Source: Desulfobacteraceae bacterium (GTDB taxonomy: Bacteria; Desulfobacterota; Desulfobacteria; Desulfobacterales; JAABTS01). Taken from it: a DNA stretch of 64,000 nucleotides. The notes beneath the pieces are model-generated. The model worked only from the letters and a program-made list of their open reading frames with translations. It searched no databases and was not told where the DNA came from. This document shows, piece by piece, positions 1 to 64,000 of the stretch (its first letter is position 1; every line of letters begins with the position of its first letter). The translations under genes were made by a program, and so were the position numbers. Location: positions 4,338 through 68,337 of the forward strand of contig JAABTS010000005.1 in the NCBI GenBank assembly GCA_011389735.1. Direction: 5' to 3'.

Positions 1-1887
1 TTACCGATCACCGTAGTGGTTACCCTTTCGTCCAGTCTTTTCGTGGCGCTGGTAATCAATCCGGCCCTGACTTCCATCTTTGCGAAAGTAAGAATAAAAG
101 CCGGTGGTGCAAATGCGGAATCCATCGCGGCCGCGGGCGAGAAGCCGATCGAGGTGAAAGGCCCCATATTGAAACTGTATACGGCCTTACTCAAAAGCGT
201 GCTGCAATACCGCATCACCTATACATTCATCTCATTTTTAATCCTCGTTCTTTTATTTCAAATCTGGTTCAATGTGGTCGGATACCGGAAACCGGTCGAA
301 TTTTTCCCCAAAATCGATCCGGACAGCGCCTTTATCAATGTGGAGCCGCCCGAAGGCGCGGATCTAAACTATATCGACAATATAATGAAAACCCTGGAAA
401 TGGCCGTATGCGGTTTTGACATCAAGGCGGACGGCGGCGGCGAGGTGTTTCCGGTTGATCATTATCAGGAATCCCACCAAAAAAAGCTTCATACGAAAAA
501 AAACGGAGAAGAATTTTACAGTTCGAGCGATTTGAAAACCATCGAACACGTTTACGCTTCTGTCGAAGAAACCAGCGGCGGCCTGTCGTTCGGACCGAAC
601 AAGCCGAACCATATCGGAATTCAATTTATCGATATGGAAGATCGGAAGCATCCGTCGATCGAGGATCTCGAAGAAATCCGCCGACGGGTCAAACCGGTTC
701 CCGGCGCCCGGATCACGGTCGATGAAGGCGAAGCCGGCCCTCCTACCGGCGCCCCTATCAATATTGAAATATCGGGAGACGATTTCAGCGCTCTGGGCCG
801 CCTGGCAAAACAAATTCGAAGCATTATCGAGGAAATTCCGCATGTGGAAGATGTGCAGGACGATTATATGGAAGGCATACCTTCGATTCTGGTGTCCATC
901 GACAGACAAAAAGCCGCAATGTTCGGGCTGTCGACGAACGCCATCGGGTTCGCCTTGAAAACGGCTTACAACGGCCTTGAAGTATCGACGTATCGGGAAG
1001 AAGACGACGATTACGATATCACGGTCAAATTACCCGAATCCGCCCGCAAGGACACCAGGGTGCTGCATAAATTGATGATTCCCGGAACCGGTGGAATGCT
1101 CGTACCTCTGACCACCCTGGCGCGAATCGAATACTCGGGAAGCGTCGGCGATATCGTGCGGATCAATCATGAACGCGTGGTGACGGTCAAAGCCGGTGTG
1201 GACGAAGACAAACTCCCCGGCCCCGTTGCACGAGCTCAGGCCGAGGCCCTCCTCCATGATTTCCCGCTTCCGCCCGGATACAACATCAAATTCACCGGCG
1301 AAGAGGAACATCAAAAAGAATCCCAGGAATTTTTATCCAGGGCGTTCATGATCGCCATTTTTTTGATTTTCCTGATCCTGGTCACTTTGTTCAATTCGGT
1401 GGCCCAGCCTCTTATCATTCTGACATCGGTCATTTTATCATTGGGAGGCGCTTTTTTGGGATTGACCGTATTGAAAATGCCCTTCGGAATCATTATGTCC
1501 GGGGTCGGAGTGATTTCTCTGGCGGGCGTAGTGGTCAACAACGCAATCGTGCTGATCGATTATACGAATAAACTGCGCGAACGAGGCATGGGGTTGAACG
1601 AAGCGGTCATTTCGGCCGGCGCAACCAGGCTGCGGCCCGTCATGCTCACCGCAATCACGACGATCCTTGGACTTCTGCCCATGGTAACCGGCGTTTCTTA
1701 CGACTTTCATAAAATGTCCCTGTCTCTGGTCAGCAAATCGACCCAATGGTGGCAATCAATGGCCATTGTGGTCATATTCGGCCTTATCGTCGCTACATTC
1801 CTGACACTGGTGGTCGTGCCCATCCTCTATTCCCTTTTGACATCGGCAGGCGAAAAGATGCAGCGGCTGTTTTCCAGAGAGTCATGA
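1..1887 (+). CDS. RND (AcrB/HAE1-type) efflux transporter inner-membrane subunit, C-terminal ~628 aa; 5' end outside window
   Basis: Frame 1 is open from base 1; the track ORF 16..1887 begins at an internal GTG. Large periplasmic segment followed by a C-terminal TM bundle with AcrB-like motifs (VVNNAIVLIDY, RLRPVMLTAITTILGLLPM). Confidence 0.85.
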   Translation, partial: LPITVVVTLSSSLFVALVINPALTSIFAKVRIKAGGANAESIAAAGEKPIEVKGPILKLYTALLKSVLQYRITYTFISFLILVLLFQIWFNVVGYRKPVEFFPKIDPDSAFINVEPPEGADLNYIDNIMKTLEMAVCGFDIKADGGGEVFPVDHYQESHQKKLHTKKNGEEFYSSSDLKTIEHVYASVEETSGGLSFGPNKPNHIGIQFIDMEDRKHPSIEDLEEIRRRVKPVPGARITVDEGEAGPPTGAPINIEISGDDFSALGRLAKQIRSIIEEIPHVEDVQDDYMEGIPSILVSIDRQKAAMFGLSTNAIGFALKTAYNGLEVSTYREEDDDYDITVKLPESARKDTRVLHKLMIPGTGGMLVPLTTLARIEYSGSVGDIVRINHERVVTVKAGVDEDKLPGPVARAQAEALLHDFPLPPGYNIKFTGEEEHQKESQEFLSRAFMIAIFLIFLILVTLFNSVAQPLIILTSVILSLGGAFLGLTVLKMPFGIIMSGVGVISLAGVVVNNAIVLIDYTNKLRERGMGLNEAVISAGATRLRPVMLTAITTILGLLPMVTGVSYDFHKMSLSLVSKSTQWWQSMAIVVIFGLIVATFLTLVVVPILYSLLTSAGEKMQRLFSRES

Positions 1888-1922
1888 AGCCATCAATTGA
1901 AAGCTCATGAAAAATTTACTAC

Positions 1923-1982
1923 CAGCCTTCAGTAATCAGTAGGGGAAAACTTTGTAATTGTTTACTGAAAACTGAGAGCTGG
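1923..1982 (+). repeat. repeat family E copy (inverted partner at 8857-8922)
   Basis: CAGCCTTCAGTAATCAGTAGGGGAAAACTTTGTAATTGTTTACTGAAAACTGAGAGCTGG. Confidence 0.8.
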
Positions 1983-2030
1983 TAAAGGATAACGGGCATC
2001 TTTCATAAATGCTGATAAATAGTTTACACT

Positions 2031-2110
2031 CCCAAATCGGTATCGAAATCGGCATCGGTATCGGTATCGGTATCGAATTATTACGATTACTATCCCGATC
2101 CCGATTTTGA
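2031..2110. repeat. hexamer-periodic imperfect palindrome (CGGTAT / ATCCCG units)
   Basis: AATCGGTATCGAAATCGGCATCGGTATCGGTATCGGTATCGAATTATTACGATTACTATCCCGATCCCGATTTT, flanked by GTTTACAC...CTGTAAAC. Confidence 0.75.
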
Positions 2111-2501
2111 TGAAACTGTAAACAAGAAATGAAGGATGCCGGATAACGTATTCACAATTTACCATTTCATCGCCTATGAAAAATCGTTATGAGCGCCGTA
2201 ACGCAACGTCTAATTCTCTCGCAATCTGAGCTCTATTGTAGAACAAGACTTCGAGTTTTTTTGAACCGGCGTTAGTCATTGATACATCATGGCGTGCGCC
2301 GGTTGAGCGATCAGCATTTGAAGGCATTGACAGTTGTTCACAATTTTCATGTTCGGAGACGGGATGGAACAACCGCCGCCGAACGGTTTTTTGAAGCGAA
2401 ACATATCGATCTGTTTGAGTGGTTGCTCGACAATATGGATTATCCAGCGCGTCCACGGAAACGGTTTGCTAAAGCGGCTTGACATGAAATGGCCGAAATA
2501 A

Positions 2502-2567
2502 ACTCACCGCAGAGGCGCAAAGTTCGCAGAGGTGGAATAAATCGACTGCTTTGCGTCTTTGTGAGAG
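2502..2567 (+). repeat. repeat family G (CACCGCAGAGGCGCA-type hairpin element)
   Basis: CTCACCGCAGAGGCGCAAAGTTCGCAGAGGTGGAATAAATCGACTGCTTTGCGTCTTTGTGAGAG. An inverted copy lies at 23468-23543. Confidence 0.7.
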
Positions 2568-2576
2568 ATATATTTT

Positions 2577-3719
2577 TTACATCCCCATGAATTTAGCCGC
2601 AATATTTTTCATAATTTCATTGGTTCCGGCGAATATGGACATCACACGGGCGTCCCGGCGGGCCCGGGCGATCGGGTTCGATTCCAGTGTTCCGTAATCG
2701 CCGAGCAGTTCCAGGCATCTGTCGGCGATCCGGTTGGGCAGATCGGTGGCCCAGTATTTCGCCATGGATGTCTCGACGATGATATTCAAGCCTTCGACAT
2801 GGTCTTCAACCAGTTTTTCCATGAAGGTTCTGCCGACTTTGATGTCGGCGCTCATTTCCACCAATGCGAATTGAACCGCCTGCTGCTTGATCAGCGGTTT
2901 CCCGTTGATTTCTATCTTGCGGCAGGATTCCAGGGTATATTCACAGATTCGTTCGGCTGCGGCGACTCCGCCGAGAGCACAAGTCAACCGTTCCTGCTGG
3001 AGTTTTTCCATGAGCATGAGAAACCCGCCGCCCGGCTGTCCGAGCCGGTTAGACGCCGGAATCCGGCAATTGTTGAAAAACAGTTCCGACGTGTCCTGAG
3101 AATGCCAGCCCATTTTATCCAATTTTTTCCCCTTGTCAAATCCCGGCGTCCCGGCGTCGACAATATATAATGAAATGGATTGATGTTTGTTTTCAACCGC
3201 CGGGTCCGTGGCCGCCACAATGACCAGATCGCAAAGAACGCCATTCGATATGAACGTTTTAGAGCCGTTTATGATGATGTCATCGCCGTCGGCGACGCCA
3301 GTGGTTTTCATGCCCGCCAGATCGCTCCCGGCGTCCGGTTCCGTCATGGCCACGGCTGTGACGATGTCTCCGGACACGCATCCCGGCAGGTATTTGCGTT
3401 TCTGTGCTTCGGAACCGAAGGACTGGATGTAGGGGACGATGATGTCGCTGTGGAGGGGCGCAGCCAGACCGGTTATCCATGTATGGCTCATTTCTTCGCT
3501 GACGATCAGCGCATACCGGTAATCTCCGCCCAATCCGCCGTATTCTTGAGGAACCGAGGGACACAAAAACCCTTCCCGGCCCATTTTTCGCCAGATCTCC
3601 CTGGGAACCATTCGTTCGCTTTCCCATTGATCGGCGTAAGGCGTGACTTCCCGGGCCAGAAAGACTTTTAGCCGTTCCCGGAATCGATGATGGTCTTCGG
3701 TGTATTGGATAATGTTCAC
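2577..3719 (-). CDS. acyl-CoA dehydrogenase (LCAD/IVD-like C-terminal motif)
   Basis: 380 aa with ACAD motifs TEPDAGSD, GSKTFISNG and C-terminal IFAGTNEIMKNIAAK. GTG start overlaps the upstream stop (GTGA). Confidence 0.9.
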   Translation of the reverse strand: MNIIQYTEDHHRFRERLKVFLAREVTPYADQWESERMVPREIWRKMGREGFLCPSVPQEYGGLGGDYRYALIVSEEMSHTWITGLAAPLHSDIIVPYIQSFGSEAQKRKYLPGCVSGDIVTAVAMTEPDAGSDLAGMKTTGVADGDDIIINGSKTFISNGVLCDLVIVAATDPAVENKHQSISLYIVDAGTPGFDKGKKLDKMGWHSQDTSELFFNNCRIPASNRLGQPGGGFLMLMEKLQQERLTCALGGVAAAERICEYTLESCRKIEINGKPLIKQQAVQFALVEMSADIKVGRTFMEKLVEDHVEGLNIIVETSMAKYWATDLPNRIADRCLELLGDYGTLESNPIARARRDARVMSIFAGTNEIMKNIAAKFMGM

Positions 3720-4858
3720 GGCCGCCTCCTTTTCGGACCGATCACGGCGCCTGCCACGTCGTCCTTATGGGAATGAACGGTTCCCAGGGTGATCTGGTTC
3801 GTTTTCGCGTCCCGGAAAAACCGTTCCACATCCTGTTCGGTCATATAGCCGTATCCTCCCAGCAACTGGATCGCCTCGTCACAGACCTCGACCGCGGCTT
3901 TGGACGCCGTCATTTTTGCGATGGCGATTTGTGTTGAATCTGCGCGGCCCTTGTCGAACAATGCTGCCGTATGGTAGGCGAACAGCCGCGCCGATTCGAT
4001 TTTAACCGCCATATCGGCGATTTTGTGTCGAGTGATTTGAAAGGCCGACAGTTTCCGCCCGAATTGCTCCCGCTGTTTCACATACGCCAGCGCACGGTCG
4101 AACGCGCCCCTGGCGATTCCGACGGCTTCGGCGGCGGCCCGGATTCGTCTTTCATCGATAACCGCCTTTAGCTGTCGCAGGCCCAGGCCCGGTTCGCCGC
4201 CGATCAGATTTGCGTCCGGAACCCTGACGTTTCGAAATTCAACGTCCGACACAGGAGCCATGTTGCCGCCCAGCCGTTTACCGACATCGCGGACTTCGAC
4301 GCCCTCACGTTCCGAATCGATCAAAATCAGGACAGGTTCGGAACCTGCGGCGCAAAGCACGATAAGGCAACCGGCCTTATCCGCATTGACGACATACCGT
4401 TTATAACCGTTGATCACCCAATCGTTTCCGTCTCGGACCGCCGTGGTTTGAATTGTCGATACCGGGCCGTCCTGAAGCGTTTCAATGTAAGCCGCCGTTG
4501 AAAGCGTTTCGCCTCGGGCCACGGCGCTCAAATATCCGGCTTTCAAATCGCCGTTCGCAAAGCGGGCGAAGCATTCGCAACCGAAATCCGCGGACATCAG
4601 CGCGGATCCCATGCTCGAATCCTTTCGGCAAAATGTTTCCGCCACGATACAGGCGTCGAACAAGCCTGATCCGCCGCCTTCGAAGGATTCGGGAAAAGTG
4701 ATCCCTATAAATCCGAGTTCCGCCGCTTTTTTCCATTGGGCTTCGGGAAATTCTCGCCGCTTTTCCATTTCCAGGATAGCCTCCCTGTCGAATTCTCCAA
4801 CTGCGAATTCTCGGGCCGCTTTTTGAATTTCCTTTTGAGATCTTGAAAATTCAATCAT
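3716..4858 (-). CDS. acyl-CoA dehydrogenase family protein (divergent C-terminus)
   Basis: ACAD-like throughout (FPESFEGGGSG, RFFRDAKTNQITLGT). The track start 4879 is TTG; the ATG at 4858 (MIEFSRSQKE...) sits 1 nt after the thiolase stop and is preferred. Confidence 0.85.
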   Translation of the reverse strand: MIEFSRSQKEIQKAAREFAVGEFDREAILEMEKRREFPEAQWKKAAELGFIGITFPESFEGGGSGLFDACIVAETFCRKDSSMGSALMSADFGCECFARFANGDLKAGYLSAVARGETLSTAAYIETLQDGPVSTIQTTAVRDGNDWVINGYKRYVVNADKAGCLIVLCAAGSEPVLILIDSEREGVEVRDVGKRLGGNMAPVSDVEFRNVRVPDANLIGGEPGLGLRQLKAVIDERRIRAAAEAVGIARGAFDRALAYVKQREQFGRKLSAFQITRHKIADMAVKIESARLFAYHTAALFDKGRADSTQIAIAKMTASKAAVEVCDEAIQLLGGYGYMTEQDVERFFRDAKTNQITLGTVHSHKDDVAGAVIGPKRRRP

Positions 4859-4859
4859 A

Positions 4860-6068
4860 TCATCCCTCGTACCGGCCAATAATGGATATCGCGCAAATAT
4901 TCTGAAATGGAAACCCTCCGAGATTATGAGTCAAACCGTATTTCGGATTTTCCAGTTGACGGTCGCCCGCCCGTTCGTGGAGCTGAAGGTACATTTCATA
5001 GAGCATCCGCAGGCCGGACGCGCCGATGGGATGACCGAAACATTTCAAGCCTCCGTCGGTCTGGCAGGGAACTTGGCCGTCCAGGTCGTACTTACCGTCC
5101 AGCGCCTCTTTCCAGGCTTTTCCGCGTTCGGAAACATGAAGATCCTCGTATGTCACCAGTTCCGTGATCGAAAAACAGTCATGCACTTCCATCATGCTGA
5201 TTTCTTTGACGGGATCGGTGATTCCGGCTTCCTTGTAAGCGAGCGTGCTGCATTTGCTGGTAGTCATGAAATGATCGCCCTCCCATTCGTTAAAAGCCGC
5301 TTCCTCTCCACTGCTCAAAGCGATCTGAAGCGCTTTGACGCTCACGAAATTTTTTTTGCCCATCTTGGCGGCGATTTCCGGAGTAGTGACGATCGCGCAC
5401 GCCGATCCATCGCTCACGCCGCAGCAATCGAACAATCCCAAAGGGTGAGCAATGATCGGCGCTCCTATGACCTGATCTTCGGTCACGGCTTTTCTAAGGT
5501 GCGCCTTGGGATTCAACAACCCGTTGGCGTGGCTTTTGACCGATACGTGAGCTATGGCGCGTTTCAGATCCTTATCCGGGATTTTGTATCTGTCGGCATA
5601 GGCGCCGGCCAGTTGAGCGAACGCGCCGGGAGCGGACAGGTTGGGCCACCACTGCCAGGTGAGCGTCCCCATGCCAGAACCAGGATTGGGCAGACCTCCG
5701 TATCCGGTGTCTTTCAGTTTTTCCACGCCCAGGGCCAGACATATGTCATAAGCGCCGGAAGCCACCGCGTAACAGGCTCCCCGGAACGCCTCCGTGCCAG
5801 TGGCGCAATAGTTTTCGGCCCGGGTTACCGGGATCATGGGGAGCCTCAAAGTCACCGCCAGCGGCATGGCGGTTTTGCCCACATTCACCTCGTCCATGCA
5901 CGTCCCCAGCCAGGCCGCTTCAATGTCCTTCTTTTCGATTCCGGCGTCGGCCAGGCATTCCTCGAAGGCCTCGACCATGAGTTCCTCGGCGCCCACGTCC
6001 CAGCGCTCGCCGAACCTGGTGCATCCCATTCCGATGATGGCGACTTTATCTCGTATTCCTGTGGCCAT
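4860..6068 (-). CDS. SCPx/Ltp-type thiolase (DUF35-associated thiolase family)
   Basis: 402 aa. Nucleophile motif ENYCATGTEAF, C-terminal HDCFSITE and GGLKCFGHPIGASG, typical of non-specific lipid-transfer-type thiolases. Confidence 0.85.
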   Translation of the reverse strand: MATGIRDKVAIIGMGCTRFGERWDVGAEELMVEAFEECLADAGIEKKDIEAAWLGTCMDEVNVGKTAMPLAVTLRLPMIPVTRAENYCATGTEAFRGACYAVASGAYDICLALGVEKLKDTGYGGLPNPGSGMGTLTWQWWPNLSAPGAFAQLAGAYADRYKIPDKDLKRAIAHVSVKSHANGLLNPKAHLRKAVTEDQVIGAPIIAHPLGLFDCCGVSDGSACAIVTTPEIAAKMGKKNFVSVKALQIALSSGEEAAFNEWEGDHFMTTSKCSTLAYKEAGITDPVKEISMMEVHDCFSITELVTYEDLHVSERGKAWKEALDGKYDLDGQVPCQTDGGLKCFGHPIGASGLRMLYEMYLQLHERAGDRQLENPKYGLTHNLGGFPFQNICAISIIGRYEG

Positions 6069-6080
6069 GGATCGTCCCTC

Positions 6081-8810
6081 CTATTTCATTTTGAATAGCT
6101 TTTCAATAAGCCGGGATTTCATCATGTCTCCTTCGATGATGAGTTTGCCCGCCGTAAACGCCTGCATGGGATTGAGTTCGCCTTCCGCCATGCGCACGAA
6201 ATCCGAATCCGTCATTTTGATCGTGCATGCCGGCTTTTCCGCGACGCCCTTGCTGATATCGCATTGTTGATCCCTGACCGCGACCGTCCAGTCGCCGCCT
6301 TTGGCGCCCGATATCTTATACTGAAACACCACATCGACGCCGGCCGCCGCATCGGCTTGAAAAACTTCCGGCATCCGGTCAAATACGGCCTGGGGATCGG
6401 TTTCATCCGATTTTTTCGCCGTATCCGCAGTTTCATCGGCAGGCGGCGGGGTCATCATATCCATCAGCGCCGCGTTCAGATCGTTCAACTCCTTTGCGCC
6501 GGTCAAATCATTGACGGCGTCAAACTGTTCATGGATCGTTTCAAGGGTCGGCGGATGTTCCCCGTGGCCCAACGCCACGGTTTTACCGGTCATGACGGCG
6601 GCCCGGTCGTAATAGCCCATGCCCGCATTGAAAATCGCTCCGGTTTCCCGGCAATCATCGCTGCACAGATAAAGAACCATCGGGGCCACATATTCCGGTT
6701 TCATTTTCTCGAAAATATCCGGAGGCAGGATGTCTTCGGTAAGCCGGGACGCAGCCAGAGGGGCAATGGTGTTCACTTTGATGTCATATTTGGCGCCTTC
6801 CAGCTTAAGCGCGTTCATCATGCCCACCAGCCCCATCTTGGCCGACGAATAATTGGTCTGGCCGAAATTGCCGTACAAACCGGCGGCCGACGTGGTCATG
6901 ACGATCCGGCCGTATCCGTTTTCTTTCATTACCTTGAACGCGGGCCGGGTGACATGGTAGGCGCCGTTCAGATGAACGTCCAGAACAGCACCCCAGTCCG
7001 AGGGTTCCTGTTTCAAGAAGCTTTTGTCGCGCAAAATACCCGCGTTGTTGATGACGATATCGATCCGGCCGAAGGCGTCGAGCGCCGTTTGGACTATTTG
7101 TTCCCCGCCTTCGGGCGTTGCCACGTTGTTGTAATCGGCGACGGCCCGGCCGCCGGCCGTTTTGATTTCCTCGACCACGCGATCCGCGGCCGACTCGGAA
7201 CCCGACCCCGCGCCGTCTCTCGAACCGCCCAGATCGTTGACCACTACTTTTGCGCCGCGGGCCGCCAGTTCCAGAGCGTAAATCCGCCCCAGCCCTCCTC
7301 CCGCGCCGGTGATCACCGCAACCCGGCCGTCAAAGGAAATCTTGTTCATCTCGGCCGCCGCTCCTGGAACAGGCGCCGCTTTCCAGAAATAATTCGTGAA
7401 CCCTCGTTCTTTGTCTTCGGACCGTTTACGGAACATCATGAACACCGGGAGCCCGACCTTGATATCGTCCAGCTTGCAGTCCGTAAAATCGGCCATGAAC
7501 CGTCCGCCATCGTCGAACTGCACCATGCCGTAAATATGCGGAGGATCGACGGACACCGCCAGCAGATCCCCCGTGAAAGTCTTGACCCGGGCGGACCGTT
7601 CCGAAAATTCGAAATCGTCCTGGCTGCGAACGGCTCCGCATTTCGGGTTGACGCAAATATCCATTTTTGGAAATTGCGGCGTCCCGCATTCCCTGCATTT
7701 GCCGCCGACCAGCCCGAGAAGCATTTTACGGTTCCGGTACAGCGTGGTCATGGCCGTTTGAGTGGGCGCTTCGGCCCGGATTCCCATATCGGTTTGGATC
7801 AAGTTCCGGAATTTCAGAAACTTTGCGTAATTATCCGTGGTCTGCTTATGTTCAAGCGATCCGGAAACGCCCCGGCGCGGAGCTAATTCTTTTATCGAAT
7901 CGGTCACCCGGAAACACAGCGCGTTGCATCCCTGACCAAATCCGGCCATGACGATTCGATCTCCGGGGCTGGCCGTTTCCAGAGCGGAGGCCAGCATCAC
8001 CAGGGGATGAGCTGTTCCGGTTTCGCCGCTGACTTCATGCATGTTGTCCACGGCTTTCGCCGGATCGGCGCCCAGCGCTTTGGCGATTTTTTTATGCTCC
8101 GCCTTGAAAAAACAGGGATAAACCAACGTGTCGATATCGGCGATGGCCAGCCCCAGCTTTTGAAGCAGTCCGTTGACGGCTTCGGGAATGATTTTGGAAT
8201 AGCCTTCGTCCCGCGCCCATCGTTCCTCCCATACGTAATCATATGAATGTCCCTTGCCGCGATAATGATCTACAAAATCACGGGAAATCGAGTACGATCC
8301 CAGATATTCCGCGATCACGTTTTCATCGCCCACGGAAAAGGCGGCGGCTCCGTCGCCGTACCACATTTCATAAAACGTCGCCGCCCTGGTTTCTCTCCGG
8401 TCGGCGGCCGCAGCCAGAACATTACGGCGTTCTTTGCTTTTTACGGCTTCCAGAGCCGCAATCAGAGCCGAACTTCCGGCTTTTTGAGACGCCGTGAAAT
8501 CGGACGTCAGGATATGCTCGTCAAGGTTCAACGCCGCCGCTACGACTCCGGAATTCTGCCGGTCTTCGAACGGCATGGTCGTGGACGCCATGTACAGGGC
8601 GTCGAAACGTCGCCTGTCGCACCCGGCGATACAATCCCGGGAGGCTTCGACCGCCATTGTAATGGAATCTTCGTCCCAGTTGCACATGGATCTTTCTCCC
8701 TGGGCGACCATCACGATCGCCGGAGCGAACCAGCCCATGGTTTGATAAATGGACATCCGGTTCAACCTCAACCGGGGAATATATGCGCCATATGATGTTA
8801 TACCTATCAT
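6081..8810 (-). CDS. four-domain fusion: HMG-CoA-synthase/KASIII-like thiolase-fold domain + DUF35 (Zn-ribbon/OB) + MFE-2-type SDR + SCP2 sterol-carrier domain
   Basis: 909 aa. Strong SD (GGAGGA) before the ATG at 8810. Zn ribbon CRECGTPQFPKMDICVNPKCG. SDR motifs TGAGGGLG, NNAG, YSSAK. C-terminal SCP2-like FTAGKLIIEGDMMKSRLIEKLF. Confidence 0.8.
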   Translation of the reverse strand: MIGITSYGAYIPRLRLNRMSIYQTMGWFAPAIVMVAQGERSMCNWDEDSITMAVEASRDCIAGCDRRRFDALYMASTTMPFEDRQNSGVVAAALNLDEHILTSDFTASQKAGSSALIAALEAVKSKERRNVLAAAADRRETRAATFYEMWYGDGAAAFSVGDENVIAEYLGSYSISRDFVDHYRGKGHSYDYVWEERWARDEGYSKIIPEAVNGLLQKLGLAIADIDTLVYPCFFKAEHKKIAKALGADPAKAVDNMHEVSGETGTAHPLVMLASALETASPGDRIVMAGFGQGCNALCFRVTDSIKELAPRRGVSGSLEHKQTTDNYAKFLKFRNLIQTDMGIRAEAPTQTAMTTLYRNRKMLLGLVGGKCRECGTPQFPKMDICVNPKCGAVRSQDDFEFSERSARVKTFTGDLLAVSVDPPHIYGMVQFDDGGRFMADFTDCKLDDIKVGLPVFMMFRKRSEDKERGFTNYFWKAAPVPGAAAEMNKISFDGRVAVITGAGGGLGRIYALELAARGAKVVVNDLGGSRDGAGSGSESAADRVVEEIKTAGGRAVADYNNVATPEGGEQIVQTALDAFGRIDIVINNAGILRDKSFLKQEPSDWGAVLDVHLNGAYHVTRPAFKVMKENGYGRIVMTTSAAGLYGNFGQTNYSSAKMGLVGMMNALKLEGAKYDIKVNTIAPLAASRLTEDILPPDIFEKMKPEYVAPMVLYLCSDDCRETGAIFNAGMGYYDRAAVMTGKTVALGHGEHPPTLETIHEQFDAVNDLTGAKELNDLNAALMDMMTPPPADETADTAKKSDETDPQAVFDRMPEVFQADAAAGVDVVFQYKISGAKGGDWTVAVRDQQCDISKGVAEKPACTIKMTDSDFVRMAEGELNPMQAFTAGKLIIEGDMMKSRLIEKLFKMK

Positions 8811-8856
8811 TTCAGGGTTCCTCCTGGATATTTGTCTTAATATCAGCTTTCAGTTG

Positions 8857-8922
8857 CCAGCTCTCAGTTTTCGTTTTCAGTAGACAATTACAAAGTTTTC
8901 CCCTGCTGATTACTGAAGGCTG
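8857..8922 (-). repeat. repeat family E copy
   Basis: The reverse complement matches 1923-1982, differing only by two substitutions and one extra GAAAAC unit. Confidence 0.8.
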
Positions 8923-8934
8923 ACGGCTGACTAC

Positions 8935-10689
8935 TCATTTAGAAAAAGCGGCGAAGATATCGCCCACCTGAGCGTTCAATTCGAAAAATTCCTTGCCGCC
9001 TTCCATATTGGAAATTTTGGGCAGGTTATCCCGGATATCCTCGGCGGTCGGAAATTTCTTCGCCGAAATCACGGTTCCCGGCCCGGTGACAATGGCGGCC
9101 CTGTTGTAAAATCCCATGCCCGCGTTGTAAATATTCCCGCTCACGGGGCATTGTTCCGAACAGAGATACAATGTCATGGGAGCCACGAATTCGGGTTTCA
9201 TTTTTTGAAACAGATCCGGCGGCATGATGTCTTCGGTCAGCCGGGACGCGGCCAGCGGCGCGATGGTGTTGACCTTGATGTTGTATTTTTTACCTTCTAT
9301 CTTCAACGTGTTCATAAATCCGACCAAAGCCATTTTTGCGGCCGAATAATTGGTCTGGCCGAAATTGCCGTACAGGCCCGCCGCCGATGTGGTCATGACA
9401 ATCCGGCCGTAACCTTTTTCTTTCATCACGGCGAACGCGGGCCGAGTTACATTGTATGCGCCGTTCAAATGCACGTTCAACACGGCGTTCCAGTTTTCCG
9501 GCTCCATTTTGAGAAAGCTCTTATCACGGAGAATACCCGCGTTATTGATCACGATATCCACGGTTCCGAAAGCGTCCAGAGCCGTTTTGACGACATTTTC
9601 CCCGCCCTGGGGATCGGCCACGTTGTCATAGCTCGCCACGGCTTCGCCGCCCAGCGCCTTGATTTCCGAAACCACCTGGTCGGCCGGAGAGCTCGAACCG
9701 CCCCCGGAACCGTCCCTGGCGCCGCCCAGGTCGTTCACCACGACTTTGGCGCCGCGTTTGGCCAGTTCAAGGGCGTATACGCGCCCCAGTCCGGCCCCTG
9801 CGCCGGTGATCACCGCCACGCGGCCGTCGAATCGGATTTTGTCCTCGGGGACATCGCCGTATTCGAATTCGCCCATGTCAATAGTCGTTTCGCCGGTTTC
9901 CGCATTGATAACCCTCCAGACCGCCTTGCCCTCCTCCGTTTTCCAGATCAGGACTTCAATGGGAACTCCAGGATAAAGAGGTTTTGAAAACCGGCAGAAC
10001 ATCCGGCGCGCTTTTTCCGGTTCGCCCGGAATGAGATTCCCCACCAGCGCCCGGCATGCGTACCCGTGCGTACAAAGGCCATGCATGATCGGCTTTTCGA
10101 ATCCGGCCCGGGATGCGAATTCAGGATCCGCATGAAGCGGAAACAGATCGCCGGAAAGCCGGTATAATAAAGGTTGATTGGCAGCGGGCGTTTCCCGGAC
10201 GATAAAATCCGGTTCGCGATCCGGAAATTCGACTTCCCTTTTCGGCGCCGCCGGGCCGCCGAAACCCCCGTCTTTTCGAGCAAAAATCGTCAATACGCTC
10301 GTAAACAGTTTTTTGCCGTTGGAATGATATGTTTCGCTTTCCCCCACCACCAGAGCGCCCTTGTTTTCGCCCTTGTCGTAATAATCACGCAATTTGCCGG
10401 AGGTCGTAAAGGCGCCTTCGGTCGGGATGGGATTGTGGAAAATCAATTCCTGTTCCCCGTGCAGAATCCCGGATAAATCCACATGGGATTTAACCGCGTA
10501 TTGAGAAACGAATTCGATAATCGATGCGATCGAAAAGCTTGGAATCACCTTGAGATTCTTCTCGTAACAATAATCAAGCTCGGAAAATCCCGCGCCCACG
10601 CCCAAAGCATAAAGAATCACATCCCGCCATCCGTAGTCCCTGGAAACGGGCCCGATCGGCTTCCCCAACGCATCCATGTCTAAGGCCAT
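8935..10689 (-). CDS. MaoC-like (R)-specific enoyl-CoA hydratase (double hot-dog) fused to MFE-2-type 3-hydroxyacyl-CoA dehydrogenase (SDR)
   Basis: 584 aa. SD AAGGAGGAAGG before the ATG. N-terminal hot-dog/MaoC pattern (RLSGDLFPLHADPEFA, IMHGLCT). C-terminal SDR (TGAGAGLG, NNAG, YSAAK), about 75% identical by eye to the SDR in 6081..8810. Confidence 0.85.
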   Translation of the reverse strand: MALDMDALGKPIGPVSRDYGWRDVILYALGVGAGFSELDYCYEKNLKVIPSFSIASIIEFVSQYAVKSHVDLSGILHGEQELIFHNPIPTEGAFTTSGKLRDYYDKGENKGALVVGESETYHSNGKKLFTSVLTIFARKDGGFGGPAAPKREVEFPDREPDFIVRETPAANQPLLYRLSGDLFPLHADPEFASRAGFEKPIMHGLCTHGYACRALVGNLIPGEPEKARRMFCRFSKPLYPGVPIEVLIWKTEEGKAVWRVINAETGETTIDMGEFEYGDVPEDKIRFDGRVAVITGAGAGLGRVYALELAKRGAKVVVNDLGGARDGSGGGSSSPADQVVSEIKALGGEAVASYDNVADPQGGENVVKTALDAFGTVDIVINNAGILRDKSFLKMEPENWNAVLNVHLNGAYNVTRPAFAVMKEKGYGRIVMTTSAAGLYGNFGQTNYSAAKMALVGFMNTLKIEGKKYNIKVNTIAPLAASRLTEDIMPPDLFQKMKPEFVAPMTLYLCSEQCPVSGNIYNAGMGFYNRAAIVTGPGTVISAKKFPTAEDIRDNLPKISNMEGGKEFFELNAQVGDIFAAFSK

Positions 10690-10758
10690 GCCTTCCTCCT
10701 TGCCGGAATTGTTTCAGATTCCGTGTAATTAGATTTATGGACAACCCCTGTATTGCGC

Positions 10759-10950
10759 CTGAACGAAAATCCGCAAAATACGGCTCCGAGCGGGTTTGTA
10801 ACTCGCATGTCACAGCCCCGAACGGGCTTATAACCACCGCTCCGAGCGGACTTTTACCCTCTGCTCCGAGCGGGTTTGTAACCCGCATGTCACCCTCGTG
10901 GCCAACGGGGATTGCAAATCCCCCGGAAGCGAGAGGAGGTTTTCGTTCAA
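10759..10950 (+). repeat. repeat family C copy (with internal duplication)
   Basis: Ends are inverted (TGAACGAAAATCC / GGTTTTCGTTCAA). Contains hairpins GCGGGTTTGTAACCCGC (x2) and GGGGATTGCAAATCCCC. Its reverse complement recurs at 31444-31556. Confidence 0.7.
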
Positions 10951-11001
10951 CCAATATAAAGGTTTTCAGATATCAATTTCAAAAGAATCAAGGGAAGAGA
11001 T

Positions 11002-11060
11002 AATACAAGTCGTATCTCTCCAACCGATAACGCCCTGAAATTTAATATCTGAAAGGCTAT
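11002..11060 (+). repeat. REP-A copy (right two-thirds)
   Basis: Matches the REP-A right arm ...CCGATAACGCCCTGAAATTTAATATCTGAAAGGCTAT. Confidence 0.7.
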
Positions 11061-11210
11061 ATAAACTTCCATCAATTATATACCAACCATTGTTTCCATC
11101 ATTTGATGGAGAAAATTATTAAACTGAAAAAACGATCGTGTCAAGAATTTTTAACGCATTTTTTTGAGGTTTTTATAAATTAAATTTCACGAGGCGGCGC
11201 GCCCGGGATT

Positions 11211-11345
11211 GTTGAATGCAAAAATGTTTATGTTGAATGCTAAATGTTAAATGCTAAATGGGAGGACTCACATTCAACATTCAACACCCAACATCCAACA
11301 TCCAACATCCAACATCCAACATTCAGCATTCAGCATTCAACATTC
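11211..11345. repeat. heptamer-periodic imperfect palindrome overlapping the stop codon of the 1810-aa gene
   Basis: Left arm has ATGYTRA-type units (11211-11260), the loop is GGAGGACTCA, and the right arm has about ten CAACATY/CAGCATT units (11271-11345). Confidence 0.8.
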
Positions 11346-14300
11346 CCTTTATTCGAGCGGCCAATCGCCATTCCGAAAATAAAAATCAGAAAGAGGATAC
11401 GGGGGGTTCCCAGGGTTTTGCCGGGCGGAGTTCCCGTGACGGAAATGATAAAGCATTCGCTCGAATCGCCCTCGCCGACCTCCGCAACGCCGTAACCGCT
11501 GCTTTCCAGTTCGCCCACGCCCGCGATAAATGTGGACAGTCCATCCACTTCCACGGATATAACGGTGTTTTTGGCGTCCACAGATCTACCGGCGGTTTCT
11601 TTGGTCCAGACGCCATTGTGGCGCCGAAAAACGTTTAGCCGGCTTATATCTTTGACCTTTGCGGGATCATATTCGATCTGAAGGGTCATCAGGCCCTTGT
11701 AGACGGGTGTTTTTCCGGAGCCGGTTTCTTTGGCCGATACTTCGTAAATATCGCTTGCCGGAGTAATCCCGGCTGGAATATTCGTTGTTGAAGATCCAGC
11801 CCTGCGCTCAAGGGAAAGGTCTGCTTTGGTTTTTTCGATGGACACGGTCAGGTTGGCGCCTCCGGTTGTTTCTATTGCGCCGGATGGGATGTATATTCGA
11901 GTGGGATCGCCGCCGCCGAGGGTCGCCTGGTCGCTGATGTACGGGCTGACGCGATGGCTGTTTAGCGCCGCCGTGTCGGCGTTGAAGGACAGGGTTTCCA
12001 GTTTTGCGGCCGCTTTTTCCCCGTAATGCACGCATACGGTGACGTCCACTCGCTCGTCTCCGGGAGACTTGCGATAGTCAGCTAGGATTCTTCGCCGATT
12101 CGCTCCGAATGTTATGTTTTCAAGGGTTCCGCCGCCGTTTTTCAAGTAAATCCCGCCGGCCGTGGTGGATTCGTTCGGTTCGGTCTGTGTGGCGTCGATT
12201 TCGTTGTCGGTCAAATAGGTGGTGCTGAAAACGCCGATATGGACGATATCGCTGTTATCATGGTCCGGATAGGCTCGGAAGATCAGGGCCGGTTCCGGAT
12301 CGCGGGCGATTATCGCATCCCGGGTTTTGTCGGCGTATCCGGTGGTGAATGGATCGCCTACGGGGAATATTTCCGGGGTGTCGTCGATGCCTGAATCGCT
12401 GTAAAAGATAAGCTGATAAAGGGCGTTTCCGGAAAGCCCCGGCGTTTCATACGACGAAAACGAACCGTCCGCCTCCCTGGTCAGGCGTCCGAAAATGACC
12501 GAACGTTCCCTGAGATCCATGCAGACCACGCCGCTGATGTCCGCCGTCGAAGGATAGCCTCCTCCGGACAGGGCCAGCGCTCCGGAAATTTTGTAGAAAT
12601 CGTCGTCCCAGACCGTATTGAGCGTTTTTTCCTCATACGCTTCGAATGTGATATTGTTTATCTCCGCACGAGGCAGGCCGTAATTCATGAAAATGATTTT
12701 GTATGTTCCCGGAGCGATATTGTCAATCCGGTATTTCGCTGTTTTAAGGTCTTCCGGAGCCGGCATGGTCATGCCTTCGATTCCCTCCAGCATGTCTTTG
12801 TACGGGACGCCTTTTTTCCGGAGCAGAATATATGCTGCCGGGTAGGAGGCTCCGTCTTCCGATGCAAAAGGGATCATGAACCGGGCGGAATCGGGAATAG
12901 CGATAGTTCCGTTCAGGCTAGCAGTGGCTCGCGTCAAGACGAAATCCGCTTTCTCAGTGCAGTTTGTCGCAGGATCGATTTTTCCAGGGCGGACATTGTA
13001 TCTGCGTTCCTCTCCCCAGATCACTTTTTTGCCCCAATCTTCGAACAACCACGGCCTTTCCGCGGCGATCAGATCATAATAGGCCACGTTCGGATCGATT
13101 CCATAAATCGTGTAATAGCCTTTATCGTCTGAAACGCCTGTGGATTCGCCGACTCCGTCATGGGCGTCGGTAGGGACCGCCGACACGTCCACGCCGGGAA
13201 TCGGTTCTCCGTCTGAATCGGTCAGGCGTCCCGTGATAACGGAGCCTTCCCTGAGCCGCACCGTTCCGATATTGATATCTCCGGTCACGCCTTCGGGCGC
13301 TTCGACGCCGGCGATAACGCGGTTGATGTAGTTTTTTGCTCCCTTTTTTTTGCGCCCGTGTTCGGCCTGGATGACTATGATGTACTGGTGTCCAGCAGGC
13401 AGAGCCGTGAGATGAAATTTTCCGGGAGTGTTGTTCGGTTTACGAGAAGACAGTGAGGCGTCGCCGGTTTTCAAATCGGAACCGTCTTCAATGTAACTCG
13501 AAGACCAGGAACCGGGGTCGGTTTGACGATAACCGCTTTCCACCCAGGGAACCGCCTGGCAGGTCACCTTCACTCCGTCCGCCGAGGTCACGGGCTCTCC
13601 GGTCTCCTCGTTCACCAATCTTCCCGTCAGGTTCACCCCCTTTTCAACCGACAGGTTCACTGACGCGTTCGCAGTTTTAACGGAAAAACGGGCGCCCGAC
13701 ACCACATATCGGTCAGTCCAGAATTGGAGCAAATAGTCTCCGCCCGCCACATGATCGAATTCAAATTCATATCGCGATGTGTTGTCAAAATCTCTTTTAA
13801 AGAGGGTCAGAGCGTTGCCGAGAAATTCGTATTCGGTCGTGTAGAGCGCCAGAAAACCCAGCCAATCGAAAGCATCCGTCTGGTCGTTCGCCATTTTCTG
13901 CACTTCCGGCAGGGTAAGCCTTCCCGTCACCTTGTACCCGTTTTCCAGAATGAAATCGCGGTTCGGCATATCCCTGTCCGAGACGACGATGACCTTCGAA
14001 GCCGCGACCCAGTGGCGGTATGTTTGATCGAATACGGACAGGTCCGACAGCTCGGGTTCGATCATTTTGGAAATTCGGAGCGATGTGAACGGAGGGACAA
14101 GCCGATAAGCGCCGGGCGCCAGGCCGTCGATGCGATAGCTTCCCGAGCCGTCGCCGTTATCGGTTATATGGCCGACGAGCGGGTGTGCGGCTTCATCTCC
14201 GCTCATGAACACCATGTCCACCGGAACCGCCATAACGACCTGCCCGGCCAGGTCGCCCGAGATCGTGATCCTTTCGTCATAAAGGTCGCCGGTTTCGTCT

Positions 14301-16762
14301 TTTATTCCATTCGCCGATCCGCCCGATCCGTCTCCAAAATCATGCCAGGGCGGATTTGAATCGTCCAGGCGGATCGATCCCGATACGGCGTATCCCTTTG
14401 GTATGACGATGTTCAGCACTGCGGGAACGGCTGCGTCATTTTCCACGAACACTCTTTCCGTGACCACTCCCGCGCCCGGTTCGGACATAAGTACGCCGGA
14501 GCCGTCATAATTGGATGGATTGGCGGCCATGCCCGCCCGAACAACATAGTCGCCGGCGCCCAGTCCGCTGATCGTGTAAGTTCCTGTCGCCGGATCAACG
14601 CCGCCGTCGGCGACAGTGGCGGTTTTCGGCGGTATCCAGTCCCAGGGCTGTATCACCTGAACCACGACCCTGGAAAAATCCAGAGTAACACCGTCGCCTG
14701 ATATCGAGCCCGTCAGTACGCCCTGATGGGGCGCCAGCACCAACCGGGTCTGAACGGAGCCCGATAGATCGACAAACACCGGCTTATTCCCGTTCGCATC
14801 CGCCAGTTCGTATCCTTTGCCGATTTCGGCGCCGAGTTCGTACAGGCCGTCATTCAAGCCGGCGATGGCAAAGTCCGCGCTTTTGTTTTCGCCCCGTTCG
14901 ATTACCACGCTCGCCCCGCTCCATTTGCCTGTTTCGGGCGCCCAGGCGTCGATCCAGACTTCGATAGGATCTGTTCCGTCGTCATTTTCGTATAAAGGCC
15001 GGCCTGTGGTGTCGCCGCGAATTGTCAGCACGCCTGAAATCACGCTTCCCAGTTCCAGAGGGATTTCGCCGAGATCTTTGTCCTGCCCGGCTATGATTTC
15101 CACGCCTTCCAGAATTTTCGTCTTGAATCCCATAATCCGAATTTCAATGTTATATACGCCCGCCGGGACGCCGTCGAACTGAAAAGCTCCCGTGTCCAGC
15201 GGCATGGGTTCGTCGAGCCACTGCTCCCATGTCCATGTTCCGCCGTTTTCCTCACAACCCCAATAATCGTTGTACGCCTCGTCCGAACAGAATCCAGGTA
15301 TGTGAAAAGGATCGATGGTTCCCCAGCCGTTATAGCGTTCCTCGTCATTCGAAGGGTTTACGGCCTGAACGTCGATACTTGTCCAGTCCGTGACCGGTTT
15401 CGGCAGTTTGACGCTCCCTTTCAGCAAGGAGGCTTTGGATAGCAGTATGTCGCCCGCATCCCCGCCGTTTTTCCCTACCTGGACGATCTTCGGCGTCGAT
15501 GCAAAACCTTCGTAATGTGCGCCGATTTCGTATAATGCGGGATCTCCTTCCGGAATGGGAACGGAAAAATCTTTCGACGATTCGCCGGCGTCGATTTCGA
15601 CTGTCGAGTTTCCCCATCCCACGCCTTGTGTATTGTGCGCTTCGACAGTTATTTCAAGGGTTTCGGTCGTCCAGCCGTATTGATTTCGAAACGCGGTGAA
15701 TGTATCGGCGTCCTCCCCGGCGATTCCGTTGGCGTTCAAATCCAGTTTGATTGTTCCGGAAATGAAAATCGCTTTTTTCAATACTATTTCGCCTGCGTTT
15801 TTTCCGGTTTCCGACGCAGGTACATCGATGTCTTCGATTATATTCGGCAGTTTTCCGGCCGCTGAAACAGTAAGCGTGTAGACCGCATCCGACTGGAGAC
15901 CGCTAACGATAAACGTTCCGTCGGCGTTCGTCGTAGTTTCGGACCAGGCCAGAAAAGAACCGGCCTCCACTTTTGCGCCCTGGATCGGATTGCCGTTTTC
16001 ATCCACCACTTTTCCGTAAATTTCGGCCGTCAAAATTTCGATGACCAGGGCTTTATGGACTTCCTCGTCCGAGAATACGCCGTCCCGGTTTTCATCCAAT
16101 CGAACTTCCAGGGCGTATTCGCCGTTGGAAAGCAGGTTCCAGTCGTCGTCCCTTCCGAACCAATAAGCCGTAGCCAGCTCGCTTTCACCGGCGGACAATT
16201 GCATGGCCCAGTCGTACCTGGATTCATACCAGGCCCATTCGAATTCATCCTGCGGGAATCCGGCGACGGATCGTGTGTCTTCGTCCCAGGTCAGTGTAAT
16301 GACTGTCCCGCGCAGGGATTGGTCCGGATAATCCTCCGGATAGACATATCGCCAGGTCAGCGGATCATCGCGGGGATCGTCGGGAGTGCCGTTGTCGGGA
16401 CGGTTCCAGGGATGAACCGCGGCTTTCCAGTCGATAGGCGACACGACGCCGTCCTTGTTTTCATCGACGGCTATGCGCACATCGAGCCATTTTCCGGATG
16501 CGGCCGGGTTTGACCACATGGCGCCGATAACAGCGCTGTTCAAGCTGTCGATGGTGAAGGAGGGCGCGGATGTTCCGTTGTCGGTGAACCAGTCGTAAAA
16601 ACTCTCCGGAGTCACCTCATCGGTTTCCAAACCGTCGAGTACGCCGGTGACGCCGGCCCGCAATTCCATATCTCGAGCTTCAACGCCGCCGGCGATAAAG
16701 ACCATACATCCGAAAATGAAACAAAAAAACGAATAACATATCGGTTTGTTCATTGGTTTCAC
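11330..16762 (-). CDS. giant secreted/surface protein with CarboxypepD_reg (transthyretin-like) repeats, Ca-loop motifs and a C-terminal hydrophobic anchor
   Basis: 1810 aa. Signal peptide MKPMNKPICYSFFCFIFGCMVFIAGGVEA. Repeats such as GKVVDENGNPIQGAKVEAGS..TTNADGTFIVSGL and GRLTDSDGEPIPGVDVSAVP..DDKGYYTIYGI. DxNxDG loops DENKDGVVSPIDW and DENRDGVFSDEEV. C-terminus TPRILFLIFIFGMAIGRSNKGNVEC. Confidence 0.8.
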   Translation of the reverse strand: MKPMNKPICYSFFCFIFGCMVFIAGGVEARDMELRAGVTGVLDGLETDEVTPESFYDWFTDNGTSAPSFTIDSLNSAVIGAMWSNPAASGKWLDVRIAVDENKDGVVSPIDWKAAVHPWNRPDNGTPDDPRDDPLTWRYVYPEDYPDQSLRGTVITLTWDEDTRSVAGFPQDEFEWAWYESRYDWAMQLSAGESELATAYWFGRDDDWNLLSNGEYALEVRLDENRDGVFSDEEVHKALVIEILTAEIYGKVVDENGNPIQGAKVEAGSFLAWSETTTNADGTFIVSGLQSDAVYTLTVSAAGKLPNIIEDIDVPASETGKNAGEIVLKKAIFISGTIKLDLNANGIAGEDADTFTAFRNQYGWTTETLEITVEAHNTQGVGWGNSTVEIDAGESSKDFSVPIPEGDPALYEIGAHYEGFASTPKIVQVGKNGGDAGDILLSKASLLKGSVKLPKPVTDWTSIDVQAVNPSNDEERYNGWGTIDPFHIPGFCSDEAYNDYWGCEENGGTWTWEQWLDEPMPLDTGAFQFDGVPAGVYNIEIRIMGFKTKILEGVEIIAGQDKDLGEIPLELGSVISGVLTIRGDTTGRPLYENDDGTDPIEVWIDAWAPETGKWSGASVVIERGENKSADFAIAGLNDGLYELGAEIGKGYELADANGNKPVFVDLSGSVQTRLVLAPHQGVLTGSISGDGVTLDFSRVVVQVIQPWDWIPPKTATVADGGVDPATGTYTISGLGAGDYVVRAGMAANPSNYDGSGVLMSEPGAGVVTERVFVENDAAVPAVLNIVIPKGYAVSGSIRLDDSNPPWHDFGDGSGGSANGIKDETGDLYDERITISGDLAGQVVMAVPVDMVFMSGDEAAHPLVGHITDNGDGSGSYRIDGLAPGAYRLVPPFTSLRISKMIEPELSDLSVFDQTYRHWVAASKVIVVSDRDMPNRDFILENGYKVTGRLTLPEVQKMANDQTDAFDWLGFLALYTTEYEFLGNALTLFKRDFDNTSRYEFEFDHVAGGDYLLQFWTDRYVVSGARFSVKTANASVNLSVEKGVNLTGRLVNEETGEPVTSADGVKVTCQAVPWVESGYRQTDPGSWSSSYIEDGSDLKTGDASLSSRKPNNTPGKFHLTALPAGHQYIIVIQAEHGRKKKGAKNYINRVIAGVEAPEGVTGDINIGTVRLREGSVITGRLTDSDGEPIPGVDVSAVPTDAHDGVGESTGVSDDKGYYTIYGIDPNVAYYDLIAAERPWLFEDWGKKVIWGEERRYNVRPGKIDPATNCTEKADFVLTRATASLNGTIAIPDSARFMIPFASEDGASYPAAYILLRKKGVPYKDMLEGIEGMTMPAPEDLKTAKYRIDNIAPGTYKIIFMNYGLPRAEINNITFEAYEEKTLNTVWDDDFYKISGALALSGGGYPSTADISGVVCMDLRERSVIFGRLTREADGSFSSYETPGLSGNALYQLIFYSDSGIDDTPEIFPVGDPFTTGYADKTRDAIIARDPEPALIFRAYPDHDNSDIVHIGVFSTTYLTDNEIDATQTEPNESTTAGGIYLKNGGGTLENITFGANRRRILADYRKSPGDERVDVTVCVHYGEKAAAKLETLSFNADTAALNSHRVSPYISDQATLGGGDPTRIYIPSGAIETTGGANLTVSIEKTKADLSLERRAGSSTTNIPAGITPASDIYEVSAKETGSGKTPVYKGLMTLQIEYDPAKVKDISRLNVFRRHNGVWTKETAGRSVDAKNTVISVEVDGLSTFIAGVGELESSGYGVAEVGEGDSSECFIISVTGTPPGKTLGTPRILFLIFIFGMAIGRSNKGNVEC

Positions 16763-16883
16763 CTTATTTTATTGAAATTCCAGACGCTTGAAGAACGATG
16801 ATCGCATTTCAAGAACCAAAACGGTTTTATGTACCCCCGGCCGATAAAGCACTGACATTTAATTTATGAAAACCCGCAGAGGG

Positions 16884-17678
16884 TCAATATATAGCTGTGT
16901 TTGACTTCATTTCGTCGATCATCCGTTTGATTTCCCGGTTTCTATGCCGTCTCAGGATTTGTTTCCGTTTTTCAAAATCGCGCCGGATTTGTTTGCGCCT
17001 AATTGAGCCGGCTTTTTCCCTGTACTCTTTTTTTTCAGCCGTGAATCGCCGGTGGGCCATTCGCATTTCCCTTAAAGGGGGTCGATAATCCGGGCCTATG
17101 TTTTGGTGCGGCGCTTTTAATTTCGGAGCCCCGAATACGTCTTTTTTAATCGCCGGCCGCTCTTTTACCAGATCTTTTCGGGTGATCGAACTCGTCGATT
17201 TTCCTTTATGCGGCGACAATGCCTTGGGCGCCGTAAAAGTCACTGACGCGGCGGAGGAAGCCGGTTTCTCATAAGAATATTTTCGGTAATCGACGCCGGC
17301 GAGATCCGGTTCCGTTTTGAAGATTCGGATAGCCTGGACTTCGCAGGCCTGAGCGGTTTTCATGTAAGTGATGGCGTAACCGTTCGGTTTGATTATCTGC
17401 TTTACCGCCGGTTCCGGGTCCACGCCCTCCGACATCGAAAACGATACGGGGACGAATTCCAGCCGTTTGTCCATAAATATGGCATAGCCGGTTTTTTTAG
17501 CGAGTATGTCCATCACCCGGCCAAGCGGCGCGTTGTCCGCCGACCCGCTGATCCGGCCCCGATTGATATGGATTTCGCATTCCCCGGAAAACGCGGGGAG
17601 CGCTGGAATAAGCATGACCGCGAAGAATATGGCGCCTGCGAACCGGATATGCAAAGCGAATCTTGAATTTTGCGTCAT
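16884..17678 (-). CDS. secreted protein with STN-like (secretin/TonB short N-terminal) domain and Lys/Arg-rich tail
   Basis: 264 aa. Signal peptide AIFFAVMLIPALPAFSG. STN-like pattern APLGRVMDILAKKTGYAIFMDKRL...NGYAITY. Basic low-complexity C-terminus. Starts 10 nt after the upstream gene's stop. Confidence 0.6.
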   Translation of the reverse strand: MTQNSRFALHIRFAGAIFFAVMLIPALPAFSGECEIHINRGRISGSADNAPLGRVMDILAKKTGYAIFMDKRLEFVPVSFSMSEGVDPEPAVKQIIKPNGYAITYMKTAQACEVQAIRIFKTEPDLAGVDYRKYSYEKPASSAASVTFTAPKALSPHKGKSTSSITRKDLVKERPAIKKDVFGAPKLKAPHQNIGPDYRPPLREMRMAHRRFTAEKKEYREKAGSIRRKQIRRDFEKRKQILRRHRNREIKRMIDEMKSNTAIY

Positions 17679-17688
17679 TTGAAAAAAC

Positions 17689-19503
17689 CTACCTGTTTCC
17701 CGCTGTTCCAGCCCCGGAACCGGAAAAGAGGCCGCCTGCGTCGAAAGTCCCGGCGGCTCCGCCCTGAAAACCGATTTTCCCGGCGGCTGCGTCGGATCGG
17801 TTCAATACGCCGTTTCCGTTTTCAACGGCGGCCGCCCATCGGCCGTTATCCCACGCGCGGATGGTAAAGTCGGCGTTCAGCCCGTTTCCGCTCAATTGAA
17901 CGGGTATTCCGGTTTGCGGGGTTTCATTGAAAGAACCGGATACGCCGTTCGTAGCCCAGATCGCCGGATCTCCGCCGGTAGCGTAGCTAAAAAAGATTAC
18001 ATCGTTCATATCAACCGCCAGATGATTGCCTTCGCCGCTCAAGCTAGCCCGTCCGATTTCCACACAAGGTATGTCGATCCGTTCCAGGTCGGTTTTCCGA
18101 TTGGCGGCCATATCCAGAAACCGGCCGCTTTCCAGGGCGACAAATCGCGCCGTGGCCTTCCATGTCCCTTCATCCGGAGAATATGTTCCGACAAGATCGC
18201 CTCCCGCTACGCCGGTCAGGCATTCTTGCCAGTTGACCCAGGCCGAAGCCGCTTTCGCACCGATTTCGCCGCCGGACCACTTTTCGCCTTCGAACCTGTA
18301 AAACCTTTGGCCCGAACTTTCCCTGTAATTCAAGTCCAGAGACCACCTGTCAAAGACGCTGTCGTCAAAATCGTCGTAAACGCCGGTGATATATACGTTT
18401 CCAATCCCCCAGTCCTGTTTTGTGATCCGGATATCCTCCCTGGCGATGGGACCGGCGAATATGCTTCCTCCGGACAAAGCGCCGTCGGAAAAACGACCGG
18501 GCGTATTGCCGACATAAAGATCCCATGATTTTTCCAGGTATTCGTCGGGTTCCTGTGTTGTGAGATCGATATCAACGGGCATCCGGATCAATACGTTCGT
18601 TCCGGGTATTCGAAAACCTGCCCCATCTTCCGTTTCCAGGGAATAAAAGAAATCTTCCTGTTCATAGGAGCCGATATCGATGGTGTATGCGAATTCAGTA
18701 AAAATACGCCGTTCGCTCAAAAAAACGTCGCCTCCGAAACCCGCGGCCGGAGATCCCGGCATTCGGCCGGCGCCCGGCCGATTTCCGCCGGGTTTGGCAA
18801 GAAACCCCTTTCCAGCGGACGTATCTTCCGTTATCTCCCCGGATTCGGGGATATTTTTCTTATCGCCCGGAGGAGATTCCCCGGAAGATGTTTCTTTCGA
18901 ATGACGTTGGAGTTCGATTTCAGTAACCGGCCTGATGGTCAAGGGCGTATCGAAGGACCGAACGAGAGCCGCCTGTCCGGCTTTGATCGTCCTGACGTCG
19001 TCCGGTTCGCTGATTGCGTATGCGTATCCTTCTCCCTCACTGAAAATCGCTCCGCTAACGCCCTGCTGATAATACACGAAAAAATCAGTCCCTCTGACCC
19101 CAACTACGGCGGTCTTGGTGCGAACCTCGTATTCCTTTTTGCGGCCCGATGTTTTGGAAATAATGCTCCGAATTTTACCTCTCAGGAGATTCAGTACGCT
19201 GCTGGTTTTGTTTTCATTCGTGACAAAGGATGCAATCAGGAATCTCGACCCCGGCGCAATTTGAATCAGAGCGCCGTCGGAAAGTTTTATTTCGGCCCGG
19301 CCGTCGCTTTTTGTGCGGATAATGTCCGATTCGAACACGACGTCGCCGTGGTTGGCCGGCCTGGCCGGTTCGCCGGGCGACGTTATATCCACACGCCCCT
19401 GAACACTGGTAAACGCTCCGGCGTTTTCACCATAAGCCGCAAACCGGGGCAATAGAAACCAAACCGGTATCGTCAACCAAATGAAAATCGATATTTTTTT
19501 CAT
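17689..19503 (-). CDS. secreted FecR-domain protein with ~400-aa unrecognised C-terminal region
   Basis: Preferred start is the ATG at 19503 (MKKISIFIWLTIPVWFLL..., SD AAGGA); the track start is 19536. FecR-type motif GRVDITSPG..DIIRTKSDGRAEIKLSDGALIQIAPGSRF..VGVRGTDF. Confidence 0.75.
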   Translation of the reverse strand: MKKISIFIWLTIPVWFLLPRFAAYGENAGAFTSVQGRVDITSPGEPARPANHGDVVFESDIIRTKSDGRAEIKLSDGALIQIAPGSRFLIASFVTNENKTSSVLNLLRGKIRSIISKTSGRKKEYEVRTKTAVVGVRGTDFFVYYQQGVSGAIFSEGEGYAYAISEPDDVRTIKAGQAALVRSFDTPLTIRPVTEIELQRHSKETSSGESPPGDKKNIPESGEITEDTSAGKGFLAKPGGNRPGAGRMPGSPAAGFGGDVFLSERRIFTEFAYTIDIGSYEQEDFFYSLETEDGAGFRIPGTNVLIRMPVDIDLTTQEPDEYLEKSWDLYVGNTPGRFSDGALSGGSIFAGPIAREDIRITKQDWGIGNVYITGVYDDFDDSVFDRWSLDLNYRESSGQRFYRFEGEKWSGGEIGAKAASAWVNWQECLTGVAGGDLVGTYSPDEGTWKATARFVALESGRFLDMAANRKTDLERIDIPCVEIGRASLSGEGNHLAVDMNDVIFFSYATGGDPAIWATNGVSGSFNETPQTGIPVQLSGNGLNADFTIRAWDNGRWAAAVENGNGVLNRSDAAAGKIGFQGGAAGTFDAGGLFSGSGAGTAGNR

Positions 19504-19565
19504 GTCGAAGTCCTTTTTTGCCGGCAAGTAAAACAATGAAGCGGAACAGCCGGTTATGCTTCAAT

Positions 19566-21080
19566 TCAAAATCTCAATTCGACACCGGCTGAAAAAATGT
19601 TTCGAGTGTAATCGTAAACGCCGATATTGGAATTGCATCGGGTTCGAGCATAGTGCAGCAACAGGCTTAAACGCCGGTCTATGTCCAAGGTCAATCCCAA
19701 TGTTCCAGTGTTCGTGCGATCCTCGCGTTCTTTTCCGAAAAGAGTGTGTTTATTCGCGTAATCCTGAATCAAAGAATCGATTCCGGCCTGAAACCGCAAG
19801 GATTCCGTCAATGAAAAAACCGCGGCGGCGGTGAACCGGTTTCCCATGTTCTCCCAATTGGCCCCTTCCGTATCTTCATAAACAAATTCATATTTCAGAT
19901 TGAAAAGCCACCGTTCCCGAATCAGCCATATCCAGTCCAGCCGGGCTTGAGCGCCGCTTGAATCCCGGTTTTCAATCCGAAGATCAGGGTCGTCGAAAAA
20001 ATCGTTCCGTATATACCCCGCAAACGCTTCAAAGAAATGGTTTTTCATGAGGAACGTTTTAAGCGAGGGCCCTACTGTCAAACTTCCGAGGTACCCTTTG
20101 TAATCGGGATTTCTGCGTAAATAATGACCATAACGGGCGCGGATTCCGAAATTGAATTTTCCGGCCGAATATCCGGGCCTGACGGTCAGGCTGTTTCCAA
20201 TAAGGTCGTGGGAATCGCCGTGATTCTCATGAAGGTTCACCATTCCCGAGTATTGCGCGTAAAAATCGAAGGGGCCTTCCAGATTCGGAAGGAATTCCAG
20301 GCGGAGCGTATCCGTCGTCACGAATCCCCGTTCGTTGGTTATGCCTTCCGCGGAGGCGTCGTCCGTGGGTTTCAGAACCATGTTGGTGTCGTACTGGCCG
20401 AGGATAGTGAGCGTCAACCGAAACGGCCTTTCAGCAAACAGGCGATTTTCAAGCATATCGTAGTAATTGCGCGCAAACAAGGCCAGATCGGATTCGGGAT
20501 CGCCGGCCATGACCTTCTTGAAAATATCCCTGGCCGCCTCAAGTTCCTTCAGTTCGATTTGGCATATTCCGATTTGGAAATCGCAGGATCTCGCCATTTC
20601 CGGATCAAGTTTCCCGGCTGTTTCAAACGACTCCGCCGCTTTGGAAAATTCTCTCTCGAGCATGAAAGCGCGGCCTTTGAAAAAAGCGGTTGCGGCCGGA
20701 TAAATTCCCTCCTTCTCGGCCGTGTTTATCCAATACCATATTTCAGTACGCTTTTCTGGATCCGATTGAAGAAACAGGACATCGATGAGTTCGATCAGCG
20801 CCTCTTTTATTTTGGGAGTCAAATTGACGGCGTCTTTTAAATGCTTTTCGGCAAGGTCGTACTCAATCGCCTTCTTGTAAGACATTCCCAGGAAAAACGC
20901 CGCCAGGGAAGATTCGGGAGATTCCAGCCTGGCCCTGGTCAATAATTCGATGGCCTCTTCGTAATTCTCGGCCTTGTATTCGGCCATGCCTTTGAGCGTC
21001 GATTCGGTTTGACCAAACCCCGGAGCTGCAAGAAATACGGAGAAAAGAATCAGCGACAGCCGTTGGAGGGTTCTTTTCAT
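19566..21080 (-). CDS. outer-membrane protein: N-terminal TPR domain + C-terminal beta-barrel (Slam/DUF560- or YaiO-like architecture)
   Basis: 504 aa. Signal peptide LILFSVFLAAPGFGQ. TPR-like helices in the first ~200 aa. Alternating-hydrophobic beta-strand pattern afterwards, ending in GVELRF (terminal aromatic typical of OMPs). Confidence 0.7.
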   Translation of the reverse strand: MKRTLQRLSLILFSVFLAAPGFGQTESTLKGMAEYKAENYEEAIELLTRARLESPESSLAAFFLGMSYKKAIEYDLAEKHLKDAVNLTPKIKEALIELIDVLFLQSDPEKRTEIWYWINTAEKEGIYPAATAFFKGRAFMLEREFSKAAESFETAGKLDPEMARSCDFQIGICQIELKELEAARDIFKKVMAGDPESDLALFARNYYDMLENRLFAERPFRLTLTILGQYDTNMVLKPTDDASAEGITNERGFVTTDTLRLEFLPNLEGPFDFYAQYSGMVNLHENHGDSHDLIGNSLTVRPGYSAGKFNFGIRARYGHYLRRNPDYKGYLGSLTVGPSLKTFLMKNHFFEAFAGYIRNDFFDDPDLRIENRDSSGAQARLDWIWLIRERWLFNLKYEFVYEDTEGANWENMGNRFTAAAVFSLTESLRFQAGIDSLIQDYANKHTLFGKEREDRTNTGTLGLTLDIDRRLSLLLHYARTRCNSNIGVYDYTRNIFSAGVELRF

Positions 21081-21115
21081 GAATGAATCTCCCGGATTGA
21101 GTTGAACTGGCTTCT

Positions 21116-21218
21116 ATGGCTTTACAAAAATTAAATTTTTACCGCTTTGCCGGCCCTGGAACATGAACAGTATTTTATCCCGGCCCGCCGTCTTGTGAAA
21201 TGTAATTTCCGAAAACAT
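21116..21218 (-). repeat. REP-A copy (full, reverse orientation)
   Basis: ATGGCTTTACAAAAATTAAATTT..GCCGGCCCTGG..TATCCCGGCCCGCCGTCTTGTGAAATGTAATTTCCGAAAACAT. Confidence 0.75.
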
Positions 21219-21284
21219 ATTAAACATCTGATACCCGAATACGGGCGGTTTTGCAATAGCTTTGACGACTATTTTCAAAAAAAC

Positions 21285-21328
21285 ATCCGGGCCCGCCGGC
21301 TTTTGAAATTTAATTCCTGAAAAACTAT
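21285..21328 (-). repeat. REP-A fragment (one arm)
   Basis: ATCCGGGCCCGCCGGCTTTTGAAATTTAATTCCTGAAAAACTAT. Confidence 0.65.
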
Positions 21329-21447
21329 AATATGGGCCAAACATCTTAAACACGGATGAATACGGATGAACGTAAATGGATATTATCATTATAAAATCCA
21401 TATTTATCCGTGTCCATCCGCGCCGTGTACTGGCCGAAGATAGAACC

Positions 21448-21524
21448 AGGCGGCAGGCCTGGGATAATACTATTCGTATATCCCAGGCCGATAACGCAAT
21501 GAAATTTAATTTCTGGAAGACTAT
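21448..21524 (+). repeat. REP-A copy (lacks outer left arm)
   Basis: AGGCGGCAGGCCTGGGATAATACTATTCGTATATCCCAGGCCGATAACGCAATGAAATTTAATTTCTGGAAGACTAT. Confidence 0.8.
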
Positions 21525-21679
21525 CTTGTCGTTCGCTTTTTGATTTTTGTAATGACGAATTCTTCGTAAACGCTTGTATGCCGGAATAGTTTCAATCACG
21601 ATTTTCCGTTGATCCGCCCGTGAACAGTCATCCTGCCTGTTCAAACAGCCTTGAAGGTGCTCGCTCCGATTGCGAGAGA

Positions 21680-21928
21680 ATTAGACGGTGCGTTACTGCG
21701 TTCATACCGATTTTCCATAGAAAATGAAATGATTAATTGTGAATACGTTTGCTTTAAACATATTTTGGAGCAGTCCGCCGCGCCTAACGCACCCTACACG
21801 GCTTTTCATTGCTCTGTAGGGTGTGTTAGGCGCGGCGTAAAAGCTGATAATGAGTAAATTGAAAAAATTGGAAAAAACCGCTGTATCACAAAGCACAGCA
21901 TATACCGAAGCGTAACGCACCGTTTAAT
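21680..21928. mobile_element. MITE-like element (repeat family F) with 17-bp terminal inverted repeats and central 23-bp hairpin
   Basis: TIRs are ATTAGACGGTGCGTTAC (21680-96) and the reverse complement of 21912-28, ATTAAACGGTGCGTTAC (16/17 match). Central stem 21776-98 / 21815-37 (22/23 match). The left ~90 bp recurs inverted at 2146-2232. Confidence 0.5.
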
Positions 21929-22264
21929 CTGATTCAAAATCAAATTATTAGCGGCGTCAAATCAGCTAAAACCTGAAAAACTAAAAAAAAATTCAAAAAC
22001 CGTCATTTTTTGCTGATCCATTTCAGATCTTCCCATTCCTAACCGAATGCGGCGTTGGGAATGAATCTTTGGACATTTTTCCCATAGGCGCGAAGGTTTT
22101 CGCCTTTTCGGTAGGAACACCACTCCGGCTTCCGAACGAACCTTCATGCGTCCTTTTGCAAATTGCTATTCGTTTCCGGGGATGCAATAAATATAATCGG
22201 ATTATAAAGGGTTACGGAGGTTGAAGCAAAACGTGAAGACAGGGAAGGAGACGAAATCCGCGAT

Positions 22265-22837
22265 TTACCCGGACTCTTTTTTTTTGGTCTTTGGCTTATC
22301 GAATATTTCCCAGAGATCAATCCGGATTGCAATTGTAGAGAGCGAAAAAGATTCGTCCCAGTTGGTTATTTCAGGTTTTCCATATTCGCCTTGATCCAGG
22401 GTGTATTTTTCGATGTATTCCGCTTCCGGGAATACGATGATGTATTCATGGACGCCGGATTGTTCATACAGTTTTTTCTTTTCCCGTTTATCTTTCAGTT
22501 CCGTGGATGGGGAGGCGATTTCAATGATGAGATCCGGCGGGCCTTGAATGTTCAATTCAGTAATTTTGTTTTTTTCACACACCAGGAATACATCCGGTTG
22601 AACAACGTTATGTGTGTCAAAGACGACATCCGTGGGAGCGATTCCGGTGTAGCAGAGATTATTTGGATGTTCTTTCAATTTGATGTAAAGATTGCCTAAG
22701 ATATCCTGATGCTTTACGCGAGGCGCGGGGCTCATGTCGAAAATCACGCCGTCGATGATTTCACATCTTATATCATCCGGCCAGTTTTTATAATCTTCAT
22801 TTGTGTATTTGTCGTCTTTCGCGGCCGGCAAGCTCAT
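22265..22837 (-). CDS. Uma2-family (DUF820) putative endonuclease
   Basis: 190 aa. N-terminal YTNEDYKNWPDD.RCEIIDGVIFDMSPAP and core PDVFLV...PDLIIEIASPST match the Uma2/PD-(D/E)XK pattern. Confidence 0.75.
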   Translation of the reverse strand: MSLPAAKDDKYTNEDYKNWPDDIRCEIIDGVIFDMSPAPRVKHQDILGNLYIKLKEHPNNLCYTGIAPTDVVFDTHNVVQPDVFLVCEKNKITELNIQGPPDLIIEIASPSTELKDKREKKKLYEQSGVHEYIIVFPEAEYIEKYTLDQGEYGKPEITNWDESFSLSTIAIRIDLWEIFDKPKTKKKESG

Positions 22838-23013
22838 TTTGGCGTCCTGTTTTGTTACTACAATTGTATTATTTTCAAGGTACCAGGTTTCATGCTTTCA
22901 ATAAAGATTTTTCAGTTTTCCTGATCAGGGACGCCTCACTTATTTTGAGTGATGCAGCGAAAGCACCGCCCTAATTTATCAAATTAAATAAGTGTCCCCC
23001 GATTGCTCCCCGT

Positions 23014-23451
23014 TCAACTTCCAACCAATCGCCTCAGTTCATCGATGTACGAATGAAAATCATTGATTGATTTTGCATTACCTCCGGAATATCTTGAAAC
23101 GCTTCCGGTGAAGGAGATCAAGCGGTATTTTTCCCGCGGGTTTTTTAAACTGAGTACAATTTGATAGGTTTCATAGCGAGAGTCTTTTAATGTACTTTCA
23201 TCGTATTTGGTGTCAATAGTGTCGATCCGGTCAAAGGGAATTGTTTTTTCGGATTTGATCCACCACAGCCACCGCGTCGAAATGTCGATACGGCGCAGCT
23301 TGCCATCCACTTCGACAGTCCGAAGATAAGAGAAAAGGCATATTATCTGATGAATCAGACTCGTTCTTGAATTAAGCGTCTTATCTTCCAACCATACTTT
23401 CGGCGTCATCAAAACCAGCCCTCCCGATTGAAATTGTGGGCCTGGTTCCAT
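23014..23451 (-). CDS. hypothetical protein
   Basis: ORF 23014..23499. The first 16 codons lie in a GCAGAGGCGCAGAG hairpin repeat, so the ATG at 23451 (MEPGPQFQ...) is preferred. No recognisable motif. Confidence 0.4.
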   Translation of the reverse strand: MEPGPQFQSGGLVLMTPKVWLEDKTLNSRTSLIHQIICLFSYLRTVEVDGKLRRIDISTRWLWWIKSEKTIPFDRIDTIDTKYDESTLKDSRYETYQIVLSLKNPREKYRLISFTGSVSRYSGGNAKSINDFHSYIDELRRLVGS

Positions 23452-23467
23452 TTCCGGCCAATATGTT

Positions 23468-23543
23468 TTCACCGCAGAGGCGCAGAGGACGCAGAGCATT
23501 TAATTGTTTTCACCTTTGCGAACTCTGCGTCTCTGCGGTGAGT
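23468..23543 (-). repeat. repeat family G copy
   Basis: The reverse complement GACTCACCGCAGAGACGCAGAGTTCGCAAAGGTGAAAACAATTAAATGCTCTGCGTCCTCTGCGCCTCTGCGGTGAA aligns with 2502-2567. Self-complementary arms. Confidence 0.7.
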
Positions 23544-23595
23544 CTATTCAACCGGCGGTGGCTGCCGAAGCTATAACCAGGCCCGAAATTGGGTT

Positions 23596-23731
23596 TGGTT
23601 ATAATTTCGGCTTTTTTAATAAAACCACGAAATAAACGAAACACACCAAAAAAATTTCATCAGTATTTTCATGTATTTCGTGGTAGTATCCAAAAACATA
23701 ATCGGCCGGTTTTCGAACCAACCCCGAGTAT
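23596..23731 (+). repeat. repeat family B copy, immediately 3' of tRNA-Arg
   Basis: 23617-23727 aligns with 28773-28891 (TAATAAAACCACGAAATAAACGAAAC...GTATTTCGTGGTAGTATCCAAAAACATAATCGGCCGGTTTT[C/T]GAACCAACCCCGA). Contains an 11-bp stem ACCACGAAATA/TATTTCGTGGT. Confidence 0.75.
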
Positions 23732-23743
23732 TGATATTATTGA

Positions 23744-23816
23744 TGCCCCCGGCAAGAATCGAACTTGCGGCGCATGGATTAGGAATCCAATGCTCTATCC
23801 ACTGAGCTACGGGGGC
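23744..23816 (-). tRNA. tRNA-Arg (anticodon CCT)
   Basis: The reverse complement folds as a 73-nt cloverleaf: acceptor GCCCCCG/CGGGGGC, D-arm GCTC/GAGC, anticodon loop TTCCTAA, T-arm GCAAG-TTCGATT-CTTGC, discriminator A. CCA is not encoded. Confidence 0.95.
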
Positions 23817-23932
23817 TTTGTGAAAGATTGACACCTCTTATAGCTCAGTTTCATTGGTTTGACAAGAAAAAAGTTATTCCGCCGCTGTTTGGAATTCAGT
23901 TTGTTTTTTCAGCGGCTTTGTCCTTAGAATGG

Positions 23933-24691
23933 TTATTCGGTTTTTTCGGCGGGATCGAGATTCACCCGCAGATAATCGAGCAAATGGCTGTATTCGGCTT
24001 TTTCCGGATTCAAACGCGCCGCATTTCCGGCGTCTTTGAGAGCCTTTCTGAATTCGCCTTTCATTCCCCATACCAGGCCTCTGAAATAGTAGGCTCCGGC
24101 AAACGCCGGGTTGATATTGAGCGCATCAGTGTAATCGGAGATCGCCCGGTCGAAATCGTTTTTGACCATCCAGATCAATCCGCGGTTATAATAGGCTTCC
24201 GATTCATGAGGGTTGATTTCCAGAGCCTTGTTGTAATCCGACACGGCGCGGTCGTATTCTTCGATCATCCCCCACAAAAGCCCTCGATAATAGTAGGCCT
24301 TTGATTTTGAAGGATCGATAAAGATGGCTTCGTTATAATCCGCCAGGGCGAGATCGTACTTTCCGATTTCGGTCAGTATTGCGCCCCGCTTGATGTAGGC
24401 CTCCGCATTGTGCGGATTGATTTCCAGGTATCGCGTATAATCCGACACCGCGCGTTCATAATTTCCCTTGATACCCCACGCCATCCCTCTACTCAGATAC
24501 GCCGTCGCAGCATCCGGATTGTTTTCAATCACTTCGTTGCAGTTTGAAATGGCCGTATCCACAATGCCGCTTTGTTCCATCAGTGAACCTTCGTCCGTCT
24601 TAGCCGCTCCCGAGTAACCGGATAGTACAGCGACAATGACGACGGACGCCAAACCAAAACCAATTTGTTTCTTTTTCATTGATTTCATCAT
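23933..24691 (-). CDS. secreted TPR-repeat protein
   Basis: 252 aa. Signal peptide, then about six tandem 34-aa TPR units (AYYNRGLIW..DFDRAISDYTDALNINP etc.). Confidence 0.8.
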   Translation of the reverse strand: MMKSMKKKQIGFGLASVVIVAVLSGYSGAAKTDEGSLMEQSGIVDTAISNCNEVIENNPDAATAYLSRGMAWGIKGNYERAVSDYTRYLEINPHNAEAYIKRGAILTEIGKYDLALADYNEAIFIDPSKSKAYYYRGLLWGMIEEYDRAVSDYNKALEINPHESEAYYNRGLIWMVKNDFDRAISDYTDALNINPAFAGAYYFRGLVWGMKGEFRKALKDAGNAARLNPEKAEYSHLLDYLRVNLDPAEKTE

Positions 24692-25040
24692 TAACTCCTT
24701 TGCACCTGGCTTGAGATCGAAAAATCTTGCTTTTTAATGAATTCATGTTGATCGGAATGAACGAAAAACCGATAAACACCGACTGGTTGCTTGAAATAAG
24801 TTTCAGGCAAAGGCGTTGAAAAGGCAATGGGGTTTACCCGGTATTCCCTGATAGGGAACACCTGCTTCGGTCTGCATCATTTTTGTATGAACGATTATTT
24901 ACAGGTTTTCAAAAATTGGATTTAACAAGAAATGTAGAGAGGAGGAATGAATGGAAAGGCGGGGGCGGCAAGACCTTTATTGCCCGTCTTTTCGATCTTG
25001 CCGCCGGCGTGGCCGATGTCAGGTAATATCGGAAACTCCG

Positions 25041-25496
25041 TTATTTGTAATAACCCGCTCCGACAAATGTTTCATCGCCTGTTTTCAGAATATAACTCAC
25101 TTTTTCAGAAGGCGTTTCTTCGCCGGGCTTTGGCCACATGTAATCGACCCAGCCGTCTCCGGACGAAGTGGCCACCTTGATAAACTCCTTGAAAAATTCC
25201 TTGCCGCTCGAATCTTTCAGATCCGACAGGTTTTTACCGATCAGGCTCGGTTTGATCGGATGACCGATCATTACTCCCTTCGTGTCCATCAGAAATACAT
25301 AGGTGTTGGGAGTAACGAATTTGCCGTCTTTTTTATTGATTTCCGCCGTGGCGGCTTCAAGCCCTATTTTCTTGATCATATCCGCAGCCTCCTTACATTT
25401 GGAAACTGCTTCATCCCGGGCCGACTCCGCTGTTGCAGACAGGGTGAAACAACACACAATCATAACGATAACCACACCAATATAAAACCGCTTCAT
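25041..25496 (-). CDS. periplasmic stand-alone single-Cache-like domain protein
   Basis: 151 aa. Signal peptide. Motif YVFLMDTKGVMIGHP...GKNLSDLKDSSGKEFFKEF...GDGWVDYMWPKPG is typical of sCache_2-type sensor domains. Confidence 0.55.
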   Translation of the reverse strand: MKRFYIGVVIVMIVCCFTLSATAESARDEAVSKCKEAADMIKKIGLEAATAEINKKDGKFVTPNTYVFLMDTKGVMIGHPIKPSLIGKNLSDLKDSSGKEFFKEFIKVATSSGDGWVDYMWPKPGEETPSEKVSYILKTGDETFVGAGYYK

Positions 25497-25741
25497 TTTC
25501 CTTCCTCCTCATTTTGGTTTACTGACGATTGATTTTATGTCCCGTACAATACCTCAAGCTCGATTGATATTCGAGGTCACCTCCTTTCTTTAATGTTTTC
25601 GGGCGAGAGTCGATAATTTAATTCCGGGACGAACGTTTATGCTTACCAAATTTCGGTAATAAAATTCAAGAAATAAATTATATGATGTGCATTTAAAAAA
25701 TGAATACAGTTCATGTTTTTGCGCTTTTCAATATCCGAATA

Positions 25742-25770
25742 TTGACGTTGGGGCCTTTTCAAGGTATTCT
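25742..25770 (+). promoter_or_regulatory. sigma70-like promoter candidate upstream of 25887 gene
   Basis: TTGACG (25742-47), 17-nt spacer, TATTCT (25765-70). Confidence 0.3.
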
Positions 25771-25886
25771 ATGGTTTTCTATTGAGTTTTTCGAAAACCT
25801 GTAGTCTTCCGGGAAAAAATTTCCGTAAAGCCATATATTTTCGAAAAGCGGCATATTGATAAACACGCTTAACTTGAGGAGGAAAC

Positions 25887-26435
25887 ATGTACTTTGAGAA
25901 ACCGGGAAAAGAGAATACGGCGTCCACATTGCAGGCGGCGTTTGAAAGGGGAAAAGAGCTGGGGATACAGGATATAGTCGTAGCGTCCTCGGCAGGCGAT
26001 ACAGCCTATCAGGCGCTTGAAATCTGTAAGGGATTCGACATTGTGATGGTGACCTATCATTGTGGTGTTCGAGAGCCGTTTAAAAACGTTTTGAAGGATG
26101 ATGTCCGCAAAGATTTGGAATCCAAAGGGGTTCGTATCGTGTCGGCGACCCATGCTTTATCGGGGGTTGAGCGATCTGTGGCGAAAAAGTTTTCCGGCCT
26201 TTATCCGGCGCTTCTTATTGCTGAAACGTTAAGGCTTTTCGGGCAGGGAACCAAAGTTGCGGTTGAGATTGCGATTATGGCTGCGGATGCGGGGATGTTG
26301 GCGGGAACGGATATTATTTCGGCGGGCGGAACAGCGAAAGGGGCGGATTCGGCGCTTGTTTTGAAGCCCGCGAACCAGTCCGATCTTTTTGATATGAAAA
26401 TCAGGGAAATCATTTGTAAGCCCCGGGATTTTTGA
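25887..26435 (+). CDS. pyruvate kinase alpha/beta (C-terminal) domain-like protein
   Basis: 182 aa. SD GAGGAGGAAAC before the ATG. Pattern IVVASSAGDTA...GTKVAVEIAIMAADAG resembles stand-alone PK_C-like proteins. Confidence 0.5.
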   Translation: MYFEKPGKENTASTLQAAFERGKELGIQDIVVASSAGDTAYQALEICKGFDIVMVTYHCGVREPFKNVLKDDVRKDLESKGVRIVSATHALSGVERSVAKKFSGLYPALLIAETLRLFGQGTKVAVEIAIMAADAGMLAGTDIISAGGTAKGADSALVLKPANQSDLFDMKIREIICKPRDF

Positions 26436-26550
26436 CATCTTGCAGGCCCCTTCGAGACTGTTATTGCACATATAATCATGTGGTTAGCGCCAAATCCGTT
26501 GACATGGAACGAACTCTATTCTATGCTGGCCTGAAATCATAATGGTATTT

Positions 26551-26616
26551 ATAGCCTTCCGGGAATCATCTTTCACTATGTTGTCGCCTTGTGAAATTTA
26601 ATTTCTGCAGGCCTGT
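26551..26616 (-). repeat. REP-A copy (compact, core deleted)
   Basis: ATAGCCTTCCGGGAATCATCTTTCACTATGTTGTCGCCTTGTGAAATTTAATTTCTGCAGGCCTGT. Confidence 0.7.
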
Positions 26617-26620
26617 ATCA

Positions 26621-27649
26621 ATGTTCGTTAATGGGAGTTCCGGGTTGAAGCGATTTTTTATAGCGGGGTGTATTTTCTTTTTGATTGGGGCGTCTGTGTC
26701 GGCGTTTGTTTTTTATGATCTTAAGCGGTATGCAAGTACTGCGGTCATTCATCAAGGGGTTCCGATCGATGTTAAGATCGAGCAGGGCGACCGTTTTCAT
26801 CATGTGAGCGATAAGCTGTATCGATTGGGGATCATTCGCCATCCACTGAAATTCAAGCTGCTGGCGATGTTTCAAGGCAAGGATAAAAGAATTCAGGCCG
26901 GAGAATACCGGTTATCCGCCGCCATGGTTCCGGAAGAAATTCTCGATATCCTTGTCAAAGGTAAAGTGGCTCTGGTGAAATTCACTGTTCCGGAAGGATA
27001 TACTCTGGCGCAAATCGGAAATCTTTTCGAAAAAAAAGGATTCGGCAAGGCTGAAACATTTATACGGACGGCTTCGGCTCCCGAATATGTCCGTGCAAAA
27101 GGAATTGACGCCGACACCCTTGAAGGATATTTATTTCCGGACACGTATTATTTTCCGAAAACAGCGGCGGCGGACACCGTTATCACCAAAATGGTCGAAG
27201 AATTCAAGACCTTGATAACTCCGGAGGTTCTAGAAAGATCGGAAGCGCTTGGATTTACCGTTCATGAGATTGTCACGCTGGCGTCCATTGTGGAAAAAGA
27301 GACCGGGGATGCGGCTGAGCGTCCGGTGATCGCATCGGTCTTTCATAACCGGATCAAGCGGAATATGCGGCTCGACAGCGACCCCACCGTGATTTACGGC
27401 ATAAAAAATTTCGACGGAAACATTACAAAAAAGCATTTATTGACCAAAACGCCCTATAATACATACCGGATTAGCGGGCTTCCGCCGGGCCCCATTGCAA
27501 ATCCGGGCGAAAAAGCGATCGAGGCCGTATTGTATCCGGCGGACACGCCGTATTTGTTTTTTGTTTCGAAAAAAGACAAGACACATAAATTTTCCACCAA
27601 TATCGACGATCATAACAGGGCCGTCAGAAAATACCAGATTGACAATTAA
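26621..27649 (+). CDS. mltG: endolytic murein transglycosylase MltG (YceG family)
   Basis: YceG motifs (LASIVEKET, FHNRIKRNMRLDSDPTVIYG, YNTYRISGLPPGPIANPG). The track GTG start 26591 lies inside a REP-A copy, so the ATG at 26621 is preferred. Confidence 0.85.
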   Translation: MFVNGSSGLKRFFIAGCIFFLIGASVSAFVFYDLKRYASTAVIHQGVPIDVKIEQGDRFHHVSDKLYRLGIIRHPLKFKLLAMFQGKDKRIQAGEYRLSAAMVPEEILDILVKGKVALVKFTVPEGYTLAQIGNLFEKKGFGKAETFIRTASAPEYVRAKGIDADTLEGYLFPDTYYFPKTAAADTVITKMVEEFKTLITPEVLERSEALGFTVHEIVTLASIVEKETGDAAERPVIASVFHNRIKRNMRLDSDPTVIYGIKNFDGNITKKHLLTKTPYNTYRISGLPPGPIANPGEKAIEAVLYPADTPYLFFVSKKDKTHKFSTNIDDHNRAVRKYQIDN

Positions 27650-27681
27650 CACGGCCCGGCGCGATCGAGAATGGAATCTAA

Positions 27682-28692
27682 TTGAAAGAACCCGCCTTAT
27701 CGGATGAACAACTCGCCGGTCAACTTTTAATGGCCGGATTTCACGGAACGGAATTGAATTCCGGGCTCAAATTTTTTATCGATACGCTTCATATCGGCGG
27801 CGTGATCCTTTTTTCAAGAAATGTTGAATCCCCGGGGCAGTTACGGAGGTTATGCCGGTCTATTCAGGATTACGCGACAGGGAAAACGGGTTCGCCGTTG
27901 TTGATCGCGATTGACCAGGAAGGCGGCCGGGTCGCCCGGCTTCGGGCTCCGTTCACCGAATTTCCGGGGAACCCTTCGATGAGAGGGATCGAAGATGTAA
28001 AGCGGTTTGTGGAAATCACATCCAGGGAGCTTAAAACCGCCGGCGTTAACATGAATCTGGTTCCCGTGCTGGATGTGGCGCCCGGAGGGATCGACAGCGT
28101 TATGGCGGAAAGGGCTTTCGGCGCGGATCCCGCCTGGGCGTCGAAAATGGGATCTGAAATGATCCGGGGATATCAAGACCGGGGCGTCATTCCATGCGCC
28201 AAACATTTTCCGGGTATCGGGCGAACATCATTGGATTCCCACGAGGTAACGCCGTTCTCCGATCTTTCTTTGGAGGAACTTGAGAATTTCGAACTCGTCC
28301 CTTTCAAATCGGCGATAGCTCAAAACGTGGATTCCATCATGCTATCCCATGTGGTTTACCGCAAAATCGATCCGGATTGGCCGGCGAGTCTTTCCGTGGC
28401 CGTGTCATCCGGGCTTTTGAGAAAGCGGCTTGGATTTCAAGGCGTTATCCTTACCGACGATATCGAGATGGGCGCGATTAAGAAGCGGTTTGACATGAAC
28501 GTCGTTGTTCATCAATTCTTAATATCCGAAGCCGATATAATGCTTGTATGCCATGATCGATCTCTTGTGGAAAGCGTGTTCGGCGATATTGTGAAAGCGG
28601 CGAAAGACGATCCCGGTATTAAAGAAAAAATGGCGGCGTCCGTCAATCGAATTCGCCGTTTGAAAAAAATTCCACCGGCGCTGTTTGTATAG
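27682..28692 (+). CDS. nagZ: beta-N-acetylhexosaminidase NagZ (GH3)
   Basis: 336 aa, TTG start. GH3 motifs AGQLLMAGF, IDQEGGRV, KHFPGIGRTSLDSH, GVILTDDIEM. Confidence 0.85.
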   Translation: MKEPALSDEQLAGQLLMAGFHGTELNSGLKFFIDTLHIGGVILFSRNVESPGQLRRLCRSIQDYATGKTGSPLLIAIDQEGGRVARLRAPFTEFPGNPSMRGIEDVKRFVEITSRELKTAGVNMNLVPVLDVAPGGIDSVMAERAFGADPAWASKMGSEMIRGYQDRGVIPCAKHFPGIGRTSLDSHEVTPFSDLSLEELENFELVPFKSAIAQNVDSIMLSHVVYRKIDPDWPASLSVAVSSGLLRKRLGFQGVILTDDIEMGAIKKRFDMNVVVHQFLISEADIMLVCHDRSLVESVFGDIVKAAKDDPGIKEKMAASVNRIRRLKKIPPALFV

Positions 28693-28943
28693 CCTTTCAG
28701 AAATCGAATTTCACTGAGCCGCCGGCCCGGGATATAAGAATAGCAGGGCCTGGTTTTTAATTTAGGCCATTTTAATAAAACCACGAAATAAACGAAACGC
28801 ACGAAAAAATTTCATCTGTATTTTTGTTTATTTAGTGTATTTCGTGGTAGTATCCAAAAACATAATCGGCCGGTTTTTGAACCAACCCCGAATAGTATGA
28901 TCCCGGGAACGCCGTCTTGTGAAATTCAATTTCCGAAACCTGT
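28689..28943 (-). repeat. REP-A copy interrupted by a 152-bp insertion (repeat family B)
   Basis: Left part 28689-28743 and right part 28896-28943 join into a normal REP-A. The insert is bounded by GAATAG on both sides (28738-43 and 28890-95). Confidence 0.75.
28744..28895 (+). mobile_element. repeat family B copy inserted in REP-A; MITE-like, flanked by GAATAG duplication
   Basis: The host REP-A sequence is continuous once 28744-28895 is removed. Imperfect terminal inverted repeats (CAGGGCCTGGTTTTTAA vs the reverse complement CGGGGTTGGTTCAAAAA). No coding capacity. Confidence 0.55.
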
Positions 28944-29146
28944 TAGGGAAGTTACTGGAAATAAACTACCCAATATTGCGCTGAATTTTGGTTCGTATTC
29001 CGTGTTGTGTCAAGAGCGTGCATATTGAAATATTCACCTCTTGACGCAATACGGAATACGGGCCAAAAGGCAAGCAAGAGGGGTAGTTTATTTTCTGTGA
29101 CTTCCCTTATAATATATGGACGATTTAAAAGCACCGAGGTGAAGCC

Positions 29147-31426
29147 ATGAAAAAATTGAAACAATGGGTTCCTATAATCGCCGCCGTTATTATCGCTTTT
29201 GGTTCTATCAGCCTATACACCACGTCCAGCCGGCGGGATACGTTATTCAATCAACTGGAACTCAAGACAATTGATTTCCGTTTTCTACGGAGAGGGGAGA
29301 CGCCGCCGGGCGATGAAGTCATTCTGGCGGTTGTAGATGAAAAAAGCCTTGCAAAAGAGGGAAAATGGGTGTGGCCGAGGTCGAAGTTCGCCCGGCTCAT
29401 AGACATTCTTTCCGAAGAAGGGGCGTCCGTTATCGCGTTTGATATCGTTTTCGCCGAACCGGACAAAAACGACGATATTGTCATGAACGCCCTGGATCAG
29501 GTCGAAAATCACTATCTTGAACAAAAAAACGATGAAAACGGTTTTATCGATTACCTGAAACAACTGAAAAAGCGGGAAAATAACGACGAATTGCTTGCGG
29601 AGGCGATTCAGAATTCAAAAGCGGACATTGTGCTGGGGTATTATTTTGAGATGGAGGAACAGTCTTTTTTTGAACAGCATGAAATGGACGCGATGATTGA
29701 AAGAATCCAAAGTTCGAGGTACCGGGCGCCGCGTTGCCCTCCCGGAATGGAACCCGAACAGGTCATCAAAAAGGCCGTTGAAGCAGCGGCTTTCCCTCAA
29801 TCCAATATCAAGGCCATTTCAAATGCAAGCGAATACGCCGGTTTTTTTAATATGGCGCCGGACAAAGACGGTTCCGTGCGAAGAATGCCGTCTGTTTTTC
29901 GGTGTAGGGATTATATTTATCCGCCATTGTCATTGGTCGCCCTGAGCCGGTATATAAATTTTTCCATCAATATCAATTTCGTAAAAAACGAAATCGGCGA
30001 TCCCGTGGTCAACAATCTCGTAATAGGCGATAAAATGATCAAAACAACCCCCCGAGGCGAATTTTTTATCAATTACCGCGGCCCCTCCAAAACATTCAAG
30101 CACGTTTCCATTACGGACATTCTGCACCGGAATTTTTCGGAAGGCGTCTTCAAGGACAAAATCGTCATTGTGGGGGCCACGGCCATCGGAATATACGATG
30201 TCCGGGTGACGCCGTTCGAGGAGCTGTTTCCGGGAATGGAAGTTCACGCCAACATTATCGATATGATCCTTTCCGAAAACTTTTTAGGGGAACCGGACTG
30301 GCATGACTGGTTTATATGGGGGGTCATATTTTTCGCGGCGCTGGCGCTGGGCTTTCTACTGCCTCGAATCGGCGCAGTTCAGGGCGCGATAATGCCGGCC
30401 TGCTTGCTTTTCGGATACGCTTATCTCAGCCAATACCTGTTCAACCAGGGAATCGTGGTTAACACGGTATACCCTTTATTTTCCATACTGTTCACTTACT
30501 TCATCGTCACCATATATGTATATTTCACCGAATCCCGAAAAAAGATGTTCATTAAAAACGCCTTTTCGACTTACCTGGCGCCCTCCGTGGTCGACTATTT
30601 GATCGAATCGCCCGACAAGCTGGTGCTGGGGGGTGAAAACCGGGTTATCACCTCCTTTTTTTCGGACGTTCAGAATTTTACGATGATATCTGAAAAGCTG
30701 GCGCCGGAGGCGCTGGTGGAATTGCTGAACGAATTTTTGACCGAGATGACGGATATTATTCTGGAAAATAAAGGCACCGTGGATAAATTCGAAGGCGACG
30801 CCATTATTGCGTTTTTCGGGGCTCCCGTAGAACTGGAAAACCAGGCCGCTCTGGCCTGCTCGGCGGCGGTTCAAATGCAAAACCGGCTTTTTGAATTGCG
30901 CAAAAAGTGGGGCGCCGAAGGCAAACCCGAATTAAGAATGCGAGTCGGATTATACACCGGACCCGCCGTTGTCGGCAACATGGGTTCAAGAAACCGCATG
31001 GATTACACCATGATGGGCGATACGGTGAACACGGCGGCCAGGCTGGAAGGCGTAAACAAAATATACGGAACTTACATGCTGATCGGAGAAAGAACCCGTG
31101 ACGAAATAGATGAGAGCGTCTTCTTTATTCGGGAAATCGATTCCATTCTGGTGGTCGGGAAACAGAAGCCCATCGGTATTTATGAACTTGCGGGATTTCA
31201 AACGGACATCAGCGACGCGTTCAGGCGAACGGCGGAATTATATGCGGAAGGCGTGAACGCCTATAAACGCCGGGATTGGGATAAGGCTGTTTCATTGTTC
31301 AATCAGGGATTGGAACATACCCCCCACGATCCGCCTTCGAAAACCATGATCGAAAGATGTATCGAGTATAAGGCGAATCCGCCCGCTGAGGGATGGAGCG
31401 GCGTGTTTTACATGAAAACGAAATAA
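29147..31426 (+). CDS. CHASE2 sensor-domain class III adenylate/guanylate cyclase
   Basis: 759 aa. SD GAGGTGA. N-terminal TM, periplasmic CHASE2-like region and 3-4 TM helices. Cyclase core FFSDVQNFT...VDKFEGDAIIAFFGAP...GDTVNTAARLEG. TPR-like tail. Confidence 0.85.
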   Translation: MKKLKQWVPIIAAVIIAFGSISLYTTSSRRDTLFNQLELKTIDFRFLRRGETPPGDEVILAVVDEKSLAKEGKWVWPRSKFARLIDILSEEGASVIAFDIVFAEPDKNDDIVMNALDQVENHYLEQKNDENGFIDYLKQLKKRENNDELLAEAIQNSKADIVLGYYFEMEEQSFFEQHEMDAMIERIQSSRYRAPRCPPGMEPEQVIKKAVEAAAFPQSNIKAISNASEYAGFFNMAPDKDGSVRRMPSVFRCRDYIYPPLSLVALSRYINFSININFVKNEIGDPVVNNLVIGDKMIKTTPRGEFFINYRGPSKTFKHVSITDILHRNFSEGVFKDKIVIVGATAIGIYDVRVTPFEELFPGMEVHANIIDMILSENFLGEPDWHDWFIWGVIFFAALALGFLLPRIGAVQGAIMPACLLFGYAYLSQYLFNQGIVVNTVYPLFSILFTYFIVTIYVYFTESRKKMFIKNAFSTYLAPSVVDYLIESPDKLVLGGENRVITSFFSDVQNFTMISEKLAPEALVELLNEFLTEMTDIILENKGTVDKFEGDAIIAFFGAPVELENQAALACSAAVQMQNRLFELRKKWGAEGKPELRMRVGLYTGPAVVGNMGSRNRMDYTMMGDTVNTAARLEGVNKIYGTYMLIGERTRDEIDESVFFIREIDSILVVGKQKPIGIYELAGFQTDISDAFRRTAELYAEGVNAYKRRDWDKAVSLFNQGLEHTPHDPPSKTMIERCIEYKANPPAEGWSGVFYMKTK

Positions 31427-31443
31427 GAACCGACAAATTAGCG

Positions 31444-31556
31444 GCTGAACGAAAACCTCCTCACGCTCCCGGGGGATTTGCAATCCTCGTTGGACACGAG
31501 AGGAAACACGCGGGTTACAGACCCGCTCAGAGCCGTATTTTTGGACTTTTCATTAA
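31444..31556 (-). repeat. repeat family C copy (single unit)
   Basis: The reverse complement aligns with 10775-10950 (..AAATACGGCTCTGAGCGGGTCTGTAACCCGC..GAGGATTGCAAATCCCCCGGGAGCGTGAGGAGGTTTTCGTTCAG). Confidence 0.7.
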
Positions 31557-31584
31557 AGCACAGGCATCCTTCATCTGTCGGTTT

Positions 31585-31670
31585 ACACTTTTAAATCGGG
31601 ATCGCTATCGGGATCGCTATCGCTATCGAGAGCGAATTGTTTCGATCCCGATCCCGATCCCGACTTGGAA
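31585..31670. repeat. hexamer-periodic imperfect palindrome (CGGGAT/CGCTAT vs ATCCCG units)
   Basis: AATCGGGATCGCTATCGGGATCGCTATCGCTATCGAGAGCGAATTGTTTCGATCCCGATCCCGATCCCGAC, flanked by GTTTACAC...GTGTCAAC and outer GGCATCCTTCAT / ATGAAGGATGCC. Confidence 0.75.
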
Positions 31671-31726
31671 AGTGTCAACCACTTTCCTGGGTTTATGAAG
31701 GATGCCCAAGCACAAATTATTTTTTT

Positions 31727-33175
31727 TCAGGATTCCGGCGACTTTTGATGCGTTTCTTCAAATCCGACATGATTTTCAATATATTTTTTTACAAGCGCAA
31801 GGGCGGCTTTCCGGTTGCATATTTCGCCGCTGTATCGGGATTCTTCGACACGTGTCAATATCTCCTTGAACACAGGCCCGGGCCTGAGGCCGAATTCCCG
31901 GATAAGATCATGGCCGGTTAAAAGGGGCTGTGCGGATTGTATTGGCTCGTATCGTGAATAATAGTCATGAATCATTCCGGCCAGAAATTCGTGATATTTT
32001 GCGGTCGACAGAACGTCCTTTTTACCTTTGCCCAGGTGGTCCGCCAGAGCATGCAACAGAATATACGGCGTTAGTTCTCCGGCTTTCATGAAAAACCGTA
32101 CAATTCCTTTCTCCGACAAACTGTTTTGCAGGTGGGCGATATATAATAGAAGCGGTCTTATATGATTTCGAATGATCGAATAGGCCGTTTCATTTTCGAA
32201 CCTGGATAATTTCAGGCGTCCGGCGATATCTAACGACATTTCGGCGCCTGCATGGGCGTGGCCGTAAAAATGAATCCGGCCGTTCCGGTCCTTTGTTTTC
32301 GTGGTCGGCTTGCCGATGTCGTGTATTAAAACGGCGTATTTTAGCAAATATTTGCTGATTTTCAACGACCGGCCGGTGTTATAAGGAAAAAACAGCGAAA
32401 AGGTTTCGCTGTCGTTCAACAGCATCTCCAATTTTGTATAAGCGCTGATAGTGTGTTCGAATGCGTTGTACTCATGATATTCATTTTGCAGGCAGTCCTT
32501 TAATGGCGAAAGTTCCGGAAACAGGGCGAAAAGAAGGCCGACGTCGGCCATACGTTCGATATATCGCGCCGATATCGAAGTATCCATCAATCGAAACAAT
32601 TCAGCCCGTATTCTTTCTCCCGCCGGGTTTCGAATCAGATCGACGCGTCGTCGAATCGCGGACACGGTGTCCGGTTCGATATTGAAATCAAGTTCCGCTC
32701 CAATCCGGTAAGCCCTCAACAGTCTCAGCGGATCGTTCCGGAAAGCTGATTCGGAGACCATTCGAATGGTTCCGCTTTTAAGATCGTCTAAACCGGTTGT
32801 GACATCGATGATCGACCCGTCTCCGAGGTCCACGGCCATTGCATTGATTGTGAAATCGCGCCGCCGCAAATCTTCATCTATGGCGTCGCCGTTCAATGGA
32901 GTGATGTCATAAGTCGTTTCGCCGCATACGATACGATACACTGCTTGTTTTTCTTTGCCGATTTTAATAGGTACGCCGCCCTTTGCATCGGAAATCTCAT
33001 GGGCGTATCGTTTCGGATTTCCGCTGACTGCGATATCGATATCTTTGGGTTTACGGTTCAGGAGGAGATCCCGGACGGAACCGCCCACAATGAACGCGGG
33101 GCTTGTTTTGGGAAAGTCGTCTAAATCAATTGAAATCATGGAATCGTATCTGTTCATTATTGCGTTTGAATACAT
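31727..33175 (-). CDS. cca: CCA-adding enzyme / poly(A) polymerase-family nucleotidyltransferase with HD domain
   Basis: 482 aa. N-terminal VGGSVRDLLLNRKPKDIDI, RRDFTINA; HD region HDIGKP. Confidence 0.7.
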   Translation of the reverse strand: MYSNAIMNRYDSMISIDLDDFPKTSPAFIVGGSVRDLLLNRKPKDIDIAVSGNPKRYAHEISDAKGGVPIKIGKEKQAVYRIVCGETTYDITPLNGDAIDEDLRRRDFTINAMAVDLGDGSIIDVTTGLDDLKSGTIRMVSESAFRNDPLRLLRAYRIGAELDFNIEPDTVSAIRRRVDLIRNPAGERIRAELFRLMDTSISARYIERMADVGLLFALFPELSPLKDCLQNEYHEYNAFEHTISAYTKLEMLLNDSETFSLFFPYNTGRSLKISKYLLKYAVLIHDIGKPTTKTKDRNGRIHFYGHAHAGAEMSLDIAGRLKLSRFENETAYSIIRNHIRPLLLYIAHLQNSLSEKGIVRFFMKAGELTPYILLHALADHLGKGKKDVLSTAKYHEFLAGMIHDYYSRYEPIQSAQPLLTGHDLIREFGLRPGPVFKEILTRVEESRYSGEICNRKAALALVKKYIENHVGFEETHQKSPES

Positions 33176-33370
33176 GCTGTTATTAAAGTATAAAAAGGAG
33201 GCTACGGCAAAAACACACCCGTCTTGCCTGCCTTATGATTCGTATTCCGGGTATCTGCAATGGATGCGGATTTCAATATGGTTCCATTGCGGCGCCTCGA
33301 AAATGCGAACAAAAATTCGGCGCATTACGGATAGTTTGTGTCCTTTAACCACCCTGAGTCAAAGTTATAC

Positions 33371-33472
33371 AGTTTTCCGGCAATTAAATTTCACTGCGTT
33401 GTCGGCCCGGGATATACGAACAGTATTATCCCGGGCTCGCCGCTTTGTGAAATTTAATTTCTGAAAACCTGT
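33371..33472 (-). repeat. REP-A copy (full, reverse)
   Basis: ..AATTAAATTTCACTGCGTTGTCGGCCCGGGATATACGAACAGTATTATCCCGGGCTCGCCGCTTTGTGAAATTTAATTTCTGAAAACCTGT. Confidence 0.85.
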
Positions 33473-34129
33473 AAGGACAGGCGCGCCGGGTTTTTCAAGA
33501 CCTGCCGCCCTTGAAACGTTCATACAGGCGAATGAAAATCAGTATGAAAGCCTTTTCCAGGGATTGAAACGCATCCAAAACGTTATCGGCGATATCGAAA
33601 GAATCGGAACCGGATACGCCATATCGTTTTTGACCCCCGGCGAAATATCCCTTATGCCCTTTTCATACATACAAAGTCAAGCATTTTAGGCAATGTGTGT
33701 CGGTATAGTTCCTTATTCCGAAGCCTTGTAATTTGAATATTCGAAAAGCGGATCGTGTTTAGTGAACACCCGGCAATGAAAATTCCATTTTTTAAATTGG
33801 TGAAAAAAGGGAGCTGTTACAGATAAAACCCCTTGACATACCGCAAATCTTCATATAACTAAGTACGTAAATTTCGTTGTGTGGCCCGCCAAAGGGAAAA
33901 GCACATTACAGATGTGTCTTTTTTTTCATGGTACAATTTCATTCTATGGTTATAGAAAAAATCGAAACCGCCTGCCGTTGAGGATTTTTCCTTCCATGCT
34001 GTTCAGGCAGTTTAACAAGTTCAAAAAAACAAGGAGTCTTGAAGAGCAATAACAGAGAGAACCTGATACGGCCTTTCAGACATTGAATTTCAGTGTGTTA
34101 TCGGATCGAAGATAAACGAGTTGTGTTAT

Positions 34130-34233
34130 AGGTTTTCAGAAAATGGATTTCATAAGGCGGCAGGCCGGGAATCATACTATTCGTATATCCAAGGCCGACA
34201 ACACAGTGAAATTCGATTTCCGGAAAGCTGTAT
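34130..34233 (+). repeat. REP-A copy (full)
   Basis: AGGTTTTCAGAAAATGGATTTCATAAGGCGGCAGGCCGGGAATCATACTATTCGTATATCCAAGGCCGACAACACAGTGAAATTCGATTTCCGGAAAGCTGTAT. Confidence 0.85.
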
Positions 34234-34245
34234 CTCCCCTTCTAT

Positions 34246-34347
34246 AGGTTTTCAGAAAATGGATTTCACAAGGCGGCGGGCCAGGTAGAATACTGTTAAT
34301 ATATCCCAGCCCGATAACGCAGTGAAATTTAATTTCCGGAAGGCTAT
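34246..34347 (+). repeat. REP-A copy (full), tandem to the previous one
   Basis: AGGTTTTCAGAAAATGGATTTCACAAGGCGGCGGGCCAGG...TATCCCAGCCCGATAACGCAGTGAAATTTAATTTCCGGAAGGCTAT. Confidence 0.85.
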
Positions 34348-34616
34348 ATTTTTCTAAAAAACTAATATTTGAAAACCTGATTGGATCGGCGATGCAGCAT
34401 TTCTTTTCGCCGGCGAAAAAATATCCGGGTTCGTTCTTCTTCCGGCATCGGCCTGACTATACAGATTTCCATCAGATAAGAATGGCGTTTTTTCGTCAGG
34501 TTTCCGCTTTATAATTCCAGAAGCGATCAGCTTTCCGAAAATCAAAGATTAATATCGATTATGCCGAATCGATATGGATTCCAAAAAATTCATATGATCA
34601 AGTGGGGTAATGGTAG

Positions 34617-35864
34617 ATGAATATCGCTGAATTAAAAAACAAAAACATCAAAGAACTGACAAATCTGGCTAAATCTTTTAAAATTGATGGAGCTGCGGGT
34701 ATGCGCAAGCAGGATCTGATTTTCGCTATCCTTCAGTACCAGATCGAAAAGAACGGCTTGATTTACGGGGAAGGCACCCTGGAAATCCTGCCCGACGGGT
34801 TTGGATTTTTAAGAGCGCCGACATACAATTATCTTCCGGGCCCCGATGATATTTATGTGTCGCCTTCCCAGATCAGGCGTTTCAACCTGAGGACGGGAGA
34901 CACCGTATCCGGGCAGATCCGCCAGCCAAAAGAATCCGAACGGTATTTTGCGTTGTTGAAAGTCGAGGCGATCAATTTTGAAGATCCTGAAACGGCTCGG
35001 GAAAAAATCCTGTTCGATAACTTGACCCCTTTATATCCGGATAAAAAGATGAATCTGGAAAATGATCCGGAAAATTATTCCATGCGAATCATCGATCTTT
35101 TAACTCCTGTCGGATTCGGTCAGAGAGGTCTCATTGTATCGCCGCCCCGGTCGGGCAAAACCATGCTGCTCCAATTTATCGCCAACAGCATCACCACCAA
35201 TCATAAAGATATTGTTTTATTCGTGTTGTTGATCGATGAGCGTCCGGAAGAAGTGACCGACATGCAACGTTCCGTAAAAGGCGAAGTTATCAGTTCGACA
35301 TTTGACGAACCTGCGGAACGGCATGTGCAGGTTGCTGAAATGGTGATTGAAAAAGCAAAACGGCTCGTGGAACACAAAAAGCATGTCATCATATTGCTCG
35401 ACAGCATCACCCGCCTTGCAAGAGCCTATAACTCGGTTGTCCCTCCAAGCGGCAAGATTCTTTCCGGAGGCGTGGATTCCAATGCACTTCAGAGACCCAA
35501 GCGTTTTTTCGGCGCCGCAAGGAACATCGAAGAGGGCGGAAGTCTTTCGATCATCGCCACGGCGCTAATCGATACGGGCAGCCGAATGGACGAGGTCATC
35601 TTCGAAGAATTCAAGGGAACGGGCAACATGGAATTACAGCTCGACAGACGACTTTCAGATAAGAGAATATTCCCCGCGATCGATATCAAGAAATCCGGAA
35701 CCCGCAAGGAAGAACTGCTCCTTGATAAGGACGCTCTCAATCGGGTCTGGATACTTCGAAAAGTGCTGGCCTCATTGAATCCTGTCGACAGTCTCGAATT
35801 TTTACTTGAAAAAATGGACGGCACGCCTAATAATAAGACTTTCCTTGCTTCTATGAACACTTAA
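34617..35864 (+). CDS. rho: transcription termination factor Rho
   Basis: 415 aa. Rho N-terminal and CSD motifs ([24 protein letters not shown]). Walker [34 protein letters not shown]. Confidence 0.97.
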
Positions 35865-35893
35865 TTTTTTTTTAATATCGGAGGTAACAAACA

Positions 35894-36112
35894 ATGAAGA
35901 AGGGCATACATCCCAAGTATCATCAAGCGACTATTGCATGCGCCTGCGGAGCCGTACTTGAAACAGGCTCCACAAGAGAAAACGTCAAGGTGGAAATTTG
36001 TTCCCAATGTCATCCCTTTTTCACCGGAAAACAAAAACTGGTGGATACGGCCGGGCGTATTGAAAGATTTCGTAAAAAATACGAAAGATTTCAAAAAAGC
36101 GATCAACAATAA
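35894..36112 (+). CDS. rpmE: 50S ribosomal protein L31
   Basis: 72 aa, [10 protein letters not shown]...[13 protein letters not shown]. Confidence 0.95.
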
Positions 36113-36248
36113 AAGCCGTCCGATCGGAAAAACAGCGCCCGGTTTAGCATCAATGCTCGTGCATGAATGCAATTTATATTTTTGAACAAAATTGAAAATG
36201 GCGCTGACGGGCGGTTTAAACAGGCAGGGATGCCTGTTCTACGGGTTT

Positions 36249-36276
36249 AAACAGGCAAGGATGCCTGTTTTACTTG
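36249..36276 (+). terminator. second of two tandem stem-loops downstream of rpmE (weak terminator candidate)
   Basis: AACAGGCA-AGGA-TGCCTGTT followed by TT. A near-identical hairpin lies 32 nt upstream (36217-36240). Confidence 0.3.
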
Positions 36277-36326
36277 GATAAAACCGGCTGAATGGTATTC
36301 AATCACGGGTATTGTGTTTAGCAGGG

Positions 36327-36423
36327 TTGTACAAATTGATTTCAATGTGTTGTCGACCTGGGGCGTACCAAATAGTATAATCCCTGGCCCCCGCCTCGTG
36401 AAATTTAATTGGTGAAAACCTGT
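36327..36423 (-). repeat. REP-A copy (reverse, diverged core)
   Basis: ..AAATTGATTTCAATGTGTTGTCGACCTGGGG..AATAGTATAATCCCTGGCCCCCGCCTCGTGAAATTTAATTGGTGAAAACCTGT. Confidence 0.75.
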
Positions 36424-36558
36424 ATAATTTTTTTTGAAAAGCCGGAATGATGCTGTATCGATTCATTTGGATGGAGCGTATCGGATTATCGAGGATCGCC
36501 GGATCGATTTTTGGTTGCGCGAGCTATTGTAATTTTATGGAAAAGCAGGGACAAAGGC

Positions 36559-37659
36559 ATGTTTGAAAGGCTATTGGGGGTTGAAAGACGATATGTGGAG
36601 TTGGAAACTCTGTTGAGCGATCCCACTGTTTTGCAAAACCGGGAGGCGTACCAGGCTTACGCTCGGGAACATGCCGAATTGGAGGAAGTGGTTTCCGTTT
36701 TCAGAACGTATAAGCAGATGCTTGAGGAGTTTGACGGGAGTTCGGAGCTTCTTCGCGACGGAGATCCTGAAATCAAGGATCTGGCGCGTCAAGAACTGGT
36801 TCGGCTCGAAACCGAAAAGGAAGAGCTGGAAGAGACTCTTAAAAAGCTATTGACTCCCAAGGATCCGAATGACGACAAGAACGTTTTTATTGAGATACGA
36901 GCGGGAACGGGGGGCGAGGAGGCCGGTCTTTTCGCCGGGGATCTTTATCGAATGTACAGCCGGTTTGCGGAAAACAAGAGATGGAAGGTCGAGGTGATGA
37001 GCAGCAGCGTAACCGGAGTCGGCGGGTTCAAGGAAATCATCGCATTGATTCAGGGGAAAGGCGCTTTCAGCCGGCTGAAGTATGAAAGCGGCACTCATCG
37101 GGTGCAGCGGGTTCCGACGACGGAAACCCAGGGAAGAATTCACACATCGGCTGTAACGGTCGCCGTGCTTCCCGAGGCCGAAGAAGTTGAGCTGAAAATC
37201 GACGCCAATGAGCTGAAAATCGACGTTTACCGTTCGACCGGTCCCGGCGGGCAATCGGTCAACACGACTGATTCAGCAGTGCGAATCACCCATTTGCCGA
37301 CCGGCCTCGTGGTTACTTGCCAGGACGAAAAATCTCAGCACAAGAATAAAAGCAAGGCCATGAAAGTGCTCAGAGCGCGTTTGCTCGACCAGATGATTCA
37401 GGAACAGACCGATAAACGTTCTGAAGAGCGTAAAAGCCAGGTCGGCACAGGAGATCGAAGCGGCAGAATCAGGACCTATAATTTTCCCCAGGGGAGAGTC
37501 ACGGATCATCGGATCGGGCTGACGATTTACAAGCTTGATGAAATCCTTCAAGGAGCGATCGAAGAAATTATCGATGAACTCTCCACCTATTATCAGTCTC
37601 AGGCGCTTCAGCATGCGGAATCAGGTCAAAACCGGGGGCCGGTCTTGGACCATTCTTGA
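36559..37659 (+). CDS. prfA: peptide chain release factor 1
   Basis: GGQ motif ([21 protein letters not shown]) and RF1-type P-x-T tripeptide ([14 protein letters not shown]). The ATG at 36559 ([12 protein letters not shown]) is preferred over the track start 36511. Confidence 0.95.
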
Positions 37660-38512
37660 ACTTATCAGATGGACCGCCGGTTTTTTTAAGTCCCATAACA
37701 TTGAAAGTCCCAGGCCGTCTGCGGAAATCCTGCTCGCTCATTGCCTAGGAATGAACCGGGTCGACCTGTACGTCAATTTCGACAAACCTCTTACAGGCCC
37801 TGAACTAGATCGATACCGTGGATTCGTCAAACGCCGTGCGAACCGTGAACCGGCCGCTTATATCACAGGCCGGAAAGAATTCTGGTCACTCGATCTCACG
37901 GTTACGCCCGACGTACTCATTCCGCGTCCGGAAACGGAACATCTGGTCGAAGCCTGCCTCGCCGGGCTATCCGACAGGCAAAACCCGCCCCAACGGATTC
38001 TTGAACTCGGCGTGGGATCGGGCGCCGTTATTCTGGCCCTGGCCGGGGAAAATCCCGAGCATTTATTTTTTGCGTCGGACCGTTCTCCAAAAGCGCTCGC
38101 CGTCGCCAAAAAAAACGCAATCGATTTGTTTCCCAATCAGCAGATTCATTTTTTTGCAGGCGATTGGTTCGATCCTCTTTCTTCGGAAGCGACGGGGTTT
38201 GATATCATCGTTTCCAACCCTCCGTACGTCAAGACCTCGGATTTATCCCAACTGGAGCCGGAAATTCGTCAATACGAACCGGCCGCCGCTTTAGACGGAA
38301 AAGAAGACGGGCTTTCAGCGATCCGGCGTATTGTCGTCGATGCTCCGGAATATCTGAACCATGCCGGCGAGCTGTTTATAGAGATCGGATACGACCAGAA
38401 AGAACCGGTCAGACGTATCGTCCATGATTCGGGACGGTATGAAAATCTTTCATTTATAAAGGATTACGCCGGGCGTGACAGAATCGTTCGCATGATTAAA
38501 AAAGAAGTTTAG
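37613..38512 (+). CDS. prmC: release-factor glutamine N5-methyltransferase PrmC (HemK)
   Basis: Motifs [10 protein letters not shown] and VSNPPYV. The ATG at 37613 ([21 protein letters not shown]) overlaps the prfA 3' end by 47 nt. Confidence 0.85.
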
Positions 38513-38863
38513 ATGAAACGTTCAAGCCCGGCCGGCCTTGAAACCTCCGGTGTAGATCGATATCGTCTTCCGGCAAATAAACGGCGCTGCTTTGCCGGCC
38601 CTGGATGTACGGTTGCGGCGCCTCTGGCCCGCAGCCTTGTGAAATTGTGAAAAGCGATAACATATCGTAAAACAATCAAAAAACGTTATGAAAAAGTTCA
38701 CGGCAAATAAATGTTGCGAAATTTTCCGAAATTTGCTAAGTGTACCCGATTGTATTATTGACACACGCTCACGGACTTGGTTTCGGTGCTTTCAGGACAG
38801 GCTGGGAGTCGAATCAAGGATGAAAGGGGCGGAGGAAAAAAACCGAAAAAAGGAGATTAAAAA

Positions 38864-39787
38864 ATGGCTTATGTTACAATGAAAGAACTGCTCGAAGCAG
38901 GGGTCCATTTCGGACATCAGACAAAACGCTGGAACCCGAAAATGAAACCTTATATTTTCGGGGCGAGGAATGGAATCTACATCATTGATCTGCAAAAAAC
39001 GGTCAGGATGTTCAAGACGGCCTACGATTTTATCGTGAACTGCACGTCCGAAGGGAAAACGGTGCTTTTCGTCGGAACCAAGAAACAGGCTCGGGATTCG
39101 ATCTATGAAGAGGCCAACCGGAGTGAAATGTATTATGTGCATAACCGGTGGCTCGGCGGAATGTTGACCAATTTCCAGACCATCAAGAAGAGCATCGACC
39201 GTTTGAATCATTTAAACGATATTCAGAACGACGGCTCCATCAACCTGTATCCGAAAAAGGAACGGGTGCAATTGGGCAAGGAGCAGGTGAAGCTGGACAA
39301 TACGCTGGGCGGAATCAAGACCATGACCAGGCTTCCCGGCGCCATGTTTATCGTGGACCCGAAAAATGAAGCCATCGCTGTCCGGGAGGGCAAACGGTTG
39401 AATATTCCCATTGTGGCCGTTGTGGATACAAATTGCAATCCCGAGGAAATCGATTATGTCATTCCCGGTAATGACGACGCCATTCGTGCGATCCGGCTGC
39501 TCACATCCAGAATCGCCGACGCATGTATAGAGGGAAGACGTCAATACAATGAAAAAGCGCAGGCTGATTCGGACAAGCGGGAGGATGTTGCGCACCACGA
39601 AATAACCGCCGCGAGTTCGGAAATGAAACCGGGAGAACGGAAGGTGATTTCCGACGGCGCTGACGGGCCGATCATCGAAATCGTCAAACGGAACCCGGCC
39701 GATGTAGAGGCGGAAACGGAAACTGAAACGGATGCGGTTGTGAATGCGGAAACGCAAGAAAAGCAAAACGCCTACGAAACCGAATAA
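38864..39787 (+). CDS. rpsB: 30S ribosomal protein S2 (with acidic C-terminal extension)
   Basis: [27 protein letters not shown]..., then a ~60-aa acidic tail. Confidence 0.95.
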
Positions 39788-39806
39788 ATGAGAATGGGAG
39801 TATAAA

Positions 39807-40403
39807 ATGACGGAAATTAGTGCTGCGTTGGTAAAACAGCTTCGGGAAAAAAGCGGAGCGGGCATTATGGATTGCAAGGAGGCGCTCAAGGAATGCGGCG
39901 CCGATATGGATAAAGCCACGGATTATCTTCGTAAGAAAGGTCTGGCGACCGCGGCGAAAAGAGCCGGCAGGAGTATGAAGGAAGGGATTATCGAATCCTA
40001 TATTCATATGGGCGGTAAAATCGGAGTGATGGTTGAGGTCAATTGCGAAACCGATTTTGTGGCCAAGACCGAAGATTTTAAGGAATTCGCCCGAAACATC
40101 GCCATGCATATCGCCGCGACCAGTCCATTGGGGATCGTTCAGGAGGACGTACCCGAAGATGTCGTCAATCGCGAACGGGAAATTTTCCAGGCGCAAGCCC
40201 TTGACAGCGGAAAGCCCGAATCGGTGGCCGTGAAAATTGTGGAAGGTAAACTGGCCAAGTTCTTCAAGGAAAATTGCCTGATGAATCAGCTTTATGTCAA
40301 GGATACGAACCTGACGATCGCGGATTATCTGAACGAGGTCATCGCAAAAACCGGAGAGAATATCAGTATCCGGCGTTTCGCCAGATTTCAACTGGGAGAA
40401 TGA
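39807..40403 (+). CDS. tsf: elongation factor Ts (short form)
   Basis: 198 aa. ISAALVKQLREKSGAGIMDCKEALKE; IGVMVEVNCETDFVAK. Confidence 0.95.
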   Translation: MTEISAALVKQLREKSGAGIMDCKEALKECGADMDKATDYLRKKGLATAAKRAGRSMKEGIIESYIHMGGKIGVMVEVNCETDFVAKTEDFKEFARNIAMHIAATSPLGIVQEDVPEDVVNREREIFQAQALDSGKPESVAVKIVEGKLAKFFKENCLMNQLYVKDTNLTIADYLNEVIAKTGENISIRRFARFQLGE

Positions 40404-40409
40404 TAATCA

Positions 40410-41126
40410 TTGGACACCGCCAAATATAAGCGGGTTTTGCTCAAATTGAGCGGCGAAGCCCTGATGGGAAATCAGGGCTTCGGAATCAACCCTGATACGC
40501 TTCAGTATGTCGGCGACGAAGTTCACGAAGTCGTTTCCTTGAATGTACAGCTTGCCATTGTTGTCGGCGGCGGCAACATTTTTAGAGGGATCGCCGCCGG
40601 GGCATACGGAATGGACAGAACAACGGCCGATCATATGGGAATGCTGGCCACGCTCATGAACAGCCTTGCTCTTCAAAATATGCTTGAAAAACAGGGGATT
40701 GCAACCAGGGTTCTGACGGCCATTTCAATGCATGAAGTGGCTGAACCCTATATTCTCAGGCGAGCGGTTCGGCATCTGGAAAAAGGGCGGGTCGTCATAT
40801 TCGCAGCCGGCACGGGAAATCCGTATTTCACCACCGATACCGCCGCTGTGCTTCGAGCTCAGGAAATTCACGCCGAAATCATTCTCAAGGCGACCAAGGT
40901 CGATGGGTTGTACGATTCCGATCCGGTGGTCAATGAATCCGCGAAATTGTTCAAACGGATATCCTATATGGAAGTGTTGGAGCGGCAGCTAAGGGTGATG
41001 GATATGACCGCCATTTCACTCGCTATGGACAATCAGCTTCCGCTTGTCGTGTTCAATCTCAATCAAAAAGGAAATATCAAAAAAGTTGTTTGTGGTGAAG
41101 AAGTCGGTTCTTTGATTGACGCTTGA
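40410..41126 (+). CDS. pyrH: UMP kinase
   Basis: 238 aa, TTG start. [35 protein letters not shown]. Confidence 0.95.
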
Positions 41127-41211
41127 TCGCGCCGGTTCGAACCGGTCGGTGCAAGAGGACGCCCTTTGAATCGACGAAGCAAATAACCTTCTGAAATATA
41201 AGGAAATAACG

Positions 41212-41769
41212 GTGATTGACTCAGTATATGAAGAAACAGCGGACCGAATGGAAAAATCGGTTACCTCTCTTGAAAAAGAGTTAAAACGTATCAGAACCGG
41301 GCGGGCCTCCGCATCCTTGTTGGACGGTATAAAAGTGGACTACTATGGAACCATGACGCCGCTGAATCAAATGGCGTCGATATCCGTTCCGGAAAGCCGC
41401 TTGATCATGATTCAGCCCTGGGATGTTACGGGAATCAAAGAGATTGAGAAAGCGATCCTGAAATCGGATTTGGGACTGACTCCGAACAGCGACGGCAAGG
41501 TCATCAGGATCAATATCCCGCCGTTGACCGAGGACAGGCGCAAAGAACTCGTCAAGGTGGTGAATAAAATGTGCGAGGAGCATAAGGTGGCGATTCGCAA
41601 TATCCGCCGGGATTCCAACGAACTCGTAAAAGGCTTGAAAAAGGACGGGGATATTTCCGAAGACGATGCGTTCAAGGCTCAGGATCACATTCAGAAAATA
41701 ACCGATGAGCACATCGAAAAAATCGATGTGTTGTACCGGAAAAAAGAGAAAGAGATTCTTGAAATTTAA
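41212..41769 (+). CDS. frr: ribosome recycling factor
   Basis: 185 aa, GTG start. RTGRASASLLDGIKVDYYG, IRNIRRD. Confidence 0.95.
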   Translation: MIDSVYEETADRMEKSVTSLEKELKRIRTGRASASLLDGIKVDYYGTMTPLNQMASISVPESRLIMIQPWDVTGIKEIEKAILKSDLGLTPNSDGKVIRINIPPLTEDRRKELVKVVNKMCEEHKVAIRNIRRDSNELVKGLKKDGDISEDDAFKAQDHIQKITDEHIEKIDVLYRKKEKEILEI

Positions 41770-42514
41770 CCGGCCGGAAGATTCTCCCGTTGAAGGGATC
41801 GATAGCGGCAATCTTCCAAAACATATCGCTGTTATCATGGACGGGAACGGGCGTTGGGCCAAAAAGCGCCTGTTAAATCGAGTCAAGGGGCACGAAAAAG
41901 GGATGGACGCTGTTCGCACGGTGGTGAGAACCTGCCGTGAAATCGGCGTCTCGGTCCTTTCGCTCTATGCCTTTTCGACCGAAAACTGGCGGCGTCCCAA
42001 AGCGGAAATCTCCGCCCTCATGACGATTTTGCACCGCTTTATCGAATCCGAACGGGACGAGATTCATGGAAATAATATTCGCGTCAATATTATCGGGCAA
42101 AAAGAACGGCTTCCGGAAGATGTTCAACGGAAATTAAATGATTTCATTGACCTGACCCGCGACAACGACGCCATGATCCTGAACATTGCGCTCAGTTACG
42201 GGGGCCGCGCCGAGATTACGGACATGGTCAAGGAGATCGCCGGACTCGCCGTTCGAGGCCGGATCAACCCCGACGATATTTCAGACGATGTTATCGCCGA
42301 TCATCTTTACACTCGCCGGCAACCGGACCCGGACATGCTGATCCGGACAAGCGGCGAAACGCGGATCAGTAATTTTCTGCTCTGGCAGATCGCCTACACC
42401 GAACTTTTTTTTCCGGAAACGCTCTGGCCTGATTTTGGGCGAAACGATCTTATCGAGCTGATCAAAGCCTATCAAAAACGCAAACGGCGGTTCGGAAAAG
42501 TAAAGGAGGAATAA
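41705..42514 (+). CDS. uppS: undecaprenyl diphosphate synthase (start uncertain)
   Basis: Motifs HIAVIMDGNGRWAKKR, FSTENWRRP, RTSGETRISNFLLWQ. The ATG at 41705 would overlap frr by 65 nt; an in-frame TTG at 41759 is an alternative start. Confidence 0.9.
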   Translation: MSTSKKSMCCTGKKRKRFLKFNRPEDSPVEGIDSGNLPKHIAVIMDGNGRWAKKRLLNRVKGHEKGMDAVRTVVRTCREIGVSVLSLYAFSTENWRRPKAEISALMTILHRFIESERDEIHGNNIRVNIIGQKERLPEDVQRKLNDFIDLTRDNDAMILNIALSYGGRAEITDMVKEIAGLAVRGRINPDDISDDVIADHLYTRRQPDPDMLIRTSGETRISNFLLWQIAYTELFFPETLWPDFGRNDLIELIKAYQKRKRRFGKVKEE

Positions 42515-42520
42515 CTCCTC

Positions 42521-43330
42521 ATGCATTTGAAACGATGGATTACCGGGCTTATTGCGCTTCCGTTTCTCATTTTTCTTATCTATAAAGGCGGCGCATACTT
42601 CACTGTTCTGGCGGGAATAGCCTGTATGACGGCGCTATACGAATATTACCGGCTTGTATTCGTCAATTCCGAAACAAAATTTTTCCTGCTTTTTTCCGTC
42701 CCGGGATTTTTAGCCGGTGCAGGGATGATCGTTGCGGCCGGAAACCTGAATACCGATCTGGTATTGCTTCCGCTTTTCGGCGACCTGCTTATCATTGCGT
42801 TCATTTCCCTGTTTATTTACGGAAGAGATCCCGATCTTCCGGTCAAGATCGTCAAACAGCTTACGGGAATCGTATATATCGCGGGGTCACTGTCCTTGCT
42901 CACGCTCGTCAGAAATTCACCGGACGGAATGATCTGGATCTTTTTTATGATCGGAATAATATTCGCTGGCGATATCGGAGCCTATTATACGGGGAGGAAA
43001 TTCGGCCGGCGCAAAATTTGTCCGTCGGTTAGCCCTGGAAAAACGGTTGAAGGATCTCTTGGCGGCGTCGCCTCCAATATCGTGTTCGGTTCCCTGGTGA
43101 AGGCTTTGTTTTTACCGGCTATCCCCTGGGCTGGAGGCGTTTTGATGTTTTTTTTGATCGGAGCCGCCGGCCAGATCGGCGATCTGTTTGAATCCATGTT
43201 TAAAAGAACGGCCGGGATCAAGGATTCCGGCGTCATTTTACCGGGTCACGGAGGTATGCTGGACAGAATCGATGCTTTGTTATTCGCATCGCCCGTCGTA
43301 TATCTGTTTCATATTGTTATTTTCGCCTGA
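42521..43330 (+). CDS. cdsA: phosphatidate cytidylyltransferase
   Basis: 269 aa, multi-TM. Signature SMFKRTAGIKDSGVILPGHGGMLDRIDAL. Confidence 0.9.
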   Translation: MHLKRWITGLIALPFLIFLIYKGGAYFTVLAGIACMTALYEYYRLVFVNSETKFFLLFSVPGFLAGAGMIVAAGNLNTDLVLLPLFGDLLIIAFISLFIYGRDPDLPVKIVKQLTGIVYIAGSLSLLTLVRNSPDGMIWIFFMIGIIFAGDIGAYYTGRKFGRRKICPSVSPGKTVEGSLGGVASNIVFGSLVKALFLPAIPWAGGVLMFFLIGAAGQIGDLFESMFKRTAGIKDSGVILPGHGGMLDRIDALLFASPVVYLFHIVIFA

Positions 43331-43372
43331 CCTCATATGGCTTTATGAGCCCTTAACGTATCGGCATTGACC

Positions 43373-44536
43373 ATGACACGACTCGCCATACTCGGTTCAA
43401 CAGGATCCATCGGCCGAAACACCCTGGATATCGTCCGCATGTTTCCGGATCGATTCTCCGTAACCGGGTTGACCGCAAACACCCATGTCGATCTTTTGGC
43501 CGAACAAATAATCTCCTTCAACCCCGCCGCAACCGCTGTATCGGACGAGTTCCACGCTGAAAAACTGAAACGCGCGCTCCCGCCCGGCCATCCATGTGAA
43601 ATTTTGTTTGGAACCCGGGGATACGAATCCGTAGCTTCGCATCCGGAGGCGGACATGGTGGTCACGGCGGTTGTGGGGTCGGCCGGGTTGAAACCCACTC
43701 TGGCCGCGATTGAACACGGCAAGGACATTGCGCTCGCCAATAAAGAAACGCTGGTCATGGCGGGGAAACTTGTCATGGCGGCGGCCGCGGAAAAAAACGT
43801 TCGGATTCGGCCGGTGGACAGCGAACACAGCGCAATATTTCAATGCCTGGCCGGAAACCGGCGTGAAGATCTCGATAAAATTATCATTACGGCTTCGGGC
43901 GGTCCCTTCTTCCGGAAACCGGATATCGATTTCAAAACGGTTCGGGTGGAAGACGCTCTAAACCACCCCAACTGGTCAATGGGAAGAAAGATCACGATCG
44001 ATTCCGCGACGTTGATGAACAAAGGACTTGAAGTGATCGAGGCCGGCGTGCTGTTTGACCTTCCCGCCGATCAAATCGAAGTGTTGATTCATCCACAGAG
44101 TATTGTTCATTCAATGACCGCTTTCCGGGACGGTTCCGTCATGGCGCAGCTCGGAGTCCCCGACATGAAAGGCGCCATCGCTCTGGCCCTGTCCTGGCCG
44201 GAACGGCTTCCCATCGGACAGCCAGTTCCGGATTTCCCGAAACTCGCAGGTCTTGATTTTTATCCGCCGGACATGGTAAGATTCCCTTGCCTGGCGATGG
44301 CCTTCGACGCATTGAGAAAGGGCGGGACGCTGCCGGCGGTGTTGAACGCAGCCAATGAGGCCGCTGTCGAAGCGTTCCTCGATAAACGGCTGCCTTTTTC
44401 AGGCATACCCGATGTTATCAGGAATGTTCTACAACACCATACGATTTGTCACGATCCCGGCCTCAGCGACATTATCGCCGCCGACGATCAAGCGTCCGCA
44501 AGCGCCCGCGAAATAATCGCCGGCGGTTTATGGTGA
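43373..44536 (+). CDS. dxr: 1-deoxy-D-xylulose 5-phosphate reductoisomerase
   Basis: ILGSTGSIG, LANKE, DSEHSAIFQC, NHPNWSMG. The ATG at 43373 is 2 codons inside the track TTG start. Confidence 0.95.
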   Translation: MTRLAILGSTGSIGRNTLDIVRMFPDRFSVTGLTANTHVDLLAEQIISFNPAATAVSDEFHAEKLKRALPPGHPCEILFGTRGYESVASHPEADMVVTAVVGSAGLKPTLAAIEHGKDIALANKETLVMAGKLVMAAAAEKNVRIRPVDSEHSAIFQCLAGNRREDLDKIIITASGGPFFRKPDIDFKTVRVEDALNHPNWSMGRKITIDSATLMNKGLEVIEAGVLFDLPADQIEVLIHPQSIVHSMTAFRDGSVMAQLGVPDMKGAIALALSWPERLPIGQPVPDFPKLAGLDFYPPDMVRFPCLAMAFDALRKGGTLPAVLNAANEAAVEAFLDKRLPFSGIPDVIRNVLQHHTICHDPGLSDIIAADDQASASAREIIAGGLW

Positions 44537-44579
44537 TCGAGGGAACTTTTGGAAACGCCTTGTCGTCAAAATGCGGGAT

Positions 44580-44614
44580 ACAGGTTTTCAGAAATTTTAT
44601 TTCCGGAAAGCTAT
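44580..44614 (+). repeat. REP-A minimal copy (outer arms only)
   Basis: ACAGGTTTTCAGAAATTTTATTTCCGGAAAGCTAT. Confidence 0.6.
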
Positions 44615-44704
44615 AAAATTGGCTCCCCTGACGTTTAACAATATCCGGATCAGAGGCGGATAATCCCGGGATTACCAGGATTCGAACCCTTCTGATGCTA
44701 CTAT

Positions 44705-44808
44705 CAGGCTTTCAAAAATTGAATTTCAGAATGCGACAGGTCGGAGATAATAAAGTCTTGTATGTCTTTGACCGATAATGCACTGAAATCTAATATCCGA
44801 AAGGCTAT
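44705..44808 (+). repeat. REP-A copy (diverged core)
   Basis: CAGGCTTTCAAAAATTGAATTTCAGAATGCGACAGG...GACCGATAATGCACTGAAATCTAATATCCGAAAGGCTAT. Confidence 0.7.
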
Positions 44809-44843
44809 AAACATTTAATAAAAAACGGAATCAATAAAAAACA

Positions 44844-45905
44844 ATGAGTTCACTAATCGCATTTATCGTCGTATTCGGAATACTGGTTTTTTTTCATGAA
44901 CTGGGGCATTTTTTAGTCGCCAAACTCATGGGCGTCGGCGTGGACACCTTTTCGCTGGGATTCGGCCCCAAATTGATCGGCAAAAAAAAGGGGCGCACTG
45001 AGTACCGTATTGCAGCCATACCGCTTGGCGGTTATGTCAAGATGGTCGGTGAGGAGCCCGACGCTGAAATTGCGGAAGAAGACATTCCTTTATCGTTCAC
45101 CCATAAAAGTGTGTACAAGCGTATGGCTATTGTGGCCGCCGGCCCTGTTTTCAATTTTCTGCTGGCGATCCTGATTTTTTTTGTGATGTCTCTTGTTTAC
45201 GGGGTGTTCATATTGAAACCCACCGTAGGAGACGTTCAGGAAGGCATGCCGGCTCAAAAAGCCGGGATCGAAAAAGGCGACCGAATCGTATCCATTGACG
45301 GCGGCGCGGTCGAAACCTGGCAGGATATGGTCGAAAAAATATCCATGTCCAACGGCGAACCTTTGATTATGGTCGTTCAGAGGGGCGAAAAGGAAATCCC
45401 TTTCACGGTTTTGCCCAAGCTGAAAGTTGAGGACATGTTCGGCGCCGAAGTAAAAACGTATCTGATCGGCATTGTCAGCGGCAAAGACGGATTCATTAAA
45501 CGGTTGAATCCATTTGAAGCCGCATGGGAAGGCGTTTACAGAACATTTCGAATGACCAAACTGATTTTTGTGGGCGTGTCCCGTCTGATTACCGGCGAAG
45601 AATCGCGCAAAAATATCGGAGGGCCGATACTGGTCGCACAAATGGCGGGTCATCACGCGGAACGCGGGATGCCGGAACTGATATCTTTTATCGCGTTCTT
45701 CAGTATTACGCTGGCGGTTCTGAATCTGCTCCCGATCCCCGTTTTGGACGGCGGCCATCTGATGTTCTTCGCCGTCGAAGCCGTAATCGGCCGGCCGGTC
45801 AACACTCGAATGCGGGAAATCGCTCAACAGGTCGGTTTTTTAATCCTTCTGATGCTGATGGTGTTCGCGTTTTATAACGATATCAGCCGTATTTTTACGA
45901 GTTGA
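44844..45905 (+). CDS. rseP: RIP site-2 metalloprotease RseP (single PDZ)
   Basis: 353 aa. HELGHF zinc motif, PDZ segment (GMPAQKAGIEKGDRIVSIDG), C-terminal NLLPIPVLDGGH. Confidence 0.9.
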   Translation: MSSLIAFIVVFGILVFFHELGHFLVAKLMGVGVDTFSLGFGPKLIGKKKGRTEYRIAAIPLGGYVKMVGEEPDAEIAEEDIPLSFTHKSVYKRMAIVAAGPVFNFLLAILIFFVMSLVYGVFILKPTVGDVQEGMPAQKAGIEKGDRIVSIDGGAVETWQDMVEKISMSNGEPLIMVVQRGEKEIPFTVLPKLKVEDMFGAEVKTYLIGIVSGKDGFIKRLNPFEAAWEGVYRTFRMTKLIFVGVSRLITGEESRKNIGGPILVAQMAGHHAERGMPELISFIAFFSITLAVLNLLPIPVLDGGHLMFFAVEAVIGRPVNTRMREIAQQVGFLILLMLMVFAFYNDISRIFTS

Positions 45906-45973
45906 CGCACTGCTTGTTTTTCGAGCCGTCATTGTTCATTCGCAAGCATGAACCTGATAGGGAGACCCAAAAA

Positions 45974-48274
45974 ATGAATTCTAAAAAAAAGAGGGTGTAT
46001 CGTTTTGTATTAGTTTGTTTCACTATATTTTTTCTTTCACAACTGATTTCAATCCCTGCTGAAACTCGAAACAATCCGGAAAATCTATACATCACCTATC
46101 CGAAAACCGGAACGCTTTTTCCTCCTGAATTTCCTCCGCCGACCATAATATGGGAGGATGATTCCGAATCCGTTGATACATGGAGCATTCGTGTAAAACT
46201 CAAGGGAGTTTTAGCGCCGTTCAGGGCCGAAACGGCGAAAACCAAATGGCGTCCGGATTTGAAAGCCTGGGAAACAATAAAAAAAGCATCGGTAAACGCC
46301 GACGCCGTTATTCAAATAGCCGGTTTTTCAAGCAGTCATCCGGAAAAACCGGTTTCGGCCGGTTCAGTCGCAATCAGAACATCGACAGATAAAGTCGGCG
46401 CTCCGATCTTGTATAGAGATGTGCCTTTGCCCTTTATTTATGGCGTCAAAAATCCGGAAACCATAAGCTGGAAGCTCGGATACCCGGATTCGGCCGAACC
46501 TTCCGGATTGGTGCTTGAAAATTTGCCGGTATGCGGCAATTGCCATTCCGTATCGGCAAACGGAAAGGTTCTGGGGATGGACGTGGATTACGCCAGTGAT
46601 AAAGGGTCTTACGCCTTGACGGAGATCGAAAAAACAACCGTTATTTCGCCAAAAAACGTTATTACCTGGAGTGATTTCCGGCGCGGCGACGGAGAATTGA
46701 CATTCGGTTTGTTGTCCCAGGTGTCCCCGAGCGGGCGATACGCCGTCAGCACGGTCAAAGACCGGTCCGTTTTCGTGCCCATAGATAATCTTGCGTATTC
46801 CCAATTGTTTTTTCCGGTCAAGGGGATTCTCGCTGTTTACGATCGGGTGGAAAAAAGTTTTCAGGCGCTGCCCGGCGCTGATGATCCTGATTATGTGCAA
46901 TCCAATCCCGTCTGGAGTCCCGACGGCAAGACCATATATTTTGCAAGATCCGAAGGCATTGAATTGGAAGGGATTGATAAAATTAAAAGCATTCTGCTCC
47001 CCCCCGATCTGGTTCAAGACTTCATAACCGGAAAACAAGGGTTTCAATACGATATTTACCGGGTGTCGTTCAATAACGGAAAGGGCGGAACAGCCGAACC
47101 GGTGGCGGGGGCGTCGCATAACGGCAAAAGCAATTATTTCCCGAGGATTTCTCCGGATGGACAATGGCTCGTATTTACGCAGGCGGAAAATTTTATGCTT
47201 TTGCAGAAAGACAGCGAGCTGTACATCATGCCTGCAAAAGGGGGTAAACCCAGAAAAATGCAATGTAATACATCCAATATGAATTCCTGGCACGCCTGGT
47301 CGCCGAACAGCAGATGGCTCGTTTTCGCCGCCAAGGAACGGGGCCCATACACTCAGCTTTATCTAACCCACGTCGATGAAAACGGCCGGGATTCCCCGCC
47401 CGTTGTTCTGGAATATTTTCAATACGACGGACGCGCCGCCAATATTCCGGAATTCGTCAACGTTCAAAAAGGAGCGTTCGAAACCATATCCGCTGAATTT
47501 ATCGACGATCACAATTATGTTCGCCAGGGAAACGAACTCGCCTCTTTTCATGGAGATTACCAGGGCGCCGTTGAATATTTCAAAAAAGCCATTGAAATCA
47601 ATCCGAAAAACCTGCGAGCGCATACGGAACTCGGCAAAGCCCTTGTCATGACAGGCAAATTCAAGGAAGCGGAAGCCCGCTTTAAAACCGTACTCGAAAA
47701 AGATCTTCTCAATGAAGAGGCCCTCACCAGTATCGGCAGATTCTATTTAAGCTCATATCGATATCAGGCCGCCGAAACGATTTATCAAAAATTACTGAAC
47801 ATCCATCCTGAACATATTGAAGCGAACATCAATTACGGGCTTACCCTGTTCAACCTGGGAAAACTAAACGAAGCCGCCGGCCGGTTTAAAAAAACGCTGA
47901 CCATAGAGCCCGAAAATCCGGTGGCGCATCTATATCTCGGCAAAACGCTTGAAAAACTGGGAAAACCCGAGGAAGCCGACCGGCATTTTGTCCAGGCTCT
48001 AAATTTCCCGGTCACTGCGCAAATCAGAGATTGTGTTCATGTTGCGCAACACCTGATGCATATTCCGAAATATCAGGACCGGATCATCGAACTGATGGAA
48101 ACGGCCTTAAAAAGTCCCGTTGAAAAAGGCGAACCTTATGTCATTATCGGAAAAGTTAAACTCCGTCAGGGCGATATCCAAGGAGCGATCAAAGCTTTTG
48201 AGTCGGCTCGAACGATTAAAAATTGTCCGGCCTGGGTCAGCGAGAAAATTGACGAACTAAAACAACAACTATAG
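45974..48274 (+). CDS. secreted TolB-like PD40 beta-propeller + C-terminal TPR protein with one CXXCH motif
   Basis: The ATG at 45974 (MNSKKKRVYRFVLVCFTIFFL, signal peptide) is preferred over the track start 45902. PD40-like repeats (SPDGKTIYFARS, SPDGQWLVFTQ, SPNSRWLVFAAK). CGNCH at LENLPVCGNCHSV. About 250 aa of TPRs at the C-terminus. Confidence 0.75.
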   Translation: MNSKKKRVYRFVLVCFTIFFLSQLISIPAETRNNPENLYITYPKTGTLFPPEFPPPTIIWEDDSESVDTWSIRVKLKGVLAPFRAETAKTKWRPDLKAWETIKKASVNADAVIQIAGFSSSHPEKPVSAGSVAIRTSTDKVGAPILYRDVPLPFIYGVKNPETISWKLGYPDSAEPSGLVLENLPVCGNCHSVSANGKVLGMDVDYASDKGSYALTEIEKTTVISPKNVITWSDFRRGDGELTFGLLSQVSPSGRYAVSTVKDRSVFVPIDNLAYSQLFFPVKGILAVYDRVEKSFQALPGADDPDYVQSNPVWSPDGKTIYFARSEGIELEGIDKIKSILLPPDLVQDFITGKQGFQYDIYRVSFNNGKGGTAEPVAGASHNGKSNYFPRISPDGQWLVFTQAENFMLLQKDSELYIMPAKGGKPRKMQCNTSNMNSWHAWSPNSRWLVFAAKERGPYTQLYLTHVDENGRDSPPVVLEYFQYDGRAANIPEFVNVQKGAFETISAEFIDDHNYVRQGNELASFHGDYQGAVEYFKKAIEINPKNLRAHTELGKALVMTGKFKEAEARFKTVLEKDLLNEEALTSIGRFYLSSYRYQAAETIYQKLLNIHPEHIEANINYGLTLFNLGKLNEAAGRFKKTLTIEPENPVAHLYLGKTLEKLGKPEEADRHFVQALNFPVTAQIRDCVHVAQHLMHIPKYQDRIIELMETALKSPVEKGEPYVIIGKVKLRQGDIQGAIKAFESARTIKNCPAWVSEKIDELKQQL

Positions 48275-48290
48275 GGTTTCGGAAATTATG

Positions 48291-48408
48291 GGTTTTCAGA
48301 AATTGAATTTCTGTAAGGCCATCGATTTCACAAGACCGCGAGCCTGGAATAACACTGTTCGTGTATCCAGGGCCGAAACACGGTGAAATTGAATTTTCGG
48401 AAGGCTAT
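48291..48408 (+). repeat. REP-A copy (full, with duplicated left end)
   Basis: GGGTTTTCAGAAATTGAATTTC...CACAAGACCGCGAGCCTGGAATAACACTGTTCGTGTATCCAGGGCCGAAACACGGTGAAATTGAATTTTCGGAAGGCTAT. Confidence 0.85.
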
Positions 48409-48432
48409 AAAACAGCAAGAGGGATGACGAGA

Positions 48433-51429
48433 ATGCCTCAACGCATTGAAATAACATTAAAACCAGAACTTTTCGACGCCGAGGGAGAAGGGATCAGGCG
48501 GAAAGCGGCCCGGTATTTCGGTATCGAGATAGAACATATCCGAACGATTCAGATCATGACGATCGACGCCGGCTTATCGGAAAACCAGGTCGAGACTGTT
48601 CGGAAAAACATTTTCACCAATCCCGTCACGCATATTTCTTCCCTTGATCCGCTTCCCGTCCCTTTTGATTACACGATCTGGATCGGTTACCGGCCCGGAG
48701 TCCGGGATAATCCGGGAGCGGTCGCGGTGGAAGCGATTGAAGATTTCCTCGGGGTGCGGTTCGGAAAAGGCGAGTCCGTTTATACTTCCAGGCGATACTG
48801 TATTACCGGAACGAAGCTAAGCCTGAGAGATATTGAAATTTTGGCCAATCAGTTGCTGGCCAATGACATTATCCAGCAAACCCGTATTTTTTCCAGGGAT
48901 GAATGGAATCCTGAAGTGGGCGTCGGGTGGATTATTCCCAAAGTCATTCTTGATCATACCCCGGGGGTGACGACTTTGCCCATTGAAAGCGACGACCGCT
49001 TGCTTGAAGTCAGCCGTGAACGGAACCTGGCGCTCGATCCGAACGATATACCTGTAATACGCGCCTACTTTTCAAACCCGGATGTCCGGGCGGAAAGGTC
49101 CAAGGCGGGATTGTCCGATCCTACCGATGTCGAGATCGAATATATATCTCAAGGCCGGAGCGATCATTGCAACCATAACACCTTTCACGGAAAATTTTAT
49201 TACCGGGAATCTCCTGATTCGGCGGTCGATATTGTCGATGACCTTTTCGAAACCTGCATCGAACAGCCTACGCTCGAAATAAAAGCCAAAAAGCCGTGGG
49301 TGGTTTCCGTATTATGGGACAATGCGGGCGTCGGACGATTTGACGACGATCATTATTATGTGATTACCGGCGAGACTCACAATTCCCCCTCGAATATGGA
49401 GGCGTACGGCGGGGCGATCACCGGTATCGTCGGAGTTTATCGCGATCCGCTGGGAACCGGGCTGGGGGCGAAGCTTATCATGGGCGGTTACGGCTATTGC
49501 GTAGGCCCCATCGATTATGACGGCGATTTACGCCCCAGGCTCCATCCCAGGCGGCTTCTGGACGGGGTTGTAGAAGGCGTGAGAGACGGCGGCAACAAGA
49601 GCGGTGTTCCAACTACTTTCGGCCAGGTTTGGTTCGATCCGGGGTATTTGGGAAAATGCCTGGTGTTCGTCACAGCGGTGGGGCTGATGCCGAAAACGGT
49701 CAACGGCGAGCCTTCCGAATTAAAAACGATATCGGACGGCGATCTCGTAATCATGTGCGGCGGGCGTGTCGGGAAAGACGGTATTCACGGGGTCACGGCT
49801 TCATCGGAAATATTTTCGGAAAATACGCCGGCCGGCCACGTGCAGATCGGTGATCCGTATACTCAAAAAAAAATGCATGATTTTTTGCTCGAAGCCCGGG
49901 ACGAGGGGTTGATCCGCTTTATCACGGATAACGGCGGCGGCGGGCTTTCCTCGTCGGTCGGAGAAACGGCGCGGTTCAGCAACGGATGCGATATCGATCT
50001 GGAAAAAGTCCCCTTGAAGTATGACGGTCTGGATCAGTGGGAAATCTGGATCTCCGAATCCCAGGAACGCATGACTGTGGCAGTGAGGCCGGATCATCTG
50101 GACCGGTTTATGGCCCTTTCGCAAAAACACGCCGTGGAAAGCACGGTCATCGGAAAATACCGGAACACCGGGAAGCTTCATATTCGATACAAAAACGAGA
50201 CCTGCGCCTATGTAGATATGGATCTGCTCAAGTCCGGTTTTCCGCAATGGGAATTCGAGGCCGAATGGATACCTCCGGACAGGCGGGGTTTGTTTGAACC
50301 CGTACTCAAGCCGCCCAAAGATTTTGAACGTTTGCTGTTGAATATGCTTTCCCGTCCCAATATTGCGTCCAAGGAATGGATAGTCCGTCAATACGATCAC
50401 GAAGTTCAGGGAACAAGCGTTATCAAACCTCTTGTGGGAGCGAATCGAGATGTGAACAGCGACGCCTCGGTCATCCGGCCGGCGCTGGAATCGTCAAAAG
50501 GACTTGCATACGCTCAGGCGCTGATCCCCAACTATTCCCTCATCGATACTTTTCATATGACCGCCTGCACGGTGGATGAGGCGGTGCGGCGATTGATCGC
50601 CGTCGGCGTGAAACTGGAAAATATCGGCGGAATCGATAATTTCTGCTGGCCGAGCATCAAATATTCACCGGACGAAAATCCCGACGGAAAATACAAAGCG
50701 GCTCAGCTTGTCCGTTCATGCCGCGCCTTGAAAGATATCTGTCTGGCTTATGAAACGCCGCTCCTTTCAGGAAAGGACAGTATGTACGTGGACGGTCGGT
50801 TGCAAGGCCTTTACGGAGAAACCCATAAAGTGTCCGCCCTCCCGACTCTTCAGTTTTCCGCTGTCGGAACAGTGGATGATGTCGAAAAATGCATGACGAT
50901 GGACGCCAAAACGCCCGGCGACCTGGTATATGTTCTCGGAATGACTCGGAATGAAGCCGGAGCCTCTGAATATTACGATCTTATGGGATACACCGGGTTG
51001 AATGTTCCTCGGGTGTATCCGGTTGAATTCATGGAAATTTATCACAAGCTGGGCGCAGCGGCCGAAAAAGGTCTGACCGCATCGATTCATGGGGTTTACA
51101 GAGGCGGCCTCGGCGTGCATCTCGCATTGACAGCAATGGCGGGCGAGCTGGGGATGAACCTGGATCTGTCGAAAATTCCATGCAGGGATGTCGATCGAGA
51201 CGATATTATTTTGTTTTCCGAATCTCCGGGCCGGTTTATAGTCACTGTAAACCCCGATTTCGTGAACGACTTCGAGAACGCATTTTCCGGAATTCCAACA
51301 GGTTGTATAGGAACCGTCACAAAATCCGATACATTTGCGATAAACGGAATAAACGGCCGGGAATTGATGAAACTGAGCATAAAGGATTTGAAATCCGCCT
51401 GGAAAAAAACTTTCAATGAACTGGTATAG
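48433..51429 (+). CDS. purL: phosphoribosylformylglycinamidine synthase, PurS-like N-terminus fused to PurL
   Basis: About 1000 aa. PurL/AIR-synthase-like motifs (ETHNSPSNMEAYGGA, GKDGIHG, DNGGGGLSS). The track start 48361 lies in a REP-A copy. ATGs at 48424 and 48433 are possible, and 48433 has better SD spacing (AAGAGGG). Confidence 0.9.
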   Translation: MPQRIEITLKPELFDAEGEGIRRKAARYFGIEIEHIRTIQIMTIDAGLSENQVETVRKNIFTNPVTHISSLDPLPVPFDYTIWIGYRPGVRDNPGAVAVEAIEDFLGVRFGKGESVYTSRRYCITGTKLSLRDIEILANQLLANDIIQQTRIFSRDEWNPEVGVGWIIPKVILDHTPGVTTLPIESDDRLLEVSRERNLALDPNDIPVIRAYFSNPDVRAERSKAGLSDPTDVEIEYISQGRSDHCNHNTFHGKFYYRESPDSAVDIVDDLFETCIEQPTLEIKAKKPWVVSVLWDNAGVGRFDDDHYYVITGETHNSPSNMEAYGGAITGIVGVYRDPLGTGLGAKLIMGGYGYCVGPIDYDGDLRPRLHPRRLLDGVVEGVRDGGNKSGVPTTFGQVWFDPGYLGKCLVFVTAVGLMPKTVNGEPSELKTISDGDLVIMCGGRVGKDGIHGVTASSEIFSENTPAGHVQIGDPYTQKKMHDFLLEARDEGLIRFITDNGGGGLSSSVGETARFSNGCDIDLEKVPLKYDGLDQWEIWISESQERMTVAVRPDHLDRFMALSQKHAVESTVIGKYRNTGKLHIRYKNETCAYVDMDLLKSGFPQWEFEAEWIPPDRRGLFEPVLKPPKDFERLLLNMLSRPNIASKEWIVRQYDHEVQGTSVIKPLVGANRDVNSDASVIRPALESSKGLAYAQALIPNYSLIDTFHMTACTVDEAVRRLIAVGVKLENIGGIDNFCWPSIKYSPDENPDGKYKAAQLVRSCRALKDICLAYETPLLSGKDSMYVDGRLQGLYGETHKVSALPTLQFSAVGTVDDVEKCMTMDAKTPGDLVYVLGMTRNEAGASEYYDLMGYTGLNVPRVYPVEFMEIYHKLGAAAEKGLTASIHGVYRGGLGVHLALTAMAGELGMNLDLSKIPCRDVDRDDIILFSESPGRFIVTVNPDFVNDFENAFSGIPTGCIGTVTKSDTFAINGINGRELMKLSIKDLKSAWKKTFNELV

Positions 51430-51452
51430 CCTCATGATAGGAATGATTCAAT

Positions 51453-52265
51453 ATGCATAAAATAAATGTATTGGTGCTTTATGGATACGGCCTGAATTGT
51501 GATATCGAAACGGCGTACGCTTTTACGCTCGCAGGGGCGAACGCTCACAGAGTCCATATCAACACATTGATCAACGGCGAAGCCGATCTGTTTGACTTCC
51601 AAATCGCCGCGTTTGTAGGCGGATTCGGTTGGGGGGACGATCATGGCGCCGGTGTCGTTGAAGCGGTACGGTTGAAGACGCGAATAGGCGGCAAGCTAAT
51701 CAGGTTTATTGAACAGGGGGGGCTGGCCATCGGCATTTGCAACGGGTTTCAGGTATTGATCAACATGGGGTTGTTGCCGGGTTTCGACGGAGATTACACG
51801 GACCGGTCGGTCGCTCTGACATTCAACGACTGTGGCAATTTCCGGGATGAATGGGTGCGCCTTGCAACGTCTCCTGATACTCCATGCGTATTCACGAAAG
51901 GTATGACGGAGCAATTCGATTTACCGATCCGGCACGGAGAGGGTAAATTTTATGCTGAAAAACCGGTTATCAACCGCTTAATCGAAAACAAGCAAGTCGT
52001 TCTTCAATACGCGCAACCGAACGGAACTCCCGCTGAAGGGAAATTTCCGTACAATCCAAACGGATCTCTCGCGGACATCGCCGGCGTTTGCGATTCCACC
52101 GGAAGAGTGTTCGGTCTGATGCCGCACCCGGAAGCCTATTTATTTCGATCCAATCATCCGGAATGGACTCGAACCAGAGAACGGTATGCCCGCAGAAAAG
52201 AATCACCGCCTGAAACAGCCGATGGATTCCGGTTTTTTCAAAACGCCGTGGATTATCTTAAATGA
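51453..52265 (+). CDS. purQ: phosphoribosylformylglycinamidine synthase glutaminase subunit (PurQ-like GATase1)
   Basis: 270 aa. Nucleophile elbow GICNGFQVL and HPE triad element (LMPHPE). Confidence 0.85.
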   Translation: MHKINVLVLYGYGLNCDIETAYAFTLAGANAHRVHINTLINGEADLFDFQIAAFVGGFGWGDDHGAGVVEAVRLKTRIGGKLIRFIEQGGLAIGICNGFQVLINMGLLPGFDGDYTDRSVALTFNDCGNFRDEWVRLATSPDTPCVFTKGMTEQFDLPIRHGEGKFYAEKPVINRLIENKQVVLQYAQPNGTPAEGKFPYNPNGSLADIAGVCDSTGRVFGLMPHPEAYLFRSNHPEWTRTRERYARRKESPPETADGFRFFQNAVDYLK

Positions 52266-52600
52266 AAAATGATACGGAAAACAACTCTTTAACTATCCGG
52301 GTGGACTGTTACTCAGGCCACCGGGCGGATGAAACGCCTCGCCGTTTTTATATTGGAAACCAATGCATAGAGATTCGTGAAATCCAGGATCGCTGGATTG
52401 GACCGGATCATCGTTATTTCAAGATTGTAGGCGATGACAACGCCACATATATCCTCCGCCATGACACCGTTTCGCTTTGCTGGGAACTAATCCCCCCACC
52501 GGGCCGGCTGAAAGCGGCGAACGCCCGTCGCCTGCGGATAGATCAATGCTCTGAGGGGGTTTGCAACCCCCGACGCATTGACGGGTATTTTGATTGTTAA
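52262..52600 (+). CDS. hypothetical small protein, translationally coupled to purQ
   Basis: The ATG overlaps the purQ stop (ATGA). 112 aa, with the C-terminal ~20 codons running into a repeat (GGGGTTTGCAACCCCC). Confidence 0.45.
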   Translation: MKNDTENNSLTIRVDCYSGHRADETPRRFYIGNQCIEIREIQDRWIGPDHRYFKIVGDDNATYILRHDTVSLCWELIPPPGRLKAANARRLRIDQCSEGVCNPRRIDGYFDC

Positions 52601-52743
52601 TGCGCTATGATCAAATAGAATACTAACTCATTCACAAAAACCCTTCAAAAACCGTGTTTACAACACGCCTTTCTTTCGATCATGTTCCGGTAATAGAAAC
52701 GTAAGCCCTGTAATCGGATCTATAACTTTTCATTAATAATTTT

Positions 52744-52821
52744 AGGCGGTCGGCCCGGAAGTCATACTATTCGTATATCCCGGGCCGACAATTCAGTGAA
52801 TTTTTATTTCCGGAAGTTTAT
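52744..52821 (+). repeat. REP-A copy (lacks outer left arm)
   Basis: AGGCGGTCGGCCCGGAAGTCATACTATTCGTATATCCCGGGCCGACAATTCAGTGAATTTTTATTTCCGGAAGTTTAT. Confidence 0.8.
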
Positions 52822-52886
52822 ATTACTCACCACATATAATCCCGCCTGCGCCAATGAGTTATTGTCGGCCGATTGAAATAAATTCT

Positions 52887-52915
52887 TTGACTTTTATTAA
52901 TCTTTGAGAAATAAT
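52887..52915 (+). promoter_or_regulatory. sigma70-like promoter candidate for the DUF4041/T5orf172 gene
   Basis: TTGACT (52887-92), 17-nt spacer, AATAAT (52910-15). Confidence 0.3.
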
Positions 52916-53066
52916 ACTATCATTACGATAACGCTTGGGATTATTATGCTTTTTTGCTGTTGTTTAGGGTGGATTGATGACGCTTTTCGTGAGGCTTGTT
53001 TTAGCTTCAGTTACAAAATATATCCAATACTCAGATTCGCTTAAAAATTCGGAATGTTATAGGCTG

Positions 53067-53090
53067 ATTGCAACATTTTCTGGTTGCAAT
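53067..53090. promoter_or_regulatory. perfect 8-bp inverted repeat (ATTGCAAC-N8-GTTGCAAT), operator-like
   Basis: Read directly from the sequence. It lies between the promoter candidate and the start of the DUF4041 gene. Confidence 0.3.
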
Positions 53091-53156
53091 TTTTAAAGGA
53101 TGGCAGATCTTAGAAACAAGCCCCTTTTAGTCGAACATTTAGCATGGGAGGGGAAC

Positions 53157-54767
53157 ATGTTTGAAGACCTTAATGCACTTGATTTTATAGTGTATATATC
53201 TTTGGTAGTTACAATTCTGTTATGCATCGTATTCCATGTAAAAAAACTATCAGCATATGAAAAACTTGGCAAAGAAGCCAAAAAGGCGATTGAATTAAAA
53301 AACGCAAACGAAAAGCTTAACGAAATAAACAATAAGCTCTCAAAATACCATAGGATCATCGACATAGATGAAGCCATCAAGGGAAAAAAGATTGAATTCA
53401 ATCAATATATAAAAACTGAAAAAGAAAAAATTGCAAATTTAAAAACAAAAGTAGATGAAGCCATCAGAGGAAAAAAGATTGAATTCAATCAATATGTAAA
53501 AACTGAAAAAGAAAAAATTGAACATTTTAAACAGAATGCTAAAATAGAAGCAACAAAATACATTGAAAACGCCAATAAAAAGGCAAAAGTAATAGCCGGT
53601 GATGCATGGGATGCAAAAACGAATGCAAAGCGATATAAAGATATTGCTAAAGCAATGCAAAACCAAATCAAAGGTTATGGAGACGAATACATAATACCTA
53701 ATCATACAACCATTGATGATCTTGCCGAAGAATATTCACACAAAGAAGCTGGCGAAGAATTAAAAAAAGCTCGAAAAAGGACAAAGGAATTAATTTTGAA
53801 AAATCGGGCTGCAGATTGCGATTATGTAGCCCCAAAACAAAGACAAAACGCATGCCATTTTGTCCTGTATGCTTTCAATGGGAAAGTTGATACTATTCTA
53901 TCAAAAACCAAATCAACCAATTACGGAAAACTTGATGCGGAAATTCAGGATGCATTTAAGTTGGTCAACCACAATGGTCATGTATTCAGAGAAGCACGTA
54001 TAACACTCGACTATCTGGAAGCCAGACGCAATGAATTGAAATGGGCAGTGGCTGTACAGGAGCTAAAGAGACAGGAACAAGAAGAACAAAAACGAATCCG
54101 GCAGGCAATGAGAGAAGAAGAAAAGGCGATGCGTGAAGTTGAAAAAGCCATAAGAGAATCCGAACAAGAAGAAAAGTTACTTCAAAAAGCCATGGAAAAA
54201 GCCAGAAAGGAACTTGAGACCGCATCGGAAGAACAGAGGACGAAGTTCGAAAAAGAATTGGAAGATCTACAGGCCAAACTCCAAGATGCTGAAGAAAAAA
54301 ACCAACGAGCTTTGTCAATGGCTCAGCAGACCAAACAAGGCCATGTATACGTCATCTCAAACATCGGTTCATTTGGGGAAAAAATTTATAAAATTGGTCT
54401 CACCCGTCGCCTTGATCCTATGGAACGTGTCAAGGAATTGGGTGATGCAAGCGTTCCGTTCAATTTTGATGTCCATGCCATGATGTTTCATGAGAATTCC
54501 CCGTGGCTGGAATCAGAACTTCATAACAAATTCAGAAAATCCGAATTGAACAAAATCAATCATAGAAAAGAGTTCTTCAATGTCAGTTTACAGGACATAA
54601 AAGACGCCTGTAAAGAAATCGGAATTGAAGTTAGATGGACTATGAAAGCCGAGGCCGCCGAATACAGGGAATCGTTATCATTGTTGAGAGAATCCGGGCA
54701 AGTGAACGATGAGTATGACATTGACATTTATGATGAAGAGGGCGAGCTTGAGGAGGTTTATTCATAA
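53157..54767 (+). CDS. DUF4041 + T5orf172 (GIY-YIG-superfamily, MUG113-like) domain protein with N-terminal TM helix and coiled coil
   Basis: The track start 53100 has no SD spacing; the ATG at 53157 follows GGGAGGGG. TM helix FIVYISLVVTILLCIVF. DUF4041-like core (GYGDEYIIPNHTTIDDLAEEYSH...FVLYAFNGKVD). Glu/Lys coiled coil. C-terminal T5orf172 motif GHVYVISN..IYKIGLTRRLDPMERVKELGDASVPFNFDVH. Confidence 0.8.
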   Translation: MFEDLNALDFIVYISLVVTILLCIVFHVKKLSAYEKLGKEAKKAIELKNANEKLNEINNKLSKYHRIIDIDEAIKGKKIEFNQYIKTEKEKIANLKTKVDEAIRGKKIEFNQYVKTEKEKIEHFKQNAKIEATKYIENANKKAKVIAGDAWDAKTNAKRYKDIAKAMQNQIKGYGDEYIIPNHTTIDDLAEEYSHKEAGEELKKARKRTKELILKNRAADCDYVAPKQRQNACHFVLYAFNGKVDTILSKTKSTNYGKLDAEIQDAFKLVNHNGHVFREARITLDYLEARRNELKWAVAVQELKRQEQEEQKRIRQAMREEEKAMREVEKAIRESEQEEKLLQKAMEKARKELETASEEQRTKFEKELEDLQAKLQDAEEKNQRALSMAQQTKQGHVYVISNIGSFGEKIYKIGLTRRLDPMERVKELGDASVPFNFDVHAMMFHENSPWLESELHNKFRKSELNKINHRKEFFNVSLQDIKDACKEIGIEVRWTMKAEAAEYRESLSLLRESGQVNDEYDIDIYDEEGELEEVYS

Positions 54768-55178
54768 AATGGCGGGTGATGACTATCTGTTAACCGTACC
54801 ACAAGAAAATAAATTATTCTGTGAACCACGCAAATCGGGAGTGAATAAGGCAAAGGAATAAGTTTCTTGATATAACTCTCCAATTTATTATAGTCCAATT
54901 TTGGTTTTTCCAGGTACGATTTTTGCTGTGACCGGTTTCAATCATAAAAATGACCGTTTTGAGTGCGAAAATGGATACAAAATGACAAAAAATCGGAGCA
55001 TTTTAAAAAAAAAGGCAATTCCCATGCCATGAAAAACCTAAATTGGAGCATTATAGGTTTTTCATGGCATTAGAATTCACTGAGTTGTCGGCCCCTGATA
55101 TACGAAAAGGGTACCTGGAAAAAGCTAAGATTAAACTATAACATATCATACATATTGACGTTCAAAACGAATTAACGG

Positions 55179-56336
55179 TTGTTTTTTGAGAGGTTCCGCA
55201 AAAATTGCGGCGGGAGTGACCCCTTGGATTTTATAAGATATAGAATTAATCGCCGGGTTCTGAACGATCTGAAAAAACGATCGACGATCGGAATTGCCTT
55301 TTATCTTATTATTTCGGTGGTTGTATTGACCACTGGGGATTATTACAAACAATATCCCGAGTTTTCATTGTTCTTTTTCGGAGCGAACACTTTCATTTGT
55401 CTGTTTCGTTTGCTGCATGTTCTGGTTTCCGACAGACGCGATATATTTAGCGAAAAGCTGAATAACATTATTTTTTTTGCCAGCGTAATTATCACGGCCA
55501 TGATCTGGGGATTCGGATTCGCCTGGTTCATGAACCAGACGGAGGAATATGAAGCGAGACTGCTCATGGCCATCTGCACGGCCGGTCTTTGCGCAGGGGG
55601 CGTAACGGCGTTTATGCCGGAAAGACGCCTGGCGATCGCCTTCAATATATCTATTTTATTTCCAGCCTTTATATCCATGTGCGTCCTGCAATCAAACATA
55701 TCCCTGGCGGCGGTGATATTCCTGTATTCCATTTATTTGACGCTTGTCACCATCCGGGGGAACAACGAATATTGGGACGCCCTTGAAAATGAATACATGC
55801 TCAAGCGAAAATCCTATGATCTGGAAAGGTTGAGCAACACCGACACCCTCACGAATCTATACAACCGCCGTTATTTCAATGAGATCTATGAATTCGAATG
55901 GAAGCGCGCCACTCGAAACGGCGATAGTTTGTCGATCATCATTTGCGATATCGATCATTTTAAAAATATTAACGACACCTTCGGCCATCTCGCCGGAGAT
56001 GAATATTTAAAAACGACCGCCGAAATTTTGAAAAGCGTGTTTAAACGGGAGTTAGATATTGTAGCGCGGTACGGCGGGGAAGAATTTGTGGTCTTGCTGT
56101 CCGGAACAGACGCCGATACCGCCTTTGAAATGGCTGAAAAAGCCAGATCCCGGTTGGAATCGGCTCGCGTCGTCTACAAGGATGAATCCGTCAGCGCCAC
56201 AATCAGCATTGGAATCATGAGCTGTAATCCTTCTTTTATCGATAACAGGGAGGCCATCATTTCCAAGGCCGATCGCGCCCTCTACCAGGCGAAAAAAGAT
56301 GGGCGCAACCTGGTTCGGCATTATTCCGCCCGATAG
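55179..56336 (+). CDS. membrane-bound diguanylate cyclase (multi-TM N-terminus + GGDEF)
   Basis: 385 aa, TTG start (uncertain). Five or six TM helices, then a GGDEF domain (DTLTNLYNRRYF, DIDHFKNINDTFGH, RYGGEEFVV). Confidence 0.85.
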   Translation: MFFERFRKNCGGSDPLDFIRYRINRRVLNDLKKRSTIGIAFYLIISVVVLTTGDYYKQYPEFSLFFFGANTFICLFRLLHVLVSDRRDIFSEKLNNIIFFASVIITAMIWGFGFAWFMNQTEEYEARLLMAICTAGLCAGGVTAFMPERRLAIAFNISILFPAFISMCVLQSNISLAAVIFLYSIYLTLVTIRGNNEYWDALENEYMLKRKSYDLERLSNTDTLTNLYNRRYFNEIYEFEWKRATRNGDSLSIIICDIDHFKNINDTFGHLAGDEYLKTTAEILKSVFKRELDIVARYGGEEFVVLLSGTDADTAFEMAEKARSRLESARVVYKDESVSATISIGIMSCNPSFIDNREAIISKADRALYQAKKDGRNLVRHYSAR

Positions 56337-56573
56337 CATCGGAATTCATGTTCCGGAAATCGAATTTTTGAAAAACAATATATCCGGCCTGCGTCTTAAT
56401 CTTGATAAACACTTCAATTTGTGGCAAAGTAGAAACAATATTATCCGGTTCTTTCCGTTTTTGTAAGAACGGGGATCGACCCGGTAAGACCGGCGGAGCT
56501 GGAAAAACCTGTATAATCTTCCGGAAAATTAAAATTATGAAAACCTGTAGATAGGATCAAGGAGGCTGAAATT

Positions 56574-57128
56574 ATGAAAACAAGACACGTTAAGGATTTG
56601 ATGGTTCCGTTGTCCGAATATGTGACCGTTCCGTGGTCGGCCAATCTATACGACGCCGTCATGGCGCTCGAAGAAGCCCAGCGGAGATTCAGCGGAGCGG
56701 GATATCGTCACAGGGCGGTAATTGTTCTGGACGAAAATGGAAAAGCCATCGGCAAGGTTAGTCAGTTGAATATTTTGCTCGCGCTGGAGCCCAAATATGC
56801 AAAAGTGGCCGAAAAAGGGTCGTTGACCCGGTTCGGATTCAGCAAACAATACCAAAAAACTCTCATGGATCAGTTCCGGCTATGGGATGAACCATTTAAC
56901 CACATTTGTGAAAAAGCCGCCAAAACGAAGGTGACGGAATTCATGTATTCTCCGAAGGAGGAGGAATGTGTGGAAGAGGATGCGTCTTTGAGCGAGGCGC
57001 TTCATCAACTGGTCATGGGGCGTCACCAATCCTTGATCGTAACCCGGAAGGGACAAATCGTCGGCATACTGAAACTGACCGACGTATTCATGGCGGTTTT
57101 TGAAATCATGGCGAGTTGTAGAATCTAA
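56574..57128 (+). CDS. CBS domain-pair protein
   Basis: 184 aa. SD AAGGAGG. Two CBS-like units (VKDLMVPL...VIVLDENGKAIGKVS; VTEFMYSP...LIVTRKGQIVGILKLTDV). Confidence 0.75.
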   Translation: MKTRHVKDLMVPLSEYVTVPWSANLYDAVMALEEAQRRFSGAGYRHRAVIVLDENGKAIGKVSQLNILLALEPKYAKVAEKGSLTRFGFSKQYQKTLMDQFRLWDEPFNHICEKAAKTKVTEFMYSPKEEECVEEDASLSEALHQLVMGRHQSLIVTRKGQIVGILKLTDVFMAVFEIMASCRI

Positions 57129-57195
57129 TAGTCCGCCGTCAAAAACGGCGCCTATTATCGATTCGCGGCGTCGTGATCCATTTCGACGGGACAGC

Positions 57196-57609
57196 ATGAT
57201 GACAGTTATTGATAATATGATTACGATCATTACAAACCATTACCCGGACGTTCAGGCGGCGTATCTTTTCGGAACCTGGGGAACCGAGAATGAAAAGCCG
57301 GACAGCGACGCCGATATAGCCATACTTCTGGAGCCCCGGCAGGCGAAAACGGTTCCTCCCCTGATTTTGAGCGATCTGCGAATTGAACTTGAAGATCTGC
57401 TGAAACAAACCGTGGATTTAATCAATTTGCGCCAGGTTCCGACCGTTCTTCAAAAGGAAGTTGTTGCAGCCGGACGAAGAATTCTCCTGGTAGATAAATT
57501 CGCGGCCGATCTTTTTGAAATGCTGACGATTTCATATTACCTCAAATTGAATGAAGAACGCGCTGAAATCATCAGGGATGGTCTTGAATCGGGGAGGTTC
57601 ATCGAATGA
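57196..57609 (+). CDS. mntA: MntA-type nucleotidyltransferase antitoxin (MNT of a HEPN/MNT pair)
   Basis: The ATG at 57196 is preferred over the track start 57100. NTase motif FGTWG...DSDADIAIL (G-S/T-x-n-DxD). Its stop overlaps the next start (ATGA). Confidence 0.8.
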   Translation: MMTVIDNMITIITNHYPDVQAAYLFGTWGTENEKPDSDADIAILLEPRQAKTVPPLILSDLRIELEDLLKQTVDLINLRQVPTVLQKEVVAAGRRILLVDKFAADLFEMLTISYYLKLNEERAEIIRDGLESGRFIE

Positions 57610-58073
57610 TGGACGACGTCGCATTGAATAAAAAGGAGAGCATTGAACGATGCATAAAACAGATCCGTCTGTATTATGCATCGCCGAGTGAAGAACCTTT
57701 TGAAACCGATTGTTTCAAACAGGACGCTATCGCCGCAAACTTACAGCGCGTATGCGAACAATGCATCGATCTGGCGAATCATACAATTAAAGTCAAGAAA
57801 CTCGGTCTTCCCAAGGAAACCAGGGAAAGCTTCCGGTTGCTCGCACAAAATGAAGTTATCCCGAAAAATCTGGGCGCGAATCTCGAAAAAATGGTCGGAT
57901 TCCGAAATACGCTGGTTCATCAATATCAAAATATCGATATAAAATTGATGATCGATGTCATCGAAAATCACCTGGACGAATTGATCGATTATACGAATTA
58001 TGTAATCAAGGAAGTATGTCAGTTATCCAGATCGTCAAAACCGGGCGCTGTTCCGGAACCGTCGAAATCCTGA
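57606..58073 (+). CDS. hepT: HepT-type HEPN (DUF86) ribonuclease toxin
   Basis: 155 aa. R-x4-H HEPN motif in GFRNTLVHQY. Coupled to the upstream MNT gene. Confidence 0.8.
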   Translation: MMDDVALNKKESIERCIKQIRLYYASPSEEPFETDCFKQDAIAANLQRVCEQCIDLANHTIKVKKLGLPKETRESFRLLAQNEVIPKNLGANLEKMVGFRNTLVHQYQNIDIKLMIDVIENHLDELIDYTNYVIKEVCQLSRSSKPGAVPEPSKS

Positions 58074-59662
58074 GCGGGGTCAAATTGCAGGGCGGCTCCG
58101 TTTGAGCCATGGGCGCTCTTCGGTTTAAGCCGAAGGGAAAGCCCGTTTCTGATTCCTTCTTCCTGATAAGACCCCTTGTTCAGTCTTATTTCACCCATGG
58201 GCGCGACTCTCACGGCGGATTGATTTGCAACCGGACAAAAATGTTCGCAAAATCCGCATCCGCCGCATTTGTCGGCGACCACCCGGGGAGTGGCCACAGG
58301 ATTTCCGTTTTCTTTTTTAAATTGTATGGCGTTGTAGGGACATACTTCATCGCACACCATGCAGGGTTTTTGTTGCTCCCACGCCAGGCATTTTTGTCGG
58401 AAAATAACGGCGGTTCCGGTTTTTGCCCAGATTCTTTCAGCGGATGTCAGCGATCTGAGCGCGCCGGTCGGACAGACGCGGCCGCATTTGAAGCATTCAG
58501 GATCACAATATCCGCGGTTCATTACCAGTGCGGGACTGAACAGGCCAAGGGCGCCGGATTCGAACCAGACCGGCTGAATGCTGTTGGTCGGACACGCAGC
58601 CATGCATTCGCCGCATCGAATGCATCGTTGAAGAAATTCGGATTCGGGCATGGCTCCCGGCGGTCTGACAATATCGGCGGCGACCCGGCCTTCGGCGCTT
58701 TTTGGGTACGGCGCGTATAGCCCGGTCATGCCGACAATCGCTGTTCCCGCGCCCGCTACTCCGTAACCTATAAACCGCCTTCGAGAGACCGATGACGGAG
58801 CGCCGTCCGATGTTTCGGATCCGAAACGGAAACTCACGGCGTTTACAGGGCATACGCTTTCACAAGTTCCGCATACGATACATTCCGAGTGAACGGTTTT
58901 TGCCGGATCTTCGTCCGGAATCGCTCCCATGGGGCAGGCTTTCACGCATTTTCCGCATGTGGTGCAATTTTCATTTGTGACCCTCCGGACAAAGGGCCGT
59001 TTCGAAGCCATCGCCAGGACGGCTCCGGAAGGGCAAAGATAACGGCACCAGAAACGGGACGCCCGGTTTGACAGCGCCAACAAGGCTATAACGAGAAACA
59101 GGACGGCCCATTGGGTTGCAAAGCGAGGCGTCGGCGTCTGTAAAAAAATAATTTCCCGGATATCAAGCGATTCGGACAAGGGCCGCACCGCCGACACCAG
59201 ATTGCCAAACAGAAAAGCGCAAACCGGGTAGACGATCAACCCGAAAAATCGAGTGGCCAGGGACAGGGGCGATCCCCAGAAAACAAAAGAGACGCCCGAA
59301 AGGGATGCGCCTACCAGAAATGCGAGGAAATAAAATTTTATTCGTCTCGGTTTTTTTTCGTCTTCGAAACGAAGGCCGGATTTACAAAATGAACGAGATC
59401 CCGTGTCGATAAAGATTCCCAGGGGGCAGATGAATCCGCAGAATATCCGGCCTGCTATCAAGGTGGCCAGAATCACGCATAGCGCGGCGAGCATCCAGGG
59501 GGCGACTGTTCGGGCTCCGATCATCGTGATTATCGCAGGGGACGGATCAAGCAGCAGAAATATATCGGCCGAGGCTGCCGCCTCGGATCGGATAGCCGCC
59601 GCAGCCAGCAGACCGATAAACAACGCCAGGACGGCGGATTGAATAATTGTTCGGAATTTCAT
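58019..59662 (-). CDS. membrane polyferredoxin: NapH-like N-terminal TM domain fused to NapG/MauM-like multi-[4Fe-4S] domain
   Basis: The ATG at 59662 (MKFRTIIQSAVLAL...) overlaps the upstream stop (TGATG); the track start is 59776. CX3CP motifs GRIFCGFICPLG and RFWCRYLCPSGA. Cys clusters CTTCGKCVKACP, CIVCGTCESVCP, CIRCGECMAACP, CFKCGRVCP, CMVCDEVCP, CGGCGFCEHFCP. Internal SRRRFIGYGVAGAG. Confidence 0.8.
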   Translation of the reverse strand: MKFRTIIQSAVLALFIGLLAAAAIRSEAAASADIFLLLDPSPAIITMIGARTVAPWMLAALCVILATLIAGRIFCGFICPLGIFIDTGSRSFCKSGLRFEDEKKPRRIKFYFLAFLVGASLSGVSFVFWGSPLSLATRFFGLIVYPVCAFLFGNLVSAVRPLSESLDIREIIFLQTPTPRFATQWAVLFLVIALLALSNRASRFWCRYLCPSGAVLAMASKRPFVRRVTNENCTTCGKCVKACPMGAIPDEDPAKTVHSECIVCGTCESVCPVNAVSFRFGSETSDGAPSSVSRRRFIGYGVAGAGTAIVGMTGLYAPYPKSAEGRVAADIVRPPGAMPESEFLQRCIRCGECMAACPTNSIQPVWFESGALGLFSPALVMNRGYCDPECFKCGRVCPTGALRSLTSAERIWAKTGTAVIFRQKCLAWEQQKPCMVCDEVCPYNAIQFKKENGNPVATPRVVADKCGGCGFCEHFCPVANQSAVRVAPMGEIRLNKGSYQEEGIRNGLSLRLKPKSAHGSNGAALQFDPAQDFDGSGTAPGFDDLDN

Positions 59663-60591
59663 CAAGCGCTGATGGTTTTGATTCGAAGATTTTCTATATC
59701 CATTCGGCCGAGGCCTCTTTCGTGCGCCTCCCGGATATGTCTTACCTGTTTCGGCGCGTACTTTTTCCCGTACCATTCAAACAAGGACACCGCATAAGCG
59801 TCGGCCGCCACCATATCCGTGGACGCGATCACCGTTTTTTCTTGCAGCACTTTGCCCGGCCCTCCGGGACCGCCAGTGGACAAAACCCGGGTGGCGTCGA
59901 TAACCGTCAAATCAGCCTTCAGCACGGACGCCAGATCCACGATGGCTGTATGCAGGTCCAGCATATGCATGATCCGCCGGTTATAAATCAGTCCCATCAT
60001 CCCTTTCATGGACAGGCTGACCCCCGCCCCCGAATGGGATTTGGCCACCGGCGCGGCGATCAACACATCCGCTCTCAAGGCCTCTTTGGCTATGTCGGTC
60101 TTTTTCAGCTTGAGCCCGTCTTTTATATCCACTTCCTTGAATAGCGAAGAATCCCGGATCATATGCACCGATTTGGACGCCACGGGTTCGCACGCATCCC
60201 GGATGCCCGACATTTCCAGGCACCGTTCTTCGGGCGCCAGAGGATTGTCCAACACCAGCACGCTCGACGCTCCCGCATCCCTGCACATGACCGCCAGCTC
60301 CCTTACCACTTCCGGATGAGTGTTGGACGCTCTTTCCGGAGCCGTGGCAAAGCTCATGTTCGGCTTGATCAACACCCGGTCGCCTTTTTTTACAAATTTT
60401 TCGATACCGCCCAGGAGCCTGACCGCCGATCTCGTCGCCTTTGCGGGCGTCCCCTTCGCCGCTGCGATATCCGGAAACGTTTCCGCCGAGATTGCACGGG
60501 ACGCCGGTATTCCTGAAACAACCGCCGAAACCCATAATGCGCCTTTGATTTGCGCTTTCAAAAAAGCTCTTCGATTCACACCGGAATTCAT
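59662..60591 (-). CDS. Tat-signal DUF362 domain protein
   Basis: The ATG at 60591 is preceded by AAAGGAGGTCAAA; the track start 60732 is unlikely. Twin-arginine signal MNSGVNRRAFLKAQIKGALWVSA. DUF362-like core GDRVLIKPNMSF...HPEVV. Confidence 0.75.
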   Translation of the reverse strand: MNSGVNRRAFLKAQIKGALWVSAVVSGIPASRAISAETFPDIAAAKGTPAKATRSAVRLLGGIEKFVKKGDRVLIKPNMSFATAPERASNTHPEVVRELAVMCRDAGASSVLVLDNPLAPEERCLEMSGIRDACEPVASKSVHMIRDSSLFKEVDIKDGLKLKKTDIAKEALRADVLIAAPVAKSHSGAGVSLSMKGMMGLIYNRRIMHMLDLHTAIVDLASVLKADLTVIDATRVLSTGGPGGPGKVLQEKTVIASTDMVAADAYAVSLFEWYGKKYAPKQVRHIREAHERGLGRMDIENLRIKTISA

Positions 60592-60834
60592 TTTGACCTC
60601 CTTTTCAATCGTATACACGACTAACATCGTTGATTCGGAACAGTTTGTTTCCGGCGGTGTTTCCACCGGGCGATTCAGCCAAAGCCGGGAATCAACGGCT
60701 CGTTGTATACAGGTTTCAATCGTTAATATCATAAAGCAGGGCCTTATGTAAAAGAAAAAATATAGCCCCTGCTATTCCGGTGAAGAAAGGTTGACTATCG
60801 GAAAGAGCTATCTTATTTTTGCTAAATGGCATAT

Positions 60835-60936
60835 ACAGGTTTTCAGAAAATGAATTTTACAAGGCGGCGGGCCCGGGATATCCATTCGTATAAGCCCGGC
60901 CGACAACGCATTGAAATTCAATATCTGAAAGGCTAT
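60835..60936 (+). repeat. REP-A copy (full; used as reference)
   Basis: ACAGGTTTTCAGAAAATGAATTTTACAAGGCGGCGGGCCCGGGATATCCATTCGTATAAGCCCGGCCGACAACGCATTGAAATTCAATATCTGAAAGGCTAT. Confidence 0.85.
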
Positions 60937-61158
60937 GGTTGTTTTTACATCGTCATCAAATGAACGGATTTTTATAACCCGAAAAGAAAGATAAGCTCGT
61001 TTTGAACAGTTTCACACAAGACATCCCCCCCGATATTCGCGATATCGTCGCCAGGAATCATCGTCAGACCGTGTATCCGGCCCGGAATGGAATTGATACG
61101 TCGTTCCGCCGGCGCCGCTTTGCGAAATTCTATTCCTGAATTGTTCCGCGCCCATTCA

Positions 61159-62070
61159 ATGACACCGATACTCGAAATCCACAAACTGCTGAAGCGTTAT
61201 CCCGGGGTCACCGCCGTCGATCATATCGATTTGTCGGTTCTCCCGGGGATATGTCTTGGACTGCTGGGGCCGAACGGCGCCGGAAAAACCACGACCATCG
61301 AAATGATCGAAGGCGTCATAGCTCCTACATCCGGCCGAATTCTTTATAAAGGCGGTTCTCGAACCCGCCGCTTCAAGGAAGAAGTCGGCATTCAGTTTCA
61401 AGCCACAGCGACGTTCGCGTTTTTATCGGTCAAAGAAACGCTTGAAACGTTCCGTGCAATGTACAAAAATCCGCTGTCTATCGAGGAGCTGACGGAAACC
61501 TGCCGGCTGGAGGACATTCTGGAGCGCGACAACGAACGAATCAGCGGCGGGCAACGACAGCGGCTGATGCTGGCTCTTGCTCTGGTCAACGATCCGGATT
61601 TGTTGTTTCTCGACGAACCCACCACGGGCCTCGACCCTCAGGCCCGGCATCACCTTTGGGATATTGTCAGGAAAATCAAAAAAAGCGGAAAAACATTGAT
61701 TCTGACAACGCATTATATGGAAGAAGCCCAAATCTTGTGTGATGAAATCGCCATTATCGATATGGGCAAAATTATCGTCAGAGGCGCCACGGACGCTCTT
61801 ATAAAGGAACATTGCGCGGGCGTCACTGTGACGCTCCCGAAATCCGTGTTCGAACGCCCCGCCGAGCAGCTTTTTCCCGACGGCGAAAAACACTGCGAAA
61901 CATGGAAATGTGTAGAAACGGAAAACAGCTATGAGTTTTTAACCGTTGATGTCAACGGCTGTCTGGAAACGTTGTTGAAAAACGGCGTCGATCTGTCCCG
62001 GATTACGATTCGCTCCCAAAATCTCGAGGATCTTTTTCTTAAATTAACGGGCCGCCGTCTTCGCGACTGA
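61159..62070 (+). CDS. ABC transporter ATP-binding protein (ABC-2/DrrA-like)
   Basis: The ATG at 61159 (MTPILEIHKLLKRY) is preferred. Walker A GPNGAGKTT, signature ISGGQRQRL, Walker B LLFLDEPTTGLD. Confidence 0.9.
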   Translation: MTPILEIHKLLKRYPGVTAVDHIDLSVLPGICLGLLGPNGAGKTTTIEMIEGVIAPTSGRILYKGGSRTRRFKEEVGIQFQATATFAFLSVKETLETFRAMYKNPLSIEELTETCRLEDILERDNERISGGQRQRLMLALALVNDPDLLFLDEPTTGLDPQARHHLWDIVRKIKKSGKTLILTTHYMEEAQILCDEIAIIDMGKIIVRGATDALIKEHCAGVTVTLPKSVFERPAEQLFPDGEKHCETWKCVETENSYEFLTVDVNGCLETLLKNGVDLSRITIRSQNLEDLFLKLTGRRLRD

Positions 62071-62115
62071 CAGGCCTTCGGATAATGGCGTCGCAGCGCT
62101 CATAAAAATAATCGT

Positions 62116-63177
62116 ATGAACATAATACTCAAACGTTTCCTGTGGCTTTTAAACGCCAGGAACAAGGAATTTTTCAGAGACCGCGCAAGTTTCGGATGGA
62201 ACTTCTTGTTTCCTTTTCTAATCCTGATCGGCTTTTCCGCGATGTTTCAACGGGGCGGACACGAAGAATACAAGGTCGGTCTGGTTCCCCCTCAGCAGCA
62301 AACCCGTTCATCGGCGATGTCGGAAACGTCCGGGCTTTTGAAACAGGTGAAACTGTTCAGAACCATCGAATTTTCAAGCCGTGACGACGGACTCGACCGC
62401 CTGAGGCTTCATAAAGTGGACATGGTGGTTGAACTGGGATCGGAACCGATCCGCTACTGGATTAACGACGCGTCTCCAAAAGGAACAATTTGTGAAAGTT
62501 TATTGTTAAAGGCGGCGGGAGACCCGGGCTCGCATCGAAAAACGGCTGTCCGGCAAACAGTTTCAGGAGACCGGATCGATTACATCGACTGGCTTTTTCC
62601 CGGGGTTATCGCCATGAATATGATGTTCAGCGCATTATACGGGGCGGGCTACGTTATTGTGAGATATCGCAAAATGGGCGTTCTGAAACGGCTACAGGCG
62701 ACCCCGGTCGGGGCGTTCGAATACCTTTCCGCCCAGGCGATTTCAAGATTGTTGGTGATTATTTTCAGCGGCGTCATATTGTTCGCCGGATGCTCCCTGC
62801 TGCTCGGGTTCGAATGCCGGGGTTCCTATCTGGATTTATTGATTGTGTATACAATCGGCGGAGCCGCCATTATTTCCCTGGGGCTGGTCATTTCAGCGAG
62901 AACCTCCAGCGAAGAACTGGCCAACGGAGTTCTGAACATGATATCCTGGCCCATGATGTTTTTATCGGAAGTCTGGTTTTCGATCGAAGGCTCATCCGAA
63001 TGGGTGCAAAAAATTTCACAAACACTGCCGCTAACCCACGTCACCGAAGGGATGCGGCAAATCATGAACGAAGGCGCTGGGCTGAACGATGTCAGGGGCC
63101 ATATCGCTTATCTTGCGGTGATGTTCGTTCTGTTTCTGGCTATCGGTTCCCGGACGTTCAGATGGTCAAGGGAATAA
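62116..63177 (+). CDS. ABC-2 type transporter permease
   Basis: 353 aa. N-terminal TM helix, ~130-aa extracytoplasmic loop and five C-terminal TM helices. Follows the ATPase gene. Confidence 0.8.
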   Translation: MNIILKRFLWLLNARNKEFFRDRASFGWNFLFPFLILIGFSAMFQRGGHEEYKVGLVPPQQQTRSSAMSETSGLLKQVKLFRTIEFSSRDDGLDRLRLHKVDMVVELGSEPIRYWINDASPKGTICESLLLKAAGDPGSHRKTAVRQTVSGDRIDYIDWLFPGVIAMNMMFSALYGAGYVIVRYRKMGVLKRLQATPVGAFEYLSAQAISRLLVIIFSGVILFAGCSLLLGFECRGSYLDLLIVYTIGGAAIISLGLVISARTSSEELANGVLNMISWPMMFLSEVWFSIEGSSEWVQKISQTLPLTHVTEGMRQIMNEGAGLNDVRGHIAYLAVMFVLFLAIGSRTFRWSRE

Positions 63178-63204
63178 TTATATAATATAGTAAGCAGGTT
63201 AATT

Positions 63205-63507
63205 ATGTTAAAAAGTCACGAAAAGAAGTACTTGAGGGGGCTGGCGCATTCGTTGAAACCAGTCGTTATGGTCGGCCGGAAAGGGGTTACGGCCGCCGTC
63301 GCTGAATCGGCCGGCCAGGCTCTTGAGGACCATGAACTCATAAAAATCAGATTTCTCGATATCAAGGGGAAAACCGAAAAGCAGGCGCTCACAGGCGAGC
63401 TGGAACGGAAAACAGGCGCGGAATGTGTCGGACTCATCGGCCATGTCGCCATATTCTATAAGCCGAATCCTGATCCTGAAAAACGGAAGATCGAATTCCC
63501 CGGATAG
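63205..63507 (+). CDS. yhbY: YhbY/CRM-domain RNA-binding protein
   Basis: 100 aa. LRGLAHSLKPVVMVGRKGVT...ELIKIRF...IGHVAIFYK. Confidence 0.75.
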   Translation: MLKSHEKKYLRGLAHSLKPVVMVGRKGVTAAVAESAGQALEDHELIKIRFLDIKGKTEKQALTGELERKTGAECVGLIGHVAIFYKPNPDPEKRKIEFPG

Positions 63508-63662
63508 GGAACTGTAATCGACGCCCGCAAAACGATTCCGCTTCTTGATTTCGGGGCGGATCGGCGCTTCCGGGCGGATAATCCTACCCTTTGAATACGC
63601 TTTACACCCTATTGAACAAAAAGGAATCATATGATATTCTGATTCTCCGATTCAAAAAAACA

Positions 63663-63736
63663 CAATTCGTATAGTCCAGGCCGACAACGCAGAGAAATTC
63701 AATTTCCGGAAGACTATAATGTTTGAAAAACCTGCA
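63663..63736 (+). repeat. REP-A partial copy
   Basis: CAATTCGTATAGTCCAGGCCGACAACGCAGAGAAATTCAATTTCCGGAAGACTAT plus the trailing fragment TTTGAAAAACCTGC. Confidence 0.7.
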
Positions 63737-63756
63737 CCATTCAGGAGAACGGCGTT

Positions 63757-64000
63757 ATGGCGGCGCAAAGACAGGCTGCGGGGCGTGTCCCATCTGAAAC
63801 GATAAAATTGTCCCGAAAAAAAATCTATGTAAACGACGACTACACGGTAACCTACACCTGCCCCAAATGCGACGCGGTTATCACCGTGAACGGGCTGCGT
63901 TACAGGGGCATTGAAGGCGCTGTCGATATCAAAAGGCTTTGTGAATGCGGCCACACATTCTCCGCAAAGCTCGAAAGACGCCTCTATTACCGCCGCCGCG
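63757..64000 (+). CDS. hypothetical zinc-ribbon protein, 5' part only (runs off window; absent from ORF track because no stop)
   Basis: ATG at 63757 with AGGAGA 9 nt upstream. Open to the window end: MAAQRQAAGRVPSETIKLSRKKIYVNDDYTVTYTCPKCDAVITVNG...CECGHTFSAKLERRLYYRRR. CPxC...CxCGH suggests a Zn ribbon. Confidence 0.4.
   Translation, partial: MAAQRQAAGRVPSETIKLSRKKIYVNDDYTVTYTCPKCDAVITVNGLRYRGIEGAVDIKRLCECGHTFSAKLERRLYYRRR

Follow-up and report, generated by a model that had tools for sequence, protein, structure and literature searches.

The 64,000-nucleotide stretch of DNA analysed here (the window), from a bacterium of sulfate-reducer type, carries five minus-strand genes (2577-10689; ORF list with translations), which probably form a catabolic beta-oxidation operon. 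In this operon, a thiolase and a dehydrogenase would be joined by a catalytically dead HMGS/DUF35 scaffold, with long or 2-methyl-branched acyl-CoAs as the probable substrates. The original prediction had counted six consecutive genes, and the ORF coordinates gave five (Table 1).

Table 1. Predicted features of the operon and its 5' region (positions in the window).
Feature	Residues	Position (nt)	Strand	Basis
Gene 1, 584 aa, hydratase 2 + MFE-2-type SDR		8935-10689	-	Pfam, solved structures, motifs
MFE-2-type double hot-dog (R)-hydratase 2	1-280	9850-10689	-	
MFE-2-type NAD-dependent 3-hydroxyacyl-CoA dehydrogenase SDR of gene 1	284-570	8980-9840	-	
Gene 2, 909 aa, four-domain fusion		6081-8810	-	Pfam, solved structures, AlphaFold, Foldseek
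Dead HMGS/PhlA-like thiolase-fold domain	1-340	7791-8810	-	Pfam, solved structures
DUF35 Zn-ribbon + OB fold	358-481	7368-7739	-	Pfam, solved structures
MFE-2-type SDR of gene 2	488-775	6486-7349	-	Pfam, solved structures
Linker of gene 2, poorly conserved	776-815		-	
SCP2 domain of gene 2	816-909	6084-6365	-	Pfam, solved structures
Gene 3, 402 aa, SCP2-type thiolase		4860-6068	-	NCBIfam, solved structures, motifs
Gene 4, ACAD A2, 380 aa (ATG 4858) or 387 aa (TTG 4879)		3716-4858 (longest ORF 3716-4879)	-	Pfam
Gene 5, ACAD A1, 380 aa, LCAD-like		2577-3719	-	Pfam, solved structures
Operon 5' region		10690-11150	-	Promoter-like matches, repeat units

The GTGA and 1-nt junctions described before are both present: the two ACAD genes overlap by 4 nt (GTGA, 3716-3719), and the thiolase stop TGA (4862-4860) is separated by 1 nt from the in-frame ATG of the A2 gene at 4858. 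The spacing is 12 nt between the 909-aa and thiolase genes and 124 nt between the 584-aa and 909-aa genes. Just one other ORF is nearby (10574-10954, 126 aa); it overlaps the first operon gene and had no Pfam match. The Pfam scan of the window covered all long non-overlapped ORFs (about 35), setting aside those below 180 aa and short, mostly overlapping ones. Among the ORFs of at least 180 aa there was no match to CoA-ligase, CoA-transferase, ETF or TetR families, which agrees with the earlier statement that the window lacks a ligase, ETF or regulator. The 5' region had two sigma-70-like sites (11144-11115 and 10982-10953), scoring 11/12 and 10/12, a number of sites not above shuffled expectation. 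It also had four tandem copies of a 24-nt unit with small palindromes (10779-10882), a 20-mer of which was found again elsewhere in the window, and it had no match in Rfam.

The domain inventory originally proposed for all five proteins was confirmed by Pfam and by matches to solved structures. In the 909-aa protein, the domain scan suggested as a check detected ACP_syn_III_C (residues 216-297), adh_short (496-684, 140 bits), SCP2 (820-907, 71.7 bits against a cut-off of 21.3) and the two DUF35 families zf-ChsH2 (367-393, 23.3 bits against 23.2) and OB_ChsH2_C (418-460, 30.2 bits against 27.1). The four Zn-ribbon cysteines (372, 375, 386 and 391) are invariant in 120 homologs. Among solved structures, residues 2-338 matched PhlA and archaeal HMGS, residues 358-481 the DUF35 chain 6esq_E (E=1.9e-11), residues 488-779 the MFE-2 dehydrogenases 1gz6, 1zbq and 2et6, and the C-terminus SCP2 and the SCP2-like domain of MFE-2. 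The SDR shares 48-49% identity with MFE-2 (3R)-hydroxyacyl-CoA dehydrogenases. The AlphaFold model was moderate (mean pLDDT 67.5, pTM 0.47), with confident domain cores and low-confidence linkers (325-366 and 775-803); it concerns the domains and does not address their interfaces. Foldseek matched it to MFE-2 dehydrogenase, PhlA and archaeal HMGS.

Residues E82, C114, H238 and N270 of archaeal HMGS (6esq_I) align to T77, Q109, P232 and E263 of the 909-aa protein, and all four residues of the catalytic E-C-H-N tetrad are thus replaced. Judged by these residues, the HMGS-like domain is catalytically dead as an HMGS, and therefore an archaeal-type thiolase/HMGS machine is ruled out for the trio of thiolase, HMGS-like domain and DUF35. 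The link to thiolase/HMGCS/DUF35 complexes drawn in the original prediction holds as a relationship, but not as a machine of the archaeal type. The trio belongs to the bacterial type of active thiolase plus dead HMGS-DUF35 (PMC12960953), and its HMGS-like domain is nearer to PhlA and to the Pseudomonas fluorescens ACAT/HMGS-DUF35 complex than to archaeal HMGS. That complex, characterised in 2026, cleaves acetoacetyl-CoA and makes no HMG-CoA (PMC12960953). The window also codes for Dxr, and therefore isoprenoids would come from the MEP route and HMG-CoA synthase would be unneeded.

The 402-aa protein had Thiolase_N and Thiolase_C_1 domains in Pfam and passed the NCBIfam model PRK06157 with 695 bits (cut-off 403). 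Its best solved structures were 7yvy and 6esq_A (175 bits), the latter being the thiolase of the archaeal thiolase/HMGS/DUF35 complex, while BbsB gave 137 and PhlC 83 bits. All 66 orthologs keep H296-D-C298-F and G-H346-P, and 65 of them have C88, where the remaining row shows a gap. It is by these motifs that SCP2 thiolases are told apart from Ltp2/Sal aldolases (PMC12329534), and the same ones are required in the P. fluorescens complex (PMC12960953). From its full catalytic set, the protein is predicted to be an active SCP2-type, archaeal-ACAT-like thiolase, and it is presumed to be the partner of the dead-HMGS/DUF35 scaffold.

The 584-aa protein was identified by Pfam as MFE-2_hydrat-2_N, MaoC_dehydratas and adh_short, and the best solved structures for its hydratase were 3khp, Drosophila MFE-2 (3oml) and human hydratase 2 (1s9c). 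In 68 orthologs, the hydratase motif G-D181 with L185-H186 and the SDR motifs TGxxxGxG, N-D320-L-G-G, NNAG and Y448xxxK452 are nearly invariant. In both SDRs of the operon an Asp ends beta-2 (N-D-L-G-G), as in NAD-bound MFE-2. A 701-aa relative, 90% identical, runs on into SCP2 exactly where the 584-aa protein ends, and 54 of 67 related loci have SCP2 also on the hydratase-SDR protein, which makes it a complete, permuted MFE-2 in one chain. By this comparison, the lineage of the window has lost the SCP2 of its hydratase-SDR protein. The earlier parallel with peroxisomal MFE-2 and SCPx is therefore kept, but the re-partitioning of their domains is partly specific to this window.

Each of the two ACADs has all three ACAD domains in Pfam. 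A1 matched best 2pg0 (406 bits) and human long-chain ACAD 8w0t (300 bits); read by eye, its helix G carries Q-Q-E-R-L, and Y-E-G-T is replaced by F-A-G-T. Of 61 related loci, 50 have an A1 ortholog (57-72% identity) no more than 9 kb downstream. A1 is LCAD-like and is the conserved dehydrogenase of the operon. In A2, also read by eye, T-L-G stands in place of the Y-E-G that usually supplies the catalytic Glu, but D-E-R-R is found where LCAD/IVD-type enzymes have the base. A2-type genes were found in 23 of 51 related loci, and A2 is classed as an accessory acyl-CoA dehydrogenase.

The four-domain fusion, which the original prediction did not recognise as a described architecture, is not unusual and is highly conserved across Desulfobacterales. 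It formed more than 120 protein clusters (65-74% identity), and species-representative genomes gave about 580 matches, almost all in Desulfobacterales. The possibility was also raised that such a fusion is common and already assigned to a pathway; it is common, but no paper giving it a pathway was found in the literature searched. Gene order in related loci is rigid: TetR, hydratase-SDR(-SCP2), fusion, thiolase and LCAD-like ACAD. Immediately next to the fusion gene, at least 66 of 69 loci have the thiolase gene on the downstream side and 66 of 67 have the hydratase-SDR gene on the upstream side; a TetR gene is upstream in 48 of 62. Subsets of loci add AMP-binding ligases, crotonases and a FadH-like reductase, and about half (26 of 51) have a CoA_transf_3 gene. 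Its product reached no NCBIfam model at cut-off; it matched best the alpha-methylacyl-CoA racemase of M. tuberculosis (221 bits; transferases at most 165) and kept the racemase residues His126 and Asp156. On these matches and two residues the gene is putatively AMACR-like. Distant two-domain relatives (33-49% identity) also adjoin a thiolase, with ACADs, SDRs or hydratase 2 nearby in three of five sampled contexts.

In the proposed route, the acyl-CoA would be formed elsewhere, as by the adjacent AMP-binding ligases of related genomes, and desaturated by A1, with A2 as a second ACAD. The enoyl-CoA would be hydrated by the hydratase-2 domain of the 584-aa protein, oxidised by the two nearly identical NAD-dependent SDRs, one on each large protein, and cleaved as 3-ketoacyl-CoA by the thiolase. 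DUF35 holds thiolase and HMGS/PhlA together (PMC12329534), and in Sulfolobus it assembles thiolase, (R)-specific SDR and MaoC dehydratase (bioRxiv 10.1101/2024.07.05.601840). By analogy with archaeal thiolase/HMGS/DUF35 and PhlABC, the N-terminal half of the 909-aa protein would be a pseudo-enzyme scaffold that binds the thiolase and puts the attached dehydrogenase and the lipid-binding SCP2 beside its active site. Favourable thiolysis would then pull the unfavourable NAD-linked oxidation, and an SDR-SDR dimer could bring in the hydratase protein. The fusion can also mean co-expression and not channeling.

The HMGS-like domain may have another activity, against which its dead tetrad is no proof. 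A new catalytic or ligand role, such as acyl transfer, acyl-CoA binding or gating, or regulation, with chemistry beyond plain thiolysis, seems very unlikely to us. The domain is conserved like the catalytic SDR (69% against 74% identity among four-domain homologs), and the replacement residues are strongly conserved in that clade: all 120 homologs have T77 and P232, position 109 is Q in 116 and L in 4, and position 263 is E in 108 and D in 12. Moreover, its closest solved relatives, PhlA and MucA, sit in complexes with newly evolved acyltransferase chemistry. However, this chemistry of PhlABC and SmaATase is located in the thiolase-like subunit, and an interface-rich scaffold would be conserved equally well. 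None of 123 two-domain relatives carries the Cys or an E-C-H set, and the former Cys position varies freely in this wider family (L, Q, R, M and others), as expected of a lost site and not of a new one.

A biosynthetic operon running beta-oxidation in reverse, as a counterpart of the archaeal ACP-independent fatty-acid synthase with ACADs working reductively with an electron-bifurcating ETF, is decidedly improbable. Anaerobes do run ACAD/ETF reductively, which would suit it. Thiolase, DUF35, (R)-type SDR and MaoC hot-dog protein form a synthase complex in Sulfolobus acidocaldarius (bioRxiv 10.1101/2024.07.05.601840), and the archaeal thiolase/HMGS/DUF35 architecture evolved for condensation (PMC12329534). 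But both SDRs have the NAD-type Asp and not an NADPH signature, and the operon has LCAD-like ACADs where the archaeal system has an MDR enoyl reductase; for these reasons we favour the catabolic direction. The neighbours in relatives (AMP-ligases, AMACR-like gene, FadH-like reductase, TetR repressor) are catabolic as well, and the characterised bacterial dead-HMGS complex cleaves and does not condense (PMC12960953). It is also unlikely that the operon serves one special substrate class, either alkylsuccinate or 4-methylalkanoyl-CoA from anaerobic alkane degradation with Bbs-like logic, or steroid, hopanoid or isoprenoid side chains. The gene set resembles the bbs operon (family-III CoA-transferase-fold gene, ACAD, hydratase, SDR, DUF35/thiolase), some carriers degrade alkanes (Desulfosarcina alkanivorans, Desulfatibacillum and Desulfosudis oleivorans), and a CrtI/carotenoid-isomerase-like flavoprotein occurs together with an FNR-like reductase and a crotonase in about ten loci. 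Yet the cluster occurs in hundreds of Desulfobacterales genomes, including gutless-worm symbionts and Ca. Magnetomorum, which are not known to degrade hydrocarbons. No glycyl-radical or mutase gene was found among recurrent neighbour families or Pfam-annotated loci (singleton neighbours lie outside this annotation), the BbsB model gave the thiolase 135 bits (cut-off 750), and the family-III protein is nearer to racemases than to BbsEF (221 against 95 bits). Steroid side-chain systems typically have SCP2 domains and DUF35, but in the thiolase here the HDCF motif and the nucleophilic Cys are those of a true thiolase, where the side-chain aldolases have YDHF/YDCY (PMC12329534).

The favoured catabolic operon probably acts preferentially on long-chain and/or 2-methyl-branched acyl-CoAs, because an AMACR-like gene is found in those 26 loci and A1 is closest to LCAD-type enzymes. 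Since the window has no AMACR-like gene, ligase, ETF or TetR, the branched-chain part rests on relatives. Of the bulky, branched or alicyclic acyl-CoA suggested earlier for a channeling complex, bulky or branched remains plausible, whereas the comparative evidence points to 2-methyl-branched and long chains and not to alicyclic ones. Beta-oxidation by this operon is probably NAD-dependent and (3R)-specific, as read from its sequences. It would pass through (3R)-hydroxyacyl-CoA intermediates like peroxisomal MFE-2, and the operon would then be a prokaryotic analogue of peroxisomal AMACR/MFE-2/SCPx oxidation.

Five co-directional ORFs on the minus strand make up the operon, not six genes as in the original prediction (coordinates are collected in the table). 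The tight packing that it described was confirmed: the two ACAD genes, A1 and A2, share a GTGA overlap, and the gene of ACAD A2 has an in-frame ATG at 4858, only 1 nt past the thiolase stop, so its product probably has 380 aa. The gap is 12 nt between the genes of the 909-aa protein (the fusion) and the thiolase, and 124 nt between the first two genes, which encode the 584-aa hydratase-SDR protein and the fusion. Every predicted domain was also found by Pfam: neither ACAD lacks a domain, the thiolase belongs to the Thiolase_C_1 type and has thiolase domains only, with no fused SCP2, and all domains of the fusion are at or above the Pfam cut-offs. The reported absence of a ligase, ETF or regulator in the window agrees with our scan, in which no scanned window ORF of at least 180 aa matched ligase, ETF, CoA-transferase or TetR families, and there were no PKS/NRPS genes in the window. 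An Rfam scan of the operon region gave no matches, and the counts from promoter and terminator scans of the region were not above shuffled expectation. The remaining window genes are housekeeping genes (rho, prfA, prmC, rpsB, pyrH, uppS, cdsA, dxr, rseP, purL) and an envelope cluster. The presence of dxr means that isoprenoids are made via the MEP pathway, and a mevalonate role for the operon is therefore unnecessary.

Several other features were observed around the operon. Its 5' region has four tandem 24-nt units, each with a small palindrome (CCGCTC-GAGCGG). The 20-mer GTTACAAACCCGCTCGGAGC from these repeats occurs at two further window sites with 2-3 mismatches, where chance expectation is none; it looks like a dispersed REP-like repeat, with no Rfam match. 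At the stop of the gene for a 1810-aa protein there is an overlapping tandem repeat with the 7-nt unit ACATYCA; it has an inverted partner with 31-nt arms (81% complementary), and the two may form a terminator-like hairpin. The 1810-aa protein, with CarboxypepD_reg repeats, belongs to the unrelated envelope cluster upstream of the operon, together with a 264-aa ORF without Pfam match, a FecR-domain protein of 615 aa and a TPR/beta-barrel-porin-like protein of 504 aa. At 52-56 kb the GC content drops from about 50% elsewhere to 39-41%, and a 555-aa protein encoded there combines DUF4041 with T5orf172/MUG113 (GIY-YIG-like) domains; this may be a mobile or defence-related insertion. The ORF at the window edge matches the AcrB/RND transporter model only C-terminally (positions 614-1020 of 1021), and the window start probably truncates it.

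Features of the operon and of its surroundings in the window
Feature	Position	Strand	Content
Whole operon	2577-10689	minus	five ORFs
Hydratase-SDR, 584 aa	8935-10689	minus	MFE-2_hydrat-2_N, MaoC, adh_short
Fusion, 909 aa	6081-8810	minus	KAS-III/HMGS-like segment, zf-ChsH2, OB_ChsH2_C, adh_short, SCP2
Thiolase, 402 aa	4860-6068	minus	Thiolase_C_1 type
ACAD A2, 387 aa as longest ORF	3716-4879	minus	complete ACAD
ACAD A1, 380 aa	2577-3719	minus	complete ACAD
SDR modules	6586-6885, 9083-9382		close paralogs
End of the 584-aa gene	8811-8937		relative runs on into linker and SCP2
24-nt tandem units	10779-10882		4 units with palindrome
Further sites of the 20-mer	31514-31533, 52548-52567		2-3 mismatches
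ACATYCA tandem repeat	11230-11343		7-nt unit
Inverted partner of ACATYCA repeat	11230-11260		31-nt arms
Envelope cluster	11330-21080		
555-aa protein	53100-54767		DUF4041, T5orf172/MUG113
Window-edge ORF	16-1887		AcrB/RND, C-terminal match

The N-terminal 340 residues of the fusion had PhlA as the best solved match (124 bits), and archaeal HMG-CoA synthase 6esq_I scored 110 bits (E=1.7e-30). The HMGS/PhlA match spans residues 2-338 and is followed on the same chain by the DUF35 match at residues 358-481, with chain 6esq_E of the archaeal complex (E=1.9e-11). The AlphaFold model of the fusion was moderate (pLDDT 67.5) and was used for domain and linker boundaries only. It is reported that archaeal HMGS requires E82, C114, H238 and N270, and that the mutants make no HMG-CoA (PMC12960953). 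In the phmmer alignment with 6esq_I, this tetrad is replaced by T77, Q109, P232 and E263. Among 120 full-length homologs T77 and P232 were invariant, position 109 was Q (116) or L (4), position 263 was E (108) or D (12), and none carried an HMGS catalytic residue at any position of the tetrad. The HMGS Cys or the E-C-H set was likewise found in none of 123 full-length representatives of the wider HMGS-like/DUF35 family. Curated models scored below their cut-offs, with 139 against 353 bits for NCBIfam HMG_CoA_syn_Arc and 200 against 244 for PRK04262. The mean identity of the HMGS-like domain among the 120 homologs was 69%, vs 74% for the catalytic SDR, and all four Cys of the zinc-ribbon were invariant. 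Because the tetrad is lost yet this identity is kept, the HMGS-like domain is, on this reading of the alignments, a conserved pseudo-enzyme.

The thiolase is predicted to be active and of the SCP2 type, with an intact catalytic set: H296-D-C298-F and G-H346-P were present in 66/66 orthologs and C88 in 65/66. Its best solved match was 7yvy, and the second best was the thiolase of the archaeal complex (175 bits).

The SDR of the fusion matched solved structures of yeast, rat, human and fly MFE-2 dehydrogenases, with 313-315 bits and 48-49% identity to the rat and human enzymes (1gz6/1zbq). TGxxxGxG, N-D-L-G-G, NNAG and YxxxK are kept in both SDR domains of the operon, and both have the post-beta-2 Asp, a NAD-type signature that is the same in MFE-2. 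They are predicted to be MFE-2-type 3-hydroxyacyl-CoA dehydrogenases with a NAD-type cofactor site and (3R) specificity. The two modules share 74% identity in the window, for protein as well as for DNA. SDR-SDR identity within genomes was 66-91% with a mean of 75%, vs 72% between genomes (loci L002-L081), which may reflect occasional gene conversion in some lineages. For the window's own modules, a recent event of this kind was unsupported, since the DNA repeat is 74% identical.

The hydratase of the 584-aa protein matched MFE-2 hydratase 2 (3oml and 1s9c, about 150 bits), and in its motif D181 was invariant, H186 was kept in 67/68 orthologs and the Asn is a Phe. The C-terminus of the fusion matched SCP2 and the SCP2-like domain of MFE-2 in solved structures. 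In 54 of 67 related loci, those of homologs of the fusion, the hydratase-SDR protein also ends in SCP2 and has about 702 aa, which is a complete, permuted MFE-2. The window's protein stops exactly where a 90%-identical relative of 701 aa continues into a linker and SCP2, so the window lineage lost SCP2 there. ACAD A1 was closest to 2pg0 and human long-chain ACAD. Reading of alignments together with textbook knowledge placed Q-Q-E-R-L of A1 at the LCAD/IVD-type catalytic-base position; in A2 the Y-E-G glutamate is also absent, with D-E-R-R at that place.

The four-domain fusion had not been recognised as a described architecture; the searches find a common, Desulfobacterales-wide protein. A word-indexed search gave more than 120 clusters of about 910 aa with 65-74% identity and the same Pfam set, from sources including Desulfosarcina widdelii, D. 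alkanivorans, Ca. Magnetomorum, Desulfosudaceae and Desulfosalsimonadaceae. With one genome per species there were at least 581 confirmed matches, and the best 80 of these were essentially all from Desulfobacterales/Thermodesulfobacteriota; these counts rule out that the fusion is rare. The homologs are named in databases only as 'SDR family oxidoreductase', 'hypothetical', or, by JGI, 'HMG-CoA synthase/short-chain dehydrogenase'. HMMER with the N-terminal 483 residues placed the four-domain proteins in a single tight clade within a larger two-domain HMGS-like/DUF35 family of 620 clusters at 50% identity (E<1e-30), with members of about 470-490 aa; almost all of the best-scoring 150 of the 620 clusters had 450-500 aa. 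A rare three-domain form has the SDR and no SCP2. Fusions of DUF35 to thiolase-superfamily, SDR, SCP2 and hot-dog domains were tabulated in a structural-genomics paper of 2010 (PMC2954200). Our literature search, which included Desulfobacteraceae proteogenomic papers but few subscription journals, found no description of this four-domain protein, its operon or its function. The fusion and its operon are common in nature, functionally uncharacterised, and informative on a large orphan class.

Gene order around the fusion was conserved when ORFs were called in 80 loci and clustered, and the result was verified with tblastn. The fusion gene was followed immediately by the thiolase gene in at least 66 of 69 loci and preceded immediately by the hydratase-SDR gene in 66/67. 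A TetR regulator was upstream in 48/62 loci, an ortholog of ACAD A1 downstream in 50/61, ACAD A2 in 23/51 and a CoA_transf_3 gene in 26/51. The best solved relatives of the CoA_transf_3 protein were MCR and Far, alpha-methylacyl-CoA racemases of M. tuberculosis (221 and 202 bits), with transferases at no more than 165 bits; His126 (AGHD) and Asp156 of MCR are conserved, and no curated model reached its cut-off. This gene is called AMACR-like below. Subsets of loci had additional genes for AMP-binding ligases, a long ACAD, crotonases and a FadH/BaiCD-like flavoenzyme. The context of the two-domain relatives was sampled in five distant members (33-60% identity): a thiolase-sized or Pfam-confirmed thiolase gene was next in 5/5, ACADs, SDRs or hydratase 2 were near in 3/5, and some had ligases and TetR/MarR regulators.

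In about 10 loci (L011, L018, L019, L042, L043, L047, L057, L067, L070, L075), a trio lies downstream of ACAD A1. It encodes a CrtI/carotenoid-isomerase-like FAD protein (about 500 aa), an FNR-like reductase of the FAD/NAD/2Fe-2S type (about 385 aa) and a crotonase (about 270 aa), and it may process unsaturated or isoprenoid acyl chains.

Among known systems the closest is PfACAT/HMGS-DUF35 of P. fluorescens, and all of its defining features that can be tested on sequence are found here: HMGS-like domain and DUF35 on one chain, loss of the E-C-H-N tetrad, an adjoining thiolase with catalytic Cys, HDxF and GHx, and no PKS/NRPS neighbours. The N-terminal 483 aa of the fusion belong to the large HMGS-like/DUF35 family of this complex. 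That complex carries out thiolytic cleavage and makes no HMG-CoA (PMC12960953). Unlike it, the window fusion runs on into an MFE-2-type dehydrogenase and SCP2, and its operon, of fixed make-up, also encodes hydratase-2/SDR and ACADs. The proposed link with the archaeal thiolase/HMGS/DUF35 complex stood for the three folds, including a C4 zinc-ribbon and OB-fold DUF35, and failed for the chemistry, because all four HMGS catalytic residues are replaced; an active machine of the archaeal type was ruled out by the absent tetrad. The archaeal HMGS is active and its complex anabolic towards mevalonate, while here the HMGS is dead, its DUF35 is fused to it and the context is catabolic. PhlABC/SmaATase is also a three-part thiolase-like/HMGS-like/DUF35 set and PhlA likewise has no tetrad, but PhlC matched the window thiolase with 83 bits only, and PhlC and MucB are CoA-independent acyltransferases without HDxF (PMC12960953). 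Such an acyltransferase was ruled out by the HDCF motif that is kept here and by the lack of PKS/NRPS context. BbsAB and Ltp2-ChsH2/Sal-Shy resemble the operon in pairing DUF35 with an SCP2-type thiolase fold in a beta-oxidation-like operon, and in ChsH2 and Shy one chain carries both DUF35 and a MaoC hydratase. None of them has an HMGS-like domain. The motifs kept in the window thiolase define SCP2-type thiolases, whereas the retro-aldolases Ltp2 and Sal show YDHF or YDCY, with Gly or another residue at the position of the nucleophilic Cys (PMC12329534); an aldolase of this type was ruled out by the conserved C88 and HDCF. BbsAB was ruled out because the BbsB equivalog model NF053628 gave 135 bits against its cut-off of 750, and because BbsA is stand-alone while the window DUF35 is fused to the HMGS-like domain. 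The fatty-acid synthase of Sulfolobus acidocaldarius (KT/DUF35 + ACR + MaoC-HCD) carries out three reactions whose enzymes are also fused or clustered in the operon. But it consists of separate polypeptides, is NADPH-dependent and biosynthetic, and has an MDR enoyl reductase and no HMGS-like domain, whereas the operon has NAD-type SDRs, ACADs and catabolic neighbours.

The parallel with peroxisomal MFE-2 and SCPx held for the parts and not for the strict architecture. The SDR, the double hot-dog hydratase 2 with catalytic Asp/His, the SCP2 domains and the HDCF thiolase all have counterparts in the peroxisomal set, and the AMACR-like gene of about half of the related loci may correspond to AMACR. 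The order is hydratase-SDR(-SCP2) here and SDR-hydratase-SCP2 in peroxisomal MFE-2; the window splits SCP2 onto the other protein, and its relatives have hydratase-SDR-SCP2. SCPx carries SCP2 at the thiolase C-terminus, in contrast to the window thiolase, and the HDCF motif is common to both. Two SDR copies are found as in yeast MFE-2, but on two chains. ACADs replace the acyl-CoA oxidases of the peroxisomal route, and the dead-HMGS/DUF35 scaffold is extra, with no eukaryotic counterpart. The operon could work like the peroxisomal set despite this mismatch.

From its genes, the operon is predicted to encode a full D-specific (MFE-2)-type beta-oxidation cycle, in which an active SCP2-type thiolase would act with a dead HMGS/DUF35 fused to SCP2 and to one of two dehydrogenase copies. 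The operon most likely runs in the catabolic direction: the SDR sites are NAD-type, ACADs are present instead of enoyl reductases, catabolic genes are its neighbours in relatives, and the lone characterised dead-HMGS complex shows thiolytic-only behaviour (PMC12960953). Long and/or 2-methyl-branched chains may be the preferred substrates, judging from the AMACR-like gene of relatives (absent from the window itself), from the LCAD-like ACAD and the SCP2 domains, and from the analogy with pristanate oxidation in peroxisomes.

In the archaeal complex, DUF35 and the HMGS fold hold the thiolase, and the CoA-binding site is common to them (PMC12960953, PMC12329534); the Sulfolobus DUF35 protein assembles thiolase, (R)-specific SDR and MaoC dehydratase (bioRxiv 10.1101/2024.07.05.601840). 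By analogy with these solved homologous complexes, DUF35 and the HMGS fold would clamp the thiolase here too. The pseudo-HMGS/DUF35 half would thus be its anchor, the tethered dehydrogenase would pass 3-ketoacyl-CoA straight to thiolysis, and SCP2 would hold the hydrophobic tail of the acyl chain. SDRs of MFE-2 are dimers, and because the window's SDRs are 74% identical, the hydratase protein could be recruited via an SDR heterodimer. A more speculative reading, less likely than not, is that the dead HMGS/DUF35 organises a whole (3R)-specific beta-oxidation metabolon around itself, a prokaryotic equivalent of AMACR/MFE-2/SCPx on a pseudo-enzyme scaffold.

A study of 2026 in Nat Commun counted about 1,000 bacterial HMGS-ACAT-DUF35 loci without secondary-metabolism context, and from one Pseudomonas example regarded the dead-HMGS class as an evolutionary intermediate without defined pathway (PMC12960953). 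The Desulfobacterales fusion is a natural 'Rosetta stone' for this class, as it joins dead HMGS/DUF35 covalently to a 3-hydroxyacyl-CoA dehydrogenase and SCP2, and the operon around it, of rigid gene order, encodes hydratase 2, a thiolase predicted to be active, ACADs and, in many loci, an AMACR-like protein. The orphan class gains a testable role, that of a scaffold for the last beta-oxidation steps, and the peroxisome-type D-specific route would, judging from the genes, have a widespread bacterial form. If the metabolon reading is true, it would give a physiological role to the approximately 1,000 orphan loci, and the recycling of a pseudo-enzyme as assembly platform for primary catabolism would be a clean example of enzyme evolution. 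The carriers are complete-oxidising sulfate reducers, to which a large part of carbon turnover in marine sediments is attributed, and the same reading would make the operon a main Desulfobacterales route for mineralising branched/isoprenoid and long-chain lipids in anoxic marine sediments.

Follow-up and report, generated by a model that had tools for sequence, protein, structure and literature searches.

Within a 64-kb window of a Desulfobacterales contig (the whole stretch of DNA analysed here), one copy of the palindrome REP-A is interrupted by a short non-coding segment, and the hexamer GAATAG is found at both junctions. The question raised by this locus is whether the segment is, or once was, a mobile element, as the original prediction had proposed, and which kind of element it most resembles. 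The segment, designated B1, lies within the 454-bp spacer between a nagZ-like gene and a CHASE2 cyclase gene. The spacer contains a three-tier nested hairpin, and terminator-like hairpins point inward on both strands.

When positions 28744–28895 are cut out, a full-length REP-A palindrome is restored, and the sequence and coordinates given earlier for this operation were correct. The rejoined site (28685–28743 plus 28896–28950, 114 nt) aligns without a break (positions 1–111) to the intact REP-A copy at 33365–33476 with 78.6% identity (E 2e-21), and also matches approximately 10 further REP-A copies in the window. The left half of the palindrome begins with TATAG, which includes the stop codon (TAG, 28690–28692) of the nagZ-like gene. 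The REP-A loop consensus contains a single GAATAGTA, as in the copies at 34232, 21524 and 52822, so that the second copy of GAATAG at the filled site is an addition. The objection that GAATAG might be a REP-A loop motif doubled by chance fails, because these loops carry the hexamer only once. In the predicted fold, the insertion target GAATAGTA is the apical loop of REP-A. Approximately 10 uninterrupted paralogous copies act as empty sites, and the proposed comparison of empty and filled sites within one window was thus confirmed. No close relative offering an orthologous empty site was found in the collections, where the nearest NagZ homologue is 55% identical, and a NagZ-based search for the locus returned only homologues of ≤43% identity.

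The two copies of GAATAG are located at 28738–28743 and 28890–28895, exactly as first described. Read as 8-mers adjacent to the terminal inverted repeats (TIRs), the flanks of B1 match at seven of eight positions (GAATAGCA versus GAATAGTA). A related element, C, is flanked by GAAATT (23430–23435 and 23585–23590), and both duplications are identical over all six positions, or over seven of eight as 8-mers. The chance level was determined from 200,000 random position pairs drawn from the window: per element, the probability of a match of at least 7/8 was 6.7e-4 and that of six identical first nucleotides was 3.7e-4, and the joint chance of two flanks matching at ≥7/8 is approximately 1e-6. Since the duplications of B1 and C differ in sequence, they are derived from the target and are not part of the element. 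The target-site duplication (TSD) may be 6 bp long, which leaves two nucleotides at one end unexplained, or it may be 8 bp long with one mismatch in each case.

The insert is a discrete non-coding element, as predicted, but the size of 152 bp did not hold; the element proper is 144 bp from TIR to TIR (Table 1). No ORF of ≥40 aa is contained in 28746–28889, and folding of the element as a long hairpin gave z = -3 to -4.6. The imperfect inverted repeats described at its ends are present, but their alignment had been off by 1 nt. In the corrected alignment, GGGCCTGGTT and GGGGTTGGTT match at 8/10 positions in B1, 9/10 in B2 and 10/10 in C. The motif GGGNNTGGTT, from which the end pair of a shell element is written GGGNNTGGTT...AACCANNCCC, occurs at six sites in 64 kb compared with 2.1 expected. 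Each of these sites is a terminus of B1, B2 or C that faces inward, the two ends of an element being 135–147 bp apart, and no additional TIR copies were found in the window. The 11-bp internal stem noted earlier is exact (ACCACGAAATA, 28780–28790; TATTTCGTGGT, 28838–28848) and extends to 38-nt arms of 74% complementarity. The T-arm-like string exists as well, but the better reading is a hairpin of 8 bp closed by a 4-nt loop, GGTTGGTT-CAAA-AACCGGCC (28868–28887), which is the right TIR paired with its own internal complement. Two G-T pairs of this hairpin turn into C-A mismatches on the + strand.

A tRNA-derived or SINE-like origin of the element, which had been offered as speculation, is not supported. 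ARAGORN detected only tRNA-Arg at 23744–23816, no Rfam tRNA match was obtained at E≤10 over 28600–29150, and the T-loop-like TTCRAAA is not conserved, being CCATTT at the homologous end of C. Similarly, the curated covariance models of Rfam 15 returned only chance hairpin (miRNA-model) matches far below gathering scores.

The window contains three intact and two decayed members of the family to which B1 belongs. The homology between B1 and B2 (84% over 150 nt) stops ≤2 nt from the REP-A break points. The right TIR of B2 ends 18 nt 3' of tRNA-Arg(CCT), and C, with the core CACC GCAGAGGC GCAGAGGAC GCAGAG, lies head to head against B2. The expectation that other copies would show conserved termini and flanking duplications was borne out in the window by C, with its own GAAATT and perfect TIRs, but only in part by B2, which has TIRs matching at 9/10 and no clean duplication (flanking 8-mers CCGAAATT and GAGTATTG, 3/8). 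When their ends are paired in the correct way, the outer shells of B and C are homologous (shuffle p<2e-4 for each end), compared with p=0.43 for the wrong pairing; this result rests on local alignment with shuffling, blastn-short alone missing the similarity. Family B is one core variant of this wider shell family. Element D abuts a truncated REP-A. A candidate solo core without a shell in the 2,500 region was rejected, the alignment being that of a decayed shell copy. An exact 22-mer of B had no matches in the genome contig and metagenome contig collections, nor did the right-end 25-mer of the shell in viral contigs; the single shell match in viral contigs was rejected as a chance match to high-GC coding sequence.

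Table 1. Coordinates of element B1, its host palindrome and related elements in the window
Feature	Position	Strand	Remarks
REP-A left half (host palindrome)	28685–28743		Aligns to positions 1–59 of intact REP-A copies
Left duplication copy	28738–28745		GAATAG (28738–28743), or 8-mer GAATAGCA
Element B1	28746–28889	+	144 bp TIR to TIR; no ORF of its own; one long imperfect hairpin; z = -3.0 and -4.1
Left TIR	28746–28755		GGGCCTGGTT
Left subterminal hairpin	28747–28768	+	GGCCTGG/TTAGGCC then ATTTTAAT; pattern match only; terminator-like, downstream of nagZ-like gene
Central core hairpin	28770–28858		Arms 28770–28807 and 28821–28858, 74% complementary
Canonical ~28-nt unit	28779–28806	+	AACC ACGAAATAA ACGAAACGC ACGAAA; left core arm; also in soil metagenome contigs
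Right subterminal hairpin	28868–28887	-	GGTTGGTT-CAAA-AACCGGCC then GATTATGTTT; terminator-like
Right TIR	28880–28889		AACCAACCCC (reverse complement GGGGTTGGTT)
Right duplication copy	28890–28897		GAATAG, or 8-mer GAATAGTA (native REP-A loop)
REP-A right half	28896–28950		Aligns to REP-A copies
Element B2	23591–23725	+	84% identical to B1; TIRs GGGTTTGGTT / GGGGTTGGTT (9/10)
Element C	23438–23584	-	Outer shell of B in opposite orientation; perfect 10-bp TIRs; different core
Element D (partial fourth member)	21334–21453	-	One shell end, CCGCCTGGTTCTATCTTCGGC; third core type (ACGGATGAA sub-repeats)
Decayed C-type copy	2459–2570	+	Core and part of shell recognisable; outer TIR degenerate

The arms of the central hairpin are units of approximately 28 nt, composed of NACC and three ~9-nt purine-rich sub-repeats (e.g. 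ACGAAA, GCAGAGG and ACGGATG). Such units were found in Desulfobacterales (this window), soil metagenome contigs, Sphingobium and Gemmatirosa, the last with at least 79 copies on two megaplasmids. Phage-like contigs carry them as well (at least nine distinct ones), and in five of these an exact 27-mer is identical to that of this window. The units stand singly, in tandem or in inverted pairs, and some of the inverted pairs mix non-complementary types. They often lie just past stop codons, in phage contigs usually 2–21 nt after the stop of a co-oriented gene. Within the shell, inspection by eye revealed no target duplication flanking the core hairpin, and the core is therefore not claimed as a separate nested insertion. 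Literature searches for the unit sequences returned nothing relevant. The possibility that the mobile shell is a mere carrier, and that its arms belong to a discrete class of ~28-nt units for which no description was found, is put forward tentatively. The units might represent a novel type of tiny mobile element; alternatively, they might act as a conserved signal, placed after stop codons or in 3' UTRs, that a widespread protein recognizes.

B1 is probably a non-autonomous transposon, i.e. a bacterial MITE. It is non-coding and has discrete boundaries, TIRs, several family members and uninterrupted paralogous sites, and two independent target-derived duplications are observed in the family. 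The original prediction that the element has been mobile at some time, as a non-coding unit nested in REP-A with a target-site duplication, stands, and B2 and C add support; because homology ends at the REP-A breaks, C has its own duplication and REP-A loops hold a single GAATAG, this central claim has become stronger. Against the defining signatures of MITEs (Delihas, 2011; PMC3184786), B1 measures 144 bp, compared with the usual <200–400 bp, and has no transposase ORF; it also has TIRs, a copy-specific TSD (in B1 and C) and paralogous sites in both the empty and the filled state. The points that weigh against this assignment are that only three intact members occur in the window, that B2 has no recognisable duplication, and that subterminal hairpins are found at both ends. 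Such hairpins are a feature of HUH-type (IS200/IS605, REPIN) elements.

As a MITE, B1 would depend on a transposase encoded elsewhere in the genome that recognizes the 10-bp TIRs (consensus GGGCCTGGTT), and probably also reads the small hairpin beside each end. The 144-bp unit would have been moved into a REP-A palindrome that was already in place, at its A/T-rich apical loop (GAATAGTA), the two target strands would have been cut 6–8 bp apart, and gap repair would then have produced the flanking GAATAG(TA) duplication. We infer a DDE-type enzyme acting in trans, with a preference for extruded-palindrome loops or for A/T-rich 8-mers that begin with GAA. Among known insertion sequences, ISAs1 has a CAGGG end and a duplication of 8–10 bp, and ISL3, IS6 and IS1595 have GG ends and a duplication of 8 bp. 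Among the 47 window ORFs scanned with Pfam, a scan confined to the window, no transposase, no insertion sequence with the TIRs of B and no RAYT was found. REP sequences are documented hot spots of IS insertion (Tobes and Pareja, 2006; PMC1525189). The insertion of B1 is probably old, given the 16% divergence between B1 and B2 and the imperfect TIRs.

It is unlikely that B1 is instead a REPIN- or PATE-like element mobilised in single-stranded form by an HUH/Y1 transposase (RAYT or IS200/IS605 TnpA), which would recognize the two subterminal hairpins and for which the flanking hexamers would be a target or cleavage motif, not a staggered-cut duplication. Each end is indeed a small palindrome, in inverted orientation within a long hairpin, as in the REPIN layout (PMC3116915); the right-end hairpin pairs through G-T on one strand only, and in B1, B2 and C alike the flank that follows the CCC end starts with GA. 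However, B1 and C have different repeats (GAATAG and GAAATT), and that of B1 equals the host REP-A loop; they are derived from the target, a type of duplication that HUH transposition does not produce. True TIRs are present, a GTAG or CGTC tag is absent beside the hairpins, and no Y1_Tnp-type ORF was detected among the window ORFs scanned. PATEs derived from IS200/IS605 are recognized by hairpins without TIRs or TSD, whereas hairpins, TIRs and TSDs are all found here. Integration of a small circular B by a tyrosine or serine recombinase, via a shared core of 6–8 bp, is very unlikely, even if the 6–8 bp identity at both junctions may also resemble attL/attR cores and B2 is separated by 18 nt from the 3' end of tRNA-Arg, tRNA genes being a classic region of integration. 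Related elements would require different cores (GAATAG and GAAATT), B2 neither overlaps the tRNA nor has a matching core on its other side, the TIR architecture is unexpected for att sites, and a Pfam scan of the window ORFs revealed no recombinase gene nearby.

A scenario without any transposition of B, in which local duplication, gene conversion or the remodelling of palindromes created the arrangement and the GAATAG repeat came from the REP-A loop by chance or slippage, is disfavoured and extremely improbable. A B unit with the same boundaries is found 5 kb away in an unrelated context, C has a different duplication of its own, and two flanks matching this well have the very low joint probability given above; few copies are visible, the genome is full of nested palindromes and GAATAG does belong to the REP-A loop consensus, but it occurs there only once per loop. 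An explanation compatible with a mobile origin is that the element has been retained or recruited as a functional signal in RNA or DNA, for example to terminate transcription in both directions, to stabilise a 3' UTR or to carry the ~28-nt core unit, which may itself be the part under selection. This is decidedly unlikely. Terminator-like hairpins are directed inward on both strands (28747–28768, +; 28887–28868, -) and the minus-strand hairpin of B2 comes after tRNA-Arg, but these are pattern matches, no commoner than in shuffled sequence (2 found versus 0.9 expected). One core arm matches the cross-phylum unit while the opposite arm is degenerate, and 9 of the 15 units in phage contigs start 2–21 nt past the stop of a co-oriented long ORF; against this, no Rfam family match was found and the canonical arm of C is antisense to the neighbouring genes.

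As a bacterial MITE, B1 taken alone is a clean textbook example, and the kind of event is an ordinary one. It nevertheless provides a datable, ordered series of insertions, with REP-A first and the shell element second. The empty and filled sites in one window are an aid to annotation in this uncultured Desulfobacterales lineage, whose genome is rich in repeats, and the TIRs are a handle for finding the responsible transposase. If confirmed as a cross-phylum family, the ~28-nt units would rank among the smallest non-coding modules with a wide distribution across bacteria and phages, and their position after stop codons suggests a testable function.

The likeness of B1 to known bacterial MITEs (Nezha of cyanobacteria, Chunjie of Geobacter, Correia/NEMIS of Neisseria and MITEAba12) was judged on the features listed for these elements, namely a size of <200 bp, absence of a transposase gene, TIRs, target duplication, intergenic location and a long stem-loop (PMC3184786), all of which B1 shares. 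In contrast to them, its TIR GGGCCTGGTT matches no parent IS found and its duplication is 6–8 bp, while the B/C/D family combines a common outer shell with interchangeable central hairpins of three ~9-nt sub-repeats. REP-targeting insertion sequences (IS1397/ISKpn1, ISPpu9/10, ISPsy8, ISPa11 and IS621) likewise insert into a repetitive extragenic palindrome, IS1397 into the REP loop (PMC3184786, PMC1525189). These are autonomous and encode their own transposase, whereas B1 is a 144-bp non-coding unit; the REP-A loop is the target in one case only, the other confirmed target, that of C, adjoining the end of another family member. REPINs consist of two small inverted terminal palindromes with a spacer between them, the whole unit forming a long hairpin (PMC3116915), and B1 shares all three properties. 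REP/REPIN palindromes carry a conserved tetranucleotide, GTAG or CGTC, at one of their ends (PMC3733652). B1 differs from RAYT-mobilised REPINs in lacking this tag, in having true TIRs and a TSD, and in that no RAYT gene is found in the window.

The BOX elements of Streptococcus pneumoniae are modular, with conserved outer modules that pair together and a variable inner module. This modular build is shared by the B/C shell family, although the sequences are unrelated, and the inner module here is a hairpin of ~28-nt units found across phyla. For the core units alone, a parallel is offered by the small dispersed repeats (SDRs) of Nostoc, reportedly described by Elhai et al. in 2008, which are said to be 21–27 nt long, intergenic, and often nested in or beside other repeats and hairpins. 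Both are discrete intergenic repeats of <30 nt that are often nested in or adjacent to repeats and hairpins, but their sequences differ, and the core units have a NACC prefix and three ~9-nt sub-repeats and occur in several phyla and in phage contigs.

The REP-A palindrome that carries element B1 (a non-coding element of family B) starts at 28685, breaks off after ...GGGATATAAGAATAG and continues with TATGATCCCGGG... from 28896, and the original description of 28689-28943 was confirmed on re-reading the sequence. When fused, the two REP-A halves form 114 nt, of which positions 1-111 align gap-free with the complete REP-A at 33365-33476 (78.6% identity, E 2e-21); about ten further REP-A copies also match. 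In a multiple alignment of 12 copies, the central consensus GGGATATACGAAYAGTATTATCCC contains GAATAG once only, so the filled site has gained a second GAATAG, which is not merely loop sequence repeated by chance, the objection that had been raised against a target duplication. The octamer GAATAGTA, found exactly in three REP-A copies, forms the apical loop when the restored REP-A is folded in silico. For the filled site, the predicted structure is a nested hairpin with three tiers (-77 kcal/mol). The stop codon TAG of the NagZ-like gene (28690-28692) falls within the opening bases of REP-A (TATAG; 28685-28692); thus, REP-A abuts or supplies the end of this open reading frame. Other REP-A copies, at 21112-21530 and 34065-34350, form tandem plus truncated or rearranged clusters, and element D adjoins the copy at 21445-21524 on the side where the outer left arm of this copy has been lost.

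A second family-B copy, B2, is 84% identical to B1 over 150 aligned positions. Their homology starts at most 2 nt from the left REP-A break and extends to the right break; hence the repeated unit is the unit that interrupts REP-A. The terminal inverted repeats (TIRs) are GGGCCTGGTT and the reverse complement GGGGTTGGTT in B1 (8 of 10 bp) and GGGTTTGGTT and GGGGTTGGTT in B2 (9 of 10 bp). B2 is the most decayed copy, with element C inserted at its very end, and its flanks show no recognisable duplication (3/8). GAAATT brackets C (23430-23435 and 23585-23590) just as GAATAG is arranged about B1. When the eight nucleotides next to each TIR are compared, the flanks are GAATAGCA/GAATAGTA for B1 and GAAATTGT/GAAATTGG for C, each identical at 7 of 8 positions; identity of at least 7/8 has a chance of 6.7e-4 (200,000 random position pairs from the window). 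Because the two duplications differ, and that of B1 equals the loop of its REP-A host, they are target-derived and do not belong to the element. Each duplication is either 6 bp plus two stray nucleotides or 8 bp of which one was later substituted; with 8 bp, the element becomes symmetric.

Features of the element family, its surroundings and its core arms (coordinates in the window unless a replicon is named)
Feature	Position	Description
B1	28746-28889	144-bp non-coding element inside REP-A
B2	23591-23725	second family-B copy
C	23438-23584	directly left of B2; perfect TIRs GGGCCTGGTT/AACCAGGCCC
D	21334-21453	decayed member; one shell end, third core type; abuts truncated REP-A
Degenerate C-type copy	about 2459-2570	decayed member
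NagZ-like GH3 beta-N-acetylhexosaminidase	27682-28692	flanks insertion site
CHASE2 adenylate/guanylate cyclase	29147-31426	flanks insertion site
YceG/MltG		flanking gene of insertion site
B core arm		AACC ACGAAATAA ACGAAACGC ACGAAA
C core arm		CACC GCAGAGGC GCAGAGGAC GCAGAG
D core arm		ACGGATGAA type
Gemmatirosa hairpin loci	L041/L042 plasmid 1, 278080-278180; NZ_CP007130.1	two ~1-Mb replicons

C and B2 lie head to head with only GAAATT between them (23438-23816 region), and the outer shell of B is present in C in the opposite orientation: GGGCCTGGTTATAGCTTCGGC of C corresponds to GGGTTTGGTTATAATTTCGGC of B2, and AAAACATATTGGCCGGAAATGGAACCAGGCCC of C to AAAACATAATCGGCCGGTTTTTGAACCAACCCC of B1. 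In both local shell alignments, the score exceeds that of every one of 5,000 shuffles; pairing the ends wrongly yields p=0.43. The window contains six matches to the pattern GGGNNTGGTT, where 2.1 would be expected, and each is an inward-facing terminus of B1, B2 or C.

A small subterminal hairpin can arise at each B terminus by pairing with an adjoining internal complement, on the left GGCCTGG...TTAGGCC followed by ATTTTAAT, and on the right (minus strand) GGTTGGTT-CAAA-AACCGGCC followed by GATTATGTTT. A consensus scan scored both as terminator-like, at a frequency not above that of shuffled sequence. On both strands, B1 and B2 are predicted to fold into one long imperfect hairpin (z -3.0 to -4.6). 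On the minus strand, 18 nt separate the 3' end of tRNA-Arg(CCT) from the end of B2's right TIR, and the minus-strand hairpin of B2 occupies the expected position of the terminator of this tRNA. A tRNA-derived, SINE-like origin had been offered as speculation and fails, as ARAGORN and Rfam detect nothing tRNA-like. The supposed T-arm is simply the right-end hairpin of B; its loop is not kept in C, and the motif is unlike the 3' half of the adjoining tRNA-Arg.

The second locus B2 and C's own GAAATT bear out the claim that a mobile non-coding element entered REP-A with duplication of GAATAG, and they contradict a non-mobile origin of the arrangement. Site-specific recombination would need related elements to use differing cores. 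The subterminal hairpins suggest a REPIN or IS200/IS605-like single-strand transposition (layout cf. PMC3116915), but that route predicts neither TIRs nor a target duplication, and both are present. A REPIN would also call for a GTAG/CGTC tag and a RAYT gene. The tag is lacking and no RAYT gene lies in the window, where none of 47 ORFs scanned has a transposase, recombinase or RAYT domain. Most likely, a transposase that makes staggered cuts and is encoded elsewhere would have mobilised B1 in trans; its class, probably DDE, is inferred, as are a parent IS and a possible preference for loops.

The window is ordinary chromosome of an uncultured Desulfobacterales lineage, with genes for CCA-adding enzyme, rho, prfA-prmC, rpsB-tsf-pyrH-frr-uppS-cdsA-dxr-rseP and purL farther out. 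The NagZ-like protein matches one NCBI protein at 100%, and its next relatives, at most 55% identical, are where named mostly Desulfobacterales MAGs (Desulfonema, 52%). Repeats occupy almost all of the 454-bp nagZ-like/cyclase spacer. Directly 3' of the filled REP-A, another nested palindrome (28945-29107) has outer arms AGGGAAGTTACTGGAAATAAACTACCC / GGGTAGTTTATTTTCTGTGACTTCCCT, 89% complementary, and an inner hairpin (28986-29068) with ATACGG sub-repeats in its arms. Hairpins at 2022-2110 and 31581-31669, and at 11230-11343, likewise have arms of short tandem sub-repeats (ATCGGN hexamers; GCTAAAT/CATTCAG heptamers); such arms are a general feature of intergenic DNA in this genome. An 80-nt direct repeat (53365-53531; 93% identity, 87-nt spacing) lies within ORF 53100-54767, which has T5orf172/MUG113 and DUF4041 domains. 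The genes at 57100-58073 and 22265-22837 encode a nucleotidyltransferase/HepT-like (MNT-HEPN) toxin-antitoxin pair and a putative endonuclease of the Uma2 family.

Within their common shell, B, C and D carry different central hairpins built on one plan, each arm having the prefix (A/C)ACC and three ~9-nt purine-rich sub-repeats. No duplication flanking the core was found inside the shell, so the core could not be shown to be a separate nested insertion. Core arms also occur outside this genome; in B and C, one arm matches the cross-phylum unit and the opposite arm is degenerate. Rfam holds no family matching the units, and full-text literature searches with their sequences found nothing.

A 19-mer of B's arm retrieved eight soil-metagenome contigs (L006, L010, L021, L025, L027-L030), with identity extending to 27-29 nt. 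Their unit, AACCACGAAATAAACGAAAC(A/G)CACGAAA, which lies at 28779-28806 and 23623-23650 in the window, is solo or in a hairpin among unrelated ordinary genes; in L025 it is just upstream of another MNT-HEPN pair. The C-arm 27-mer CACCGCAGAGGCGCAGAGGACGCAGAG (23470-23496) is exact in seven IMG/VR loci in five distinct contexts (GC 0.51 to 0.66), and a slightly degenerate pattern added four more (L033-L039 and L043-L046 in all). These phage-like contigs carry the unit as a discrete block (TTCACC...GCAGAG) with unrelated sequence on either side; it is usually solo, often present several times per contig on one strand, and in 9 of 15 instances begins 2-21 nt past the stop of a co-oriented open frame of at least 100 codons. 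GCAGAGG-type and ACGGATG-type units stand side by side in L044. L046 and L029 hold inverted pairs of differing, non-complementary types (in L029, the ACGAAA type of the B core and the GCAGAG type); hairpin formation is thus not universal. Gemmatirosa kalamazoonensis has a high-copy repeat, the perfect hairpin GAACC(GCAGAGGAC)3...GGTTC with ACAGAGG/ACGGAGG variants, in at least 79 places on two megaplasmids. The variants alter both arms together, although the copy inspected has its variant sub-repeats out of pairing register. A Sphingobium megaplasmid (L040) has one such hairpin.

What merits follow-up is the combination of a common shell with exchangeable cores, together with the ~28-nt units found across phyla. 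The main interpretation in the original prediction is correct; B1 is a MITE that lies within a REP-like palindrome, a known kind of element and modest in itself. REP sequences are insertion hot spots for IS elements (Tobes and Pareja, 2006, PMC1525189; Delihas, 2011, PMC3184786). Like bacterial MITEs, the elements are small, lack an ORF, have TIRs and variable target duplications, occur in several copies, form a long stem-loop and have empty sites, here paralogous REP-A copies, all of which are MITE-defining signatures (Delihas, 2011).
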